Below are positions 1 to 64,000 of a stretch of DNA of 64,000 nucleotides, piece by piece. The translations under genes were made by a program, and so were the position numbers. How positions within the stretch are numbered: position 1 is the stretch's first letter; each line of letters starts with the position of its first letter. Source of the stretch: Macrostomum lignano (Eukaryota); the NCBI GenBank assembly GCA_002269645.1, contig NIVC01000376.1, forward strand, positions 663,598 through 727,597, read 5' to 3'. The notes under the pieces are model-generated. The model was not told the origin of the DNA and searched no databases. It saw only the letters and a list, made by a program, of their open reading frames with translations.

Positions 1-189
1 GCAGCTTTCAACATGGGCCTGACATTACAAGGTCTAGATTTTCCGTTATGCTTTAGACTGCTCTAGACAATAACAAAAATTATCAAATAATAACAGCGTC
101 ACAGGGTGCACTTAAAAGACTTGGGAGCGAACCTAGACCGGATCCGGGCAGAAGGCCAGAAGGCAGTTGACAAAATGACAATTGCGCAT

Positions 190-512
190 CACTATTACTA
201 ATAATAATAATCATTATAATTGACTACACCTGCTTTAACGAACAGATGTGCAACCGACGGCTCAGCCGCAGCTATTGTGCGGCGCATCTGAAGGCTGCAT
301 ACGGCTGTTCAGTCCAAGGACTGGGGGGTCGCTACACACACCCTCAGTTACCCCAGCTAATGCTGGCACCCATTTTACAGCTGGGTGAACTGAAGCAATG
401 CAGAGTTAAGTGTCTTGCTCAAGGACACAAATTGTTCCGAGTGGGCCGAGTATCGAACCCCCGACCTTTCAGTCGTGAGTCCGACGCTCTAGCCACTAGC
501 CTACAACGCCCT
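190..512 (-). mobile_element. tRNA-derived CORE-type SINE (family 1), copy A
   Basis: The reverse complement reads tRNA-like head (gttgtaggctagtgg...ggttcgatactc), then a MIR/CORE-like segment (tgtgtccttgagcaagacacttaactctgcattgcttcagttcacccagctgtaaaatggg), then an (ATT)n tail. Near-colinear copies lie at 56598-56912 and 58105-58422. Confidence 0.85.
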
Positions 513-924
513 TCTAGACTACAATCTCTTTGGCTACAACCCCAAAGCATTTCCAGATACACCTGTTGAATAATTTCGCCTTTTGTTAATACTCGTACGT
601 CGCACATCCTACTTTTGTTAATAACAAACAATCTGCTTTAATTATGATCAGCTTTATACAGAGAATATCGAGCGCTATATAGCGCTGTATAGCGCTCGAT
701 ATTATCTGGCTTTATATTATACGAGTGGAAATCCTCCTTCGGAGGAGAAAGGGGAAGAACTACCATCACCGGAATTCCATTCCCTGAAATCCATCAGCTG
801 ATTAGAACAGCCATAAAATATATGGTTCTTTTATCATTAACTTGAAAAAGGAAAAAAATTGATGCCACACTTGTATATTTGAAACTGTATATTTTAAATC
901 GGTTAACAAAAACTGGTGTCAGAG

Positions 925-3900
925 TCAGCCGATCTGGCCAGATGCCTGTGTCGCCCCTGCCCGGCCCTGAAGCGCCGTCCGTCCGACGGTGCCGAGTCGC
1001 CGCAGCCGCCGCCGGGCCGCCCAGTAGCCGCGCCATCGCTCGAAGTCGCCGGCACGCCCGCCCGCCTTGGCGAACTCCTCAGTGGAGAAGCTCGGGTCCG
1101 GCTGGACAGTGACGCACCAGCTCAGCGGAGCCGCGCTTGCCTCCTCCGCTACTTCAGCATCTACAGCGTCCTCTTCATCTTCAAGGTCGTCATCGTCGTC
1201 CTTGCCGCCAACTGAGAGCTCACCGGATGCCAGGCTGCCCAGAGCTCCTTGAATATCGGCAGCAGAGGGCGCCAGTGGGGTCAGCCTGAAGGGATTCAAC
1301 GAGCGGAGAAGCTCGGAAAATCCGGACACAGCGTCGCCGAAGACCAGGTAGGTGCCCGGGCGGAGGCGACGCTTGCTTTCCAACGCGGCGGCGACAACGT
1401 AGCGCGCTTTCAGACGACGTCGAAGCGTGCGCGCCGGCATCCGATCAGTGTGGGCGCCGTCCAGCAGCAGTCGGCCGGTGCGCGGCTCCCACACGGGCGG
1501 ATAGGCGCCTACCAGGCCGCAGCTGGCTCGGACAGAGCGCCACAGTGTTCCAGTTGCGTGTGCCACCGCCTGGGCCACCACCAGGTCGGTGCTGACCGCT
1601 ACAAACGGCAGCCAGAGATCCTCGGCCTGACGGTGATCGCCGAACAGTTGCCGGAGGGAGGCGTTGAGCTCCGCTCCGGTGTAAGTTGCCACCAGCGGCA
1701 GCGTTAGGTCGCGCAAGCGAGACCAGCGCGAGTCGATGCGCGCCCAGTGGCGCTGCAAGCCGGCTCGAGTGGCGCCAATGTCGCCTTCGTGCAGCGCCCA
1801 GGCCGCGGCGGTGAGCGCGCCGAGGCCGCTCCCAGCGATCATATCGACTGCGACGCCGTCGGACAGCAGAGCTTCCAGAACGCCGAAGTTGGCCAGACCG
1901 CGGGGCACCGCGCTGCCGAAGGCGAGGCCGACCCCGACGCCGGTGACGCAGCGGGTCAGGCGGGCGAGATCCGAGTGGGAGCTGATCCAGCTGGCCAACT
2001 CAGGCTGCTGTGCGGCCGACTGCGCTGCTGGTTTTGCAGCAGAGCCTTCGGGCTTTGGCTTGTAACGCCCTGTGCTGTAGCGCACATGGTACACGCGTCG
2101 AGCCCACCACCTGGTAATTGACAAAAATTTACTACTCATATCAGTAGGACGCTTGCAGCTTGCGATAGAAGGGAGTCAAGTTTTGAATCGTGCACTCTAC
2201 CAGGGGTTTAGGTCAGCGCCTTTAAACTCCTGAATTATCTCTAGACTAAATGTCGATTCAGGGTGCAAGTTGAATGAAAATCACCGACGTGTGGAAAACT
2301 CGAAAACTGAAATTACCTTCGCCGTCGGAGAAAGCGCAGCGAAGTGCCCTCCGGCACTGGACGCAGGGTCAGTGGGTGAAACACTGCCACGTGTACCCGA
2401 CTAAGATGCATCTTAGTCGCATCTTTCTAAGAGAGTAGAAATTTTCTGCTTTGCTCGGCACCTCGCCGCTCGCGTCAGCTCCAGCCACGTCCGAGTCGCA
2501 GCACACGACTAGACAGTCGAGAAAGCCGAGCACCATCCGGGTCCACCGGGTCACCGGACCGGTGCTGACTAGCACTAAGACGGAGAAGGCCAGCTCCAGG
2601 TCCTCCAGCCAGTTGCGCAGCGCCGCATCGGGCAGCTGATCAGCCGGACGGCCAAAGTGCCGCTCGACGTCGGTTTCCGACACAACCATGGCAGTGTCAG
2701 TGCCATGGGCTGCGTCCAGACAGAGCTGGAGGTGATGCAGCAGCTCGTTCAGGTTGAACCGTGTCGGATCAACCAGACGGGATCGGTTTCGCCGTCGCTG
2801 CCTCGTCAGCCAAGCAGTCACATGCGCAACTGGCTTCTCGTCTTCATCTGGCGCGTAGCCAAGGTCGTCGTCGTTGTTTTCTTTGAATCCATTGTCGCTT
2901 GCGTCACGACGGCAAACCCGAAGCCGCGTTTGTTTCCGGCGTTGGAGCCGCGTCAGCCGCTGCTGCTGACGGTCGAGCTGGGCCTCGCACATGCTGCCCA
3001 ACAGGCGGTCAAGGATGTTCAGCCTACGAGTATTGGAGACCCAAGCCCGAGCCAGGCTGAGCGGCAGTGAGACGGCGCGAGACTCGCGAACGGCCACAAT
3101 GTCACCGGACCAGCATGTGCTGACGGCGCTGCTCTCCATCAAGCCTTCAATCAGGCCGGCGCAGTCGCCGCGAGTAAACTCGGTGCTACCGTCGCGTCGA
3201 AGACGACCGCTGACAACGATCTCTACTGTTTCTGTGGGATCACCTTTTCGAACCAGATGATCTCCTCGGTGAAGCCTTCGATTGTTAATGAGCGTGTCGT
3301 AGAGAAACACCTGACGAGTCAGTTGACGCAGCAAGAAGCTAACGGCGGCCTCCGAAGAGGATTCTGTCGCTTTCGGGGATCTGAATTTCGGTTTTAATGT
3401 TTTGAAAGGCTTAATTGTTTGAATCTAGCACAAATCTACAGAGCTGCATAAGTATGTATGTCTTTACAAATACATTCTCAGAAATTTATAATTGGATAAA
3501 ATTCTGAATGCAGCTAAAAATTTAGTACAAGAATACATTTATACCATGTCTACATGAAACTTTTGCTTACAAATTAGCCGATGGGCTCCCTCAAAAATAA
3601 AATAAACCTGAACATCTCGTCCATCAAAGCGTCGGAAATGATGACTAAAACGACGCCGCCTCCGCCGCCGCCACCGCCAACGACGCCGCTGCCATCGCGT
3701 TTCGCATCATCTTCGTCATCAGCATCGTCGACAGCCGGTCGCACCAGGAATGGCAGTCGACTTTGCGCAAAGTACGGGACAAGACCGACCCAGCCTGGCA
3801 GAACGCTGCTGCTTCCCTGGCTGACGCCAAGCGTGGCCTGAGTTGGCGTGGTCTCCAGGCGTCCTTCCAGCACCAGGAAGGCGCGAAAACCGTCCAGAGC

Positions 3901-5349
3901 TTCCTTATCTGGTGCCACTGAGCAATACACAATTGTGATGTGATCTTCAGCGCCTTCGCTTGGGCTGGCCGTCCCACTGATCTCCTCGAGCAACCGGACA
4001 GCCAGCCGTCGGTACAAGGGCCTGCGCTCGTAGAATGACATGCTGGCAAAATTCACGCCTGAGGTTGCGGCTACTTCGTCCGCAAGGCGGTCGATTTCTT
4101 GGGAAAGCAAATCTTCGTAGAATTTTGTTTCTAGAAAACTGAAAAAAGCAGGAAGATTGCGTACTTTCTTTAATGCTCGTACTTTCTGGCCAAGTTCAGT
4201 CTTCAGTCTTTGATCTATTCAACGCCAAAGATCTTATTTGGGATTTGTCTACAAAAATTGGCTGAGGCTTGCCATGACAATAACACACATAAGAGCCAAT
4301 CCCCAAGGCACATAGAGTGTACATGCCTGACGTCAGAGCCGCTGTATACCCTGTTTGAGCGTGTGTATGAGGAGGATGCCCACAGGTCTCCTACCAATGT
4401 TTATGTATGTACTTTATCATTCTATGCGACAAGATAAAATGTCATTACGAGCTCCTCTACTTCGACCCCTCACTGCCACAGAAACGCATTTGATTAAGAA
4501 TCGAACAGAACGTGCTACCCGAGCACAAACATGTGCACACCTTCCTGCCTCCAGTCCGAGCCACTCCACCAGCACCAGCAGCAAGGTGTCGTTGATATGC
4601 GACCAAAGCTGCAGCAGCAAGTGTCGTTTGGCCTCCGGCCATGCGTCCAGACAGTTGGCAATGCTCGCAAAGGAGATCGACCAAAAACCGGCTGGCGGCA
4701 TCCGGGCGTGCAGGCTGCACGGAAACGAGTGGACAGCTTGCGAGATGCTCTGCCGTTGCCGCTCCGACAGCAGAGAGCGCGCCAGGCCGCTAGGACTGTA
4801 CAGAAGCCGCAGGCCGCCGGTGCGGAACCGAGTGGCAGCTCCGCCTCCACTGGCAGGCTGCAGGCTGAGTGTGACTTGAGTGTCCGAGTCGGACAGAACG
4901 AAAAGCCGATCGAGGCCCGTGTCGCTCTGGTAGAAGCAGTCGCAATGCACAAAACGCCCGCAACCTTGCTCACGACCTTCGGTTTGCAGAGCCTCGGCAA
5001 TGGCCGTTAAAGGCTTGGAGTCGAGCGTCTTGAAGAACGGCGAGTCGCTCAATGCTTCGATAAGGCTGTCGAGCTCGGTTCGCTTGCGCACCTCCTCGTC
5101 TATGAAGTCTTGCAGGGAGCTGATCGACCTGCTCACAGTGGAGCTACGATCTCGCCCCAACTGGCACTGAGCTTCGACCTCCGTTTCCAACTGGTAGCTG
5201 CTGGCGCTCAGCAGGCTGATGATGTTGGACAGAGTCTGCGTAGGGCGCACTGCCCGATAGCGCAAGAATTTGTACGCGAGACGTTGCACTGTGTGCGCGA
5301 GAGTGAGGCATACGGCCAGGGCAGCAAGTAGCCAGCTAAGCTGTAGCAT
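925..5349 (-). CDS. PNPLA6: Neuropathy target esterase / swiss cheese-like protein: N-terminal TM, cNMP-binding-like domains and patatin domain; multi-exon; catalytic motifs degenerate
   Basis: Approximate exons: 5349-~4470, 4138-3608, ~3380-2397, 2356-2317, ~2150-925. Hydrophobic N-terminus (MLQLSWLLAALAVCL) and CNB-like segments (LVRKGDPTETVEIVVSGRLR, GDIVAVRES). The patatin region has SDLARL, DLTLP, LWLPFVAVSTD, LWRSVRASCGL and LLLDGA, all matching the NTE family. Orthology versus paralogy is not resolved. Confidence 0.85.
4295..4400 (+). mobile_element. SINE family 2 internal fragment in intron 1 of the NTE-like gene
   Basis: gagccaatccccaaggcacatagagtgtacatgcc...gccgctgtataccctgtttgag matches the body of the full copy at 38181-38540. 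Confidence 0.6.
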
Positions 5350-5799
5350 GGTTTACCCAAGTTTTACAATATCTATATTGTTTAAACAACCAGCGTTGAC
5401 TTAATAAGCTGTTAAAATTAATTTGAGCCTCCGCCAGCGCCAATCGAGTTTGTGACACGTGCTTGACAAAACTTGGTTTTTAACATAGATAATTTATAGC
5501 TTTTTGCAGCTAATTTGGGCTTACGACGTACGCGCATTGAACTTAATCTAAGATAGGTTTGCCGATGTAACGGAGCTTTTGTCTATGGTAGCAAGGCTGG
5601 CACAGCGGCAAATTTGGTCCAACAAGCATCAATTTGGTCATAGCTTCATTTGCAACTGTTGCGGAGGAGCAAGATCAGCCCCAGAATAGTGGACCATATG
5701 CTAGGCTGTTGAAAGAATGCCATTGGCTTGTGAAGCACTCGACAGAGGTGAAAACCCAAAGAACATTGCAAGGTTGCTGAATGTAAAAGAAAAGATGGT

Positions 5800-7225
5800 T
5801 TGCATCATCCATCAGCGCGTTAAAACTCTGCCGGCAGAGATTGCCTGCGAAAGGGTGGCAATCGCCAAAGCAAGTAGCTCGAGAGCCTCTTGACCCGCTT
5901 CGGCAAAGGTGCGGGGCCAGTCAGGGCGGTCCGCCAGTACGTCCTGCAGCGTTATCTTCGTTGGGGAAGAAAGAGGCTCGTCTAGTTGCCCGAAGGAACC
6001 GGACGAGCCGTGAGATGTTCTCGGGTCTGCAAACGTCATCGATGGATGGGTTTGGACCGAGGTGGTTTAGCTGCTCCCTAGTGAAGAACGGGCATTGACA
6101 GACGAAATGCTGAGCATCTTCGTTGTCGTACTCGCAAAAGAGGCTCACTTCATTCCGGATGTCGCCCCGGAGGAAGCAGTGCCTAGCGAAGCAGCCATAA
6201 CCCGTGAGGGTCATAGCAAGAGCTCGGATGTCCTTCCTGCTTTGGTTCAGGAGGACAGTTCGGAGCTTTCGAGATGGACGAGGGACCGCCCCACGTGATT
6301 GTCGGCAGGTGGTGAGGTTCATCCATCTGTCCCTGTGCAGGGCGGAGGCCCAGGCATCAATGCTGCGATTGATGATGGCCGCAGGGATCGGAGCCAAGGG
6401 CAGGGGTCCCTGGAGGGAGCCGCCACTTCCTTGTTTTGCAAGCGAGTCGGCCAGCTCGTTTCCAGGGAAGCCCGCGTGACCTGGGATCCATTTGACCTGG
6501 ACGGCATTTTTGCGTCCCAGCGTATTGAGCATCCGGACGCAGTCGGAGACCGTCCGGGAGGCCGTAGTGGTGTGACAGAGGGCTAGCAGAGCAGTCTGAC
6601 TGTCGGAGCGAAAAACTATATTTCCGGAGGTGTTTTTGGTGCACAGCTCTGCAGCGCAGGAGCTAATAGCAAGGACCTCGTTCTGGAAGACAGTAGAGAG
6701 TCTTCCAGTGTGCTGGGCATGCGTGGCGAGCACGCGGCCATTGGTGAGAATGCAGACCCCAAAGCCGGAGAGGCCATCTTTTAGGGATCCGTCTGTGTAG
6801 CAGTGGACCTCCTGGGGATTCCAGTGGTTGTTTGCCTCCTCTCGGGGAGGAAGACTGACCTTGAATCAAAGACAAAGGTTGAGCGTGCGAGGTTCCCCGT
6901 CCGAGAGGACGTTGAGGCTGCCGCTCTCCTGCAAATCTTTGAGACAAAGGTCGGAGTGAGGCAGATGCTTGCGCTTAGCCATTGCCCTCTGGGGCTTGAG
7001 AGTGATGCCGGTGTCGATGAGACGCCGGGCAGCTTTTTCTGCCTCACTGCGGACGAAAATGTCCAGCGGAGGCAGGTCAAGGAAAGCGTTGAGGCTGTCA
7101 AAGGGAGCAGAGGGCGGGGCACTCATGAGCACGCCCCTGCACTCGTTTAAGAGCCTCGAAGCAGGTCTTAATCTGCAGGGCACTGGCCCAGGCTCGAGAG
7201 CCTCATGTCCAACTGCTACTTGATG
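5800..7225 (-). mobile_element. 5'-truncated, disrupted non-LTR retrotransposon (RNase H plus C-terminal CCHC; R1/Loa-like)
   Basis: ORF 6733-5921 has RNase H motifs SDSQTAL and WIPGHAGFPGNELADSLAK, followed by a CxxC-like...HxxxxC knuckle (LFCEYDNEDAQHFVCQCP). Upstream frames contain a post-RT LNAFLDLPPLDIF segment. Frameshifts and stops separate the pieces. Confidence 0.9.
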
Positions 7226-7649
7226 CAGTTGAGACGAACCCTTTGTTTACGTTGCAGAAATGCAGCAGAAGTTGAAGGAACAGTTTCAGTTGGTTATCAG
7301 ATTTTGACTATCAGCAGAGCTCTGGAAAAGCGACTGAAAATTGTTGGTAGAAACGCTGACTTTCCAGCAGTACGCAACAATCGCAGACGGTTGTGAGAAG
7401 GCAAGATTTTGTCCAATGGCTCACGAGCGTTCGGACCAAATTGATGCTTGTTGGGCCAAATTAAATGCCGCTGCGGCAGCCAATTGCTACCATAGACAAA
7501 AGCTCCGTTTCATTGGCAAACGTATCTTGGATTAACTTCAATGCGCGTAAGCCCAAATGGGGTGCAAAAAGCTATATTAAAGATTGGTTTCTCTATGCAT
7601 ACATGCTTGCTTATGGACCAAACAGTTTTAACCTCAAGCCAAATATACA

Positions 7650-7850
7650 TACAATATGGGAAAAATACAAAAAAGGGAAACTTGTAACTAAGACTGAGGA
7701 TATTACAGAAGTGTGGAAAGAATATCGCGAAAATCACTACAACTACGGTGTACTCAGTGAAGTGAGAGAAATCTTATTGTCAGAAGTTGCAGCTGCCATC
7801 AAAGAACTGAAGGCGCCAGACAACATAAGGCAGAATTTTTTATCTGGTGC
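7650..7850 (+). mobile_element. Possible short relic of a LINE endonuclease-RT linker
   Basis: KGKLVTKTEDITEVWKEY...ILLSEVAAAIKELKAPDNI resembles the region just before the RT of RTE/CR1-type LINEs. No catalytic motifs are present. Confidence 0.35.
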
Positions 7851-10800
7851 GAAATGGCATATCTTTTAAACACTACTACGAGTACTAACAGTAGCATAAT
7901 AAGTTGCTGCGATATGAATAATCGAACTTATACGTTCGTGTTATTAGGCTATTTAGTGGAAAATTGACTTTTGAAAGAAAAATCATTAAGGAAGCAATGA
8001 TTGCATTGAAGATGGTCTATCTACAAGGCTACGTGGTTTGAAATAGGATGTACTTAATTTAAAAAAACAAATAGCATTCCTGCAAGATTTCAACCGTGCG
8101 GCAGTTTCTTAAAGCATTTTTAATCTCTGTACAGTCTCTTTATTCGAGCGCAGTAACAACTTCTCAAAATCTCTTTTGTTTCCAAATTCCAATACCAAGA
8201 GCTTTACTTGCAACTCAAAAGCTTCATAAATCCAGGATGCCTTTTGAATCTCTCAACTGGCGTTTAAGCCATGGAGTTTAAATAGCTACAGAATTTTACG
8301 TCAGTTAGTGAAACGGTGAAATAAAAAAACTGCTTTAACTTAATGACATCTGAAGCAAGTACGTATCAAGAGTTTCAAGTAAAAAATTATCGTTAGAACA
8401 AGTTTCCAACCGGTCAAGTTTCTACCCAATCCATCAAAAACTCAGTTTGTTATCCGTGAGAACTTTCTGTAGCACCCTGTATATTGCTTGTATGAAATAT
8501 CTGCATTCCACTCTGTAGCTACCTGATTTGTCGTGAAGCAATAAAATTTGCATTACACTAAGGCTGGTTGATGAGCAGGTCAAGCAGAAAGGTAGCCAGA
8601 CAAAGAAGGAAAATCTCGGTTAAAGGAATGATTTGATGAGTTATTCAAAAAGCCTTAGCAGATCCCGGCGCTTTTGATCCGGAATTATTCCGAATTAGGC
8701 AAATCCAGTCAAGCCAAGAAGACTCTTGGAGCAGGGAAGCCCTGGAAGCTGAATTTATTCCTTATTATCAAGATTAACGACAACAAAATCGAAGTACGAG
8801 TGAAACAGCTCAGAAAAATCGAATTATCGTCAATTGGTTTACAATGAAACTAAATAAGCTGTATCAAATTTTTTTGATGTTTAATCAAAATCCAACTTGG
8901 CGATTTTTTATGATTTCAGCAGCCAAAGCAACGCAAGTATACAGACTTGGGTCTCTGTTAGAAGTTTTTCGTATCAACTTTTGTATCGCATGATTTTTTC
9001 TGCTTCATATTTTCAAGGGTTTTTCAGTAGATCCTGTACCCAGTGCTTGAATTGAAAGAGGAATTTTCAACGGATAAAATTTACCGTTTTTAAACCAGCA
9101 GTAAACCAGCAGATTCCATGGTCTGTCGAGGAGCTCATCCTCATGGTTAACAACCTGTCGGTGCCGTGCCTCCCAAGTTGTGACTTCTGGTGACTCATCT
9201 GTCTAACAGAACAGACCTGGCAGTAGCTGAGACAGGGTCAAACAGGCTCTGAAATTGCACGACCAGTTGGAAATCAGTGGATTAACTATTGAATCATTTT
9301 CTGGTCTGCCAAGCTGCCAGTCACAAAATTTCTGATTGCTGCTGTGACATAATCAATATGTACACATGTGCACTGAATGTGCGACTAGAATGTATAATTA
9401 CTGCAGGTAATTTTTTCACTTTTCTACTACCACTTTGTCTGCTGCAGTGTACAATATCAGTACATGTAAAGTGTAAATATATATTATTTGTGTACTGTAG
9501 CATTACATTATTCTAGAAACTGTGCATGTCTATGAAATGAATTCTATTTGGTTCCTTCTAGTCGTAATGCACCTCAACAAAATAAGAAAATAAGTCAACT
9601 ATTCTATTCAGAAGGTTAAATTTGCAGCATTTACAAACTAATGACAGTGGATTGCTCAAAAATCAGGCCAGCTAGGATCTGTATTAAAGCCATTCAATAA
9701 GCCAAATCCTCCAGAGACCATTCGATAGTAGAGTCTTCTTCGATAAAGTTTTGAAAAAGTCATCCTAAAGACAATTTAATTCTTTAAATCCCATCAATAG
9801 AGTATTTTATTGATTAATGCATGATTAAACGTTTGTACTACTTTCAATAGTACGCTTAATTTAAACCTTAAGTTTTCGATCTTTATCGGAGGAAATTGGA
9901 AAAGATTTTCAAAAAGATTTATACCGAGTGCCGTTCGTAGCTTTAACCTTCTCGCTATTGAACTGACTTTACTGTGCACTGGAGGTTGTAAGCTTCCCAT
10001 CCTAAAAGCAACTGTAAAAAATACATAAATCACCAGAATTTCTGTGGAATGAACTCACTCCAAAGTGCCACTGCGAGCTAAAATACGCATTTTAAAAATG
10101 AAGTTTTACGCTTTTAGATGAGGTTAAGCTGTCCACAGATTTAGGTAACTCTATAAGTAGACAAAAACTCTTTTCTAAACCAGCTAATCAAAAATCATAT
10201 TACCCAAAATGCTAGTCTTCATGTTGGCAATACACACACAGAGAGTAAGCAATTGCTCTAATTCCTAAAATGAATCATTGATCAACGCCTTACAACGTTT
10301 CGGGTTGGGTCGGGATCTCAAAGAGTAGTCCGCCATTAGTCAAATTAGCTGAAAAGAGACATCAAAATTAATTTAGGCCTCCACGTTGGCTCTTTTAAGC
10401 GTCCAGCAAAACCCTTTCTAGAGAATTTTTCTTTGATTTAAAATCGTCTGTTTTTCTAGCTTGTAAAGCACTAATCTGCCAACACAAGGATTTAAGTCGA
10501 CCTCGAGTTTTTCGACACATGACTTAATTGTGCTACACACAGGGACACACATTTAAAGCTGTTTTTTAGGTTTTGTCAGTCAGGAATTCCTCGGTGTTCC
10601 TCGCCACACGGGTTCACTGGCTACACTCTAAATAGTCACAAACACCTCCAGTCCAGGACCCCCAAAACTCTCCGGACCAGCCCTACCCCACGCCAGCCAA
10701 TTACCGCGCCGGAGGAGATAGAAAAGACTGAGTAAGCTGCCTGGCCCAGCCAATCAGATCTCACCAGGTCTCAGAGCCATAACCCAAGTCGAAAAAAATA

Positions 10801-12283
10801 TGCATAATACGTAAAGGCCCAGAAAATGGGGGAATGGAAAGGCAGGCACACTGAGTTATGCAGGGAAGCAAACGAAGGAAGAGTTGTCTGCCCTTGAACT
10901 GCAAAAAAGTGCAGAACACAACAAATCGTTCAATTTATCAATTATGTTTGGTATGGCTATCGGAGAAAGTGGGAAAGCAATAAAAAATATACTCTGTTCT
11001 GAGCTGATCAATCTCGTGTCTGACAGCATAGAATAGAAAATTAAGGTTGGGATAATTTTCCATGACATTTGTTGCTCTGGATCTCGTTCTCGTTGAAGGG
11101 CGATCTCGAATGCTTGAGAGAGGGCTTTAACAAGGAAAGATGCTTCTGTGCAAACCCAGTGTGTAAAATCCGAGTCTATAGGACTCTACATGTAGGTACA
11201 ATTGTATACTTTAGCCTAACTTTAGACTTAAGTATATAAAAACGCATCGCGTCGTAATCCATCGATGTATATCTCAATGTACAAAAGTACAAAAGTACAA
11301 AAGTACATATTTGTCAGCGACGCCGATAGACGGGATATTCGTGTGCCAGTCGGGTGAATTTTTATGTTTTTTAGCCATCACATTTAGCCATCTCGAGCGT
11401 TACATATACTATAAATTTTTGTAATTGATGTGTAAGTAAAATTTGAGTATATACTCAGCAACATTGAAAAGTCGCCACCCTTTGCCCCAGTAGGCAGTGT
11501 CTTTTGACCAGCGTCTATCACCCGGCCAACCATTTTGATAATAAAAAATGCTTGAAAAAACAATGAAAACCGATTGGAAGCTTCAATCCGATCTTCGCCC
11601 TCCGCTCTTCCCAATCCCTCCTCACCCAGCCTAACTCTGCGTTGCGTGGCGCAAATTGCGTCACTCAAAAGTCGATACTGAGCTGGAATCTACTGCGCAC
11701 TCTCAAAGGTGCCGACTTTTTAATGTTGTTGAGTATATTTTAGTAGTTATGCCGTCAATTCTGTCGATTTTAGTTTGAGCTATCGATATATTTGTTATTT
11801 GAAAAAAATCTTCTTTCATCAAATTTACCAGACTGAAAACCGTCCAATATTAAACAGTGGAGATTAGTTCATTTTTCTCTGTTTCTTGTTCCGCTGCCTC
11901 TTAGCAAAACAGTGCTTTCTGGTACCTCACAAAGTCATGGACGATTGCTAGAAGGGCTTCGACTTCAGCTGAGAAAATATTTCATCACTATTTCTAGGGA
12001 TTCTATCGCGTGACAATTTCAACGAAACAAACGAATTCCGAACTGAAGTTGGTAGATTGCGTTGAATACTTTGAGAGGCTTCCGTTGTAATTCATTCTGA
12101 CACTGTATTCATAAATAGCTCAGTAAAGACGGAACGCAAGTAAACCGGCAACTTTTATTTGCAAGAACAAAAAGTGTCTATTAAAGTTCAATTTATTGCA
12201 ACGGATTTTCAGATTGAAAGCGGGCATCAAAGTATCTGTTGGGGAGGCCGAAGTTCGTAAACTTTTTTTTCTGCAGAATTCCG

Positions 12284-12601
12284 TCATCCAAACCGCGGCC
12301 GGCTCATGGAGTTCAGGTAGCGGCGCAGGCTCGACAGGTACCGAGCAGCTTCAGCAGCGGATCGAAACTCGCCACTGGAGCCGAGGCTTCGCTTGCCGAA
12401 TTGCGGTCTCGGCACCGAGTGAACGTGGCGATCCAGGTAAGCCAGGTACTTGGCAACTTCCTCAATCGAGCCAAGGCTCTGCAGCCTCGGGGACGGCGGT
12501 TGCGGCGACCGTTTCACCGGGAAGAGAGACGAGCCGGAGGCCGTCAGAATCAAACAGAAGCTGCAGATGACGGCAAACCGAACTGATGTCCTGCCGATCA
12601 T
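12284..12601 (-). CDS. Neuropeptide F/Y-family precursor with two tandem amidated peptides (…RPQF-amide and …RPRF-amide)
   Basis: Signal peptide (MIGRTSVRFAVICSFCLILTASG), KR, 37-aa peptide 1 ending PRPQF-GKR, then 33-aa peptide 2 ending SRPRF-G-stop. Peptide 2 has Tyr 10 and 17 residues from its C-terminus, as in NPY/NPF. Two minus-strand AATAAA signals follow at 12192-12197 and 12154-12159. Confidence 0.9.
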   Translation of the reverse strand: MIGRTSVRFAVICSFCLILTASGSSLFPVKRSPQPPSPRLQSLGSIEEVAKYLAYLDRHVHSVPRPQFGKRSLGSSGEFRSAAEAARYLSSLRRYLNSMSRPRFG

Positions 12602-12680
12602 TTTCGATGCTTATTTAAAAGCGACTGTTTATCTTTAAAGAAAAAATATTTCGTCAAGCTCGATGTGGCGAGAAGAAAAG

Positions 12681-12688
12681 TGACGTCA
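12681..12688. promoter_or_regulatory. Perfect CRE palindrome TGACGTCA 80 bp upstream of the neuropeptide ATG
   Basis: Exact 8-mer seen in sequence. Function is inferred only. Confidence 0.4.
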
Positions 12689-13930
12689 ATCGCATGCTGA
12701 GGTACCATATTAAGCTTTTGCCTTCACCTCACGCCATCCATAGCAGCTTTTCTTGGTTTGATTGGACTGTGACTCAGTGGGCCAATGGACGGATTTGAGT
12801 AAATTTACGAAGCCTGTCTTACCGGATTGAGCAGAAACTTCTCCTTGATTCGTTTTAGCTTATGTCATCAACGCTTTTGTTTTGTGCAGGAATATGTCAT
12901 TGTCGACTGATTAAACAGGCAGTAATTCCTCATTCTTTCACCTTAGATAACTAAGAATGTACTGTCACTCGAGTTTCTAAACTCAAAACAACCATCTGTG
13001 ATCCCTAAATGCATGAATTTGGCTCCTGTACATGTACTTCCCACTTAAGCACACGTATTGCTTAAGCAGCCGAATGGGAAAGGATAACTGTGACGTTTTT
13101 CATGTCTCTCTCATATCGATGCGCCGCTTTGCTCAAAGCCCGGCATTCTATTTGCAATCGATATTTTAGGAGAGAGGCGGTAGGCAAACACCGGCGGCTG
13201 TCTCTCGCGGTATCAGGCTGCCCGACGCAGCCCACTGGCAGGATTTGTCAACAGCTCCGGGGGGGCCGGTGAGTGATGACACGCCAGCCATCCGGTGTTT
13301 CCTCACGACTTCCGTTCCTTCAATCTTGCGTTCTGAATTTCAGTAAAAAGTACATGCAAAGCTATTTGTTATTTTTTAGACATTTCCGCTTTCGAGAGCT
13401 GCTAGCCTTGAAGAAGTTGTCTCAGAAATCCAAACCTGTGTATACAAAATTGGGTCTTCGCTTCCATCTGTATCCGCTTCAGTGAGTTTCAGAAACGATT
13501 TTCGTAGGCGTAGCACGCAGCCAATGCGTCTGCTACACGGATGAAGAGAAATTATATTCTTGCAATACAATTCCTGGGTAAGAGTTTTGAAAGACTCTCG
13601 ACTGATGGACCACCAGTTCGATCTACAATGTTCGAGGAGAATTAGAAAACTCACTACTATCATGTATTTAGCGTGTGGTTAAATACGAGTACATCAACAT
13701 TAATATACGGAAGCTTGTAAATTAGTGGCTAGCGTGGTGCATGCATGTCATAAGAAATAACTATTGAAAGAATGTCCCAGTGTCAATGGTTTCTGTTAAT
13801 GGGCACTTACAAAAGTGAATATTGTTTCAGGTATGTCAGGTAAGTTTCAGGAAATTCTAAAAGGCACGTCTGGAATTAATTTGTATGATGTATAGCCCGC
13901 TGAGAGAACCGGCTCTTCGAAGTCTCCTTT

Positions 13931-16900
13931 CTAAACAAAGTCTGATCTTTGCTTATTGTTGAAACATTCGCAGGCTCCAGCCGTCGCGATCGTAGCAGCT
14001 TCAGCGTTCAGGGCCGTATCGCTGAAAGGAATTTCCTGCTGCAGATGCTGCTGCTCCGGTTGAGTTACTGCTGGCTCCTCATTGGATGAAGCGGCTCGTC
14101 GATTCGACAGACGGCTCTGCCAATGCACCGCCAGCTTGATGAGCAGTTCCAGGACCTCGACAAGCCACACCAAGGTCAGGCCGATCCACATGGACAGCAG
14201 GCCACCGATCTGACTAAGCGTGGAGGCCAGAGTGCGCACCGGTTTGTCAACAATCTGCAGCACCGTGAAGTCTTTGCGACTGATGCGCAGCGTCAGGAGA
14301 CTGCGGGACACCAGCTTGTTGCTGATCACCAGCTTGGCGGCTTCGGTCTGAGCAAAGCAATCGGGCGGATGATGAAATAGAAGTCTTTGGGGCTGTGACA
14401 GTGCTAATTTGCTGATAACTCACAGTTAGTTGCTTTAAAGGGAAGCTTCCTTGTGCTTCAAAAGAGAAAAAAATAGTCTCAACAATAAACACCTACAATT
14501 TTCTGATTGCCCAAGGTTGTTCCTACCTTTGAAAGCGTAAAGTAATGAGCAAGCAGAGCAAAAAGTTATTTCAGCAAGTCAAAGACAAAGACGCTGAGAT
14601 GAAGACAAAAGAGGCTCGATGGAGACACAGACATCTTTTCAGCTAAATGAAGACTATTTTAGGTAATACCTACCTATGATTTCCATTTTGAGCATTTTGA
14701 GTACAACTGGTATATCCATATAGACACCGAAAACAGAAGTGACTACTCTTGAGTAGTTAATCACGGAAATGATAGAAAAAATTTGATTTTAATTTTTGTA
14801 CTTTTATGAATTACGAACGAACTTGCAGCCATAGGGAGGCGGGGTGGCGCATACACATTGCGGCCCACTTACTTCACAAAACGTATCTAAGCTTGTACTC
14901 ACTCTGCTAGAACCTTTAGCCCGGACAACATCCTCGTACATCTGCTTCACTGTCGCGTATGCTTGCCTGGCTGGATTGTTGAGAATTGAGTGGTTTCGAG
15001 ATCGATTCGGATCTTCAAACTCGTACTCGGGGCCGTGTTGCAGCAGCGGCAGCAGCTCGCTCTCGAACAAGTGCAGCTGCATAGAGTCTCGCGGCCACAG
15101 GGCCTGAGTAGTGGACACCTCGTAGGTGAGGTAGTTGCACGGCAGAGGGCAATGATAGTCCACCTGTTGGTCAAGCGGTTACAGAAGAACAAAGTATTTT
15201 CTGAGCTAAGAAAATCGATCAGGCCTAAAGCACTGTGTATAAAATTTCTAACGTCAAAAGATCTTAAGGACCTAGGACTGAGGACCTGAGGACCTAAATT
15301 GTAAATCAAAACTACTCTAATTGACCCATGAAGGTGCTCTCCCGTCCGCTTGCGCTTTGGAGGCACAGCATCAATGTCACTGGAAAGGTTCACTAAAAAT
15401 ATTCACTAATCTCCCATAAAGACCCGAATTCAAAAGTGATTTACATCTCGAAATGAACCCAGAAGGCCGCAGCGGGTTCGCTTTGTTGTCTGCACCAACC
15501 CCCGGAGGCTGAATGAGTTGAAATCGCCGTCTAGTCGTTCGCACATGGCAGACGCATTGCCCTTGGAGTAGAGCATTGAGGCCAGCGTGCAGCCGCACTC
15601 TCGCTCGATGTACTCCTGGTGATGCAGGCGCTTGCAGGCGTCGATGGAGTAGGCAAAATTGCGGCCGAAGATGTGCAGATGCGGTGGCACTCTGTGATGG
15701 CACTCTCCGTAGGGCCTCGGCAGTCGAGTCCAGTTGACGCTGGTGAAGCGAACCTCGGTCAGCGTGCCGGGGTACACGTTGAAGCCAAGCTTTGTAACAT
15801 CCGGGAAGCTGCCTTGCTCATGCAATACTACCCTGGCGCCCATGATCTGCGTGTTCGGATCGATGGTCATGCAGTCGTCGCAGCCGATGCTGAGCTCGTG
15901 GCCCAGGTAAAGCAGCATCTCCATCTCGATGACAGGATAACTGGTATTAACGCTGAAAGTGTAGCAATTGAGCCGGCTCTGATCGTGCACTTGACGCCAG
16001 CTGCCAACTGCCTGACAGCGAGGACTGCTCATGGGCAGCTCACTGGAGCCGTCTCTATATTTTTCAGCATCTGGGCGCAAAACAGTAAGAAAACAGCTGC
16101 GAACCTGCGTTGGAAGTTTAAAAAAATTGTGAAAGTTACGTTAGATATCTGGTCAAGATAATTAAGTCACTGTTGACGTTTACAAGTTGCCAACAGTTAC
16201 GAAAGTTAGGCAACTTTAGGCAACGAAAGTTGGTTAGGAATTTATTTTCATATCACTTCTCGATAAGACAGACCTAAAGTTCACACTCATCAGTTTCGGG
16301 TTTATCAGGTTCGAGCGTTTATAACCATCCAGTAATTGCATCCGGTATTGATTTTAATGCGTTTGAAATATTGAAACTGACCAGCTGATTCAGGGTGAAG
16401 CCTAAATCTGACGGCTCGTGCCCGGCCGGTATGTTGGAGAAGTAGCTGTTCAGCGAGAAGAAACCGGCCATGTAGGGACTCAGCTGCTTCCAGTCTTCCC
16501 GGCTGATGTTCTTCAGCCTGCTCAGCTGTTTGGCCGCCTGCTTCACTGCGGCCCAATAGTCTCGAGGAGCTCGCCAGCCGTGCCGGTAGATGGTCTCGCG
16601 GCCTTGCAAAGACAGAGGCACCTGGTTGCACACCGTGATCGACGGGAACTGAGCGTCCAAGCGGTGCACGTGGCTTGGCATCTGGACGACATCGAAAGCC
16701 AAGTAGAGGTTGATGATCTGCTGCAGGTTGATGGCGCAGCCGATCATCAGGGCGGCCACGAACACCAGCCAGAGGATCTGGTAGCGCCGGCTGTCTGCAC
16801 TGACAATGCGAGGTATGCCGCGCAGACTGGTGTTGCGGCAGAAGCGCAGCAGGATGTCTCTGGCGCGCTCGCTCTGTCCCACTCGGGAGTTTTGATCGGC

Positions 16901-17026
16901 CTGCATCTCGGCGCGCTTCACCGATCGCGTTTGATGGTCGGTGCAGTCGGACTTCGTGCGAGGACCCGGGTGGATTTTTAGATACGACCAGTTTTCAACA
17001 ACTCTCCCATCAGAGATCTTTCTCAT
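13931..17026 (-). CDS. DEG/ENaC (amiloride-sensitive sodium channel family) subunit, 4 exons, about 660 aa
   Basis: Exons 17026-16382, 16104-15445, 15163-14903 and 14347-13931 are each multiples of 3 with GT-AG phase-0 introns. Motifs: FCRNTSLRGIPRI, TM1, FPSITVCN, LNCYTF, GARVVLH, PRPYGEC, YSIDAC...CGC, CPLPC...Y, and TM2 LSQIGGLLSMWIGLT. Confidence 0.93.
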
Positions 17027-18008
17027 TTCAGTAATTTATTTTCGTCACAAATTTAGAGTCCGGGAGGCGGCGTGCCTTGGCCGCGGGACAGGATATAGTA
17101 ATAGGCTGCTGATCTGCATTGAGCCGCGTCAGCTACTAAAACTGCAACTGATCACGCAGGCAGGACTGATTCAGCTTGCAGGGACCGCCTCCCCAATTGC
17201 TCTATCTCCTCCCTCATTCTCTCGCTAGCCGGCATTGATCTGAAAATGACTGCAATAATCTGCCTCCCCTTAGGCCTCTATCGTTCATAAAAAAAGTTTT
17301 TTGTCCAACCCGATCATCCGCATTAGTATGCCGTATCTCATTGCCTCATCGCTTTTGATTCCCGACCCAGCGATGTAGGGGGAGGGGGCGTTGATCATCA
17401 GTTTGATCTCCACCAGTTGGAAATGATTGATATGCAAGAGACCGCAGCTAATTACCCCTCCCCTCTCTGACAAGGTCAAAGCCAAAATGCTATTCCAATT
17501 TGTTTTTGCTTCTGTTAGAGTTCTCATAATTATCTTTTTTGACTTTTGCTAGAGGACTTCTCAAAGAGAATGTCAAATCTAATGGGTTTCCAAGTTAGTT
17601 CGAGGGCGAGCTGGACCGTGTGGTGATATTTGCTAAATAATGTCTCCAAATTTCTGTGTTTGCGCTCTGGCAGCTTAGGAAAATCAACTGCAGCAAGGGC
17701 AGGGCAGACAGGGGGGAGGGTAGAGGGGAGCCGAGTTTGAGTGGAATGAAGCAAATTGAAGCCAGAGAGAGGTAAGCTGTAACAGAGTGCCTAACGTGCC
17801 TCGGGGAGGGGCATTGAAGCCCAGCTGTTTTGCGGAGCGAATCGATTGGGTGGGTAGGCCAGTAGGTAGCGCTAACGCCAGATGGCCAAGCTGCATGGAG
17901 TATGACAGGCCTCCATGCCGGGAGGTACCTGGTTGGTAGCTAATTATTTATCATGTTCTGAGAAACGCCATTCGGGTGTTGAGCAGGCATGCGAAAGATT
18001 GTTATACA

Positions 18009-21480
<3,472 letters not shown>

Positions 21481-21989
21481 AGTCGCACGCGGACTTCTGG
21501 TTCTGAGAAAATAGTTTCACTTTCGTCGTGGTCGATATTCTGATAACAACGTTTCTTAGCACTTGTCAGTCACGAAAGTACACGACATACTTTTAAGTAA
21601 GGTTTTCGTTCGCATAATTAATAGAATTCCAACTCGGTGAAGAACTTCTTGATTTTGGTCTTCATTTGATTAATTTGATTAATTTATAGTTGGAGTACAG
21701 ATGTAGACACGAGCTAATTAAAACAAAAATTTCGTTCGAATGCTCAAAAACTCTAACCTTCCATGAATGAGTCAGACTATAGAAAGCAACGCGATCTTGC
21801 AAGCAAAGTGAGTCCTCTGGATTGATGAGCTCACCAGATATTTGGCATTGGACAAATATGAAAGCTTTTTGTAGAGCTCGAGATTCACTCTCGGCTGCTG
21901 CAAAAGAAGCAGAAAATCAGAGAACGGTCCGATACTCGCTGCTTACAAATACAAATACAAATACAAATAATGCTCTCGTACGGCGCAGG

Positions 21990-22723
21990 TTCGACTGGAA
22001 CGCCAGCGAGTGCGAGCCAATACGCCGGATGCTGGCCAACCGTCCTGCGATGCGGCAGACGTCGCCATTGTCCTGCGGGCTGCTGCCCGCCTCGCTGCTC
22101 GCGCCGGCCCTCTGCCTCGTCACCTGGGGCGCCCTGAGCCCGCGGAGGAGCCCAGCAAACGGCACTGGCAGCAGCAACGGCAGCCGCTCGTTTCGTTTCT
22201 CTCTGACTTGCACGACCGCTTTGCTGAGTCTCTACTTGGTCACGTCGCAGCGAGCCGAAGCTCTGGTCTGTCGTCTGCGGTCGCCTAAGCGACTGCGCAG
22301 GTCAAACTTTGCCGGGTGCCTCCTGGCTGCCTGACTGACTGCACTGGCCCTGTCCGTGGTTCAATCCCTGTCAGAAGTCTTTGTAGTCTGCGCTGCAGGT
22401 CCGGACTCCTGGTGCTGGCATTCAGCGTGGCGATGTCTTTGAAGATGCTGTCGCGGCCGCGGCGCTTTCAACAGTGCACCAGCGGACGGCACATCAAGCG
22501 CTCGGCGAGCCGGACTGTCCTTGCCGCGGCTCTGGTGTTCTCCATGATGCACCTGCCGCCTCTGGTGGGCGCCGGGCTGCAGAACTTTTGCCCGGGATTT
22601 GAGATCACCAGCCCAGCCGGCAAGGCGCTGCAGGGCGCCACCGAGGCCGTCTGCACCGTGCTGGTCATTGTCAGCTTCGTCCCGGACGTGCGGACTCGAC
22701 TCTGCTCGTGGCTGATCCGGTGA
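21990..22723 (+). pseudogene. Degraded class A GPCR (TM2-TM7 remnants)
   Basis: TM3-like LLSLYLVTSQRAEALV, TM4-like CLLAA*LTALALSV with TGA where Trp is expected, a frame change, then TM5-7-like LLVLAFSVAMSL, RTVLAAALVFSMMHLP and CTVLVIVSFVPDVR. Confidence 0.5.
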
Positions 22724-23029
22724 CGGCGGCGGCAGCGAGGTATCGGGTCAACAGGAGCCGTCAGGTGTCGCGCCAATCATCGACAGGTTTCCGAGGAAGT
22801 CGTGTGAAACAAAAACGATTGGATCTCACTACTCACTGAGTACTTAGTTTAAGTAGTATTAGAAAGTAGGGCAAGAATTAAAATAACTTGTAGCAGATGT
22901 AGAATCAAGGACCACTAGAAGTTACTAGAAGACCTTCTACGAGCGTAGTGATCCTTGTGTAGAATATTTGGAACTTTATGTCTTGCTTATTAAGAACATT
23001 TTTTGCTTTAGAGTAAATAGAGCCAGTAT

Positions 23030-23985
23030 CCTCACCTGTTACAGTCGGTCTCCTCACCCTGTTACAGTCGGTCTCCTCACCCTGTTACAGTCGGTCTCCT
23101 CACCCTGTTACACCCGGTCTCCTCACCCTGTTACACCCGGCCTCCTCACCCTGTTACACCCGGCCTCCTCACCCTGTTACACCCGGCCTCCTCACCCTGT
23201 TACATCCGATCTCTTCACCTGATACAGCTAGTATCTTCACCTGTTACAGTCGGTCTCCTCACCTGTTACAGCCAGCAGTATCCTCACCTGTTACATCCGG
23301 TCTCCTTACCTGTTACAGCCAGCAGTATCCTCACCTGTTACATACGGTCTCCTCACCTGTTACATCCGATCTCTTCACCTGTTACAGCCGGTCTCCTAAC
23401 CCTGTTACACCCGGCCTCCTCACCCTGTTACATCCGATCTCTTCACCTGTTACAGCCAGCAGTATCCTCACCTGTTACAGCCGGTCTCCTCACCTGTTAC
23501 AGCCGGTCTCCTCACCTGTTACATCCGGTCTCCTCACCTGTTACAGTCGGTATCCTCACCCTGTTACATCCGGTCTCCTCACCCTGTTACAGCCGGTCTC
23601 CTCACCTGTTACAGCCGGTCTCCTCACCTGTTACAGCCGGTCTCCTCACCTGTTACATCCGGTCTCCTCACCTGTTACAGTCGGTATCCTCACCCTGTTA
23701 CATCCGGTCTCCTCACCCTGTTACAGCCGGTCTCCTCACCTGTTACAGTTGGTCTCCTCACCCTGTTACAGTCGGTCTCCTCACCCTGTTACAGTCGGTC
23801 TCCTCACCCTGTTACGTCCGGTCTCCTCACCCTGTTACGTCCGATCTCCTCACCCTGTTACAGTCGGTCTCCTCACTCTATTACAGTCGGTCTCCTCACC
23901 TGTTACATCCGGTCTCCTCACCCTGTTACATCTGGCCTCCTCAACCCTGTTACAGTCGGTCTCCTCACCCTGTTACATCCAGAGT
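23030..23985. repeat. 22-23 bp minisatellite (ctcctcaccctgttacagtcggt)n
   Basis: 23-bp periodicity read directly, with single-base length variants. Confidence 0.97.
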
Positions 23986-24596
23986 AAAAGTTGCAAGCTT
24001 TACCTCTATAAAGCGAGCGTTGTCAACATCCTAGAGAGCTTATCCCCTAAGATACGTGTAGAATGCATGCAATTAGTAATCAGATACGTGAGACCAAAAC
24101 GCAGTTAATAAGCATTCGTTGATGAATCAACAGTAATAAACCTATACGCTAATTGGCCGATTTTGACAACAATCTGCCATTAGCCTATTATTGATGATCT
24201 GCACATCTATAAATATTTTATTGGGTCTAATTGCGGGCCAAGACTCATTAGAATCTCATTGACGACTTCAGTTAATTGCAAACATATGCATAATTAGACC
24301 GACGAAACTGAGCAGTTTGAGCTGTTAAAATTATGAGTCGTTTGTCCCAGAAAGATTCAGGAGTGCTTAGAGCATCTGAGCTGCTCGTCTGGTCAAATTC
24401 ATTTGAGGCTTGTACACGAATTTATTATTTTTATACGAGGGTATCACGAGCCGTACAATTGCCTTTAATTGAATCTCCGTACTGAATGCAATATCGCTAG
24501 CTACCTTCCTACAGACCTATAGTTTCTATTATTAGCAACAAAAATCAGCAAGTAGTTATGGGTCTGGTCTTACCTGTCCTGCGCCTTCGTACTGTA

Positions 24597-25322
<726 letters not shown>

Positions 25323-25639
25323 GCTCTCGGAGTAAAAATCTCAGTGTCAAACTGCTGACGACTGTGATAGCTGCTTTAGTGTCGTGAGAAAAGGTTTGAA
25401 TGAAGTGCCCCCCACACCCCCTATTGTTCGCGGCAAGATGCCTAAGAGCTATTTCTCTATGTACTTAATTTTGAGGGACTCGCTAAAACTCAGGAGCGGG
25501 CGACCACTTTGGCCTTTGCTGTCTCAGCGTTGAAAAAAGAAGAATTTTAACTAGCTCAAAGAGAAAAGTTTCATGAGCCTTGAAATTGATCGATGCAAGG
25601 AGTGGTGGTTGCAAGTTAAGTGTTTAAAAAAATTGAAAG

Positions 25640-25930
25640 CACAGAGAGAGGGACGTGAGAGAGGGAGAGGCAGGATAGGAGAGGGAGAGGGAGAGGTGAG
25701 AGAGGGATGAGAGAGTGCGAGAGTCAGGAGAGGGGAAGAGAGTGGTAGAGGTGAGAGTGGGGTGAGAGTGCGAGAGTCAGGAGAGGGGAAGAGAGTGGTA
25801 GAGGTGAGAGAGAGAGAGGGATCAGAGAGTGGGAGAGTCAGGAGAGGGGAAGAGAGTGGTAGAGGTGAGAGAGGGATGAGAGAGTGGGAGAGTCAGGAGA
25901 GGGGAAGAGAGTGGTAGAAAGGAGAAAGGT
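25640..25930. repeat. Purine-rich degenerate tandem repeat (gagagtcaggagaggggaagagagtggtagaggt)
   Basis: About four diverged copies are visible. Confidence 0.8.
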
Positions 25931-26631
25931 GAGAAGAGGTTGCAGGGCCGAGTCTGTGCCAGAGCCGCATACCGCTGTTAAGAATAATGCCGAGCACACT
26001 CCAAGCAGTCCCACCCAGAAGGGGTGGGGGCAGAAGAGGGCAGAGTTGAGAAAACGCAGAGAGAAATCTCAAGCTGTTTGCTTTTAGGCTGCTTAGCCAT
26101 GTGAGCAATTTTCGAATGGCCGACAGCGGAGAATGCTAAAGCAAACTATTCCTTAAAAATTGGCCTCCAAAAATAGAAGAGAGGCCAGCGTTGGCCTTGT
26201 TTGGACAGCAGGCATGCAAGTGGGGGACGTGTAGACGTGTAGACCTGAGCACTGAAGCGTTTGAGAGACGGCGATCTAATTTGAGGCTCTGAGATTTGCG
26301 CGCTAAAGGCATTAGTAAGCAATTATTCAATGTATTGGACTATGCGGCAAAGTAAGGCGGCCCTTTCCTCTCAACGTGCCCTGATCTGAATTTGCAGGGT
26401 TAGATACGCCTGCAGGCTTCAGTGGCCCATAGACTATGCTGTTCGGTTCAGTGCGAATCTGGAATGCAAGACTGGCTGACTCATGGACCCCTGCACCGAG
26501 CCAGTCATAGTAATTAACATTGGTACTTCATTAAATAATTAATAGCGCTACCAGTAATCAATGCAAAACTGCCGCTAAAAAACTAATGGCATCCAATTAC
26601 ACATGGCTCGTGACGTGGAATGACTATGATT

Positions 26632-27360
<729 letters not shown>

Positions 27361-27801
27361 GGTCTTTATGCTCTCTCCACGTTCGGTACTCACTATATGA
27401 GCCATGGAGCAGGCTGATCCTGAGACTAACATGTTCTTGAGTTGCCTGGACTCCTAAAGCAAGAAGCGACAGTCTACCTGACATTCCGTACTCAAGCATA
27501 GACTGAGTTTCTCGATCCAAGCAGTCAACATATGGCTGGCTCGATTTGGCTTATTGGCAGTCACGCGCTCAAGTACTTTCTTGAGCTTTGGCCTTCCTTC
27601 CAGCCCGATCGATTCTGTCTCTCCACTTGGCGACTTAACGTCGAACCTCTCTGTATCTGCGTTAGAACAGTGCTCTGAATAGATTCTACCAAAATCGATA
27701 ATTTCGACACTCGCCGCGTTTTCGTCCTGCTGAGTCCAGTCTTTAAGAGGGCAAAAGTATTTCCCAAAATCATGATACGAGCTGCTATACATTCATTTAG
27801 C

Positions 27802-28775
<974 letters not shown>

Positions 28776-29599
28776 TCTTTATTACATTTTTATATCATTA
28801 AAACTTTGAGCGATTCATATTTTTAACTATAACCTCAGTCGTAGAGTCAATTCTCCCCTACTGAGCAGCATATGACGCTCGCTATTCCAGTAATCCAGAG
28901 GTCCCATAGAAAAATCCCCACCGTAAAGGCAGCCATAGCCATGGCAGCAACTCTGGACCGGACTTGAACTCTTCCCACCCTGGAAAAATTGTCAAGCAGG
29001 AAATGAAGCAGCCCGCGCAGAAACTAGGGGAAATCTTCTCGTAGCGTTAGGGAGAAGGAAAGAGGGGGAGCAAAGCGGACGGCAGACTGTGTCACCATGG
29101 CAACGAATGCCAATAGTTTCCTAACCCTCCAGCTCAGCTCTCAGTTTCAGGCGAGACACCCCTCCACACCGCCCACTCGTACAGCACAATGGCATTGCTG
29201 CGTAGGGCATCGCTGGTTGGTGAAAAGACTTGGGGAGAGAGACAGACAGACGTGCGGCGGGGTTATTGGCCTAAGCATGTAGTGCGCCCCCAGCCAAGTA
29301 TAGATTGGTGAGTAGTGAGACCCACTGCAGTAGAATTCTCAAGGGATCCTAAGACACGGCAACGTTGGTGCGCCCACTACTAGTACACGTCTCTCTCTCT
29401 CTCTCCATCATTACTAGCTCTTTCCCCATCGCTGCTTCACAATAGTATTTGAGCACACCCCGACTGACTCAGCATAATACGCCCTAGAGAATACGCCCTG
29501 AAGAGAATTTAACAGCTTCATCAAACAAGAGACTGAAAAAGCTGAAATTTTAACATCTATCTTCTGTTGTCGAGTAAAAGAATCCAGAAAAAGCAAAAA

Positions 29600-32500
29600 A
29601 TGACGTCTGGAGGACTGACCTGCTGCAGATGGCTCTGCTGCGTGTTTGTCGTTTTTGTCAACGTTATCAGCATTGTGAGTTTCTGCTGAGCATCTGATGT
29701 TATAAAGTATAAAGTCTATGTTTAAAGCAGTCTGCACCATAGGATCTGTGTGAGGTGAAGCAGTCTGCACCATAGGATCTGTGTGAGATAAAGCAGTCTG
29801 CACCATAGAATCTGTGTGAGGTAAAGCAGTCTGCCCCATAGGATCTGTGTGAGGCAAAGCAGTCTGCACCATAGGATCTGTGGGAGGTGAAGCAGTCTGC
29901 ACTATAGGATCTGTGTGAGGTAAAGCAGTCTGCACCATAGGATCTGTGTGAGGTGAAGCAGTCTGCACCATAGGATCTGTGTGAGATAAAGCAGTCTGCA
30001 CCATAGGATCTGTGTGAGGTAAAGCAGTCTGCACCATAGGATCTGTGTGAGGTGAAGCAGTCTGCACCATAGGATCTGTGTGAGGTGAAGCAGTCTGCAC
30101 CATAGGATCTGTGTGAGGTGAAGCAGTCTGCACCATAGGATCTGTGTGAGATAATGCAGTCTGCACCATAGGATCTGTGTGAGGTGAAGCAGTCTGCACC
30201 ATAGGATCTGTGTGAGGCAAAGCAGTCTGCACCATAGGATCTGTGTGAGGTAAAGCAGTCTGCACCATAGGATCTGTGGGAGGCAAAGCAGTCTGCACCA
30301 TAGGATCTGTGTGAGGTAAAGCAGTCTGCACCATAGGGTCTGTGTGAGGTGAAGCAGTCTGCACCATAGGATCTGTGTGAGGCAAAGCAGTCTGCACCAT
30401 AGGATCTGTGTGAGGTAAAGCAGTCTGCACCATAGGATCTGTGTGAGGCAAAGCAGTCTGCATTTGTTTAGCTTGAAGTTTATAGTAGTTTGCAGAATAC
30501 TTTTTCAGTAGTAAACTTAAGTCAGCAGTTAGCCGCTTAAAAAAGCCACGATCAATAAATATGATATTCAAGGTAAGCAAAATTTTATTACTTGATTGAC
30601 ACCCGCAGCTGCTGGGACTTCTTCTGGCCGTCCTGGGCGCCATCCTGCTCTGGGGCTACGCTGTGATTCAAAGCGTGGCCTCATCCTACATTGCGAGCCT
30701 CAGCGCCGGCTTTAAGACGACATTTGGCACTGAAATCAACTTTCAGGCCTACATTGAAGGCATGGCCAATATCACTGGCTCGGCGGCTGGAATCCTCATC
30801 GGCTTTGGAGTGCTGCTCATCATTGTGAGCTGCATTGGCTGCTTTGGAGTCTGCCTTGGCCACAAGATCTGCCTCATCATCGTGCGTTTTAGTGCTTATA
30901 TATCGCTCAATAGTAGCTGGAATAGTAGCTAGACTATTAGCTACACTATTAGCTAGACTAGTAGCTAGACTAGTAGCTAGAATAGTAGCTAGACTAGTAG
31001 CTAGAATAGTAGCTAGACTAGTAGCTAGACTAGTAGACTAGTAGCTAGACTAGTAGACTAGTAGCTAGACTAATAGCTAGACAAGTAGCTAGACTAGTAG
31101 TTAGACTAGTAGCTAGACTAGTAGCTAGACTAGTAGACTAGTAGTTAGACTAGTAGCTAGACTAATAGCTAGACAAGTAGCTAGACTAGTAGTTAGACTA
31201 GTAGCTAGACAATTGGTATCGCTAAAAATAAAAGCCAGTATTCTCAGAAATGTTCCCAGCGACAGAAAGGCATTTAACCCTCGAATTCCCACCGCCCCTC
31301 CGCAGTACATGGTCTGCGTGGCCCTGCTGCTCATCGGTCAGCTCATTGTCGTCATCATTTGGTTCGCCGACAGCAACATCGTAAGTTTTGTTGTATTCTT
31401 TGAAAAACATCAGATCGAAGGCGACTTTAGCTGAGGCGTCTTTGAATGTTTTGAAGGCTGTCTTTGCGCAAAGCATGCAGTACACAACAAAAATAGCAAG
31501 TTCTCATTTTTTATTTCAGCACAAAACGCAAATGTTTTTGCGGCAAATCATATCGGCGTACTTTTTGCGCGAAGTCGAACTGAACTTTACAGGCTTTCTA
31601 AGAAGCAAAGATTCTTTCGAATTTCTTTGAATTCAAAAATACCTAAATAACTGGCGTACTACTTATAGTAGACTTAGAAGTTGGGGTGTAAAAATCTCGA
31701 ATGCAATTGTTGACAACTGGTGACCTCAACTCTTGCAGATGAAGAAAAGTGTCCGGACCACAATGGACAGACAGGTGGAGGTGTACACTGGCGAGAGAAA
31801 TTCCAACTTTGAAACCATCACGCTGAACCTGCTGCAGACCCTGGTGGGATGCTGCGGTGTCAATAACGGATCCGATTTCAACTTTAGCAAGGACTGGAAC
31901 AGAACTTTCACCATCACGGACAAGAATGACAACACGTCCAGTGTTACATTTAGTAAGTAAAATGAAGTTCCGAAGAGTCACCTGTAGGCTATAAAAATGA
32001 AGCATGGAAATCTAAATTATAGTGGAGGTTGTCAGTTGGCTCTGAAGGATGCAGGACAATCTTTCTGAAGAATCGAGGGTGGCGAGAGTTTTCTATCTTA
32101 CTTACTTGACTCAGCTGCGGGGGTTCCGGGCATCCGGATGCAGCGAGGAGGCTTCGCCGCCCATTCCGCAAACCACTGGCGACTACGGGCAGCTGGTGCT
32201 GCGGGTATTGCTCAGGGAGTTCCGGTGGTGCCGGTGTCCGCAGCGCGGTCCCCCTCCGGAGAGTCCAGGAGGTGGATGGTCGCTCGCCTGGTAGCCCTTA
32301 GGTAGCGGACGAGCTGGCTGAGATTCTGGGGCCTGAAAACATCGGAGAGGTCCGGGTTTGAACCGAGGTGGGTGAGCCTGTCCTGAGTAGAGGCGTGGCA
32401 TTCACATATGAAATGCTCTGGATTCTCGACACCGGAGAGGCAGAATGGGCATTCCTTGCTACGGATTTTTCCCAGGAGGTGGCGATGCCTGGCAAAACAG

Positions 32501-34345
32501 CCATGTCCCGAGCGGGCCATGGTGACCGCCCTGATGTCCCTGTGGTTGAGACCAAGCAGGGCCCTGCGGAGGGCGGGGAAGGGGCAGTCGAGGGCGTTAG
32601 CCCACCTCTCCCTGTGCTTAGAAAAGTTTTCTATCAGATAAATTTCAAATAATTCATCATCAATATTCGTTGCGTCTACTTGCAGACCTGACTTACCCGG
32701 TGACCTGCTGCAAGTTCAACACAACTTCGTTCACCCTGCAAGACCAGTACTGCCCCTACAACGGCACCACTGCCACGAGCAACTACGAAGTCGGCTGTTA
32801 TAACAAGGTGTTCCAATTGGTTGAAACCTACGCCAGTTTGAACGACTTCTTCTATGCTCTGGCAGGTCTTCTCGGTCTGGAGGTGAGCGTGGATTCTTTA
32901 TATGGGACGATTGTCGTAAAGTCATTGGAGCGGATTGTGGCAAATTTTCGGGGTAGATTGTGACAGATTCTCGGGACGGATTGTGGCAGATTCCCGGGAT
33001 GGACTGTGACAGATTCTCGGGACGGATTGTGGCAGATTCCCGGGATGGATTGTGGCAGATTCTTGGGATGGATTGTGGCAGATTCCCGGGATGGATTGTG
33101 GCAGATTCTCATGACGGATTGTGGCAGATTCTCGGGGCGGATTGTGGCAGATTCTTGAGACAGATTGTAGCAGATTCTTGAGACAGATTGTGACAAGATT
33201 CTTGAGAAGGATGTGGCAGATTCTCAGGATTGTGGCAGATTCTCATTGCAAATTGGGACAGATTCTCGGGGCGGATTGTGGCAGATTCTCATTGCAAATT
33301 GGGACAGATTCTCGGGGCGGATTGTGGCAGATTCTTGGGATGGATTGTGGCAGATTCTCATTGCAAATTGGGGCAGATTCTTGGGGCGGATTGTGGCAGA
33401 TTCTCATTGCAACTTGGGGCAGATTCTCGGGGCGGATTGTGGCAGATTCTTGGGACGGATTTTGGCAGATTCTCGGGACGGATTGGGGCAGATTCTCGGG
33501 ACGGATTGGGGCAGATTCTCGGGACGGATTGGGACAGATTCTCGGGACGGATTGGGGCAGATTCTCGGGACGGATTGGGACAGATTCTCGGGATGGATTG
33601 TGTCAGATTCTCGGGACAGATTGTGGCAGATTCTTGGGATGGATTGTGGCAGATTCTCGGGACGGATTGGGGCAGATTCTCGGGACGGATTGTGGCAGAT
33701 TCTTGGGACGGATTGTGGCAGATTCTCATTGCAAATTGGGACAGATTCTCGGGGCGGATTGTGGCAGATTCTCATTGCAAATTGGGACAGATTCTCGGGG
33801 CGGATTGTGGCAGATTCTCATTGCAAATTTGGACAGATTCTTGGGATGGATTGTGGCAGATTCTCGGGACGGATTGGGGCAGATTCTCGGGACGGATTGG
33901 GGCAGATTCTCGGGACGGATTGTGGCAGATTCTTGGGACGGATTGTGGCAGATTCTCATTGCAAATTGGGACAGATTCTCGGGGCGGATTGTGGCAGATT
34001 CTCATTGCAAATTTGGACAGATTCTTGGGATGGATTGTGGCAGATTCTCGGGACGGATTGGGGCAGATTCTCGGGACGGATTGGGGCAGATTCTCGGGAC
34101 GGATTGGGGCAGATTCTCGGGACGGATTGGGGCAGATTCTCGGGACGGATTGGGGCAGATTCTCGGGATGGATTGTGGCAGATTCTCGGGAGGGATTGGG
34201 GCAGATTTTCGGGACATGCAAATGAAATGTTTTTCAACTCCAGCTGCTACTCATCGTGGGAGCTCTGCTGGTCTACTGCGCCAAACGACAAGCGGATGAC
34301 GGCAGAAATCCAGACTCACAGTACAAGATGAACCAGATTGCGTAA
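29600..34345 (+). CDS. Tetraspanin, 6 exons, 311 aa
   Basis: Exons 29600-29674, 30609-30881, 31306-31380, 31739-31952, 32686-32882 and 34244-34345 join in frame with GT-AG boundaries. Four TM helices, IGCFG in TM2, and CCG, PVTCC and a terminal GC in the large extracellular loop. Confidence 0.95.
29726..30465. repeat. 33-bp minisatellite (aaagcagtctgcaccataggatctgtgtgaggt)n in tetraspanin intron 1
   Basis: About 22 units read directly. It produces the antisense [11 protein letters not shown]-repeat ORF. Confidence 0.97.
30905..31210. repeat. 12-bp repeat (tagtagctagac)n in tetraspanin intron 2
   Basis: Direct reading. Confidence 0.95.
32090..32620 (-). mobile_element. 3' fragment of a LINE related to the element at 5800-7225, in tetraspanin intron 4
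   Basis: Encodes GHGCFARH...[18 protein letters not shown]...[11 protein letters not shown], homologous to GYGCFARH...HFVCQCP...LVRFLRATRRA. It ends in a short taag-type tail. Confidence 0.88.
32930..34215. repeat. 23-bp minisatellite (ggattgtggcagattctcgggac, plus a ctcattgcaaatt variant) filling tetraspanin intron 5
   Basis: Direct reading. It runs from about 50 bp after the donor to about 30 bp before the acceptor. Confidence 0.97.
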
Positions 34346-35169
34346 CTCTGCTGAGTAGGGAATCGCCATAGCAACCAACCGGACAGCTAATCTCGAAACA
34401 TGCAACAGCGGCCGTGGAAGTTCGCCACGTTTCGTGAATAGAACTGAGCTAAACATTTTAAAGATATTGGCACTGTACACTCAAACATTGAATAGGCTCA
34501 TTTCCTCGTATTGTAATTTAAAGGCACACAATTATAAATTAGAATTTATCCATAAGCACTATTAAGATCTCGTAACGATAACGTTTGAGTGCGATTTTTA
34601 AAATAGCTTTTTTCTAGGTTTATAATCGACACTCGATTTATTTAATGTGATTTTATTACATTTTGGCTAAACCGAGGAGGTTATTGCTGCTCATATTAGT
34701 AGTCAGTATTTGAGTTTTGAATCTGGTTGAAAATTGGGACATTTTAGTTGAAAAAATCTAAGTAGAAAATGGTGCGCAGGATTCGCTGTTTTTTTACAAA
34801 ACTTTATCATGCTCATTTTGAATATCGTCACACTGTCTCATTATTCCTCTGAGTACAACATTCACTATTTTTTCATGATGCTATAAATTCGTTGATAAAT
34901 TTATCTACCTGCCCTGTTTCCTGTGTGAAAAAAATATTCTTTTTGTTTTATCGTTTTATTTGCAACTCGCGATCTCGGAAAAATAAATTTGAAACCTGTT
35001 TTTTGATTAAACCTATAGGTTTGCCTCGTTTTTTTAACAAAACGCTCGAAATATATCTTTTCTTTGATGACCTTTTTAGAGTCTATTCAAGTTTGAAAAG
35101 TTTTCAAAACTATATAAAAATATTACTGTATAAAATTAGTATAGGTATAAGTATATAAGAAAATAATTT

Positions 35170-35400
35170 GGAACAACAGCACAATAATAATAACAATAAT
35201 AATAACAATAATAATGATATTATTAATATTTAAAACAACAACAACAACAACGGCAAAAACTAAAACAACAATAATGACAACAATAACAACAGCAACAAAA
35301 ATAACAACAGCAACAACAATAACAACAAAAACAATAATAACAACAATAACAACAGCAACAAGAATAATAGCAACAACAATAGCAACAGCAACAACAACTG
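35170..35400. repeat. Compound (AAC/AAT/AGC)n trinucleotide tract abutting the 5' end of the LINE
   Basis: Direct reading. Confidence 0.95.
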
Positions 35401-38400
35401 CTGGAATCGACCACAGAGAGAATCCCAGTATCGAGCAATGGCTGAAGCCGCATGCCAGAGAGATCATTCTGGGCTACTTCAACCTACACCACCCCAAATG
35501 GGGTAGCCAGCCAGATCAAGGACCGGAAAGCACTGCTCAAGCTCACGCCCTGCTGCAGTGGTGTGATGCCTTCGACTACACCATTCTTAATTCGGGCGAA
35601 CCTACCTGCCTCGACCGCAGAAGCGGAGGCGAAAGTGTGCCGGACATCAGCCTGGCCACCACCAATATCGCTGATAAATGCTTCTGGGAAGCCCTCAGCG
35701 AACTCGGCTCCGACCACAAACCTATTCTTCTCAGCCTTCAAGAGGACTGCAGTGTCGTGAAAACCGTGCCGCGCTTTACTTGGTCCTGGAAGAAAGCTGA
35801 CTGGACCAGCTACCAAAACCACCTGCTGAGCAGGAGCGGCAACCTTAACAGAGGCACTATCAAACAACAAATCAAAAGTCTCACCGATACCATCATCAAA
35901 GCCGCGGAAGGCAGTATCCTCAAAAAGAAGATCTCCAGAGCCAATAAGCCCTACTGGGACGCCCAGCTTGAGGAACTGCGGGATGAGAGAAATGCGATCA
36001 GGAGAACAGGAGGTAACCACCAAGAGCTGAAGACCAAAAACTCCGAACTTCACAAACTGTGTGCCGAGAAGAAAGCTGAGTTCTGGAAAGAATATGTGAA
36101 CTCGCTGCATAACTACTCGGATGTCAAAAGAGTCTGGCAGACCATCAAGACCCTCAGCACTGGAGAGAAAAGCAACGCCCGTAACGAAGTGCTAAATGCC
36201 TACGGGAAAGAGTGTCGCACAGACCGCGAGAAAGCTGACGCATTCGGAAGACATTATGCCAGCATCAGTAAACTGCAGCACAAGGGAGATGACCGGCGAT
36301 TCAAAGTCCACACTGCCAAACGGCTCAAGGAATATGAAACCTACGACGCGTACGGAAACAACTTTACTCAGGGCGAACTGCAAAGGGGTCTGGATCGACT
36401 GGAGACCGATAAAAAATGTGGACCAGACAGGATCGAGGTAGCCTTTTTTAAGCATCTTCCCGACTCGTGGTGGGCCGCCTGGCTTACGGTCTTTAACCGG
36501 TTTGGCGCCTGGGCCACTGCCCGGGAATTTGGAAAAAGGCCGTCATTATCCCTCTCCTCAAGGATGGTAAAGACCCTAAGGACTGTGCCAGCTTCCGGCC
36601 AGTCAGCCTGACCTCCATCTGTGTCAAAATCATGGAGCGCATGGTCCTGGATCGGCGTCTTCATTGGATGGAAAACAACAAGATCCTACAACCATTCTTT
36701 CAAAGAAGAAGGGGCTGCGAGGAACAAGTGGCTAGACTTGTGCAGGAAATTCAAAACGGATGGGAAGCCCGCAGACATCTTAAAATCATCGCTGTTACTC
36801 TCGATTGCTCCAAAGCTTTCGACCGGGTTTGGAGAACGCTTCTGATTGCCATCCTCATGGACCAGAAGGTGCCATCTCGAATGGTACACTGGTTTGCCAG
36901 TTTTCTCGAGGGTCGGCAAATCGCTGTCAGAGTCGGTGACACGCTTGGTAAATGGAGACCTCTGTGCGAAGGAGTTCCACAGGGAGCTGTCAGTTTGCCT
37001 GTTCTCTTTTTGCTCTACATCAATGTCTGGAAAGACTGGCTGGTGCCCCACATCAACTATGGAGGCTTCGCGGATGACCTCAGCATCTGGGCCTCAGACG
37101 CCGACCTCGGCGTCGTCAAGGAACGCATACAAGAAGCTCTCCACAAAATAGAGGAATGGGCCAGCCACCTTCGCATCGAGATCAATCCTAGTAAAACCGA
37201 GAGCTGCCTATTCTCGCGTGATCCCAGAGACAAAAACTGACAACTCGATCTCAGCATCCTCAACCAAAGAATCCCTACTAACAAGACCATCAAATACGAG
37301 TACATGGAAGTCTGGATCGATCAGGACTTGCTGTTTCGAACTCACTGCGATTCTGTGATTGCTAACATCAAAAGAAGAACAGCTGTCATTCGGGCTTTGT
37401 TCAATCGTGAATGGGGATGGAGTCTCCCTGCTCTGAGGAGCGTCTACAAAGCCGTTGTTGAGGCAGTTGTCTGGCATGCCGCTGCTGCCTGGATGCCGTG
37501 GCTCTCCAACACCCGCCTCGACGCCCTTGATCGAGCCCAAAAAGAGGCCTTACGGCTGCTGACCGGATTGCCCAAGTCTACCCATCCACCTCGAAGCGGG
37601 ATGCGAGCCAATCAGCATCGAAGCCAAAAGGTGTGTACTCCTCTCAGTTGAGAAAGCCCTGAGAAGACCACCCGAGGACCCTTGGCGTCAAGTCTGCGAA
37701 AGGAACACCAACATCAGACTCAAGGCCAATCGCGGACTTCGGGAACAAGCCAACAACATTCTTAGACACCTGCTCCCTGACGTTCGCAGGCCATGCGATT
37801 GGACGCGCCTGGAATCGTGGCGGAACCTCAAGGAGTTGGGAGTCCATCTTCACCTGCAACTGATCGATCAGCTGGACATCAACCAACAGACCAACATCCG
37901 CAAGACCATCGACAGGCATCAAGTTGAGTGCACCTACTTCACGGACCGCAGAGGTTGCGAGAATGGCGGCTCCGCGTGGATCCTGCTGGACGCCTACTCG
38001 GGTAGGACGCCTACCCAATCCGTACTGGAAGACAGCCCGCGGGTAGGCGGTGCAACTCGTTCGAATCTGAGCTTATCGCTCTCCTGCATTTTCTGGCCGG
38101 GCTCCGCCTGCATTTTCACCGATAGCCAATCAGCCGTGAGAGCTCTGTGTTCCGATCAGCCGACCATGAACCCGCTGCTCAGGGGGCCATAGCCCAGCGG
38201 TAGCGCAGCTGCTCTGGTGTGCCAGCGACCCAGGCTCGATTCCAAGTGCAGTCACATTAATTTGGGGCTAAATTGGAATCTCGGCTTGGCTCTGCTCGTG
38301 CAATTAACGGCCTTGAGAGCCAACCCCCAAGGCGCAGTGAAGTGTACATGCCTAACGATAAAATAAAGTTAGGGCCGCTGTACACTCCTGTGTGAGTGTG

Positions 38401-39070
38401 TGCCTGCGTACGTATCCGCGCGCTTGTATGCCTGCTCAGGGGAGTCGGCGGAATGGGCAGTAATGCCTCTCGCCGGTTGTGTGCCTATGTCGCTTAAAGT
38501 GCGCCAGGGTGCACACAACCCCCTGCCTCTAATAAAAAAACCCGCTGCTCGAAGAGCTCAAAAGGTGCCTCTGTGCTGCAGCCGCCACCACCAATCTAGC
38601 CATTTAATGGATTCCTGGACACTCTGGTACCCTGGGAAACGACCTCGTTGACCTAGAGGCCAAAACAGCCGCTAACATGAACCAGGACCTCATTCCAGTC
38701 ACCCTTGAGGCTGCCAAAAGCATGATCAAGAGGACCATACGCTACGAGCCGGCGCTCAGTGGCCACCTGCAAGAGATCTACAAGGATGGAATCACGCACT
38801 TTCACGGTACCAGGTCTCAACAGGTGTTGGTCTCGCAAACCCGGGTCGGCCACTGCCCAGCTTCTACGTACTACCGTAAGCGCATCGGTACCTCCGATTT
38901 GGACGACTGCAGATGTGCCATGACGACCGATCAATTCCACATCCTCCACTGCCCTTCCCTCAAAGTCTGTAGACGTACTATCGGTATCAGCAGTTTGAAT
39001 GACCTCGCCAACGGTCAATTGGTGGCGCGACTGCTGGGAGAGATCAACTGGATCCCTCTCTAGTAGTCAC
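35400..39070 (+). mobile_element. Inactive I-group LINE (APE, RT, RNase H, CCHC), 5'-truncated and interrupted by a SINE
   Basis: APE motifs FNLHHPKWG, PDISLA and SDHKPI. RT motifs LDCSKAFDRV, GVPQGAV and FADDLSIW. RNase H motifs FTDSQSA and WIPGHSG..GND. Terminal CRC...HILHCP knuckle. Several frameshifts and stops. Confidence 0.93.
38181..38540 (+). mobile_element. Full-length tRNA-derived SINE (family 2) with a 12-bp target-site duplication
   Basis: A box TAGCCCAGCGG (38190-38200), B box GGCTCGATTCC (38233-38243) and an A-rich end. TSD aacccgctgctc at 38169-38180 and 38539-38550. Removing the insert restores the LINE RNase H frame. Confidence 0.93.
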
Positions 39071-39074
39071 ATTC

Positions 39075-39672
39075 CGCAACCAACAACAACAACAGCAACA
39101 ACAACAATAACAACAGCAACAACAATAAAAACAGCAATAACAATACCAACAGAAACAATAATAACAACAATAAAAACAATAACAACAGCAACAACAATAA
39201 AAACAGCAACAACAATAACAACAGAAGCAATAATAACAAAAATAACAACAATAACAACAGCAACAACAATAACAACAGCAACAACAATAACAACAACAAA
39301 AAGTAACAACAATAACAACAACAAAAAGTAACAACAATAACAGCAGCAACAACAATAACAACAGAAACAACAATAACAACAGAAACAACAATAACAACAG
39401 AAACAATAATAACAACTATAAAAACAATAACAACAGCAAAAACAATAACAGCAGCAACAGCAATAACAACAGAAACAACAATAACAACAGCAACAACAAT
39501 AACAACAGCAACAACAATAGCAACAACAAAAAGTAACAACAATAACAACAGCAACAACAATAGCAACAACAAAAAGTAACAACAATAACAACAGCAACAA
39601 CAATAACAACAACAAAAAGTAACAAAAATAACAACAGCAACAACAAAAAGTAACAACAATAACAACAACAAT
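39075..39672. repeat. Compound (AAC/AAT/AGC)n tract at the LINE 3' end
   Basis: It starts about 12 bp after the LINE stop codon and has the same unit types as 35170-35400. Confidence 0.95.
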
Positions 39673-40146
39673 CACAAAATACGCAGTCCCCAGAGTCAAT
39701 GGAGAGTCAGTTGGAGAGACAGAGTCAGTTGGCGCGCCGAACAAAGTCCGGCCTATTAATGGTGTCGGGCGCATTTGCGTCGCTCAGGATACAGTACGCG
39801 TATCTTCGGGTCTTCGCCTGACCCTCCATGAACGGTCCCGGCATAGTGAGCCGAAAAGAGCCGAAATTTCTCTTGCGATGATTTCATGAGTGAGAACTCA
39901 TAGTCCTGCTTGAGACAAGCATGACTTCTCATGCTTTGCATTTGCCATTTCTTGGGGTCAGAGCTATCTGATGACTGAAAATGCAAATTCAAAGTGCAAC
40001 CAGTCCAAAAACGAATCCTATAAGTACTCATTAAATAACTCATTAAATAACGCCGGAGTGGTAAGCCTGATCTCAACAAGGAAAGACTCATTTTTAAGCT
40101 GAACATTTTAAAAAAAATCTCATTAGAAGCCTAGCAATTTTCCGAC

Positions 40147-40388
40147 GAATATTTGAAATTTTGATGTAGGAACTTCTGACACGCTGTGAAATCAGAATTT
40201 TGAAATTTTGATGTAGGAACTTCTGACACGCTGTGAAATCAGAATTTTGAAATTTTGATGTAGGAACTTCTGACACGCTGTGAAATCAGAATTTTGAAAT
40301 TTTGATGTAGGAACTTTTGACACGCTGTGAAATCAGAATTTTGAAATTTTGATGTAGGAACTTTTGACACGCTGTGAAATCAGAATTT
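40147..40388. repeat. 47-bp tandem repeat, 5 near-identical copies
   Basis: gtaggaact recurs at 40166, 40213, 40260, 40307 and 40354. There are no spacers. Confidence 0.97.
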
Positions 40389-42509
40389 TTTAGAAACGAT
40401 AATATTGAAATTGTGATGCAGAAAAAAACATTATTCCTAACTAAATTTTAGAAACACTTACTTCTCTAGACAGAAAACAGTTGTGTCAATGGTGGTGCAT
40501 TCTTGTAAATAAATAAGAATGAGATGATTGTCCAAAGGCTCCTAACTGAGCCGCAACAAAGAAAAAACAGAGTATCGCCCTCTGGCACCCAGCTGGTCTA
40601 TTTATAGACTATGCTCAAAAAGGGGTGGCCCAAAGAAAAGTCCACCGTCACAAATGGTTAGACCATTTCGACAAGAAATAGATATCTTCTTTCTTTTGAA
40701 AAGCATGGATTATCCTATCTACTTAGAGCCATTTCCCTCGCTCTAATGGGAGAATAATTTTTCTATAGAACCACAAAATCAGCCTGCTCTCAGCTGACTG
40801 ACTGTAAAATGCAGAAGAATGATAAATTGAAAAGGGCACTTTTTAATAAAATGAAAATCATCGAGCCATTTGGAAACATCTCTGCGCTGTCTGATGCAAT
40901 ATTAAAAGGGACATGCGCCTACTTAGTGAGGCCGCAGCCTCGCATATACTTTCTAGTTGGCAAAGAATATCTTTTCTGGACGAAATTCAGCCTCTCTGCA
41001 CGCCAAAGTAGGTCACGCACTCATTTACACTGAATTCTGGGCTTGTGCAGCTCCCTCATCACAATACGGACGGGCACTTTGAGTCGTGCTTTGGTGAGTG
41101 ATCCACAGAGAGGAATCTGTAGGCCTCTAAATCCTTTACTATAGCTACGACTAAGGATTGACTGACCAAGACCGATAGGCTTTATCAGGTTTTTCATCGG
41201 CCAACTCCTAATAAAGCAGGCGGGCGACTAGCGCACAGCGGTAATAAAATATCAGTTTTGCGGTCTTGTCAACAACATCTATTCATGCATTGCCTCGGGC
41301 ATTGCCTTGAAAGAGACCCTTGCCTCTAGTTGCTTGACGATGTTCTTGCAAGTTGTTTATTGGCCTTATAATAGTAATATTTTCGTATAACTGCTGCACT
41401 TCTTATTCTGACGCTTCTAAATTACTTCTTCGGGAGAGAGCTTAAAACATTGTTTTCTGCATTCCATAAAATTATACAGTGCTAGCGTTTTTGGACCACT
41501 AGTGTATTGTGCTGTTTGCACTTTAGTGTATGTTGGTCTTTAAGACGTCCAGGCTGCCCCCTTTTATGTATGCTCCAGCCTATCAGGACTGCCGTGTGCG
41601 GTCCGCTGATTGGCTAAGCCATTTTCAGCATGTCCGAACACCTGTTTAGTACTCGTACCAATTACCATTTTAATTGATAGTACCAGGACCGGGTTGTCAG
41701 TGGTTGGTAAAGTTCTAAAAATAGCATCATACAGTGTAACTTGTGTAAGCTACATCGCTTTTAAGAATTTTGGTTTAAGAATTCGGCCATAGACATCTGC
41801 ACAAAGGAGGCAGCAGAAGATTTGGTCTTGCTCATAGACATAGACATAGAAAAAAGGCAACCAAGTTGATAATTGGGCCATAGACATCAGCACAAAGAAG
41901 GATGCCAGTAGCAACCTCTTGATAATACACTTTCTGCTTTTCAAAACTAATATTGAATAATTATAACCGTCGCTTGCCCACTGACAGCAGACATGGCACA
42001 AAATAAATCGGACACTTGGCAACAAATTTTGCGATGCTTTAATTTTTTTTAAGCAAACCACGAGCCATCACGAGCTGGTGGAAGTATGAACCTCGTTTTA
42101 CTTATTTAGCTATCATTTTAATACGTTTATAAATGTGTAGTGTAGTGAGCCGCTAATTTAGTGTCAGGCGTCGCCCTATTGTCAGCAGTTCCCTCGCCCT
42201 CACCCTCGCCCCAGGTCGCTGTCTGCCGCTAGGCAGCCTCCCACCCCTTTTGTCTGCCTGTTTGCTGTCCCCCATTCCCCGTTTTCTTTCTGTTCTCTGC
42301 TGCCCTCTTCCCGTTTTATGCGCTCTTGTTTGCAGCCACGGGCATCTCTGTTGTGGTCTGCTCTTGTTTCGCTCCTGTCCTGAGGTCACGGCGGTGGCCT
42401 GTTTTCCCTTGACACGTGAGCTAGTCACATGACAAGCCTTGTTTTTTCTAGTTAATGTTTCGTGTTTACTGGGGAATCACGTGCCTCGGGCCCTTGCCTT
42501 CTTTAAGGT

Positions 42510-42685
42510 AAGAGGTGACTCATGTTTCTAAATATAGACACTGAGTCACACGGCCCTGTGCACTTTGCCCGGGAACCCCCGCCTTCTCTCTGGCGGAAAG
42601 TGACGTCAGTTCTAAAAATAGAGCAAGTCACGATCGGTCTCGCGCACAGAAGTGCACTGGAGGATTCCCAGGCTATAAATACGGA
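42510..42685 (+). promoter_or_regulatory. Cluster of AP-1, MEF2 and CRE consensus sites with a TATA box (possible LTR or promoter)
   Basis: TGACTCA 42516, CTAAATATAG 42528, TGAGTCA 42542, TGACGTCA 42601, CTAAAAATAG 42612 and TATAAATA 42674. Confidence 0.45.
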
Positions 42686-44225
42686 CACCCTCACCCTTGG
42701 CTCCGTTAAGGAGTTTCTGAGTTCCTCGTTTCTAAGTTTTCTAAGTTTCCTGACAGTTCTATTTGTCCTATCCGTTCGTGTGCGTACAATCAACTCTTGC
42801 CTGACCATCCACCACAGGCCTATACGAGATCCAGGCTAACTCTGCCCTCCCAACCACCCGTTGAGCCCGGCAGGATCTGCTGACGAGACGCATTGTACGT
42901 TGAGCTGCAAATCTACACACGATGCTGAGTTCGTTGACTTGTTTATTTCGTTCCGACGGGAAGCTCACCTTACCGAAGGCCGAGACCTGAAGGAACTGGT
43001 GGCAGCACTACCTACGCTACTATAAGACCTACGAGAAGACTTCCAAGAGAAGGCTTGAGAGCTTCTGAACATGCGACAACAACTCAGCCGAACTGTTTAC
43101 GGATCGTGTGAGCAACAATTGAGGCACTTTTGCAAGAAAAATATTATGAACATTATGAAATCGATAGCTTTTTACAGCCAAAATTTTTCAGGCAAAAAAA
43201 TCTTTTTTGAATCTCCCCAGACAAGCTCGTCAATGCACGAGTGAGTTTGTGCCCCGGCACGCGAAGTTGAATATAGCTGTAACCAACCTGTGCAGGAAGA
43301 AAGAACCAATCCCAAACTAATCCAAATGAAACTGCCTTACTGACTGGATGAGGAGAAAGGCAGAAGTTTGCAAAAAAAGTTGTCTTTGACGCATTAGAAA
43401 AGTGGCACCGATGGCACCGAAGATGACATTGAAAGTACAATTATTTTCAGCTTTTACAACGGCTCGAAGTGAAGATGTCATCCGGTGTTGTTTGCCGGTG
43501 TCGCGTTGCATACAAAAAGCTAGTCAATAGAATTTTTTCAACGAAATGGGCGTTAAAATCTTGTGCGCAAATATTGAGTCATTAGTTAAAACAGGACTTA
43601 AACAGGAAGTGAAAATTCACTTCCCAACCCACTCGACACTTTGGGCATGTCCTGTTGTTCTCCTAAGGGATCTTTGATCTCGCAGTCCTCATTGTTTCAC
43701 AGGCTGGTTTATGGATTGCTAATCTTACCTGTGTTGACAGGGTGCGCTTGAATTTTGGATTGGAAATTCCTAGGACATACTTTTCAGTTAAGTAGTACAA
43801 AGTCCTCTACTCTTTGTCTCTAGTGTCTCGTAAATTCGTTGAAAGCTGGCTTTACGTGTTTTCTGATAGATTTCCCTACTCATCCATATTAACTAGATAA
43901 TGACTGCAATGACCTTGGTCCCAGGTGCCGCTTAGGTGCTACTGATTCTAATGCACACCCATTGTGGCATCCTCTTGATTAGAAAATCCACGAATTCCTT
44001 GTATACAAGGCTGTAGACCAACAAAAGCAATACTTCTGTCTGCTATTGTCGTGAGTGCAACAGCTCAGCTCTTGGTTGCTCCAAGTTACTGTACTGCACC
44101 CACTTCCATTCGCAAGTGTAAGCGAAGTTTAACGCGGAATTTTATATTTCTGATCCGCGGGGAGCGAAAACCAGTGCACGGTGAGGCATTTGAGTTGGTA
44201 AATTTTTGAGAATTGTAATTGAGTA

Positions 44226-45464
44226 TTACGGTCTGAGGTCAACCATTCGAAAACTGTTCGAGTAGTCCATTTGAGGCCTCGGCTGGAGCTGAATCTGCTG
44301 CCGCTGGCGCTGCCTTTGCCTGCTGCGAAACTGGTTCTGGCGTCGGCGACGTCGACCAGCCCGAGTTCGTCTCAGCACCGCCATTCGAAAGGTCCGACTG
44401 GCGTACATGTAGATGAAGAAGTTGCAGGTGGAGTCCAGGTTGACGCAAAAGTTGCTCACGTCAAGCGCGTAGGCCATGAAGGCGTCCCAGAACTGGCTCT
44501 GCTCCGGCAGCTGCGTGCCCAGCAGCACCACTAGGAAGGAGGGCGACTCCAGGCAGACGAAGGCGGCCAGGAGGGCCCGCACCATCCGCGTGGCCTTGCT
44601 GCAGTAGCGGGAGGCGCTCCCCGCCTGACGGCGCAGCGCCAGCGTCATGGCAACAGATGCGATGGCCACTAGGCAGACTGGCAGCACCGCCTGGGCCACT
44701 AGGGAGGCCAGCCAGAACTCCGCGTAGAATGGAAGCGGCTGCCGCTTCAGCTTGGCCACGATCTGGCCGGTGGCTGGGCAGTAGGCGAAGGCCTCCTGGA
44801 ACATCTTGGGCAGCGCGAAGCCAAGCCCGACCGCCACCATGCAGGCGTGCGCCAGCAGAATTCTTCGTCGACGGCTCGAGCAGAGGCAGCGGAAAAAGCG
44901 TCGAAAGACTCCAGAGCCGCAGCGGCCACCGCCTCCGCCAGCATCGTCTCCTTCTTCGTCGCCGCTGTCGTCAACGCCGAGGCCAGAGGAGCGAGCGAAC
45001 GGCTGCAGGACCACCTGGCAGCGAGCCAAGGCAATGGATACCACGCACCAGTTTCTGGTGAGCAGGAAGGCATTGGCAAACAGCCAGCCGATGGACAGGA
45101 AGGCCACGAGGCCGCTGGCTGCCCCGGGCGATGCGTAGCTGACATGCGAGCGCAGGACCTCAGTGAGCAGGCGGGCGAGCTCAACGCTGGTCATGCCGGA
45201 GACGGCGAACATCTCCGCCGAGCTGAGCAGCAGCAGCAGCAGGCGGACCGTGGGGTCTCTGTGCGGGTGCCGCAGGAATACCAGCAGGCTGATTCCGTTC
45301 AGGGCCAAGTTGACCAGTCCGACCACCACGAAGAGGGCCTTCAGAGCAATGCGAGGTCCGGATACGCCGCCAGCTGCCGCAGCGTCCTTGCTGACCGAGT
45401 AGGGGTAGGTGTCATTGTCGTCCAGGTTGGAACAATTGTCCCGCAGGAGCACCAGCTCAAACAT
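44226..45464 (-). CDS. Intronless class A (rhodopsin-like) orphan GPCR, peptide-receptor-like
   Basis: Seven hydrophobic segments: TM1 GLVNLALN, TM3 TRNWCVVSIALARC, TM6 VCLESP and TM7 NLDSTCNFFIY. The probable ATG is at 45464, preceded by an acceptor-like ctgcag. The N-terminus has an N-glycosylation sequon. Confidence 0.9.
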   Translation of the reverse strand: MFELVLLRDNCSNLDDNDTYPYSVSKDAAAAGGVSGPRIALKALFVVVGLVNLALNGISLLVFLRHPHRDPTVRLLLLLLSSAEMFAVSGMTSVELARLLTEVLRSHVSYASPGAASGLVAFLSIGWLFANAFLLTRNWCVVSIALARCQVVLQPFARSSGLGVDDSGDEEGDDAGGGGGRCGSGVFRRFFRCLCSSRRRRILLAHACMVAVGLGFALPKMFQEAFAYCPATGQIVAKLKRQPLPFYAEFWLASLVAQAVLPVCLVAIASVAMTLALRRQAGSASRYCSKATRMVRALLAAFVCLESPSFLVVLLGTQLPEQSQFWDAFMAYALDVSNFCVNLDSTCNFFIYMYASRTFRMAVLRRTRAGRRRRRQNQFRSRQRQRQRQQIQLQPRPQMDYSNSFRMVDLRP

Positions 45465-45895
45465 GCCTGCAGTTGGCTTGACAACTTGGACAATAAATAT
45501 TTTTACGCTCGTAACTAGCTCGATATGCCTTTTCCGTAGCTGAGCGTCGAACGTCGAGAGCGGAACTCGAAGAAGAATTATAAAGAGGGAGTCGGAGTGA
45601 GTGCGGGCAAAAGACTTGGTTTCTGGCACGGCCTGTGATTGGTTGAAATTCGCAGAGCTTTGAGACTCGCTGGATAGGGAAAGGAGGCATCAAGGGCAGA
45701 TTTACGGGAGTCTGTTTCAGTAACGTAAGCAGCTACTACAGTTTTTATATGAAATCCATTGTGAAAATCGCACCAGCATATTGACGTCAGGATCGAATGG
45801 GTCACATGACATTAGATAATTCATAGAAGTTAAGTTTATTAATGCTATCAAAGTGCTTTGCATCTAAATTTACCAGTCATGTAAGATATACACAC

Positions 45896-46205
45896 AGGGG
45901 ACCGTAGCCCTGCTGTGGTCTAGCGCGGCGCTCTGATTTTCCAGCAGCCCAAACTCGATTCCAAGTGCAGTCACATTAATTTGGGGCTAAACGCCCTTGA
46001 GGGCCAACCCCCAAGGCACAGTGAACTGTACATGCCTAACGATAAATAAAGTTAGGGCCGCTGTACACTCCTGTGTGAGTGTTTGCCTGTGCGTGTGACT
46101 GCGTACGTTTCCGCTCGCTTGTATGCCTGCTCGGGGGAGTCGGCGGAATGGGCAGCAATGCCTCTCGCCGGTCGTGTGCACACAGCCCCCTGCCTCTAAT
46201 AAAAA
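45896..46205 (+). mobile_element. SINE family 2 copy with internal deletions
   Basis: Head gggaccgtagccc...ctcgattccaagtgcagtcacattaatttggggctaa and tail ccctgcctctaataaaaa match 38181-38540. Confidence 0.9.
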
Positions 46206-46479
46206 GAGATACAGCCCCGATATGCGTAACTATATGCGAGTATTTATCAATTCTAAGCAGCAGCCTTGTAACTTTGAGTCAAAATCCATTGAAGATGAAT
46301 TTGAGCCACAAGTTACCCCGCAATCACCGATTTTTTACGACTACGCTCGTATCAGTCCGTCAAAATCCGATTCCATAAACGGCTTGTGAGCTGGTAGAGC
46401 CGTATCCTAGCAGTTTTTGTTTGACAGTCGTTCAATGCACAGTATACCAATATGGATAGGCTGCAGAGGGCTGAAACGA

Positions 46480-46809
46480 ACTGAAATGTCAAAGCGTTAT
46501 TGCTCGTTTCTGCTGAGCAGCCTGTCCATATTAATATATTGGAGTCTAGAGAGCATAGCGCCAAGTGAGGATTTACCACAGACAGTCTCAGCGGGCGTGA
46601 AACCATGGGTGAATAAAACCATGGATTACCTGTGTGATGTGCATTTCAAGAACGAAGATTTTCTTACTTTGGCACAGGGTAGCCAAGCTCCTGATGAGAG
46701 TAGAAAAAGATTAAGACCGGTAGCGGTTTTGAAGTACAAATGGCCAGATCCTCCAGTCTTGCAGCGCTTCGATGCTGAAGACCCAGCTGAACCCGACACG
46801 GAGAGCTAG
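46480..46809 (+). mobile_element. THAP zinc-finger remnant, likely a DNA transposon relic
   Basis: KPWVNKTMDYLCDVHFKNEDF...RKRLRPVAV matches the C-terminal half of THAP (W...CxxHF...L...AV). The N-terminal CxxxxC is incomplete. Confidence 0.55.
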
Positions 46810-47837
46810 CATTGGCAAAGGAAGCTTAAAGTCTGACTCAAGCAAAAGAAGCCTTATTTTATATTCAAAAAGGATTCTACAAAAGATTTCTTAAGGTCAA
46901 GTCCAAGGCATTTGCCTCTGCAGTAATAATCAAACAACTGATGGGAAGTGCGCAACTGAATTCTAAAGTTTCAGGGAAAATCAATCGAAATTTTCACTGA
47001 ATCAGCTGCAAAGCTATGTTAAAAACGTCTTGGAGACTGCAGCACGGGGAGTACTCTCTACTGGGCTAAGACTCTTAAAGACTTAAAGATTTGAGATTTA
47101 TTACCGTTTGTCCCGGTCACAGACTAGAGAAATTGTTTATTGGCCCGAGAACAAAAGCATTTTTGTTTGAACGAATAAAGCATGTAGAATATGACTAAAG
47201 AGTATCGCTTTTAACGATCTAAAAATATAGGGTTTAATACTTGGTTTTGAGTGCTTAAATGTCTAGGTCACGAGTGCGCTTCGCACTCGTAGTAGTGGTA
47301 TTGAGTAAATAAACAGCGGCCCCAGTGCGTGACAACGATTGTTATTTGCTCGCGCCTACCGGCGCTCGCAAAACAATCATTGTTTATGAATAGCGATAGC
47401 GATACAATCGATATCGATAGCGATAGCGACCCAATAGCGATACAATCTTTTCATTGTATCGCTATTGGACGATCAAATCGTATGAACTGTCTGTGGCATA
47501 GAAAAGTGAGACGCTCGTAGCAGGGGGGTGTGAAGAAAACTTGAAGAAAACTTTGATGTCTATGGTAGAGTGTATTCATACCCTTCTCTCTAGCCTATTT
47601 GACGATATTAGCATTGAGGATTACCATAGACAAAACTTGCATTGCAACGCACAAAAACAAACAAACAATGAATTGTAACGCATAAAAACTACAAATAATG
47701 ATCGTCAAATTGCTATACAATGTAACACGATATATATTTCTCGTGCATTAATGACTCCAGCCAATACGCGATCACGAGCCATTTAAGCACGATTTTAGCG
47801 TTTAATGCACGCTTTTACACATTTATATCGTGTTACC

Positions 47838-48502
47838 ATGGGAATTTGGACAATCAAAACGGGATGCATAGACATTCAAGCCAGGCCTCAGATCACACCC
47901 TAGTCATGGACTTAAGCAGTTTAGCAAAAAAGTCCACTGAGGGAGGCTTAGCCATAGACTATAGCTTTGGACATTCAAAACAGGAATTGGACTGAGATTT
48001 TATAGCTCTCTGTCCCTCACTCCACTGTTTGCTCGTCTTTGGCCTGAAAGCGACCCCTCATCCAATGGCGCCACCTATTCCTGTAGCAGATCACCAGCGG
48101 CTGATTGCTGCGATTTACCAAGGGTCATCCATCGCAAGAGCTGCAAGAATCTTGCAAATCCGAATCGCTGCCAACTTTCGACTCGATGGCAGAGTGGAAT
48201 CTCTTCCTCGCGGTGGTCGGAAAGAGGGGTTGTGCAACGTCGATCAGGAAATGAGAGAATTCTTGGTTGAGAAACTCGATGAAAATCCTTTCCTGACGCT
48301 CAAGAAACTGTCTGAACTGCTGACCGAGAGCTTTTCCGAGATATAAAAAATGCATTAAATTGGGCAAATTCCTATTTTGAATGGCTTTTTTTCCATTTTG
48401 ATTGTTCATTTCACATTCAATGGTCGTGTATTCCCAAGCAGCCCGAGTCTGTGACCTGGCGTGAATGTCTATGGCGTCCCGTTTTGATTGTCCAAATTCC
48501 AT
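47838..48502 (+). mobile_element. Internally deleted Tc1/IS630-like DNA transposon with about 55-bp inverted repeats
   Basis: Imperfect inverted repeats at 47838-47895 and 48447-48502. The internal ORF SIARAARIL...PRGGRK...LDENPFLTLKKL resembles a transposase HTH region. There is no DDE domain. Confidence 0.65.
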
Positions 48503-50269
48503 TTAGTTCGTCAAAAGCGATAGCAACTGCAGATACGTTTGTCATTGTCCATAAGACACAACCTGGCGTAATGACAAACTCAACTGGCCATTAATTCAGC
48601 TTTAGCAGGCGTTTGAACCATAGACGATTAGTTAATTATGCATTTATTAACTGACATAAGGGAATAATGTTCGCAAATTGCAGTCCACATGGCATTCTGG
48701 AATACATTGAGAAGAAAAAAGGATAGTCAAGACATTTTAGCCACCAAACAATGGATAAACAATCAGCGGTCCCAGTGCGTGACAACGACAATCGTTGTCA
48801 CGTGCTGCGACCGCTGATTCTTTGCATTGTTTTTCTGTTTGACGATTCTACAGACAAGGCATTTTTTGGACGTAGTAATGGATTGCTCTGCATTAAAAAT
48901 GTGAATAATGATCGTCAAATTGCATAACAATGGAAAACGCGCACATTAAGCACAAAAACAACACAGTAGTCATGCGTCCGGAAACAGCTTTTACCATAGA
49001 CAACAAAGGAATCTTCAGTAGCCGATCACGGATGAAGGAATAGAAAGGATCGCTCATCTGAAAGCGAGTCTATGGCCAAAAGCTCATAAAAATTGGGATA
49101 TTCCCCCTTATGAATTTCATTGGCTGATGGAATTTAATAATAGTCCCCCCCTAAGTTCTTAATGGCTGAAGCTTGTACGCGAGGGAAATTCCAAAGTCAC
49201 GATTAACGTTAGACATCTTTAACTGCTTTTTTCCTCTGGGCCACGACGGCTTAAGGGAAAGAAATTAGATTTAGAATTCCTTGCTTCATCCATGTAGCCG
49301 ATCGCGGTGCGAACGGAGGCTTCGCGGAGCAAAATTGCACCGCAAATTTCAAGGCAGACGAGCAAATAAATGCTTTTGTTCATCCATGCGTTAAAACGAT
49401 GCCTAAAAGATAGATATATACATAGAAATTCTATAGCAAAATTCCTCAAAGACATGACACAAGCCATAATGCAACTGCCCTGGGGTTTCATATTGGTATC
49501 GAATAAGCTCGAACACTGCATACTTCTTTTGCTGTATTTTCTGTATTTTATTTGTTTCCCTTAAACAATATACGAGCATAACGGGTGATCCAAAAAAATG
49601 GACAAACTTAGTAGTGAAACAGTGCCAAGGCAATACAGTGAATTTTTACAGGCTCGCAGCAGGTGAATCCTGACACCTGTAAGATTTTTTCTGCCAACTT
49701 TGGAATGGATATCTTTATCCAGTTTCCTAAATTTAGCCATTTGCGTAGTAAAAAACTGTTAAGCAGACATGTATCTGAAATGGATGCATTTGAAAAACAG
49801 ATTTGCAGGGACAATCGAGTGCGTTCCAATTTATTTTAAAGCTGCACGTTCAGTGGTGCGTCGGAGTCGGCTTCCTGCCGGGCTTTTTCAAAATGACATC
49901 GGAAATTAATTGCCAAAGGAGAGAAAGCACACATATGCACACGCGAGCAACAATTGCAGCAGGGAGTGAAACGACAAATTTGGCAGTTAATTTCGCTTTT
50001 AAATGAGGACAGTATTCTAATTAATTTAAAGCAGACACTGTGAGTACGATTGAAAGCGATTATAAACGAGAGGTATTGAGTTTGCTTCAGATGGGGCATC
50101 GGGTCTATGCAATTTTCCCACCGAGGATTTATTCACAAAGAGAGGACTTCTGCGTAAAAAGCAAAGCATCCCTATTTCCAGAAAGATCGGTCCCCTTTTG
50201 TGATTGTCTCATTAAAACACCTGATTTTGGACGCAACGACCCTGGGTGCTGTTTTCTGACCTCGTGCGA

Positions 50270-50385
50270 GTACACGGATACATACGCAGTCAAGCGCTCA
50301 TACAGGGTGTACAGTGGCCCTGACTTTATTTTTGTCAAGCCCATGCATACTCTGCGCCTTTGAAGTTGGCCCTCATGGTCAAAGG
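50270..50385 (-). mobile_element. SINE family 2 fragment
   Basis: The reverse complement gives agggccaacttcaaaggcgcagagtatgcatggg...aaataaagtcagggccactgtacaccctgtatgag. Confidence 0.65.
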
Positions 50386-50899
50386 AGTCTTACGCAAATC
50401 CACGGACCAAATTATGAGAACGAACGGCACTCAACCGCAAGAGAAATTGGACCCTCTTGTAGGACCTTTTAGAAGTTTAAGGGCGGGTTTTTTCTCAACA
50501 AAGGTCAACTTTTGAAGGACTTTGGATGGCTATATTCTGTTACATAACGTAAATTAATGGAAGAGTTTGTAACGCAAATCCGACAGCGAAGTTCTCGAAC
50601 GAAATGAGCAGTCTTTAATTAAACCAATTTGATCACTGAAAGAACCGCGGACCTCGGTTGAACCTTGAAATGCGTAACTGGAATATAATTTATAAGATAG
50701 CAAAGGCGGGAGAACACCCACTATAATTTTTATTAGCGAATTTTGAAGTCCGCTTCGGCCATCATCGCAGAATTCGAAAATTTGTTTTAACATAAATCCT
50801 ACTGGACCGTAAAATCTGCACTCAAACACGCGCTGCCGTCCTCCAAGCTTCATCCATCCTACGAGTATAGCTAGAGCATACTCGATTCTTTCACGGACT

Positions 50900-51190
50900 C
50901 CTCACTAGGCTCAGAGAAGACTGTCCTGTCTCACTAGGCTCAGAGAAGACTGTCCTGTCTCACTAGTAGGCTCAGTGAAGACTGTCCTGTCTCACTAGTA
51001 GGCTCAGTGAAGACTGTCCTGTCTCACTAGTAGACTCAGAGAAGACTGTCCTGTCTCACTAGTAGACTCAGTGAAGACTGTCCTGTCTCACTAGTAGACT
51101 CAGAGAAGACTGTCCTGTCTCACTAGTAGGCTCAGAGAAGACTGTCCTGTCTCACTAGTAGACTCAGAGAAGACTGTCCTGTCTCACTAG
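50900..51190. repeat. 29/32-bp minisatellite (ctcactag[tag]gctcagagaagactgtcctgt)n
   Basis: Direct reading. Confidence 0.96.
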
Positions 51191-51894
51191 GCCGAGAGAC
51201 AGGAGGTTGAAAAGCTTCCCACGCATTAATCAGAGGCGGTACTGCACTTTGCAAGCAAATATCCGTGTTGCAGAAAGAGCATGATGCGGGATGAATGTAG
51301 CATTTTTCGAGGCGACCGAATCGAATGCTCAGAAGCAGTCGCCTGTTGCAGTGAGTCGTTAAAATAAAAATGATTTGCCTTGCTATGCTTAACAATTGGC
51401 AATGCAATGCATTAGCAGCAGGTGGGGCGCCGACTGAAGAGGCGCCTTACAATTCCGATGAGAGGAGAGGCAAAGAGGGGAGAGAGAAGCCAGCTGGGCC
51501 CACCGATCACGAGACAAACGGGCAGAAGCGAAATGGAGAATAAAAGGAAGCTCATGGGCACGCTTCGATGCGGCTAATTATTGAGGCACGGGCTTGTAAA
51601 CAACACCTGCTCAGTTCCTCCCGCCTACAGCCTCTCGGCTAGCGGAGCAGAATTTTAGCTATCGGAATTTATGCAGCCTCTTGGGTAACTCTGTGATCTA
51701 TTTATTCACCTGCAGAAGCAATGCGGCGCTAGGAAATTCAGGAAAAACGTCTAAAAATCTTGATTGATAAGCAAACGCGAGCTATTTGCAAAAACATGAA
51801 TAATATGAGCACTATTATTTTAATTAAATATTCCGTTAGGCCTTTTGAGCAGACTAAACACAACTGTACGTCATTGGCCTGCGAGACAAATCAC

Positions 51895-52630
51895 CAGTCG
51901 ATGAGTCACTGAATCTGCCATAGCACCAGTCTATGAGTCACTGAATCTGCCATAGCACCAGTCTATGAGTCACTGAATCTGCCATAGCACCAGTCTATGA
52001 GTCACTGAATCTGCCATAGCACCAGTCTATGAGTCACTAAATCTGCCATAGCACCAGTCTATGAGTCACTGAATCTGCCAAACCACCAGTCTATGAGTCA
52101 CTGAATCTGCCATAGCACCAGTCTATGAGTCACTGAATCTGCCAAACCACCAGTCTATGAGTCACTGAATCTGTAAAATCACCAGTCTATGAGTCACTGA
52201 ATCTGCCATAGCACCAGTCTGAGTCACTGAATCTGCCAAACCACCAGTCTGAGTCACTGAATCTGCCAAACCACCAGTCTATGAGTCACTGAATCTGCCA
52301 AACCACCAGTCTATGAGTCACTGAATCTGTCAAACCACCAGTCTGAGTCACTGAATCTGCCAAACCACCAGTCTATGAGTCACTGAATCTGTCAAACCAC
52401 CAGTCTGAGTCACTGAATCTGCCAAACCACCAGTCTATGAGTCACTGAATCTGTCAAATCACCAGTCTATGATTCAAACCACCGGTATATGAGTCAAACC
52501 ACCAGTGTATGAGTCACTAAATCTGCCAAACCACCAGTGTATGAGTCACTAAATCTGCCAAACCACCAGTGTATGAGTCACTGAATCTGCCAAACCAGTG
52601 TATGAGTCACTGAATCTGCCAAGCCAGTCT
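51895..52630. repeat. 32-bp minisatellite (agtctatgagtcactgaatctgccatagcacc)n
   Basis: Direct reading. Each unit carries a TGAGTCA heptamer. Confidence 0.96.
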
Positions 52631-53194
52631 ATGGTGACAGTAGAAATAACGAAAAACAGACACACTAACAGGATGTTTTCAAAACACGGAAACATGAAAA
52701 AAAACGCAAACAAGAAATCAATAAAAATTGTGAAAAATGATTTATTCCAACTAAATTAAATAATCACGCTTTGTAAGACCGCACTCCAATAGTACAGCAG
52801 CAAATCACATAAATCGGCACTAATCTTCGCAACTGGAGGTAACAACAAAAGTCTACCTATCTGTTTGATCGCGGAGAAATCAGGGAAAATATAAATTCAA
52901 TAAAGAAATTTAAACAGGAAAAAACTGAAATCTTGGAATTTGATCTAAACTTTTTTGGCCGCTGTGATTCAATTGGCAAACGAAACTTGAGACAAGTGGG
53001 CTACAAGTGATGAATGAGCTTAAAAATTTAAATGGAAAAGTTCAATTCTATACACTTTATTAACAAATTATAACAGTTTACTAAAAGACATTTTTTAAAT
53101 GCCTGAAAGCACACTTTTCAAACTACAATTCAATATCAATGTTTTTAAAAATTCAACTCCTGACATCTTCGATTTAAACCGTAAGACCACTCAA

Positions 53195-54330
53195 TGAGAA
53201 GTCCAATCTCACCCTATCTAACCCCATCTCACTGAGAAGTCCAATCTCACCCCATCTCACTGAGAAGTCCAATCTTACCCTATCTCACCCCATCTCACTG
53301 AGAAGTCCAATCTTACCCTATTTCACCCCATCTCACTGAGAAGTCCAATCTCACCCCATCTCACTGAGAAGTCCAATCTCACCCTATCTCACCCCATCTC
53401 ACTGAGAAGTTCAATCTCACCCCATCTCACTGAGGAGAAGTCCAATCTCACCCTAACTCACTGAGGAGAAGTCCAATCTCACCCTAACTCACTGAGGAGA
53501 AGTCCAATCTCATCTCCTCTAACCAATGAGAAGTCTAATTTCAATCAATCTAACTAAGAAGTCCAATCTCACATCATTTAACGAAGAAGTCTAATCTCAC
53601 CCTATCTAACTGATGAGAAGTCTAATCTCACCCAGTCACCCTATCTCATTGAGGAGAAGTTCAATCTCATCATATCTAACAAAGAAGAAGTCTAATTTAA
53701 ACTTATCGAACCAAAAAGTTCAATCTCCTCCCACATAACCACGAAGAAGTCCAATCTCACCCCATCTCATTGAGGAGAAGTCCAATCTCACACCATCTTA
53801 CTGAGGAGAAGTCCAATCTCAGCCCATCTCACTGAGGAGAGGTCCAATCTCACCCCATCTCACTGAGAAATCCAATCTCACCCATCTCACTGAGAAGTCC
53901 AATCTCACCCCCATCTCATTGAAGAGAAGTCCAATCTCACCCGATTTTATTGAGGAGAAGTCCAATCTCACCAAATCTCACTGAGAAGTCCAATCTCACC
54001 CCATCTCACTGAGAAGTCCAATCTCACCCCATCTCACTGAGAAGTCCAATCTCACCCCATCTCACTGAGAAGTCCAATCTCACCCCATCTCACTGAGAAG
54101 TCCAATCTCACCCCATCTCACTGAGAAGTCCAATCTCACCCCATCTCACTGAGAAGTCCAATCTCACCCCATCTCACTGAGAAGTCCAATCTCACCCCAT
54201 CTCACTAAGAAGAAGTTTAATCTCACCCTATCTCACTGAGATTTTCAATCTCACCCCATCTCATATAAAATCTCTGAATCTTATTGAAGAGAAGCCCAAT
54301 CTCACCCCAGCTCACTGAGCAGTCCAATCT
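53195..54330. repeat. 28-bp minisatellite (gagaagtccaatctcaccccatctcact)n, probably inside a 3' UTR
   Basis: Homogeneous at 53990-54200 and degenerate elsewhere. It lies between the stop at 54302 and a minus-strand AATAAA at 52741-52746. Confidence 0.95.
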
Positions 54331-55612
54331 CATCGCATCCAATCTCGTCCCCATTAGCGTCAGGCTGCAGCATCGCAAGCCGCAGGCGCAGCTCGGCCAC
54401 CTCGGACCGCAGGCCGGCCACCAGACCCGGACTCGACCCGCACGCCTCGCAGACGTCACCACAAACCTTGGCGGCATCAACATCCTTCTCATTCTCATCA
54501 GCCGCCGCCTCATCGAGCAGCTGGCGTCGCAGGCGCAGCAGCAGCAGCCTGACTCCGGCCACCTCCTGGCAGAGCCCGCGAACGTCCGGCAGCGTGAGCG
54601 GCGACGTCGCCGCCGGATCCGCCGTTGCCATGGCGACGTGGGAAGGAGACGTCGAAGCGGAGGAGTGCCGTCGGAGCTCCCAGAGACGCGGAGGCGGCGG
54701 CGGCGGCTCCTCATCATCGTTGCTGTCGATTTGACTGGGGAGTAAAATTGGAAGAATGGGGATTTAACTGAGCTGAAGAGAAACATGACGGCTAAAGGAT
54801 AAATATTGAGGGCTGACAATGCCCCTAACACTATACATTAAACGGTAGTGACGACAATTAGAAATGACGCAATGGGATGAGTGCCAGAATAATATTAATG
54901 GATGGGAAAATGGGGATGGGGATGGGAAAATGGAAGATAGGGATGGGGAAATTGAATATAGGGATGGGGAAATGGGAGATGGGGATGGGAAAATTGAAGA
55001 TAGGGATGGGGAAATGAATATAGGGATGGGGAAATTGAATATAGGGATGGGGAAATGGGAGATGGGGATGTGGAAATGGAAGATAGGGATGGGGAAATGG
55101 GAGATGGGGATGTGGAAATGGAATGTGGGGATGAGGAAATGGAAGATGGAGATGGGAAAATAACAAGTGGGGATGGGGAAACAGAGGAAAATGATGTTTG
55201 GAAGACAAGCATGTAAAACATCTCTAAGAAAATATAATACCATAGTCAGAGTGAAAGGCATGCACTGAGCGTGCTGGATATTGTTGCAGAGTTTTACATC
55301 TGTTTGTGCAAGTGTCTTCTAATAAGAATTCAAAAAATAAATATTATTGCATGTGCAGATTGAAAAGATAGCAAAAACGAAGATAAAAAGCCAGTCCCTG
55401 TGTTTTAGGCAAGTGACAACATGCCAAACAGCAACCATTTGTTACCTGCTTTTAATGTCTGTTCCATCTGCGACAGACCCTGTTGTTAAATAATTAATCA
55501 AAATATTATAATAAATTCATCCAGAACTATTTGTTCAATGGATCAGTGAACTCGGTAAATTTTCTGCCACTTGGAATATTGACACAGGCAGATAAACACA
55601 CCATCGCGCACA

Positions 55613-55645
<33 letters not shown>

Positions 55646-56016
55646 TCAGACAGACAGACAGTCAGTCAGACAGACAGTCAGTCAGACAGTCAGACAGACA
55701 GACAGACAGACAGACAGTCAGACAGACAGACAGACAGAAAGAAGGCAATAAGACAAACAGACAGACAGACAGACAGGCAGACAGACAGATAGACAGACAG
55801 GCAGACAGACAGAGAGACAGGCAGGCAGACAGACAGACAGGCAGGCAGACAGACAGACAGGCAATAAGACAAACAAACAGACAGACAGTCAGACAGACAG
55901 ACAGACAGAAAGAAGGCAATAAGACAAACAGACAGACAGACAGGCAGACAGACAGATAGACAGAAAGGCAGACAGACAGACAGATAGACAGACAGACAGA
56001 CAGAAAGAAGGCAATA

Positions 56017-56050
<34 letters not shown>

Positions 56051-59000
56051 ATAGACAGAAAGGCAGACAGACAGACAGATAGACAGACAGGCAGACAGAC
56101 AGATAGACAGGCAGGCAGACAGACAGACAGACAGGCAGACAGATAGACAGGCAGGCAGACAGATAGACAGACAGGCAGACAGATAGACAGGCAGGCAGAC
56201 AGACAGACAGGCAATAAGACAAACAAACAGACTTTTTATCGCGAACTATTCGTCTGAGCTCTATTCAAGATACAAATTGCAAGAGGCAATCTGGTCCGCG
56301 CAATTTTGCATAGAAATTAACAACTGTAAAGATCTGGATAAGAACAATCAATGATGAAATGATTTTGCAATTTAGTCGAATCCGATTACGAGAATTGAAG
56401 CCATCAATCGGAGGCGTCGCATGCAAGTCGACTGGCAAGGTTTTTCAGCATTGATTTTTTACAGGTCTTAAAGTTAACATTTCGTCTCTAGGTAAAAGTT
56501 CAGTTGATGGTTCAGCAGACACTTAAAGACATTTCATTCGTTTAACATTTGTAGAAAATATAAAAAGAATCCATCGCACAATAACTGTGCGAGATGTAGG
56601 GGTTGTAGCCCAGTGGTCAGAGCGTTGGAATCACGACTTGAAGGTCGGTGGTTCGATTCCCAATCCCACTCGGAACAATTTGTGTCCTTGATCAAGACAC
56701 TTAACTCTGCATTGCTTCAGTTCACCCAGCCTCAAAATGGATGCCAGCATTAGCTGGTGTAACTGAGGCTGTGTGTGGCGACCCCCCCCCCAGTCCTTGG
56801 ACTGAACAGCCGTACGCAGCCTTCAGATGCGCTTCGCAATAGCTGCGGCTGAGCTGTCGGTTGCACATCTGCCTATTAGAACAGGTGCAATCAATTATTA
56901 TTAATTAGTATTATCGAACAGAAAAGTTAGTCCAAAGTTGCAGACATTGGGAAAATTTGAATGACCAAAACTCCATACAACTTTTGCTCATAATTTAATG
57001 ACCGTGTGGACCTGCGTTGAAGCCCCTGATATAGCTACAATCTTCCCGAAGTATTTGATAGTCTGTTAGAGGACTCACAAACGACTCAATTAGGATCTGA
57101 TATAATGAAATAAAACGAGGCATCTGATAGGCCCAGGATAGCCTTGAAGCGATTCACTGAAGGCTTCAGTTAAATTAGGTGATTATCAAATTCAAAAGAA
57201 ATAGGAACTCGAGGCATTGCAATCTTGAAGTTCAATCCAAAATGAACGCACGTCTCAGTCCAGTATCGCCCCATTTTTGCACGTCTGTCATCTCAAAGAG
57301 TCGGTTTTTTATTTTTATTTTTTTTTAAGACAGCTGCTCACACAGAACAGACAGTGCTAGGTACATACTAGGTCGAATGCACTGTACCCCCGATGAAAAC
57401 GTTAACTAGACCAACAAGAGTCGTTGCAGGTAACACACGTGTCGTCAAAAAGTCGTCAAAGAGTCGCCTAAGAGTCAATTTGAGACGTTTTCGGAGCTTG
57501 CGGCTCTGCGGGGAGACACAAATGACTCGGGGGCGCTTCTAAAATGACTCTGGAGCCGCAGAGTCGTATCTGAGACGTGCTAGAGTCGCTGTAGAATCAC
57601 CGAGTTACGTCTAAAGCGCACCTGCGTCACTTTTATGAATTAGAATCTCATCTCGCTTTTTTATATCAGGTCATTTAGTCTACTTAAGTCAGTGGAAAGT
57701 CAAGCGCTAACACAACGGCTCTTGGACGACTTTTTCACGACTCTCCGTCAGATTACAGTTTGTTTTGAGTCGTTAGAAAGTCGCAAGAGTCACCCCAGAG
57801 TTGATAGTCACTAGAGAGTAACTTTTTCTACGGGTACAATGCAAGATCGAAATTGCTTCTAACATGCAACGTAAAAAAACGGACATCCAAACCTAAAGCC
57901 GATACAATTTAGATAGGTGGTGCCGTAAACACGCAAATTTTTTACTGCGAAATCTCGGGATACGTCTCATTTTGACGAATCACATTTCTTGGTCTCGGCT
58001 GAAGTAGAAGGGCACCTACGTCTCACTGTTGAACTGGAGTTTCAGCATTGACGATTTCCACACGTACTATCGCTAATTTCTCATATCCCTTTTATTTTAC
58101 TCCTAAATATTAATATTAATAGCAATAATTGATTACACCTGCCCCAATTGGGCCAGATGTGCAACCGACAGCTCAGCCGCAGCTATTGCGCGGCGCATCT
58201 GAAGGCTGCGTACGGCTGTTCAGTCCTAGGACTGGGGGGTCGCCACACACACCCTCAATTACCCAGCTAATGCTGCCACCCATTTTACAGCTGGGTGAAC
58301 AGAAGCAATGCAGGGTTAAGTAAGTGTTTTGTTTAAGGACATAAATTGTTCCGAGTATGGTTGGGAATCGAACCATCGACCATTAAGTCGTGAGTCCAAC
58401 GCTCTAACCACGAGGCTACAACTGCTAGTGGGGGATTTGTATCCTATTTGTAGCTTTAAGTCTCATTTAAACTCACTCATTAATTCTCAAACACACTCAC
58501 ACTCACCTATCAAAAGTGACGGACTCAAATAATTTAATAGATCCGTGATCATCGTAAGAAGAGGCGCCAATATCGCTGTAGGTGTGCTCAGCCGATGGCG
58601 CAACGGGCACCGAGTTATTGGCACTGTTGTCATCGCCACAGTCCCCAGCCTGGAGAGCGTCCTCATCAGAGTTCAGATCGGCGACTCCGTTCTCACTTAA
58701 AAATGTATCGAAATGAGGCACCTGGCTAAGCGCCCTGGCGTCTGAATTGGCAGCGGGCACACCTACGGCGGCAGTCGGATCCAATGGAGCCTGGTCATCT
58801 TCGCCGCGATCGGAAGTGACACTAAAAAAGCGTTCAAAAATCAGATAAATCAGAGTAGGATTAGCAGACCAAAAAACTACCAGAGTCGCCCCAGAGTCGT
58901 TACAGGTAACACAGGTAACACAGGGAAGAAGGCGACTCTAGAGACGACTCTAAAACGACGAGATGTCACGGTACTACAAGTCGCCTAAGAGCCAATTTGA

Positions 59001-60760
59001 GGCGTTTTCGAAGTCTGAGACTCTGAAAAAACACTGGGGCCGCAGATCTGAGGCGTGCTAGAGTCGCTGTAGAATCGTCTAAAGCGCATTTGTGTCACTT
59101 TATGAATTAGAATCGCAATCAGCCTTTCTATATATTTTTAACTCTATTTAGTCTACTTAAGTTAGTAGAGAGTTGAGCTATTTTTCGCGATTGCTACGAT
59201 TGTACAATACACGACGTGATGCGCTCTCGAGTCGAGAGAGTCACAAGAGAGTTGCTTGTAATGACTCATTAGCAACTCTTGTCTCAGTTTCAAGTTTTAA
59301 AGCTTTACCAAAGACTTACGCGCTGGTCAAAGTTGCCGCCGCTGCTGACTCCTCCTGCTCAAAGCATCCGCCGCCGCTAATAAGAGCGGCTGCTGCAGAC
59401 TCTGCCGCGCCCTCTTCCGCAGACACTGTTATTGGCCGGGCCGCGCGCAGGTAGTGGTCGTCTGGGCAACTGCTGGCCTAGGGATGTGGCAATATGAAGG
59501 TGATCAGGCTAGCTGCAGGTGCGATCAGAATCCCATTAAACACTTGGGGATCAGAGTCCCAATAAACACATGGTGATCAGAATCCCATTAAACACATGGT
59601 GATCAGAGTCCCAATAAACACATGGTGATCAGAGTCCCAATAAGCACATGGTGATCAGAGTCCCAATAAGCACATGGTAATCAGAGTCCCAATAAACACA
59701 TGGTAATCAGAGTCCCAATAAACACATGGTGATCAGAGTCCCAATAAACACATGGTGATCAGAGTCCCAATAAGCACATGGTGATCAGAGTCCCAATAAA
59801 CACATGGTGATCAGAGTCCCATTAAGCACATGGTGATCAGAGTCCCAATAAGCACATGGTGATCAGAGTCCCAATAAGCACATGGTAATCAGAGTCCCAA
59901 TAAACACATGGTGATCAGAGTCCCAATAAACACACAAGGATAAAAATCCTATTAAAGACATGGGGAACAGAATCCCATAAGCACATGGGGATCAGACTCT
60001 CATCAAACAAACGGGGAACAAAATCCCATTTAAACATGGGGATCAAAATCTCATTATACACAATGGGAAACAGAATCCCATTAAGCACATGGGAAACAGA
60101 ATCCCATTAAGCACACGGGGAACAGAATCCCATTAAGCACATGGGAAACAGAATCCCATTAAGCACATGGGAAACAGAATCCCATTAAGCACATGGGAAA
60201 CAGAATCCCATTAAGCACACGGAGAACAGAACCCCATTAAGCACATGGGGATCAGAATCCCATTAAGCACATGGGGATCAGAATCCCATTAAGCACATAG
60301 GGATCAGAATCCCATTAAGCACACGGGGAACAGAATCCCATTAAGCACACGGGGAACAGAATCCCATTAAGCACATAGGGAACAGAATCCCATTAAGCAC
60401 ATGGGGATCAGAATCCCATTAAGCACACAGGGAACAGAATCTCATTAAGCACATTGGGATCAGAATCCCATTAAGCACAATGGGGAACAGAATCCCATCA
60501 AGCACACGGGGATCAGAGTCCCAGCATCAGATACCTGCGATCCATAGACGGCGAGCGGCCAACGCCGCCTTTGCGCCGCTTTCGCCGAGACGACGATCGC
60601 CGACTGCCAACGTCGGGCCAGGCGAGGCCAAAAAATTTCGACGTCGACGAATTTCCCGAATTGGCCGACGTTGGCGGCGGCGCTTCGGCGATTTTCGGTC
60701 GGCGCTGTCGGAGCGATGCGGACTTTTGCGAGAAATGCAGGCGGTCACTAAGCGGTGCAT
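54302..60760 (-). CDS. 3' exons of an unidentified low-complexity/coiled-coil protein gene (weak CCSER-like motif)
   Basis: GT-AG exons ~60760-60536, ~59475-59320, 58821-58507 and 54734-54302. The last three join in phase 2 without stops. LCQEVAGVRLLLLRLRRQLL and LRSEVAELRLRL are coiled-coil-like. The 5' end was not located. Confidence 0.65.
54895..55180. repeat. About 21-bp degenerate repeat (gggatggggaaatggaagata)n
   Basis: Direct reading. Confidence 0.9.
55615..56230. repeat. Compound (CAGA)n microsatellite with duplicated aagaaggcaataagacaaa blocks
   Basis: Direct reading. Confidence 0.96.
56598..56912 (+). mobile_element. tRNA-derived CORE-type SINE (family 1), copy B
   Basis: A box TAGCCCAGTGG (56606-56616), B box GGTTCGATTCC (56650-56660), a CORE-like segment and an ATT-rich tail. 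Confidence 0.9.
57385..57836. mobile_element. MITE-like element with TACCC...GGGTA termini; a diverged second copy lies at ~58870-59270
   Basis: Short imperfect TIR (tacccccgatgaaaa / tttttctacgggta). Internal blocks (gtcgcctaagag, gtgctagagtcgctgtagaatc, tagtctacttaag) are shared with 58870-59270. Confidence 0.7.
58105..58422 (-). mobile_element. tRNA-derived CORE-type SINE (family 1), copy C
   Basis: Colinear with copy A (190-512) in the same orientation. Confidence 0.88.
59525..60515. repeat. 26-bp minisatellite filling an intron; two unit variants segregated left and right
   Basis: Left block gatcagagtcccaataaacacatggt, right block aacagaatcccattaagcacatggga. Confidence 0.96.
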
Positions 60761-60839
60761 TGCTGCAATGATTGCATGCAGAGGTTTGTGCAATTTGTGT
60801 GAACTGCCTGACACTAGCAAAGTAGGAGCGACTCAGCGG

Positions 60840-61010
60840 TGAATGCGCCTGTCTCTCTCGTCACAGACGTGTGCATGATTGCGTCTGCGTACAGTACTGG
60901 CGCGCTTGTGTGTCTGCTTAGGAGTCAGCGGAATGGGCAGAACTGCCTCAGTGAGTCAGTGCTGGTTGCTAAGGACATTGCACCAGGTTGACACAAACTT
61001 CCTGCGAAGA
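60840..61010 (+). mobile_element. Old 3'-half fragment of SINE family 2
   Basis: gcgcgcttgtgtgtctgcttaggagtcagcggaatgggcagaactgcctc matches 38420-38470. Confidence 0.55.
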
Positions 61011-61094
61011 TTAAACTCAATTCAAAGTCATAATCACAAATTCTAGATTTCCCGTTGGCTAGGGTGCCACGCAGAATGACAGACAATTCTACCT

Positions 61095-61406
61095 TTTTTC
61101 AGCTTTCTTTTCTTATCTCATATATCATATCGTCTTTCATCTCTCTCATCTCTGCTCTCGTATCTCGTCTCTCCTCTCTACTATTTTCTCTCCTCTCTCC
61201 TATATCCATTCTTCCCTCCTCTCTCTTCTTCTCTTTCCTCTCTCATCTTTACTCTCATCTCGTCTCTATTCTTTCTACTCTCATATCTCTTAGCTCCTTT
61301 CTCTCTGCTTTCTTATTTTTCCTTTTTTCTCAATCTCTTTTCTCAATCCTCTCTCCTCTCTATTCTCCCCCTCCTCTCACTCCTATCTCTCCTCAGTTCA
61401 CTATTT

Positions 61407-61450
<44 letters not shown>

Positions 61451-61800
61451 CCAGCCCTCTCCCCTCTCTCTCTTCTCTTCTCTAATCTCTTATCTACCGT
61501 CTCTCCTCTCTCCTTGTTTATCTATTATCGTTTCTCTCACTCTCATCTCTCCTCTCTTCTCTCCCATCTTCCCTTTCCTCTCGCTTCTCTCTCCCCTCTC
61601 TTTTCGCTTCTCTCTCATGTCTCTTCTCGTTTCTCTCTCCCTCTCTTCTCGCTTCTCTCTCACCTCTTTTCTTGCTTCTCTCTCACCTCTCTTCTCGCTT
61701 CTCTCCCACCTCTCTTCTCTCTTCTCGCTTCTGTCACATTTTCGCATTTCTCACCCCCCTCTCCCTCTCTCTCTCTTTCTCTCTCTATTTCTCTCCTCAC
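61095..61800. repeat. CT-rich low-complexity tract
   Basis: Direct reading. Confidence 0.93.
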
Positions 61801-64000
61801 CCCTATATTCAACATTCAACAGAAATATTTATAATAATTGTAGATATACTCAATTTCCATAGTCTAGAAAGGGGCCTTTGCTACAAAGCTCCCCACATAT
61901 TTTGCTCTTACTGAGATCTACATCTATTGAGATATTGTTTACAAAGTAAAAAAACTTTTTGCTTAACTAAAAGACAATGTTTGGGAAGTAGGTTAATCCT
62001 TTATACTAAAATACTAACTAATAATTTATTATTGATCTTAGTTAGAATTTGAAATTAGAATTAGATATCTAATAATATAATCTAAAAATAGGCCAGTAAG
62101 GCTTAATTTAATATTTTGAAAATAAAACACACTTAATTTTAACAATGCTCTAAATTGTTCTTAATTTAATTAAGCTGATTGACTTTTTTAGTCTTAAGTG
62201 TCTGACTGTCTCTTATTCGTCAATTTGATTAATGAAATACATTAGCAAATAACAAAGGCAATAATATACAAGGCATAAGTAAATGAGCAGTGAAGTCCTT
62301 CTATTAATTGCAATGATGACTAATTTTGATCGAAATTATGAATGAAAAAATTATTTTAGTATTTATTTCTTATTGCTCTATTTTTTTATCCAAGTCAAAA
62401 AATTGATATTACTTTGCACAATGCTTTGTAAAGCTAGGTAGGCCTATTGCAATATTTTAATTAGATGTCAGACAGAAGTCAGATGAGACATTTCAAAATT
62501 CTAACTAAATAATTTAATTAGGTTTGAAAAAAAGATGTTTTAGTCTTCCTCTTAGACATTTTATCATCAGATCATTTTTTTAGACATCACTTCCTCTTTT
62601 CCTGGGACACAAAAAACCAAATGAGGTACCGACACAGGGACCTACCTAAAAGCACAGCCACTGGCACTGTAAATCAATGTTCTTCCTAAAGCTAAACTAA
62701 GCTAGGACTGCATTCAGCTTGCATCCTGTGCATTGTTTAAAATTAAAACGAATGAATACTGATTCCTGGATAGTTTAGGTTTAAAAAATTTACTTTTGCG
62801 TATTTTTACTATTTTAACCTGCAAATATACAAAAAAACATTATTGCTAAAAATAAATAGAAACTACTAAATGTATTAAAGTGTTACAAAAATACACTTTG
62901 ATTTTGTTTTAAGAGATATTTTCTTAAGAACTTTAAATTGATAACACACACTGTCACAATGTCGAGTCGACGATCCAGCCAAATTATATTTATTAAATTC
63001 CTCCTCACTTTTTAGAATGGAAAAAAATAAAAAGAAACGAAAGCCTTTCGGAGTTTTTCTACTCTGAATAATTTAGAGCTAAAAAGCAAGATTATATTAC
63101 TTTTTTAATTTCAACCCTGCTTTTTCACCACATTTGAATGAGATTTTTTATTTACATATTACAAAAAAGACTTAGGCCTAAGCCTAATGACTTATCGACT
63201 TTCTGGATTTTGTTTAAATTACCATCTTATATGTAAATAATTAATAGGCCAATAAAGTTTAAGTTTAAGTTGCAAAAAATAATAACTGCTTTGGACTTGG
63301 TATTGCTTATTGCTACAAATTGCAGCTTGCTAGAATGCTAGCTAATATATGCCACAACCACATGCTGATCAATGCTTAAATATAAGCAAAAGAGAAGCAA
63401 ATCATTTTCTATGAAATAAATTAGGATAAAGCACTAAGAAAATAGGCTAATTAGAAGTAGGGGCCTTAGTAAGTAGGCCTAGGATAGGCTTAAGATTATT
63501 AGATAGGCCTTATTAGGCCTAGGCCTAATAGGCCTAAGCCTATTCAATTAGTATAAAAGTTGTAATAGTGTTTAATGTCTATTCTATCCTAAAAGCTAAT
63601 ACCAAGTTGTTACAAGGGCCTAGGACCTAGGGGTTATTTTTGTTATTTCAAATTATTAGGCCTAATACTTTTTGAACTAATCTTTGCAGTCTATTATTAT
63701 TATGTATATGATAGGTCTTTTGCAATGTAGTACTTTTAATATACTTTTAATATTATATTAGCCCCCTATATATTAATGGCATATTATATAAAATTTATTG
63801 CATAATATGTATTATTTATATTAGCCTAAGTGGTTTTGTAGGGCCTAGTGTAATATTTTATTGTATCTTATGATTTTTTTAATAAAGATTTCTTTTAGTC
63901 TAGGCAATAGACATTAATGAAATTAGATCGTCATGGTTTACACTTAGATTGATTTTGCTCTCTAAAGCAGGTTCTTGAATTCTTATTCTAGTCTGGGTTT

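What the first reader, a model, noticed from the sequence alone, without database searches (positions are those of the whole stretch)
1500..1925. NTE/swiss-cheese-like protein appears to be a pseudoenzyme
Seen: the nucleophile elbow reads DMIAGSGLGAL, versus DLVGGTSIGSF in PNPLA6, placing Gly (codon 1825-1827) at the catalytic Ser position. The oxyanion loop reads FGSAVPRG instead of GGGGARG. The catalytic Asp (LLDGA) is retained. The gene keeps long open exons, the TM anchor and CNB-like domains. Established: NTE/SWS needs the Ser-Asp dyad and Gly-rich loop for phospholipase activity, and fly SWS also binds a PKA catalytic subunit. Inference: a catalytically dead paralog retained as a lipid/cNMP sensor, PKA anchor or regulator of the active copy. 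Two independently altered motifs argue against a single sequencing error. The adjacent Ser (one position earlier) is unlikely to substitute, but this is not excluded.
Basis: partly seen in the sequence, partly recalled or inferred. Interest (0 to 1): 0.7.

Follow-up and report, generated by a model that had tools for sequence, protein, structure and literature searches.

The report
Dead-site NTE-like flatworm gene, frameshifted copy
This is a copy of a Macrostomum lignano (flatworm) gene of the neuropathy-target-esterase family whose active-site serine and glycine loop are really missing, so the protein is probably not an esterase. This particular copy also has a 17-base insertion that breaks its reading frame, while a sister copy elsewhere in the genome is intact.

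Summary
On the minus strand the patatin domain reads FGSAVPRG (1897-1920), DMIAGSGLGAL (1813-1845, Gly codon GGC at 1825-1827) and LLLDGA (1453-1470). The window is Macrostomum lignano Mlig_3_7, gene Mlig003299.g1.

It is not a sequencing error. The duplicate copy g2 (97% identical, another contig) has the same codons. All 150 nearest relatives, from a library representing about 15 billion proteins, have Ser at that column, and nearly all have GGGGARG.

The protein is a very diverged NTE/SWS-family member (about 30% identity). It has an N-terminal hydrophobic anchor, a P-loop-like domain and a confidently modelled patatin fold with Gly at the tip of the nucleophile elbow. The same genome has two other NTE-family paralogue groups with intact motifs. 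dN/dS between g1 and g2 is 0.28, so the protein is under purifying selection. A non-catalytic "pseudoenzyme" is the best reading.

It shifts the frame upstream of the patatin domain and leads to a stop at 2369-2371. GenBank hides it as a 17-nt "intron". This copy is probably a young pseudogene.

The cNMP-sensor and PKA-anchor ideas are untested. No orthologue outside M. lignano was found. Interest is modest.

The parts
925..5349 (-). Whole gene: Macrostomum lignano Mlig003299.g1, a diverged NTE/SWS-family paralogue. It has four exons in the intact sister copy. GenBank PAA84401.1 annotates only the 3' 663 codons.
   Evidence: The window is 100% identical to NIVC01000376.1 over 9 kb. The exon model is, corrected with P0013 and P0012.
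4541..5349 (-). Exon 1: ATG at 5347-5349 in an ACCATG context, then a hydrophobic stretch LSWLLAALAVCLTLAHTV (about 5287-5343) followed by R/K residues, which looks like an N-terminal membrane anchor. Next comes a region with weak, collinear similarity to NTE CNB1 and to the conserved YLGL motif (here WLGL).
   Evidence: and 69 (hhalign E 0.004, weak).
4139..4540 (-). Intron 1 (GT..AG). The acceptor TTTTTTCAG is conserved in the sister copy.
   Evidence: P0013 and P0163 read ...LGLEAG|SFLETKF across this junction. Splice sites are conserved in L001.
3608..4138 (-). Exon 2: CNB2-like region with an acidic/Gly-rich insert.
   Evidence: the profile alignment starts at residue 355.
3381..3607 (-). 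Intron 2 (GT..AG, 29% GC).
   Evidence: P0013 reads ...DEMFR|SPKATE across this junction.
2317..3380 (-). Exon 3: CNB3-like segment (3056-3280) and most of the NTE P-loop-like domain. It is one continuous exon in the sister copy but is interrupted here by the 17-nt insertion.
   Evidence: Pfam cNMP_binding 2e-5, below threshold. NTE_Ploop scores 27.8 bits against a cut-off of 27 on the spliced model. Profile alignment.
2414..2430 (-). 17-nt insertion TTAGAAAGATGCGACTA inside the coding exon, absent from the sister copy. It shifts the frame (+2).
   Evidence: Pairwise alignment with L001. Three-frame view. GenBank skips it as a 17-nt 'intron': the gene span minus the CDS is 223 nt, which is 206 + 17.
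2369..2371 (-). Premature TGA reached in the shifted frame (...ENFYSLRKMRLRCILVGYTWQCFTH*). It lies upstream of the patatin domain.
2427..2461 (-). Hypothetical 35-nt GT..AG micro-intron that would restore the frame (...ASGE|KDATKMHLS...). An ab initio model of the older assembly uses it. No RNA evidence was seen here.
   Evidence: model A. P0163 reads GEKDATKMHLS. The other introns of this gene are 206-402 nt.
2111..2316 (-). Intron 3 (AAG|GTAATT ... ACCAG|G).
   Evidence: The junction ...FLRRRR|WWARRVY is confirmed by the RNA-guided models P0012 and P0162.
925..2110 (-). Last exon: end of the P-loop-like domain, the patatin domain (1426-1926), an acidic low-complexity insert, a C-terminal tail, and the stop at 925-927.
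1897..1920 (-). Degenerate oxyanion loop FGSAVPRG (family consensus LGGGGARG). Four consecutive columns that are at least 95% conserved are changed.
1813..1845 (-). Nucleophile elbow DMIAGSGLGAL. Gly (GGC, 1825-1827) replaces the invariant Ser. In the model it lies between strand 90-94 and helix 96-106 of the exon-5 numbering.
   Evidence: Ser in 150 of 150 relatives. (pLDDT above 90)..
1453..1470 (-). LLLDGA: the dyad Asp (1459-1461) is retained. The following G, Y and N of the family motif DGGYxNN are changed to A, H and R.

Best explanation
The locus is one of several near-identical copies of Mlig003299 left by a recent genome duplication. Mlig003299 is a fast-evolving paralogue of the NTE/SWS (PNPLA6/7) family in the flatworm Macrostomum lignano.

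Shown: the protein keeps the family's layout (N-terminal hydrophobic anchor, CNB-like region, P-loop-like domain, patatin fold, dyad Asp). It has lost the nucleophile Ser (now Gly) and three of the four glycines of the oxyanion loop. Some neighbouring conserved active-site residues have also changed.

Inferred: it cannot hydrolyse esters by the Ser-Asp patatin mechanism and is a pseudoenzyme. Purifying selection on the coding sequence, including the dead patatin domain, implies a non-catalytic role. The most plausible role is a membrane-anchored lipid- or partner-binding regulator acting beside the two paralogue groups with intact motifs in the same genome. Which partner or ligand is unknown.

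Shown: the copy in this window has a 17-nt insertion that shifts the frame 5' of the patatin domain. Inferred: this copy is most likely a very young, redundant pseudogene, while the sister copy g2 (intact 1194-codon ORF) carries the function.
For: - Identity of the locus.
- Family membership: Patatin E 1.9e-14. NTE_Ploop is above its cut-off on the spliced model. The NTE N-terminal profile aligns at E 1e-32 over residues 355-863. The top 150 relatives are NTE/SWS-type proteins at 27-41% identity.
- Dead site: Ser in 150 of 150 relatives against Gly here; GGGGARG against GSA(V/A)PRG. The protein deviates at 12 of 42 columns that are at least 90% conserved (relatives: median 1, 95th percentile 5). 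Eight of the 12 lie in the three catalytic motifs, and M993C lies in the conserved (R)ASM motif.
- Fold: the AlphaFold core has pLDDT above 90, with Gly95 at the strand-turn-helix elbow. The best PDB matches are PlpD, CapV/CapE and patatin.
- Not an error: the codons are identical in L001.
- Selection: g1 against g2 gives Sd 35.5, Nd 29.5, dS 0.040, dN 0.011, omega 0.28; omega is 0.21 in the patatin part. dS is about equal to intron divergence, 3-5%.
- Gene integrity: splice sites, start and stop are conserved in both copies, and g2 has an intact 1194-aa ORF.
- Paralogues with intact motifs: P0161 (SGTSIGS, GGGGARG) and P0139 (AGTSIGA, GGGGARG), both M. lignano.
- Frameshift in this copy.
- Expression, indirect: GenBank models g1 and g2 cross the 206-nt intron and come from an RNA-guided annotation (PMC5730564).
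Against: - No activity, binding or expression data were available.
- No orthologue outside M. lignano was found, so constraint is measured only between two young copies (65 differences). Omega cannot be assigned to a lineage.
- CDS divergence (1.8%) is above the 1.1% genome mean for paralogous CDS (PMC10733133). This fits some relaxation of constraint.
- One copy is already frameshifted.
- The annotated transcripts cover only the 3' part of the gene, and the 17-nt gap suggests they derive from g2-type RNA, so transcription of g1 itself is unproven.
- Ser890 next to the Gly could in principle act as nucleophile.
Confidence: 0.6

Rival explanations
1. The whole gene family (all copies) is a decaying pseudogene. 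The active-site losses are part of neutral degeneration of a redundant NTE paralogue, and no copy makes a useful protein.
For: One copy is frameshifted. The protein is the most deviant of 152 family members bar a few. No orthologue was seen in other species. The annotated models are 5'-truncated. CDS divergence is above the genome mean.
Against: g2 keeps an uninterrupted 1194-codon ORF with conserved start, stop and all six splice sites. Identity to every relative, including the same-genome paralogues, is only about 30%. That implies long independent evolution, during which a neutral ORF of this length would have been broken. Omega is 0.28, and 0.21 in the patatin region. Thirty of 42 conserved fold columns are retained, and the AlphaFold core is confident.
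Confidence: 0.2
2. The protein is still a hydrolase or acyltransferase that uses a non-canonical nucleophile (the adjacent Ser890, AGC 1828-1830) together with the retained Asp.
For: A Ser sits one residue before the canonical position. The Asp, the Arg of the oxyanion loop and the surrounding fold are kept.
Against: In the model Ser94 (exon-5 numbering) ends the beta-strand and Gly95 occupies the elbow tip. A-G-S-G-L does not form a shifted GxSxG. Three oxyanion glycines are replaced by Ser, Ala, Val, and the next residue by Pro. None of the 150 relatives uses such an arrangement.
Confidence: 0.08
3. The window's copy is functional because the insertion is removed as a 35-nt GT..AG micro-intron (2427-2461), giving ...ASGE-KDATK-MHLS... 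in frame.
For: A canonical GT and a pyrimidine-rich TTAG acceptor exist and restore the frame. An ab initio model of the older assembly uses exactly this intron (P0163). Omega downstream of the insertion is still 0.23.
Against: The other introns of this gene are 206-402 nt, and the species' mean intron length is about 1.1 kb (PMC5730564). In g2 the same GT lies in ordinary coding sequence that matches the family profile. The RNA-guided GenBank model does not use this intron. The low downstream omega is equally explained by a very recent insertion.
Confidence: 0.15
4. The Ser to Gly change is a sequencing or assembly error.
For: GGC and AGC differ by one base.
Against: The paralogous contig has an identical 33-nt elbow sequence. 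Models from the independent older assembly show the same residues. Eleven other conserved columns, including eight in or beside the catalytic motifs, are also changed.
Confidence: 0.01

Closest known systems
Neuropathy target esterase / Swiss cheese (human PNPLA6 and PNPLA7, Drosophila SWS, and arthropod SWS such as P0015, P0016, P0017)
   Same: N-terminal hydrophobic anchor, CNB-like region, NTE P-loop-like domain, the HSDxxRLxRxxTG lead-in, a patatin domain with the dyad Asp, and the EDLW and LWRxVRAS motifs. Identity is 27-30% over about 400-630 residues.
   Different: The nucleophile Ser is Gly. GGGGARG is GSAVPRG. DGGYxNN is DGAHxDR. Only one CNB gives a (sub-threshold) Pfam hit. The N-terminal 350 residues are barely recognisable.
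The other NTE-family paralogues of M. lignano: Mlig027371.g4 / Mlig009229.g1 (P0161, P0179) and Mlig021950.g1 / Mlig032374.g3 / Mlig021287.g1 (P0139, P0182, P0183)
   Same: Same genome and same domain set. They share a few derived residues with Mlig003299 (GLA instead of GLV before the oxyanion loop; PP(V/I)W). They group with it in a neighbour-joining tree, which is weak evidence.
   Different: They keep GGGGARG, G-T-S-I-G and DG. They are 42% identical to each other but only 29-30% to Mlig003299. Their three copies are almost identical: 0 synonymous differences in 728 codons, against dS 0.04 for g1 and g2.
Bacterial CNB + P-loop-like + patatin proteins of about 600 aa (P0001, P0190, P0191; 'RssA/CRP-like', Myxococcota MAG P0195)
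   Same: 33-35% identity over the P-loop-like and patatin part, as close as the animal proteins.
   Different: They have no membrane anchor, no introns, a single CNB and intact catalytic motifs.
PlpD of Pseudomonas aeruginosa (PDB 5fqu, 5fya), the closest solved structure
   Same: Patatin fold: sequence E 1.4e-15, Foldseek E 1e-12.
   Different: PlpD has G-T-S-M-G and a Gly-rich loop and is an active lipase. It lacks the NTE regulatory half.
Patatin-like proteins without the catalytic Ser (for example Toxoplasma TgPL1)
   Same: I recall from memory that TgPL1 has Gly in place of the catalytic Ser yet has a biological role. That would be the same kind of dead patatin domain.
   Different: It is not in the NTE family. 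I could not verify the residue in the papers available here, so this is a lead only.

Membership tests
NTE/SWS (PNPLA6/7) family | Patatin domain (PF01734) | tested here: met
   E 1.9e-14, 54.8 bits against a cut-off of 27.7. Patatin fold in the model and in the PDB search.
NTE/SWS (PNPLA6/7) family | NTE P-loop-like domain (PF24179) upstream of the patatin domain | tested here: met
   27.8 bits against a cut-off of 27 on the spliced model, so it passes only just. Clear alignment to a family profile, E 1e-32.
NTE/SWS (PNPLA6/7) family | Cyclic-nucleotide-binding-like domains in the N-terminal half | tested here: inconclusive
   One cNMP_binding hit below threshold (24.8 bits on the exon-3 ORF; 22.6 bits on the spliced model; cut-off 27.5). 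CNB2 and CNB3 align to the family profile. CNB1 shows only a weak collinear hhalign match, E 0.004. Pfam finds nothing in residues 75-470.
NTE/SWS (PNPLA6/7) family | N-terminal transmembrane anchor | tested here: inconclusive
   A hydrophobic stretch of about 19 residues directly after the Met, followed by R/K residues. No TM predictor was available.
NTE/SWS (PNPLA6/7) family | Catalytic Ser in GxSxG | tested here: not met
   Gly at the column where 150 of 150 relatives have Ser.
NTE/SWS (PNPLA6/7) family | Gly-rich oxyanion loop GGGxRG | tested here: not met
   GSAVPRG in g1 and GSAAPRG in g2, against GGGGA(R/K)G.
NTE/SWS (PNPLA6/7) family | Catalytic Asp (DG[AG]) | tested here: met
   LLLDGA; the column is invariant.
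NTE/SWS (PNPLA6/7) family | Phenyl valerate esterase / lysophospholipase activity | not testable with these tools
   Needs an enzyme assay.
Pseudoenzyme (catalytically dead homologue retained by selection) | Homologous fold with catalytic residues lost | tested here: met
Pseudoenzyme (catalytically dead homologue retained by selection) | Purifying selection on the coding sequence | tested here: met
   Omega 0.28 between g1 and g2, P 4e-7. This rests on one pair of young copies only; no cross-species test was possible.
Pseudoenzyme (catalytically dead homologue retained by selection) | Intact, expressed gene | tested here: inconclusive
   g2 is intact. The window's g1 is frameshifted. Expression is inferred only from an RNA-guided annotation. 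The gene is not mentioned in any paper or supplement searched.
Pseudoenzyme (catalytically dead homologue retained by selection) | Demonstrated lack of activity and a non-catalytic function | not testable with these tools
   Needs biochemistry and RNAi.

The most novel reading that the evidence does not exclude
Mlig003299 is a naturally esterase-dead member of the NTE/SWS family that selection has kept for a non-catalytic job. That job could be the kinase-regulating or scaffolding role proposed for fly SWS, or control of the paralogues with intact motifs. If so, it would be a natural separation-of-function allele of a neurodegeneration gene family, in a flatworm where RNAi and transgenesis work. 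None of the 150 nearest relatives lacks the Ser, and the paper search found no description of a dead NTE-family member.
Probability: 0.35. Interest if true: 0.5.

Novelty: new variant of a known kind. Interest (0 to 1): 0.33.

Why it matters
NTE/SWS proteins are studied because their esterase activity protects neurons and glia. Fly SWS is also reported to have a separate, non-enzymatic role as a regulator of a PKA catalytic subunit. A family member that evolution has stripped of the esterase site, yet keeps under constraint, would give a natural handle on what the rest of the protein does.

On the practical side, the GenBank protein for this locus (PAA84401.1) hides a frameshift behind a 17-nt 'intron' and lacks the first two exons. 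The deposited model therefore should not be used as evidence that this copy is intact.

Otherwise this is an ordinary outcome of gene duplication in a recently polyploid genome.

Tried and rejected
- The first two word-index protein searches, with the patatin exon, returned only distant bacterial patatins and missed the species' own proteins. The exhaustive search was needed. A third search with P0012 found only further M. lignano models and bacterial proteins, and no orthologue from another species.
- My first gene model was wrong at two points. The exon-2 acceptor was placed at 4207 and is corrected to 4138 by P0013. I also assumed a 35- or 62-nt intron at 2427-2461/2488. Comparison with L001 showed that the real cause of the frame change is a 17-nt insertion.
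- A spliced model could not be looked up in the contig index.
- I tried a within-genome yardstick for omega using the three copies of the canonical paralogue P0139. They have 0 synonymous differences in 728 codons, so no ratio can be formed.
- The neighbour-joining tree of the patatin region puts Mlig003299 on a long branch beside the two M. lignano paralogues. All distances are about 0.63-0.66, so I do not rely on it.
- Pfam at E up to 10 finds no domain in residues 75-470.
- Literature: no paper holds 'Mlig003299', and it is absent from two supplement sets. One paper holds both 'neuropathy target esterase' and 'pseudoenzyme', and it is unrelated. The recalled Ser to Gly change in Toxoplasma TgPL1 could not be confirmed.
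- The 17-nt insert has no second copy in the window. No tRNA genes were found. No second NTE-like gene lies in the window.
Full report
**1. What is in the sequence**

The finding lies on the minus strand. A 404-codon open frame (925-2139) contains ...RCVTGVGVGLAFGSAVPRGLANFGVLEALLSDGVAVDMIAGSGLGAL... and ...GRLLLDGAHTDRMP. Coordinates were checked by script:
- FGSAVPRG = 1897-1920.
- DMIAGSGLGAL = 1813-1845.
- The preceding Ser is AGC at 1828-1830.
- LLLDGA = 1453-1470.

Pfam Patatin matches 1426-1926 at E 1.9e-14.

**2. Where the window comes from**

An exhaustive HMMER search of 1.84 billion representative proteins gave two hits at 97-98% identity. Everything else was at 41% or below. Cluster look-up names these two hits as Macrostomum lignano proteins:
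- BOX15_Mlig003299g2 (PAA76857.1, P0012).
- BOX15_Mlig003299g1 (PAA84401.1, P0162).
- UniProt models from the older ML2 assembly.

The contig that carries g1 (NIVC01000376.1, assembly Mlig_3_7, GCA_002269645.1) is 100% identical to window 1-9000. The window is therefore M. lignano and the gene is Mlig003299.g1.

The contig that carries g2 (L001, NIVC01000785.1) aligns at 96.8% over more than 5 kb, flanks included. M. lignano is a recent polyploid. About 70% of this assembly is present as three paralogous copies, with about 2.2% SNP divergence genome-wide and 1.1% in CDS (PMC10733133; PMC5730564).

**3.

Exons were derived from open frames, GT..AG sites and the spliced protein models P0012, P0013 and P0162. 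In the sister copy the exons, given in window coordinates, are:
- 5349-4541
- 4138-3608
- 3380-2317
- 2110-925

Read in L001, this structure gives an uninterrupted 1194-aa protein. Start, stop and all six splice sites are the same in both copies.

In the window the third exon is interrupted. At 2414-2430 there are 17 extra bases (TTAGAAAGATGCGACTA) that L001 lacks. They shift the frame. The original frame then runs into TGA at 2369-2371, upstream of the rest of the P-loop-like domain and of the whole patatin domain.

The GenBank model for g1 reads ...ENFYS-QMHLS... straight across the insertion. Its gene span exceeds its CDS by 223 nt, which is 206 + 17, so the insertion was annotated away as a 17-nt 'intron'. 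That annotation was built by mapping RNA assemblies with BLAT at 80% identity or more. The RNA probably came from a g2-type copy.

An ab initio model of the older assembly (P0163) instead removes a 35-nt GT..AG piece (2427-2461) and reads ...ASGE-KDATK-MHLS.... This shows that the insertion is present in an independent assembly. It also shows that a frame-restoring micro-intron is formally possible. However, the other introns here are 206-402 nt, and in g2 the same GT is ordinary coding sequence that fits the family profile.

My reading is that the window's copy is most likely a very recent pseudogene (about 0.6-0.7), with rescue by the micro-intron less likely (about 0.15).

**4. Family**

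- On the spliced model, Pfam gives Patatin (51 bits), NTE_Ploop (27.8 bits, just above the cut-off of 27) and cNMP_binding (22.6 bits, below the cut-off).
- A profile built from the N-terminal halves of 58 long relatives aligns to residues 355-863 of g1 and g2 at E 1e-32. It covers the CNB2/CNB3-like and P-loop-like regions and the HSDxxRLxRxxTG lead-in.
- The first 350 residues give only a weak but collinear hhalign match: anchor, CNB1 start, and the YLGL motif aligning to WLGL (E 0.004). Pfam finds nothing in residues 75-470.
- The N-terminus is a hydrophobic stretch of about 19 residues followed by basic residues.
- Named relatives include SWS/NTE of Lepeophtheirus, Strigamia, Amphibalanus and the flatworm Cichlidogyrus.
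- Identity to all of them is only 27-30%.

It is therefore an NTE/SWS-family protein by architecture, but an extremely diverged one.

**5. The active site**

I aligned the patatin region with the 150 best relatives.
- The nucleophile column is Ser in 150 of 150 and Gly only in g1 and g2. The loop is LGGGGARG or a near variant in all but a few.
- Of 42 columns conserved at 90% or more, g1 deviates at 12. Relatives deviate at a median of 1 and a 95th percentile of 5.
- Eight of the 12 lie in the three catalytic motifs: G862S, G863A, G864V and A865P in the oxyanion loop; S891G; G1015A, Y1016H and N1019R after the Asp. M993C lies in the conserved (R)ASM motif.
- The other 30 columns are kept, including EDLW, LWRxVRAS, PP and the dyad Asp.
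- An AlphaFold2 model of the last exon, made with a 26-sequence alignment, has pLDDT above 90 over the patatin core. It places residues 90-94 (MIAGS) in a strand, Gly95 at the turn and residues 96-106 in the helix. This is the classical nucleophile elbow, with Gly at its tip and the neighbouring Ser at the end of the strand.
- Foldseek finds PlpD, CapV/CapE, patatin and VipD. The best sequence match in the PDB is PlpD.

Inference from established knowledge of patatin-fold enzymes (Ser-Asp dyad, Gly-rich oxyanion hole): canonical esterase chemistry is not possible. The adjacent-Ser idea is unlikely but needs an assay.

**6. Error, decay or retention**

It is not an error. The 33-nt elbow sequence is identical in L001 and the loop differs only by Val to Ala. 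The ML2-derived model P0163 agrees.

Selection was measured between g1 (17 nt removed) and g2 (a 12-nt in-frame insert removed), over 1191 codons:
- Sd 35.5, Nd 29.5, dS 0.040, dN 0.011, omega 0.28.
- Omega is 0.21 in the patatin part and 0.23 downstream of the insertion.
- The excess of synonymous changes has binomial P 4e-7, or 6e-4 if a third of random changes were synonymous.
- dS matches intron divergence of 3-5%.

A 1194-codon ORF with conserved splice sites, only about 30% identical to anything else, also argues for long-term maintenance.

Caveats:
- This is one pair of young copies.
- Substitutions cannot be polarised.
- CDS divergence (1.8%) is above the genome's 1.1% mean.
- No orthologue from another species was found in any search. 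Macrostomum coverage of those collections is unknown.

**7. Active paralogues**

Two other M. lignano NTE-family groups were among the hits:
- P0161/P0179 (Mlig027371.g4, Mlig009229.g1).
- P0139/P0182/P0183 (Mlig021950.g1, Mlig032374.g3, Mlig021287.g1).

Both have GGGGARG, G-T-S-I-G and DG. They are 42% identical to each other and 29-30% identical to Mlig003299.

A few shared derived residues and a neighbour-joining grouping hint at duplication within the flatworm lineage. This is weak evidence.

**8. What it probably does**

- Shown: family membership, loss of the catalytic motifs, a kept fold, constraint between the two copies, paralogues with intact motifs, and the frameshift in this copy.
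- Inferred: the protein is a non-catalytic, membrane-anchored member of the family.
- Speculative: what it binds.

The cNMP-sensor idea gets no support. The only CNB-like Pfam hit is below threshold, and the family's conserved Arg of the phosphate-binding cassette aligns to Trp. PKA anchoring or regulation of the canonical paralogues cannot be judged from sequence.

**9. Novelty and score**

The locus is already deposited as a hypothetical 'PNPLA domain-containing protein'. No paper mentions it, and the paper search found no description of a dead-site NTE-family member. Dead paralogues of enzymes are common, so this is a new variant of a known kind.

Interest is modest (0.33). It would rise if other Macrostomum species prove to have orthologues with the same dead site.

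Noticed in passing
window 12284-12601 (-): A 105-aa ORF with a signal-peptide-like start and two peptides ending ...VPRPQF-G-KR and ...YLNSMSRPRF-G-stop. It looks like a neuropeptide F/Y-type precursor giving two amidated RP(Q/R)F peptides. It is buried inside a 3456-aa fused UniProt model (P0163).
   Followed up: partly
window 2414-2430 and L002 gene 6001-8215: GenBank protein PAA84401.1 (Mlig003299.g1) hides a 17-nt frameshifting insertion as a non-canonical 17-nt 'intron'. Both GenBank models (g1, g2) start at internal Met codons and omit exons 1-2, although an intact 1194-codon ORF exists in g2.
   Followed up: yes
L003, L004, L005 (M. lignano contigs NIVC01000205.1, NIVC01002425.1, NIVC01002580.1): The three copies of the canonical NTE paralogue (P0139, P0182, P0183) have 0 synonymous and 2-3 non-synonymous differences over 728 codons, whereas Mlig003299 g1 and g2 differ at dS 0.04. 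The paralogous copies are of very unequal divergence (gene conversion, collapsed haplotypes or different subgenome pairs?).
   Followed up: no
window 15430-17026 (-): Two exons of an amiloride-sensitive sodium channel (ASC/DEG-ENaC) gene (Pfam ASC, E 2e-18 and 3e-13).
   Followed up: partly
window 17976-20911 (+): Exons of a flavin/pyridine-nucleotide oxidoreductase (Pyr_redox_3, E 2e-29). The last open frame runs into a (CTAT/CTAT..)-type microsatellite translated as LSIY repeats.
   Followed up: partly
window 44226-45629 (-): A 467-aa single-exon ORF with a weak rhodopsin-family 7TM match (E 2e-4, below threshold) and a GC-rich, Arg/Gln-rich tail. Probably an orphan GPCR.
   Followed up: partly
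window 5921-6733 (-) and 35214-37240 (+): Non-LTR retrotransposon remains: an RNase H-containing fragment directly upstream of the NTE-like gene's start, and a longer endonuclease/reverse-transcriptase ORF pair further on.
   Followed up: partly
window about 20.5-20.9, 24.5-25.4, 26.6-27.5, 27.8-28.8, 29.4-30.6, 33.1-34.3, 39.0-39.8, 55.6-56.2, 61.0-61.8 kb: Very dense micro- and minisatellite arrays, for example a 33-nt unit translated as [11 protein letters not shown] at 29.4-30.6 kb. They produce long spurious ORFs and strong GC/AT skews. This fits the 15% simple/tandem repeat content reported for this genome.
   Followed up: no
window about 661-705 (+): A near-perfect inverted repeat (AATATCGAGCGCTATA ... 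TATAGCGCTCGATATT) about 220 nt downstream of the gene's stop codon. Its nature is unknown.
   Followed up: no
tool behaviour: The word-index protein search did not return the 97-100% identical M. lignano proteins when queried with the window's own exon, but did when queried with P0012. Negative results from that tool for window-derived queries should be treated with care.
   Followed up: no

What the first reader, a model, noticed from the sequence alone, without database searches (positions are those of the whole stretch)
12284..12601. One precursor, two NPY/NPF-like peptides, one with a non-canonical RPQF-amide end
Seen: signal peptide, KR, SPQPPSPRLQSLGSIEEVAKYLAYLDRHVHSVPRPQF-GKR, then SLGSSGEFRSAAEAARYLSSLRRYLNSMSRPRF-G-stop, with no intron and no C-terminal flanking peptide. 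Established: NPY/NPF precursors normally carry a single peptide plus a CPON and usually have an intron in the penultimate Arg codon, a residue important for receptor activation. Peptide 1 keeps the Pro-rich N-terminus but has Gln at the penultimate position and His at the -10 aromatic position. Peptide 2 has the canonical C-terminus but no Pro-rich segment. Inference: an internal duplication, possibly via a retrocopy, produced co-released peptides with different receptor preference, or an agonist plus a modulator.
Basis: partly seen in the sequence, partly recalled or inferred. Interest (0 to 1): 0.8.

Follow-up and report, generated by a model that had tools for sequence, protein, structure and literature searches.

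The report
Two-peptide neuropeptide F gene in Macrostomum
This is a real, single-exon neuropeptide gene of the flatworm Macrostomum lignano that encodes one standard NPY/NPF-type peptide and one divergent copy ending in RPQF. It belongs to a small family of multi-copy, intron-free NPF genes in that species, so it is a variant of a known system and not a one-off oddity.

Summary
Window 12284..12601 (minus strand) is an uninterrupted 105-aa ORF: signal peptide, KR, a 37-aa peptide ending RPQF-GKR, then a 33-aa peptide ending RPRF-G-stop. Pfam Hormone_3 scores E=2.7e-12.

The window is M. lignano contig NIVC01000376.1. That assembly's annotation is transcript-derived and calls this CDS.

- The two units are homologous.
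- The duplication is not private to this gene. M. lignano has paralogous NPF genes with 2-3 tandem peptides, all without a CDS intron. Each unit here matches a paralog unit better than it matches its sister unit.
- Nothing supports a retrocopy.
- Peptide 2 alone passes Pfam's threshold. Peptide 1 fails it, almost entirely because of His at -10 and Gln at -2.
- RPQF is the only such ending against 165 RPRF motifs in the retrieved relatives. Other degenerate copies (RPHF, RPGF, RPWF) occur only in multi-copy precursors.

Most likely the gene is a prohormone giving a canonical NPF agonist plus a co-released divergent peptide. Whether that peptide has its own target is untested.

I found no open paper describing these genes, and McVeigh 2009 could not be read. 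Interest is moderate.

The parts
12284..12601 (-). Complete single-exon CDS of the 105-aa NPF-type prohormone, stop codon 12284-12286 included.
   Evidence: ORF list. Pfam Hormone_3 E=2.7e-12. Called as a gene in GCA_002269645.1 contig NIVC01000376.1.
12530..12601 (-). Predicted signal peptide (aa 1-23/24): basic n-region R4 and R8, hydrophobic core FAVICSFCLILTA, small residues A-S-G-S at the likely cleavage site.
   Evidence: The 11-residue Kyte-Doolittle mean peaks at 2.95 over the core. The paralogs have the same layout. No dedicated predictor was run.
12509..12529 (-). Short spacer S(S)LFPV plus the dibasic KR cleavage site (aa 25-31).
   Evidence: Read directly from the translation. Cleavage is inferred from prohormone-convertase rules.
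12398..12508 (-). Peptide 1 (aa 32-68, 37 aa): SPQPPSPRLQSLGSIEEVAKYLAYLDRHVHSVPRPQF. It is the divergent unit. Gln codon CAA is at 12401-12403 and His codon CAC at 12425-12427.
   Evidence: Alone it scores 15.1 bits on Hormone_3, below the 28.7 cutoff, but aligns to profile positions 2-36 of 36. With H28Y and Q36R it scores 28.6 bits. The helix is strongly amphipathic: moment 1.70, top 0.5% of shuffles. AF2 predicts a helix at aa 46-59 with low confidence.
12389..12397 (-). G-K-R: amidation donor Gly plus the dibasic cleavage site between the two peptides.
   Evidence: Read from the translation. F-G-K-R after the first unit is invariant across the aligned paralogs.
12290..12388 (-). Peptide 2 (aa 72-104, 33 aa): SLGSSGEFRSAAEAARYLSSLRRYLNSMSRPRF. 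It is the canonical NPF unit.
   Evidence: Alone it scores 39.1 bits, E=7.7e-10, on Hormone_3, above the cutoff. Its best PDB sequence matches are PP/NPY/PYY peptides. It shares 17/25 C-terminal residues with unit 2 of Mlig009822.
12287..12289 (-). Terminal Gly codon (amidation donor), followed directly by the stop codon. There is no C-terminal flanking peptide.
12681..12688 (.). Palindromic TGACGTCA, a CRE-like motif 80-87 nt upstream of the ATG. It is a candidate regulatory site only.
   Evidence: Motif scan. It is identical in the second genomic copy. It is absent from the upstream regions of the two paralogs examined. Function was not tested.
12154..12197 (-). Two AATAAA poly(A) signals (12192-12197 and 12154-12159), 87 and 125 nt after the stop codon.
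   Evidence: The paralogs have AATAAA at similar distances.

Best explanation
This is an expressed, single-exon prohormone gene of the Macrostomum lignano NPY/NPF family. The 105-aa product enters the secretory pathway through an N-terminal signal peptide. A PC2-type convertase then cuts at KR(30-31) and at GKR(69-71). Carboxypeptidase trims the basic residues, and peptidylglycine alpha-amidating monooxygenase converts the exposed Gly residues to amides. Two peptides are packaged and released together. One is a 33-aa canonical NPF (...YLNSMSRPRF-NH2), the likely agonist of NPF/NPY-type GPCRs. The other is a 37-aa divergent sister (...HVHSVPRPQF-NH2). The sister keeps the Pro-rich N-terminus, the amphipathic helix and all processing sites, but has lost the penultimate Arg and the Tyr at -10. 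It should therefore be weak or inactive at the canonical receptor. The tandem layout and the missing intron are inherited from an ancestral multi-copy, intron-free NPF gene of this lineage. Shown here: the ORF, family membership, homology of the two units, the paralog family, absence of a CDS intron, and a transcript-based annotation. Inferred: the cleavage sites, amidation, co-release and receptor pharmacology. For peptide 1 I lean slightly towards a processed peptide with altered pharmacology over dead filler, at roughly 55:45.
For: The ORF and motifs are. Pfam Hormone_3 gives E=2.7e-12 for the precursor and 39.1 bits for peptide 2 alone. PDB sequence hits are PP, NPY and PYY. The window is M. 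lignano contig NIVC01000376.1 and the CDS is called there. That GenBank annotation is built only from assembled transcripts (PMC5730564). The unit-by-unit identities place the duplication before the gene split. The KR and GKR sites and the amphipathic helix are retained in peptide 1. Reverting only H28 and Q36 restores 13.5 bits, so the rest of peptide 1 still fits the family. Published work shows the penultimate Arg is required for activation of NPY-type receptors, and that the two NPY-like peptides of one C. elegans precursor (flp-34) are both active with different potency (PMC6751662).
Against: I saw no direct RNA read, peptide or receptor data. The lookup by exact protein sequence found only the genome contig and no transcript contig. 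The near-identical second copy (L002) has a 62-nt frameshifting deletion in the signal-peptide region, so this gene lineage may be under relaxed constraint. RNA-seq reads could not easily be assigned to one copy. Peptide 1 fails the Pfam threshold on its own. RPQF occurs once against 165 RPRF motifs among relatives, which fits decay as well as new function. No orthologue from another species was available to test conservation.
Confidence: 0.7

Rival explanations
1. Peptide 1 has acquired a new function. RPQF-amide is a distinct signal with its own co-evolved receptor, or it acts as an antagonist or biased ligand at NPF receptors, and it is released together with the canonical NPF.
For: The processing sites, amidation Gly, amphipathic helix (top 0.5% of shuffles) and a Pro-rich N-terminus that the paralog first units lack are all retained. 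Peptide 1 still shares 13/25 residues with the paralog first units despite an old gene split, which suggests constraint for most of its history. Planarians have 16 NPY-type receptors, and NPYR-1 discriminates between close paralog peptides (PMC4862687). An atypical planarian npy-11 that lacks the terminal aromatic residue has a specific expression pattern (PMC2953531).
Against: No receptor data and no cross-species conservation are available. The variant is unique among the relatives retrieved. The Gln and His changes are each one transition away from Arg (CGA) and Tyr (TAC), so they could be recent drift.
Confidence: 0.3
2. Peptide 1 is a decaying redundant copy. It stays in frame only because it lies upstream of the functional peptide 2 in the same ORF, and it acts at most as a spacer.
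For: It has lost two residues that are conserved across the family and falls below Pfam's cutoff. Sporadic degenerate ends (RPHF, RPGF, RPWF, SPRF, LPRF, HPRF) occur in other multi-copy precursors and only there, as expected under relaxed selection on extra copies. Peptide 1 has diverged more from the paralogs than peptide 2 has (13/25 against 17/25).
Against: Drift should also have eroded the KR and GKR sites, the Gly and the helix amphipathicity, and these are intact.
Confidence: 0.3
3. The whole locus is a redundant copy on its way to becoming a pseudogene in a recently duplicated genome, with little or no expression. The paralogous NPF genes do the signalling.
For: The sister copy on NIVC01000785.1 has already lost its signal peptide through a 62-nt frameshifting deletion and is annotated as partial. 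I inspected no expression data.
Against: The window copy is intact from ATG to stop. It has good start-codon context (A at -3), poly(A) signals and a transcript-derived gene model. The deletion in the other copy could be an assembly error.
Confidence: 0.1
4. It is a chance ORF or a sequencing artefact.
For: None, beyond the long alternative ORFs on the opposite strand that this GC-rich segment also produces.
Against: Pfam gives E=2.7e-12. There is a full secretory-prohormone grammar. Both genomic copies have the same CAA and CAC codons. Several paralogs exist.
Confidence: 0.01

Closest known systems
M. lignano paralogs Mlig007142 g1/g2 (PAA66725, PAA79627), Mlig003006g1 (PAA75755) and Mlig009822 g1-g3 (PAA66726, PAA79626, PAA75754). 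GenBank calls them hypothetical proteins. UniProt auto-names most of them Neuropeptide Y or Neuropeptide F and leaves Mlig003006g1 as an uncharacterized protein.
   Same: Same species and same Pfam family. Each has a signal peptide followed by 2-3 tandem ~30-39-aa NPF units separated by GKR. The CDS has no real intron. Units correspond one to one with the window gene (43-46% identity for the precursor).
   Different: Their units end in RPRF, except one RPHF in Mlig003006g1. They have a short C-terminal tail after the last GKR. They have no KR-bounded spacer after the signal peptide and no Pro-rich SPQPPSP start. Two of them lie 8 kb apart in tandem, whereas the window gene is alone in its 64 kb. 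Their upstream regions differ.
Schmidtea mediterranea npy-1 to npy-11 (Collins et al. 2010, PMC2953531), with NPY-8 and its receptor NPYR-1 (Saberi et al. 2016, PMC4862687)
   Same: They are flatworm NPY/NPF-family prohormones forming an expanded gene family. NPY-8 (PMFDSADAFRNYLRKLNNEYMIAGRPRF-NH2) resembles the M. lignano units. One atypical member, npy-11, has a non-canonical C-terminus.
   Different: No second NPY-type unit is described for them; npy-8 carries one NPF-like peptide plus a novel C-terminal peptide. Ten of the 11 keep the conserved intron inside the Arg codon before the terminal aromatic residue. The window gene has two units and no intron.
Caenorhabditis elegans flp-34 (FLP-34-1 and FLP-34-2; PMC6751662)
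   Same: One precursor carries two NPY-like peptides that differ at the C-terminus (RYa and RFa). Both act on the NPY-type receptor NPR-11 with different potency, 19 nM against 0.7 nM. This is a precedent for co-released NPF-like sister peptides.
   Different: Both nematode peptides keep the RxR[FY] motif. None has lost the penultimate Arg. It is a different phylum, and the duplication is presumably independent.
Vertebrate NPY, PYY and pancreatic polypeptide (Pfam PF00159, PP-fold)
   Same: Length is about 36 aa, with an amphipathic helix and a C-terminal RxR[FY]-amide. Peptide 2 aligns as ARYLSSLRRYLNSMSRPRF against ARYYSALRRYINMLTRPRY. Peptide 1 has a Pro-rich N-terminus like the polyproline arm.
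   Different: The vertebrate genes have one peptide per precursor, a C-terminal flanking peptide and an intron in the Arg35 codon. Peptide 1 here has Gln at position 35 and His at position 27.
Three-unit NPF precursors annotated in the krill Meganyctiphanes norvegica (CAL4093327, CAL4116002), and multi-unit RPRF-GKR precursors in marine metatranscriptomes and one ENA contig (P0014-P0045, P0018)
   Same: They are tandem long-NPF-like units separated by GKR or GR sites in one ORF. Occasional degenerate copies occur.
   Different: They come from unrelated or unknown organisms, and the sequence identity is low (about 30%). None ends in RPQF. I did not check whether any has been described in the literature.

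Membership tests
NPY/NPF family (Pfam PF00159 Hormone_3) | The profile score is above Pfam's gathering cutoff of 28.7 bits. | tested here: met
   The precursor scores 47 bits and peptide 2 alone scores 39.1 bits. Peptide 1 alone scores only 15.1 bits, so it fails on its own.
NPY/NPF family (Pfam PF00159 Hormone_3) | A C-terminal RxR[F/Y] motif followed by a Gly amidation donor. | tested here: met
   Peptide 2 ends RPRF-G-stop. For peptide 1 this feature is not met: it ends RPQF-GKR, the only such ending against 165 RPRF motifs in the retrieved relatives.
NPY/NPF family (Pfam PF00159 Hormone_3) | A peptide of about 36 residues with an amphipathic alpha-helix in the C-terminal two thirds. | tested here: met
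   The peptides are 37 and 33 aa. AF2 predicts helices at aa 46-59 and 82-99, with low confidence (pLDDT 53.8). Hydrophobic moments are 1.70 and 1.25, against shuffle means of 0.69 and 0.62.
NPY/NPF family (Pfam PF00159 Hormone_3) | A Pro-rich N-terminal arm (the polyproline helix of the PP-fold). | tested here: inconclusive
   Peptide 1 has P2, P4, P5 and P7, and Pfam aligns it from profile position 2. Peptide 2 has no Pro before the RPRF. The AF2 model is too poor to show a PP-fold.
NPY/NPF family (Pfam PF00159 Hormone_3) | The conserved intron inside the codon of the penultimate Arg, as in vertebrate and planarian genes. | tested here: not met
   Both ...CCG CAA TTC GGC... and ...CCG CGG TTT GGA TGA are continuous in the genomic DNA. 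The intron is also absent in the M. lignano paralogs. Ten of the 11 planarian genes have it (PMC2953531).
NPY/NPF family (Pfam PF00159 Hormone_3) | The usual precursor layout: signal peptide, one peptide, GKR, then a C-terminal flanking peptide. | tested here: not met
   There are two peptides and no flanking peptide, and the stop codon follows the Gly. A signal-peptide-like N-terminus is present.
NPY/NPF family (Pfam PF00159 Hormone_3) | Activation of an NPY/NPF-type rhodopsin GPCR. | not testable with these tools
   This needs synthetic amidated peptides and expressed M. lignano receptors.
Short multi-copy RFamide precursors (FLP or sNPF type) | Many copies of short (about 4-15 aa) xxRF-amide peptides on one precursor. 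| tested here: not met
   The units here are 33-37 aa and fit the long NPY profile. Only the multi-copy principle is shared. A 10-aa YLNSMSRPRFa would arise only if the RR site were cleaved, which the LRRY in the pancreatic-polypeptide sequence makes doubtful.

The most novel reading that the evidence does not exclude
RPQF-amide is a true second signal. On this reading, a long NPF that lost the supposedly indispensable penultimate Arg has its own receptor, or acts as an endogenous antagonist, and is co-released with a canonical NPF from one intron-free precursor. A more speculative extension is that one of the two peptides gates the FaNaC-like DEG/ENaC channel encoded 1.3 kb upstream on the same strand. 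The two genes would then be a linked, possibly co-transcribed, ligand-channel pair.
Probability: 0.2. Interest if true: 0.65.

Novelty: new variant of a known kind. Interest (0 to 1): 0.4.

Why it matters
NPY/NPF is a textbook case of a conserved bilaterian neuropeptide, with one peptide per precursor, an RxR[F/Y]-amide end and an intron in the penultimate Arg codon. Planarian genes follow that layout closely. Macrostomum branches early among flatworms and is a transgenic model. Here it shows a different solution: intron-free genes carrying 2-3 tandem long NPFs whose copy number still varies between duplicated loci. One gene also has a sister peptide that lost the Arg needed for receptor activation. 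This offers a tractable natural experiment on how co-released sister peptides diverge, by decay or by gaining a new receptor, and on how stable the supposedly diagnostic NPY intron really is. It also matters for annotation, because the genes are labelled hypothetical proteins and the peptide units could be missed or mis-modelled. In at least one paralog a whole peptide unit has been annotated as an intron.

Tried and rejected
- Orthologues in other species. The word-indexed protein search found only the second M. lignano copy. The exhaustive HMMER search added only M. lignano paralogs, krill proteins and two repeat-protein false positives, P0002 and P0006. No Macrostomum transcriptomes could be reached, so conservation of RPQF could not be tested.
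- Transcript contigs. The lookup by exact protein sequence returned only the genome contig. Expression therefore rests on the fact that the assembly's annotation is transcript-derived.
- Literature. No open paper contains the peptide sequences or the gene IDs, and keyword searches found no description of M. lignano NPF precursors. McVeigh et al. 2009 (PMC2749192), which mined flatworm ESTs for neuropeptides, is not held, so prior description there cannot be excluded.
- A planarian precedent for a non-Arg penultimate residue. A qPCR primer suggested NPY-8 might end in RPMF. The published peptide sequence shows that PMF is its N-terminus and that it ends in the canonical RPRF, so I rejected the idea.
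- Retrocopy origin. I found no poly(A) remnant. The missing intron is shared by the whole family, and the neighbouring gene is conserved in both copies. The idea is not supported.
- Nesting inside the neighbouring DEG/ENaC gene. The channel's Pfam profile is complete (positions 1-455) between 17026 and 13931, so the NPF gene lies downstream of it and not in an intron.
- Structure. The AF2 model has mean pLDDT 53.8. That is too poor for a fold search, so none was run.
- Other NPF-like ORFs in the window. tblastn found none.
- dN/dS. The two genomic copies differ at only three CDS positions and the paralogs are too divergent, so there is no statistical power.

Full report
**1. The observation**

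The ORF list shows one ATG-initiated ORF at 12284..12601 on the minus strand. It encodes 105 aa: MIGRTSVRFAVICSFCLILTASGSSLFPVKR / SPQPPSPRLQSLGSIEEVAKYLAYLDRHVHSVPRPQF / GKR / SLGSSGEFRSAAEAARYLSSLRRYLNSMSRPRF / G / stop.

- The frame is continuous in the genomic DNA. No intron interrupts either penultimate codon, and the stop codon follows the terminal Gly.
- Pfam Hormone_3 (PF00159) matches the precursor with 47 bits, E=2.7e-12, in two stretches.
- The two units align over 25 residues with score 63. Two thousand shuffles gave 17.2 +/- 3.6, and none reached 63.
- The N-terminus has two Arg residues, a 13-residue hydrophobic core and small residues (A-S-G-S) at the likely cleavage site. No dedicated signal-peptide predictor was available.
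- Two AATAAA signals lie 87 and 125 nt after the stop codon. The start codon has A at -3.

**2. Where it comes from and whether it is expressed**

The exact protein is called on contig NIVC01000376.1 of Macrostomum lignano assembly Mlig_3_7, GCA_002269645.1. The assembly paper states that the GenBank annotation is a filtered genome-guided transcriptome. It combined StringTie and TACO with a mapped de novo assembly, and novel low-expression transcripts were discarded (PMC5730564). A called CDS here therefore implies an assembled transcript.

I could not inspect reads myself, and no transcript contig with this ORF turned up.

A second genomic copy (BOX15_Mlig025228g2, annotated partial, contig NIVC01000785.1) is 99% identical in the peptide region. 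It has a 62-nt frameshifting deletion that removes most of the signal peptide. Its flanks are 91-99% identical to the window, as expected for the duplicated genome of this species. Both copies carry CAA (Gln) and CAC (His), so these are not sequencing errors.

**3. The wider family changes the interpretation**

An exhaustive HMMER search and cluster lookups show more M. lignano NPF genes.

| Gene | Units | Notes |
|---|---|---|
| Mlig009822 g1-g3 | three tandem units | all end RPRF-GKR |
| Mlig007142 g1/g2 | two units as annotated | the g2 locus actually encodes three (see below) |
| Mlig003006g1 | three units | the last ends RPHF |

- Mlig009822g2 and Mlig007142g2 lie 8 kb apart on one contig.
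- All have a contiguous CDS. The only annotated intron, in Mlig007142g2, is 99 nt and equals exactly one 33-aa peptide unit. The genomic ORF there reads straight through three units. Unit copy number therefore differs between loci or transcripts, and the tandem array is still changing.
- I compared C-terminal 25-residue identities. Window peptide 2 matches unit 2 of Mlig009822 best (17/25). Window peptide 1 matches the first units of both paralogs best (13/25). The two window units share only 11/25.
- The unit duplication therefore predates the gene duplications. It is a lineage feature and not an event in this gene.
- By contrast, 10 of 11 planarian npy genes keep the conserved intron in the Arg codon. 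No second NPY-type unit is described for them, and npy-8 carries one NPF-like peptide plus a novel C-terminal peptide (PMC2953531).

**4. How unusual is RPQF?**

The profile search returned 250 relatives, of which the best 120 were listed and retrieved. In the retrieved sequences I counted 165 RPRF-G motifs and a single RPQF, from this gene's second copy. The other one-residue variants are RPHF, RPGF, RPWF, SPRF, LPRF and HPRF. All of them occur in multi-copy precursors. That pattern fits relaxed constraint on extra copies.

- Peptide 2 alone scores 39.1 bits on Hormone_3, above the 28.7 cutoff.
- Peptide 1 alone scores 15.1 bits, but it aligns over profile positions 2-36.
- Changing only His28 to Tyr and Gln36 to Arg raises peptide 1 to 28.6 bits. 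Two single-transition substitutions account for nearly all of the shortfall.
- Peptide 1 keeps KR before it and GKR after it.
- Its helix is strongly amphipathic, with a hydrophobic moment in the top 0.5% of shuffles.
- It has a Pro-rich start (SPQPPSP) that the paralog first units lack.
- AF2 gives a low-confidence model (pLDDT 53.8) with helices at aa 46-59 and 82-99.

**5. Mechanism**

Shown here: a secretory-prohormone grammar, NPY/NPF family membership through peptide 2, and homology of the two units.

Inferred from established prohormone processing: signal-peptide removal, convertase cleavage at KR and GKR, carboxypeptidase trimming and amidation. This would yield ...PRPQF-NH2 (37 aa, 4197.224 Da) and ...SRPRF-NH2 (33 aa, 3720.902 Da), packaged and released together.

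Peptide 2 needs no C-terminal cleavage at all. Its RR pair also occurs in the pancreatic-polypeptide sequence ...LRRYINMLTRPRY, so it need not be a cleavage site.

Published pharmacology shows that replacing the penultimate Arg abolishes activation of NPY-type receptors in both human and C. elegans systems. It also shows that the two NPY-like peptides of C. elegans flp-34 are both active at NPR-11 with different potency (PMC6751662). Peptide 2 is therefore the likely agonist, and peptide 1 should be weak or inactive at the same receptor.

Whether peptide 1 has its own receptor is open.
- For a new function: planarians have 16 NPY-type receptors and discriminate between close paralog peptides (PMC4862687).
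- For decay: the variant is unique, and sporadic degenerate copies occur elsewhere.
- Against decay: the processing sites and the helix are intact.

**6. Retrocopy hypothesis**

This is not supported. The missing intron is shared by all paralogs. There is no poly(A) tract beyond the poly(A) signals. The locus has its own upstream region and lies next to the same gene in both copies.

**7. Comparison and novelty**

It works like, and through peptide 2 is a member of, the NPY/NPF family. The precursor architecture fails two features usually treated as typical of the family: the Arg-codon intron, and the single peptide plus flanking peptide.

- The closest architectures are its own M. lignano paralogs, which carry only automatic names.
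- C. elegans flp-34 is a functional precedent.
- Three-unit NPF precursors are annotated in krill, and multi-unit RPRF precursors appear in marine metatranscriptomes.
- I found no open paper with these sequences or gene IDs.
- McVeigh et al. 2009 could not be read, so prior description cannot be excluded.

I rate it a new variant of a known kind, with moderate interest of 0.4. The gene is real and the architecture deserves a note for neuropeptide evolution. The striking part, a functional RPQF-amide, is still untested.

**8. Context**

The nearest neighbour is a complete DEG/ENaC channel gene at about 17026 to 13931 on the same strand. It ends 1.3 kb upstream of the NPF start codon. Its first exon matches FMRFamide-gated Na+ channels best among solved structures (7yvb, E=1.1e-7). 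M. lignano has polycistronic, trans-spliced transcription units, and AG acceptors preceded by a pyrimidine run lie just upstream of the ATG. Co-transcription is conceivable but was not tested.

Noticed in passing
window 13931-17026 (-): A complete DEG/ENaC (Pfam ASC) channel gene in at least four exon-like ORFs covering profile positions 1-455. It is on the same strand as the NPF gene and ends 1.3 kb upstream of it. Its N-terminal exon matches FMRFamide-gated Na+ channels best among PDB sequences (7yvb, E=1.1e-7; 8on7). A gene for a possibly peptide-gated channel next to an RF-amide peptide gene may be coincidence. The adjacency is kept in the second genomic copy.
   Followed up: partly
L002 4970-5000 (NIVC01000785.1), equivalent to window 12510-12575: The second genomic copy of the gene (BOX15_Mlig025228g2) has a 62-nt deletion inside the signal-peptide coding region that shifts the frame. 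It is either a young pseudogene or an assembly error. It explains the 'partial' 74-aa annotation.
   Followed up: yes
L004 10001-10426 (NIVC01000624.1): The annotated 108-aa, two-peptide product of Mlig007142g2 needs a 99-nt intron that is exactly one 33-aa peptide repeat. The genomic DNA is an uninterrupted 141-aa ORF with three units. This is probably a transcript from a two-unit locus mapped onto a three-unit locus, which means the number of peptide units varies between duplicated loci.
   Followed up: partly
P0010 (Mlig003006g1, PAA75755): The third unit of this paralog ends in RPHF-GKR. It is a second M. lignano case of a non-Arg penultimate residue.
   Followed up: no
P0005, P0011-P0013 (Meganyctiphanes norvegica); P0014-P0045 (MERC/JGI marine metatranscriptomes); P0018 / L005 2001-2609 (ENA ERZ25767047): Krill gene models with three tandem long-NPF units. 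Many marine-plankton transcripts carry 3-5 RPRF-GKR units. One intron-free ORF on a 334-kb contig of unknown origin carries two full-length, Pro-rich NPFs. Multi-copy long-NPF precursors seem more widespread than the usual description of the family suggests.
   Followed up: partly
window 44226-45629 (-): A 467-aa ORF with a weak rhodopsin-family 7TM match (Pfam 7tm_1, E=2e-4; best PDB matches are PAR4 and the bradykinin B1 receptor). It is an orphan peptide-type GPCR candidate 32 kb from the NPF gene and shows no specific similarity to NPY receptors.
   Followed up: partly
window 12602-12640 (-): Just upstream of the ATG there is a pyrimidine run followed by AG (ttttttctttaaag, then ...acag and ...ataag). 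These could be spliced-leader trans-splice acceptors rather than a TATA box. The TTTAAATAAG at -18 is too close to the ATG to be a normal TATA box.
   Followed up: no
window 925-3334 (-); 5921-6733 (-); 17976-18917 (+); 35214-36611 (+): Other content of the window: exons of a neuropathy-target-esterase-like gene (patatin, cNMP-binding, NTE P-loop), a retroelement RNase H fragment, a flavin-monooxygenase-like ORF, and a LINE-type endonuclease/reverse-transcriptase ORF.
   Followed up: partly
window 24001-28000: Extreme strand composition: GC skew +0.56 and AT skew +0.37 at 24-26 kb, then AT skew -0.37 at 26-28 kb. Long overlapping ORFs on both strands occur at 26.6-27.5 kb. This is probably a low-complexity or satellite-like repeat block.
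   Followed up: no
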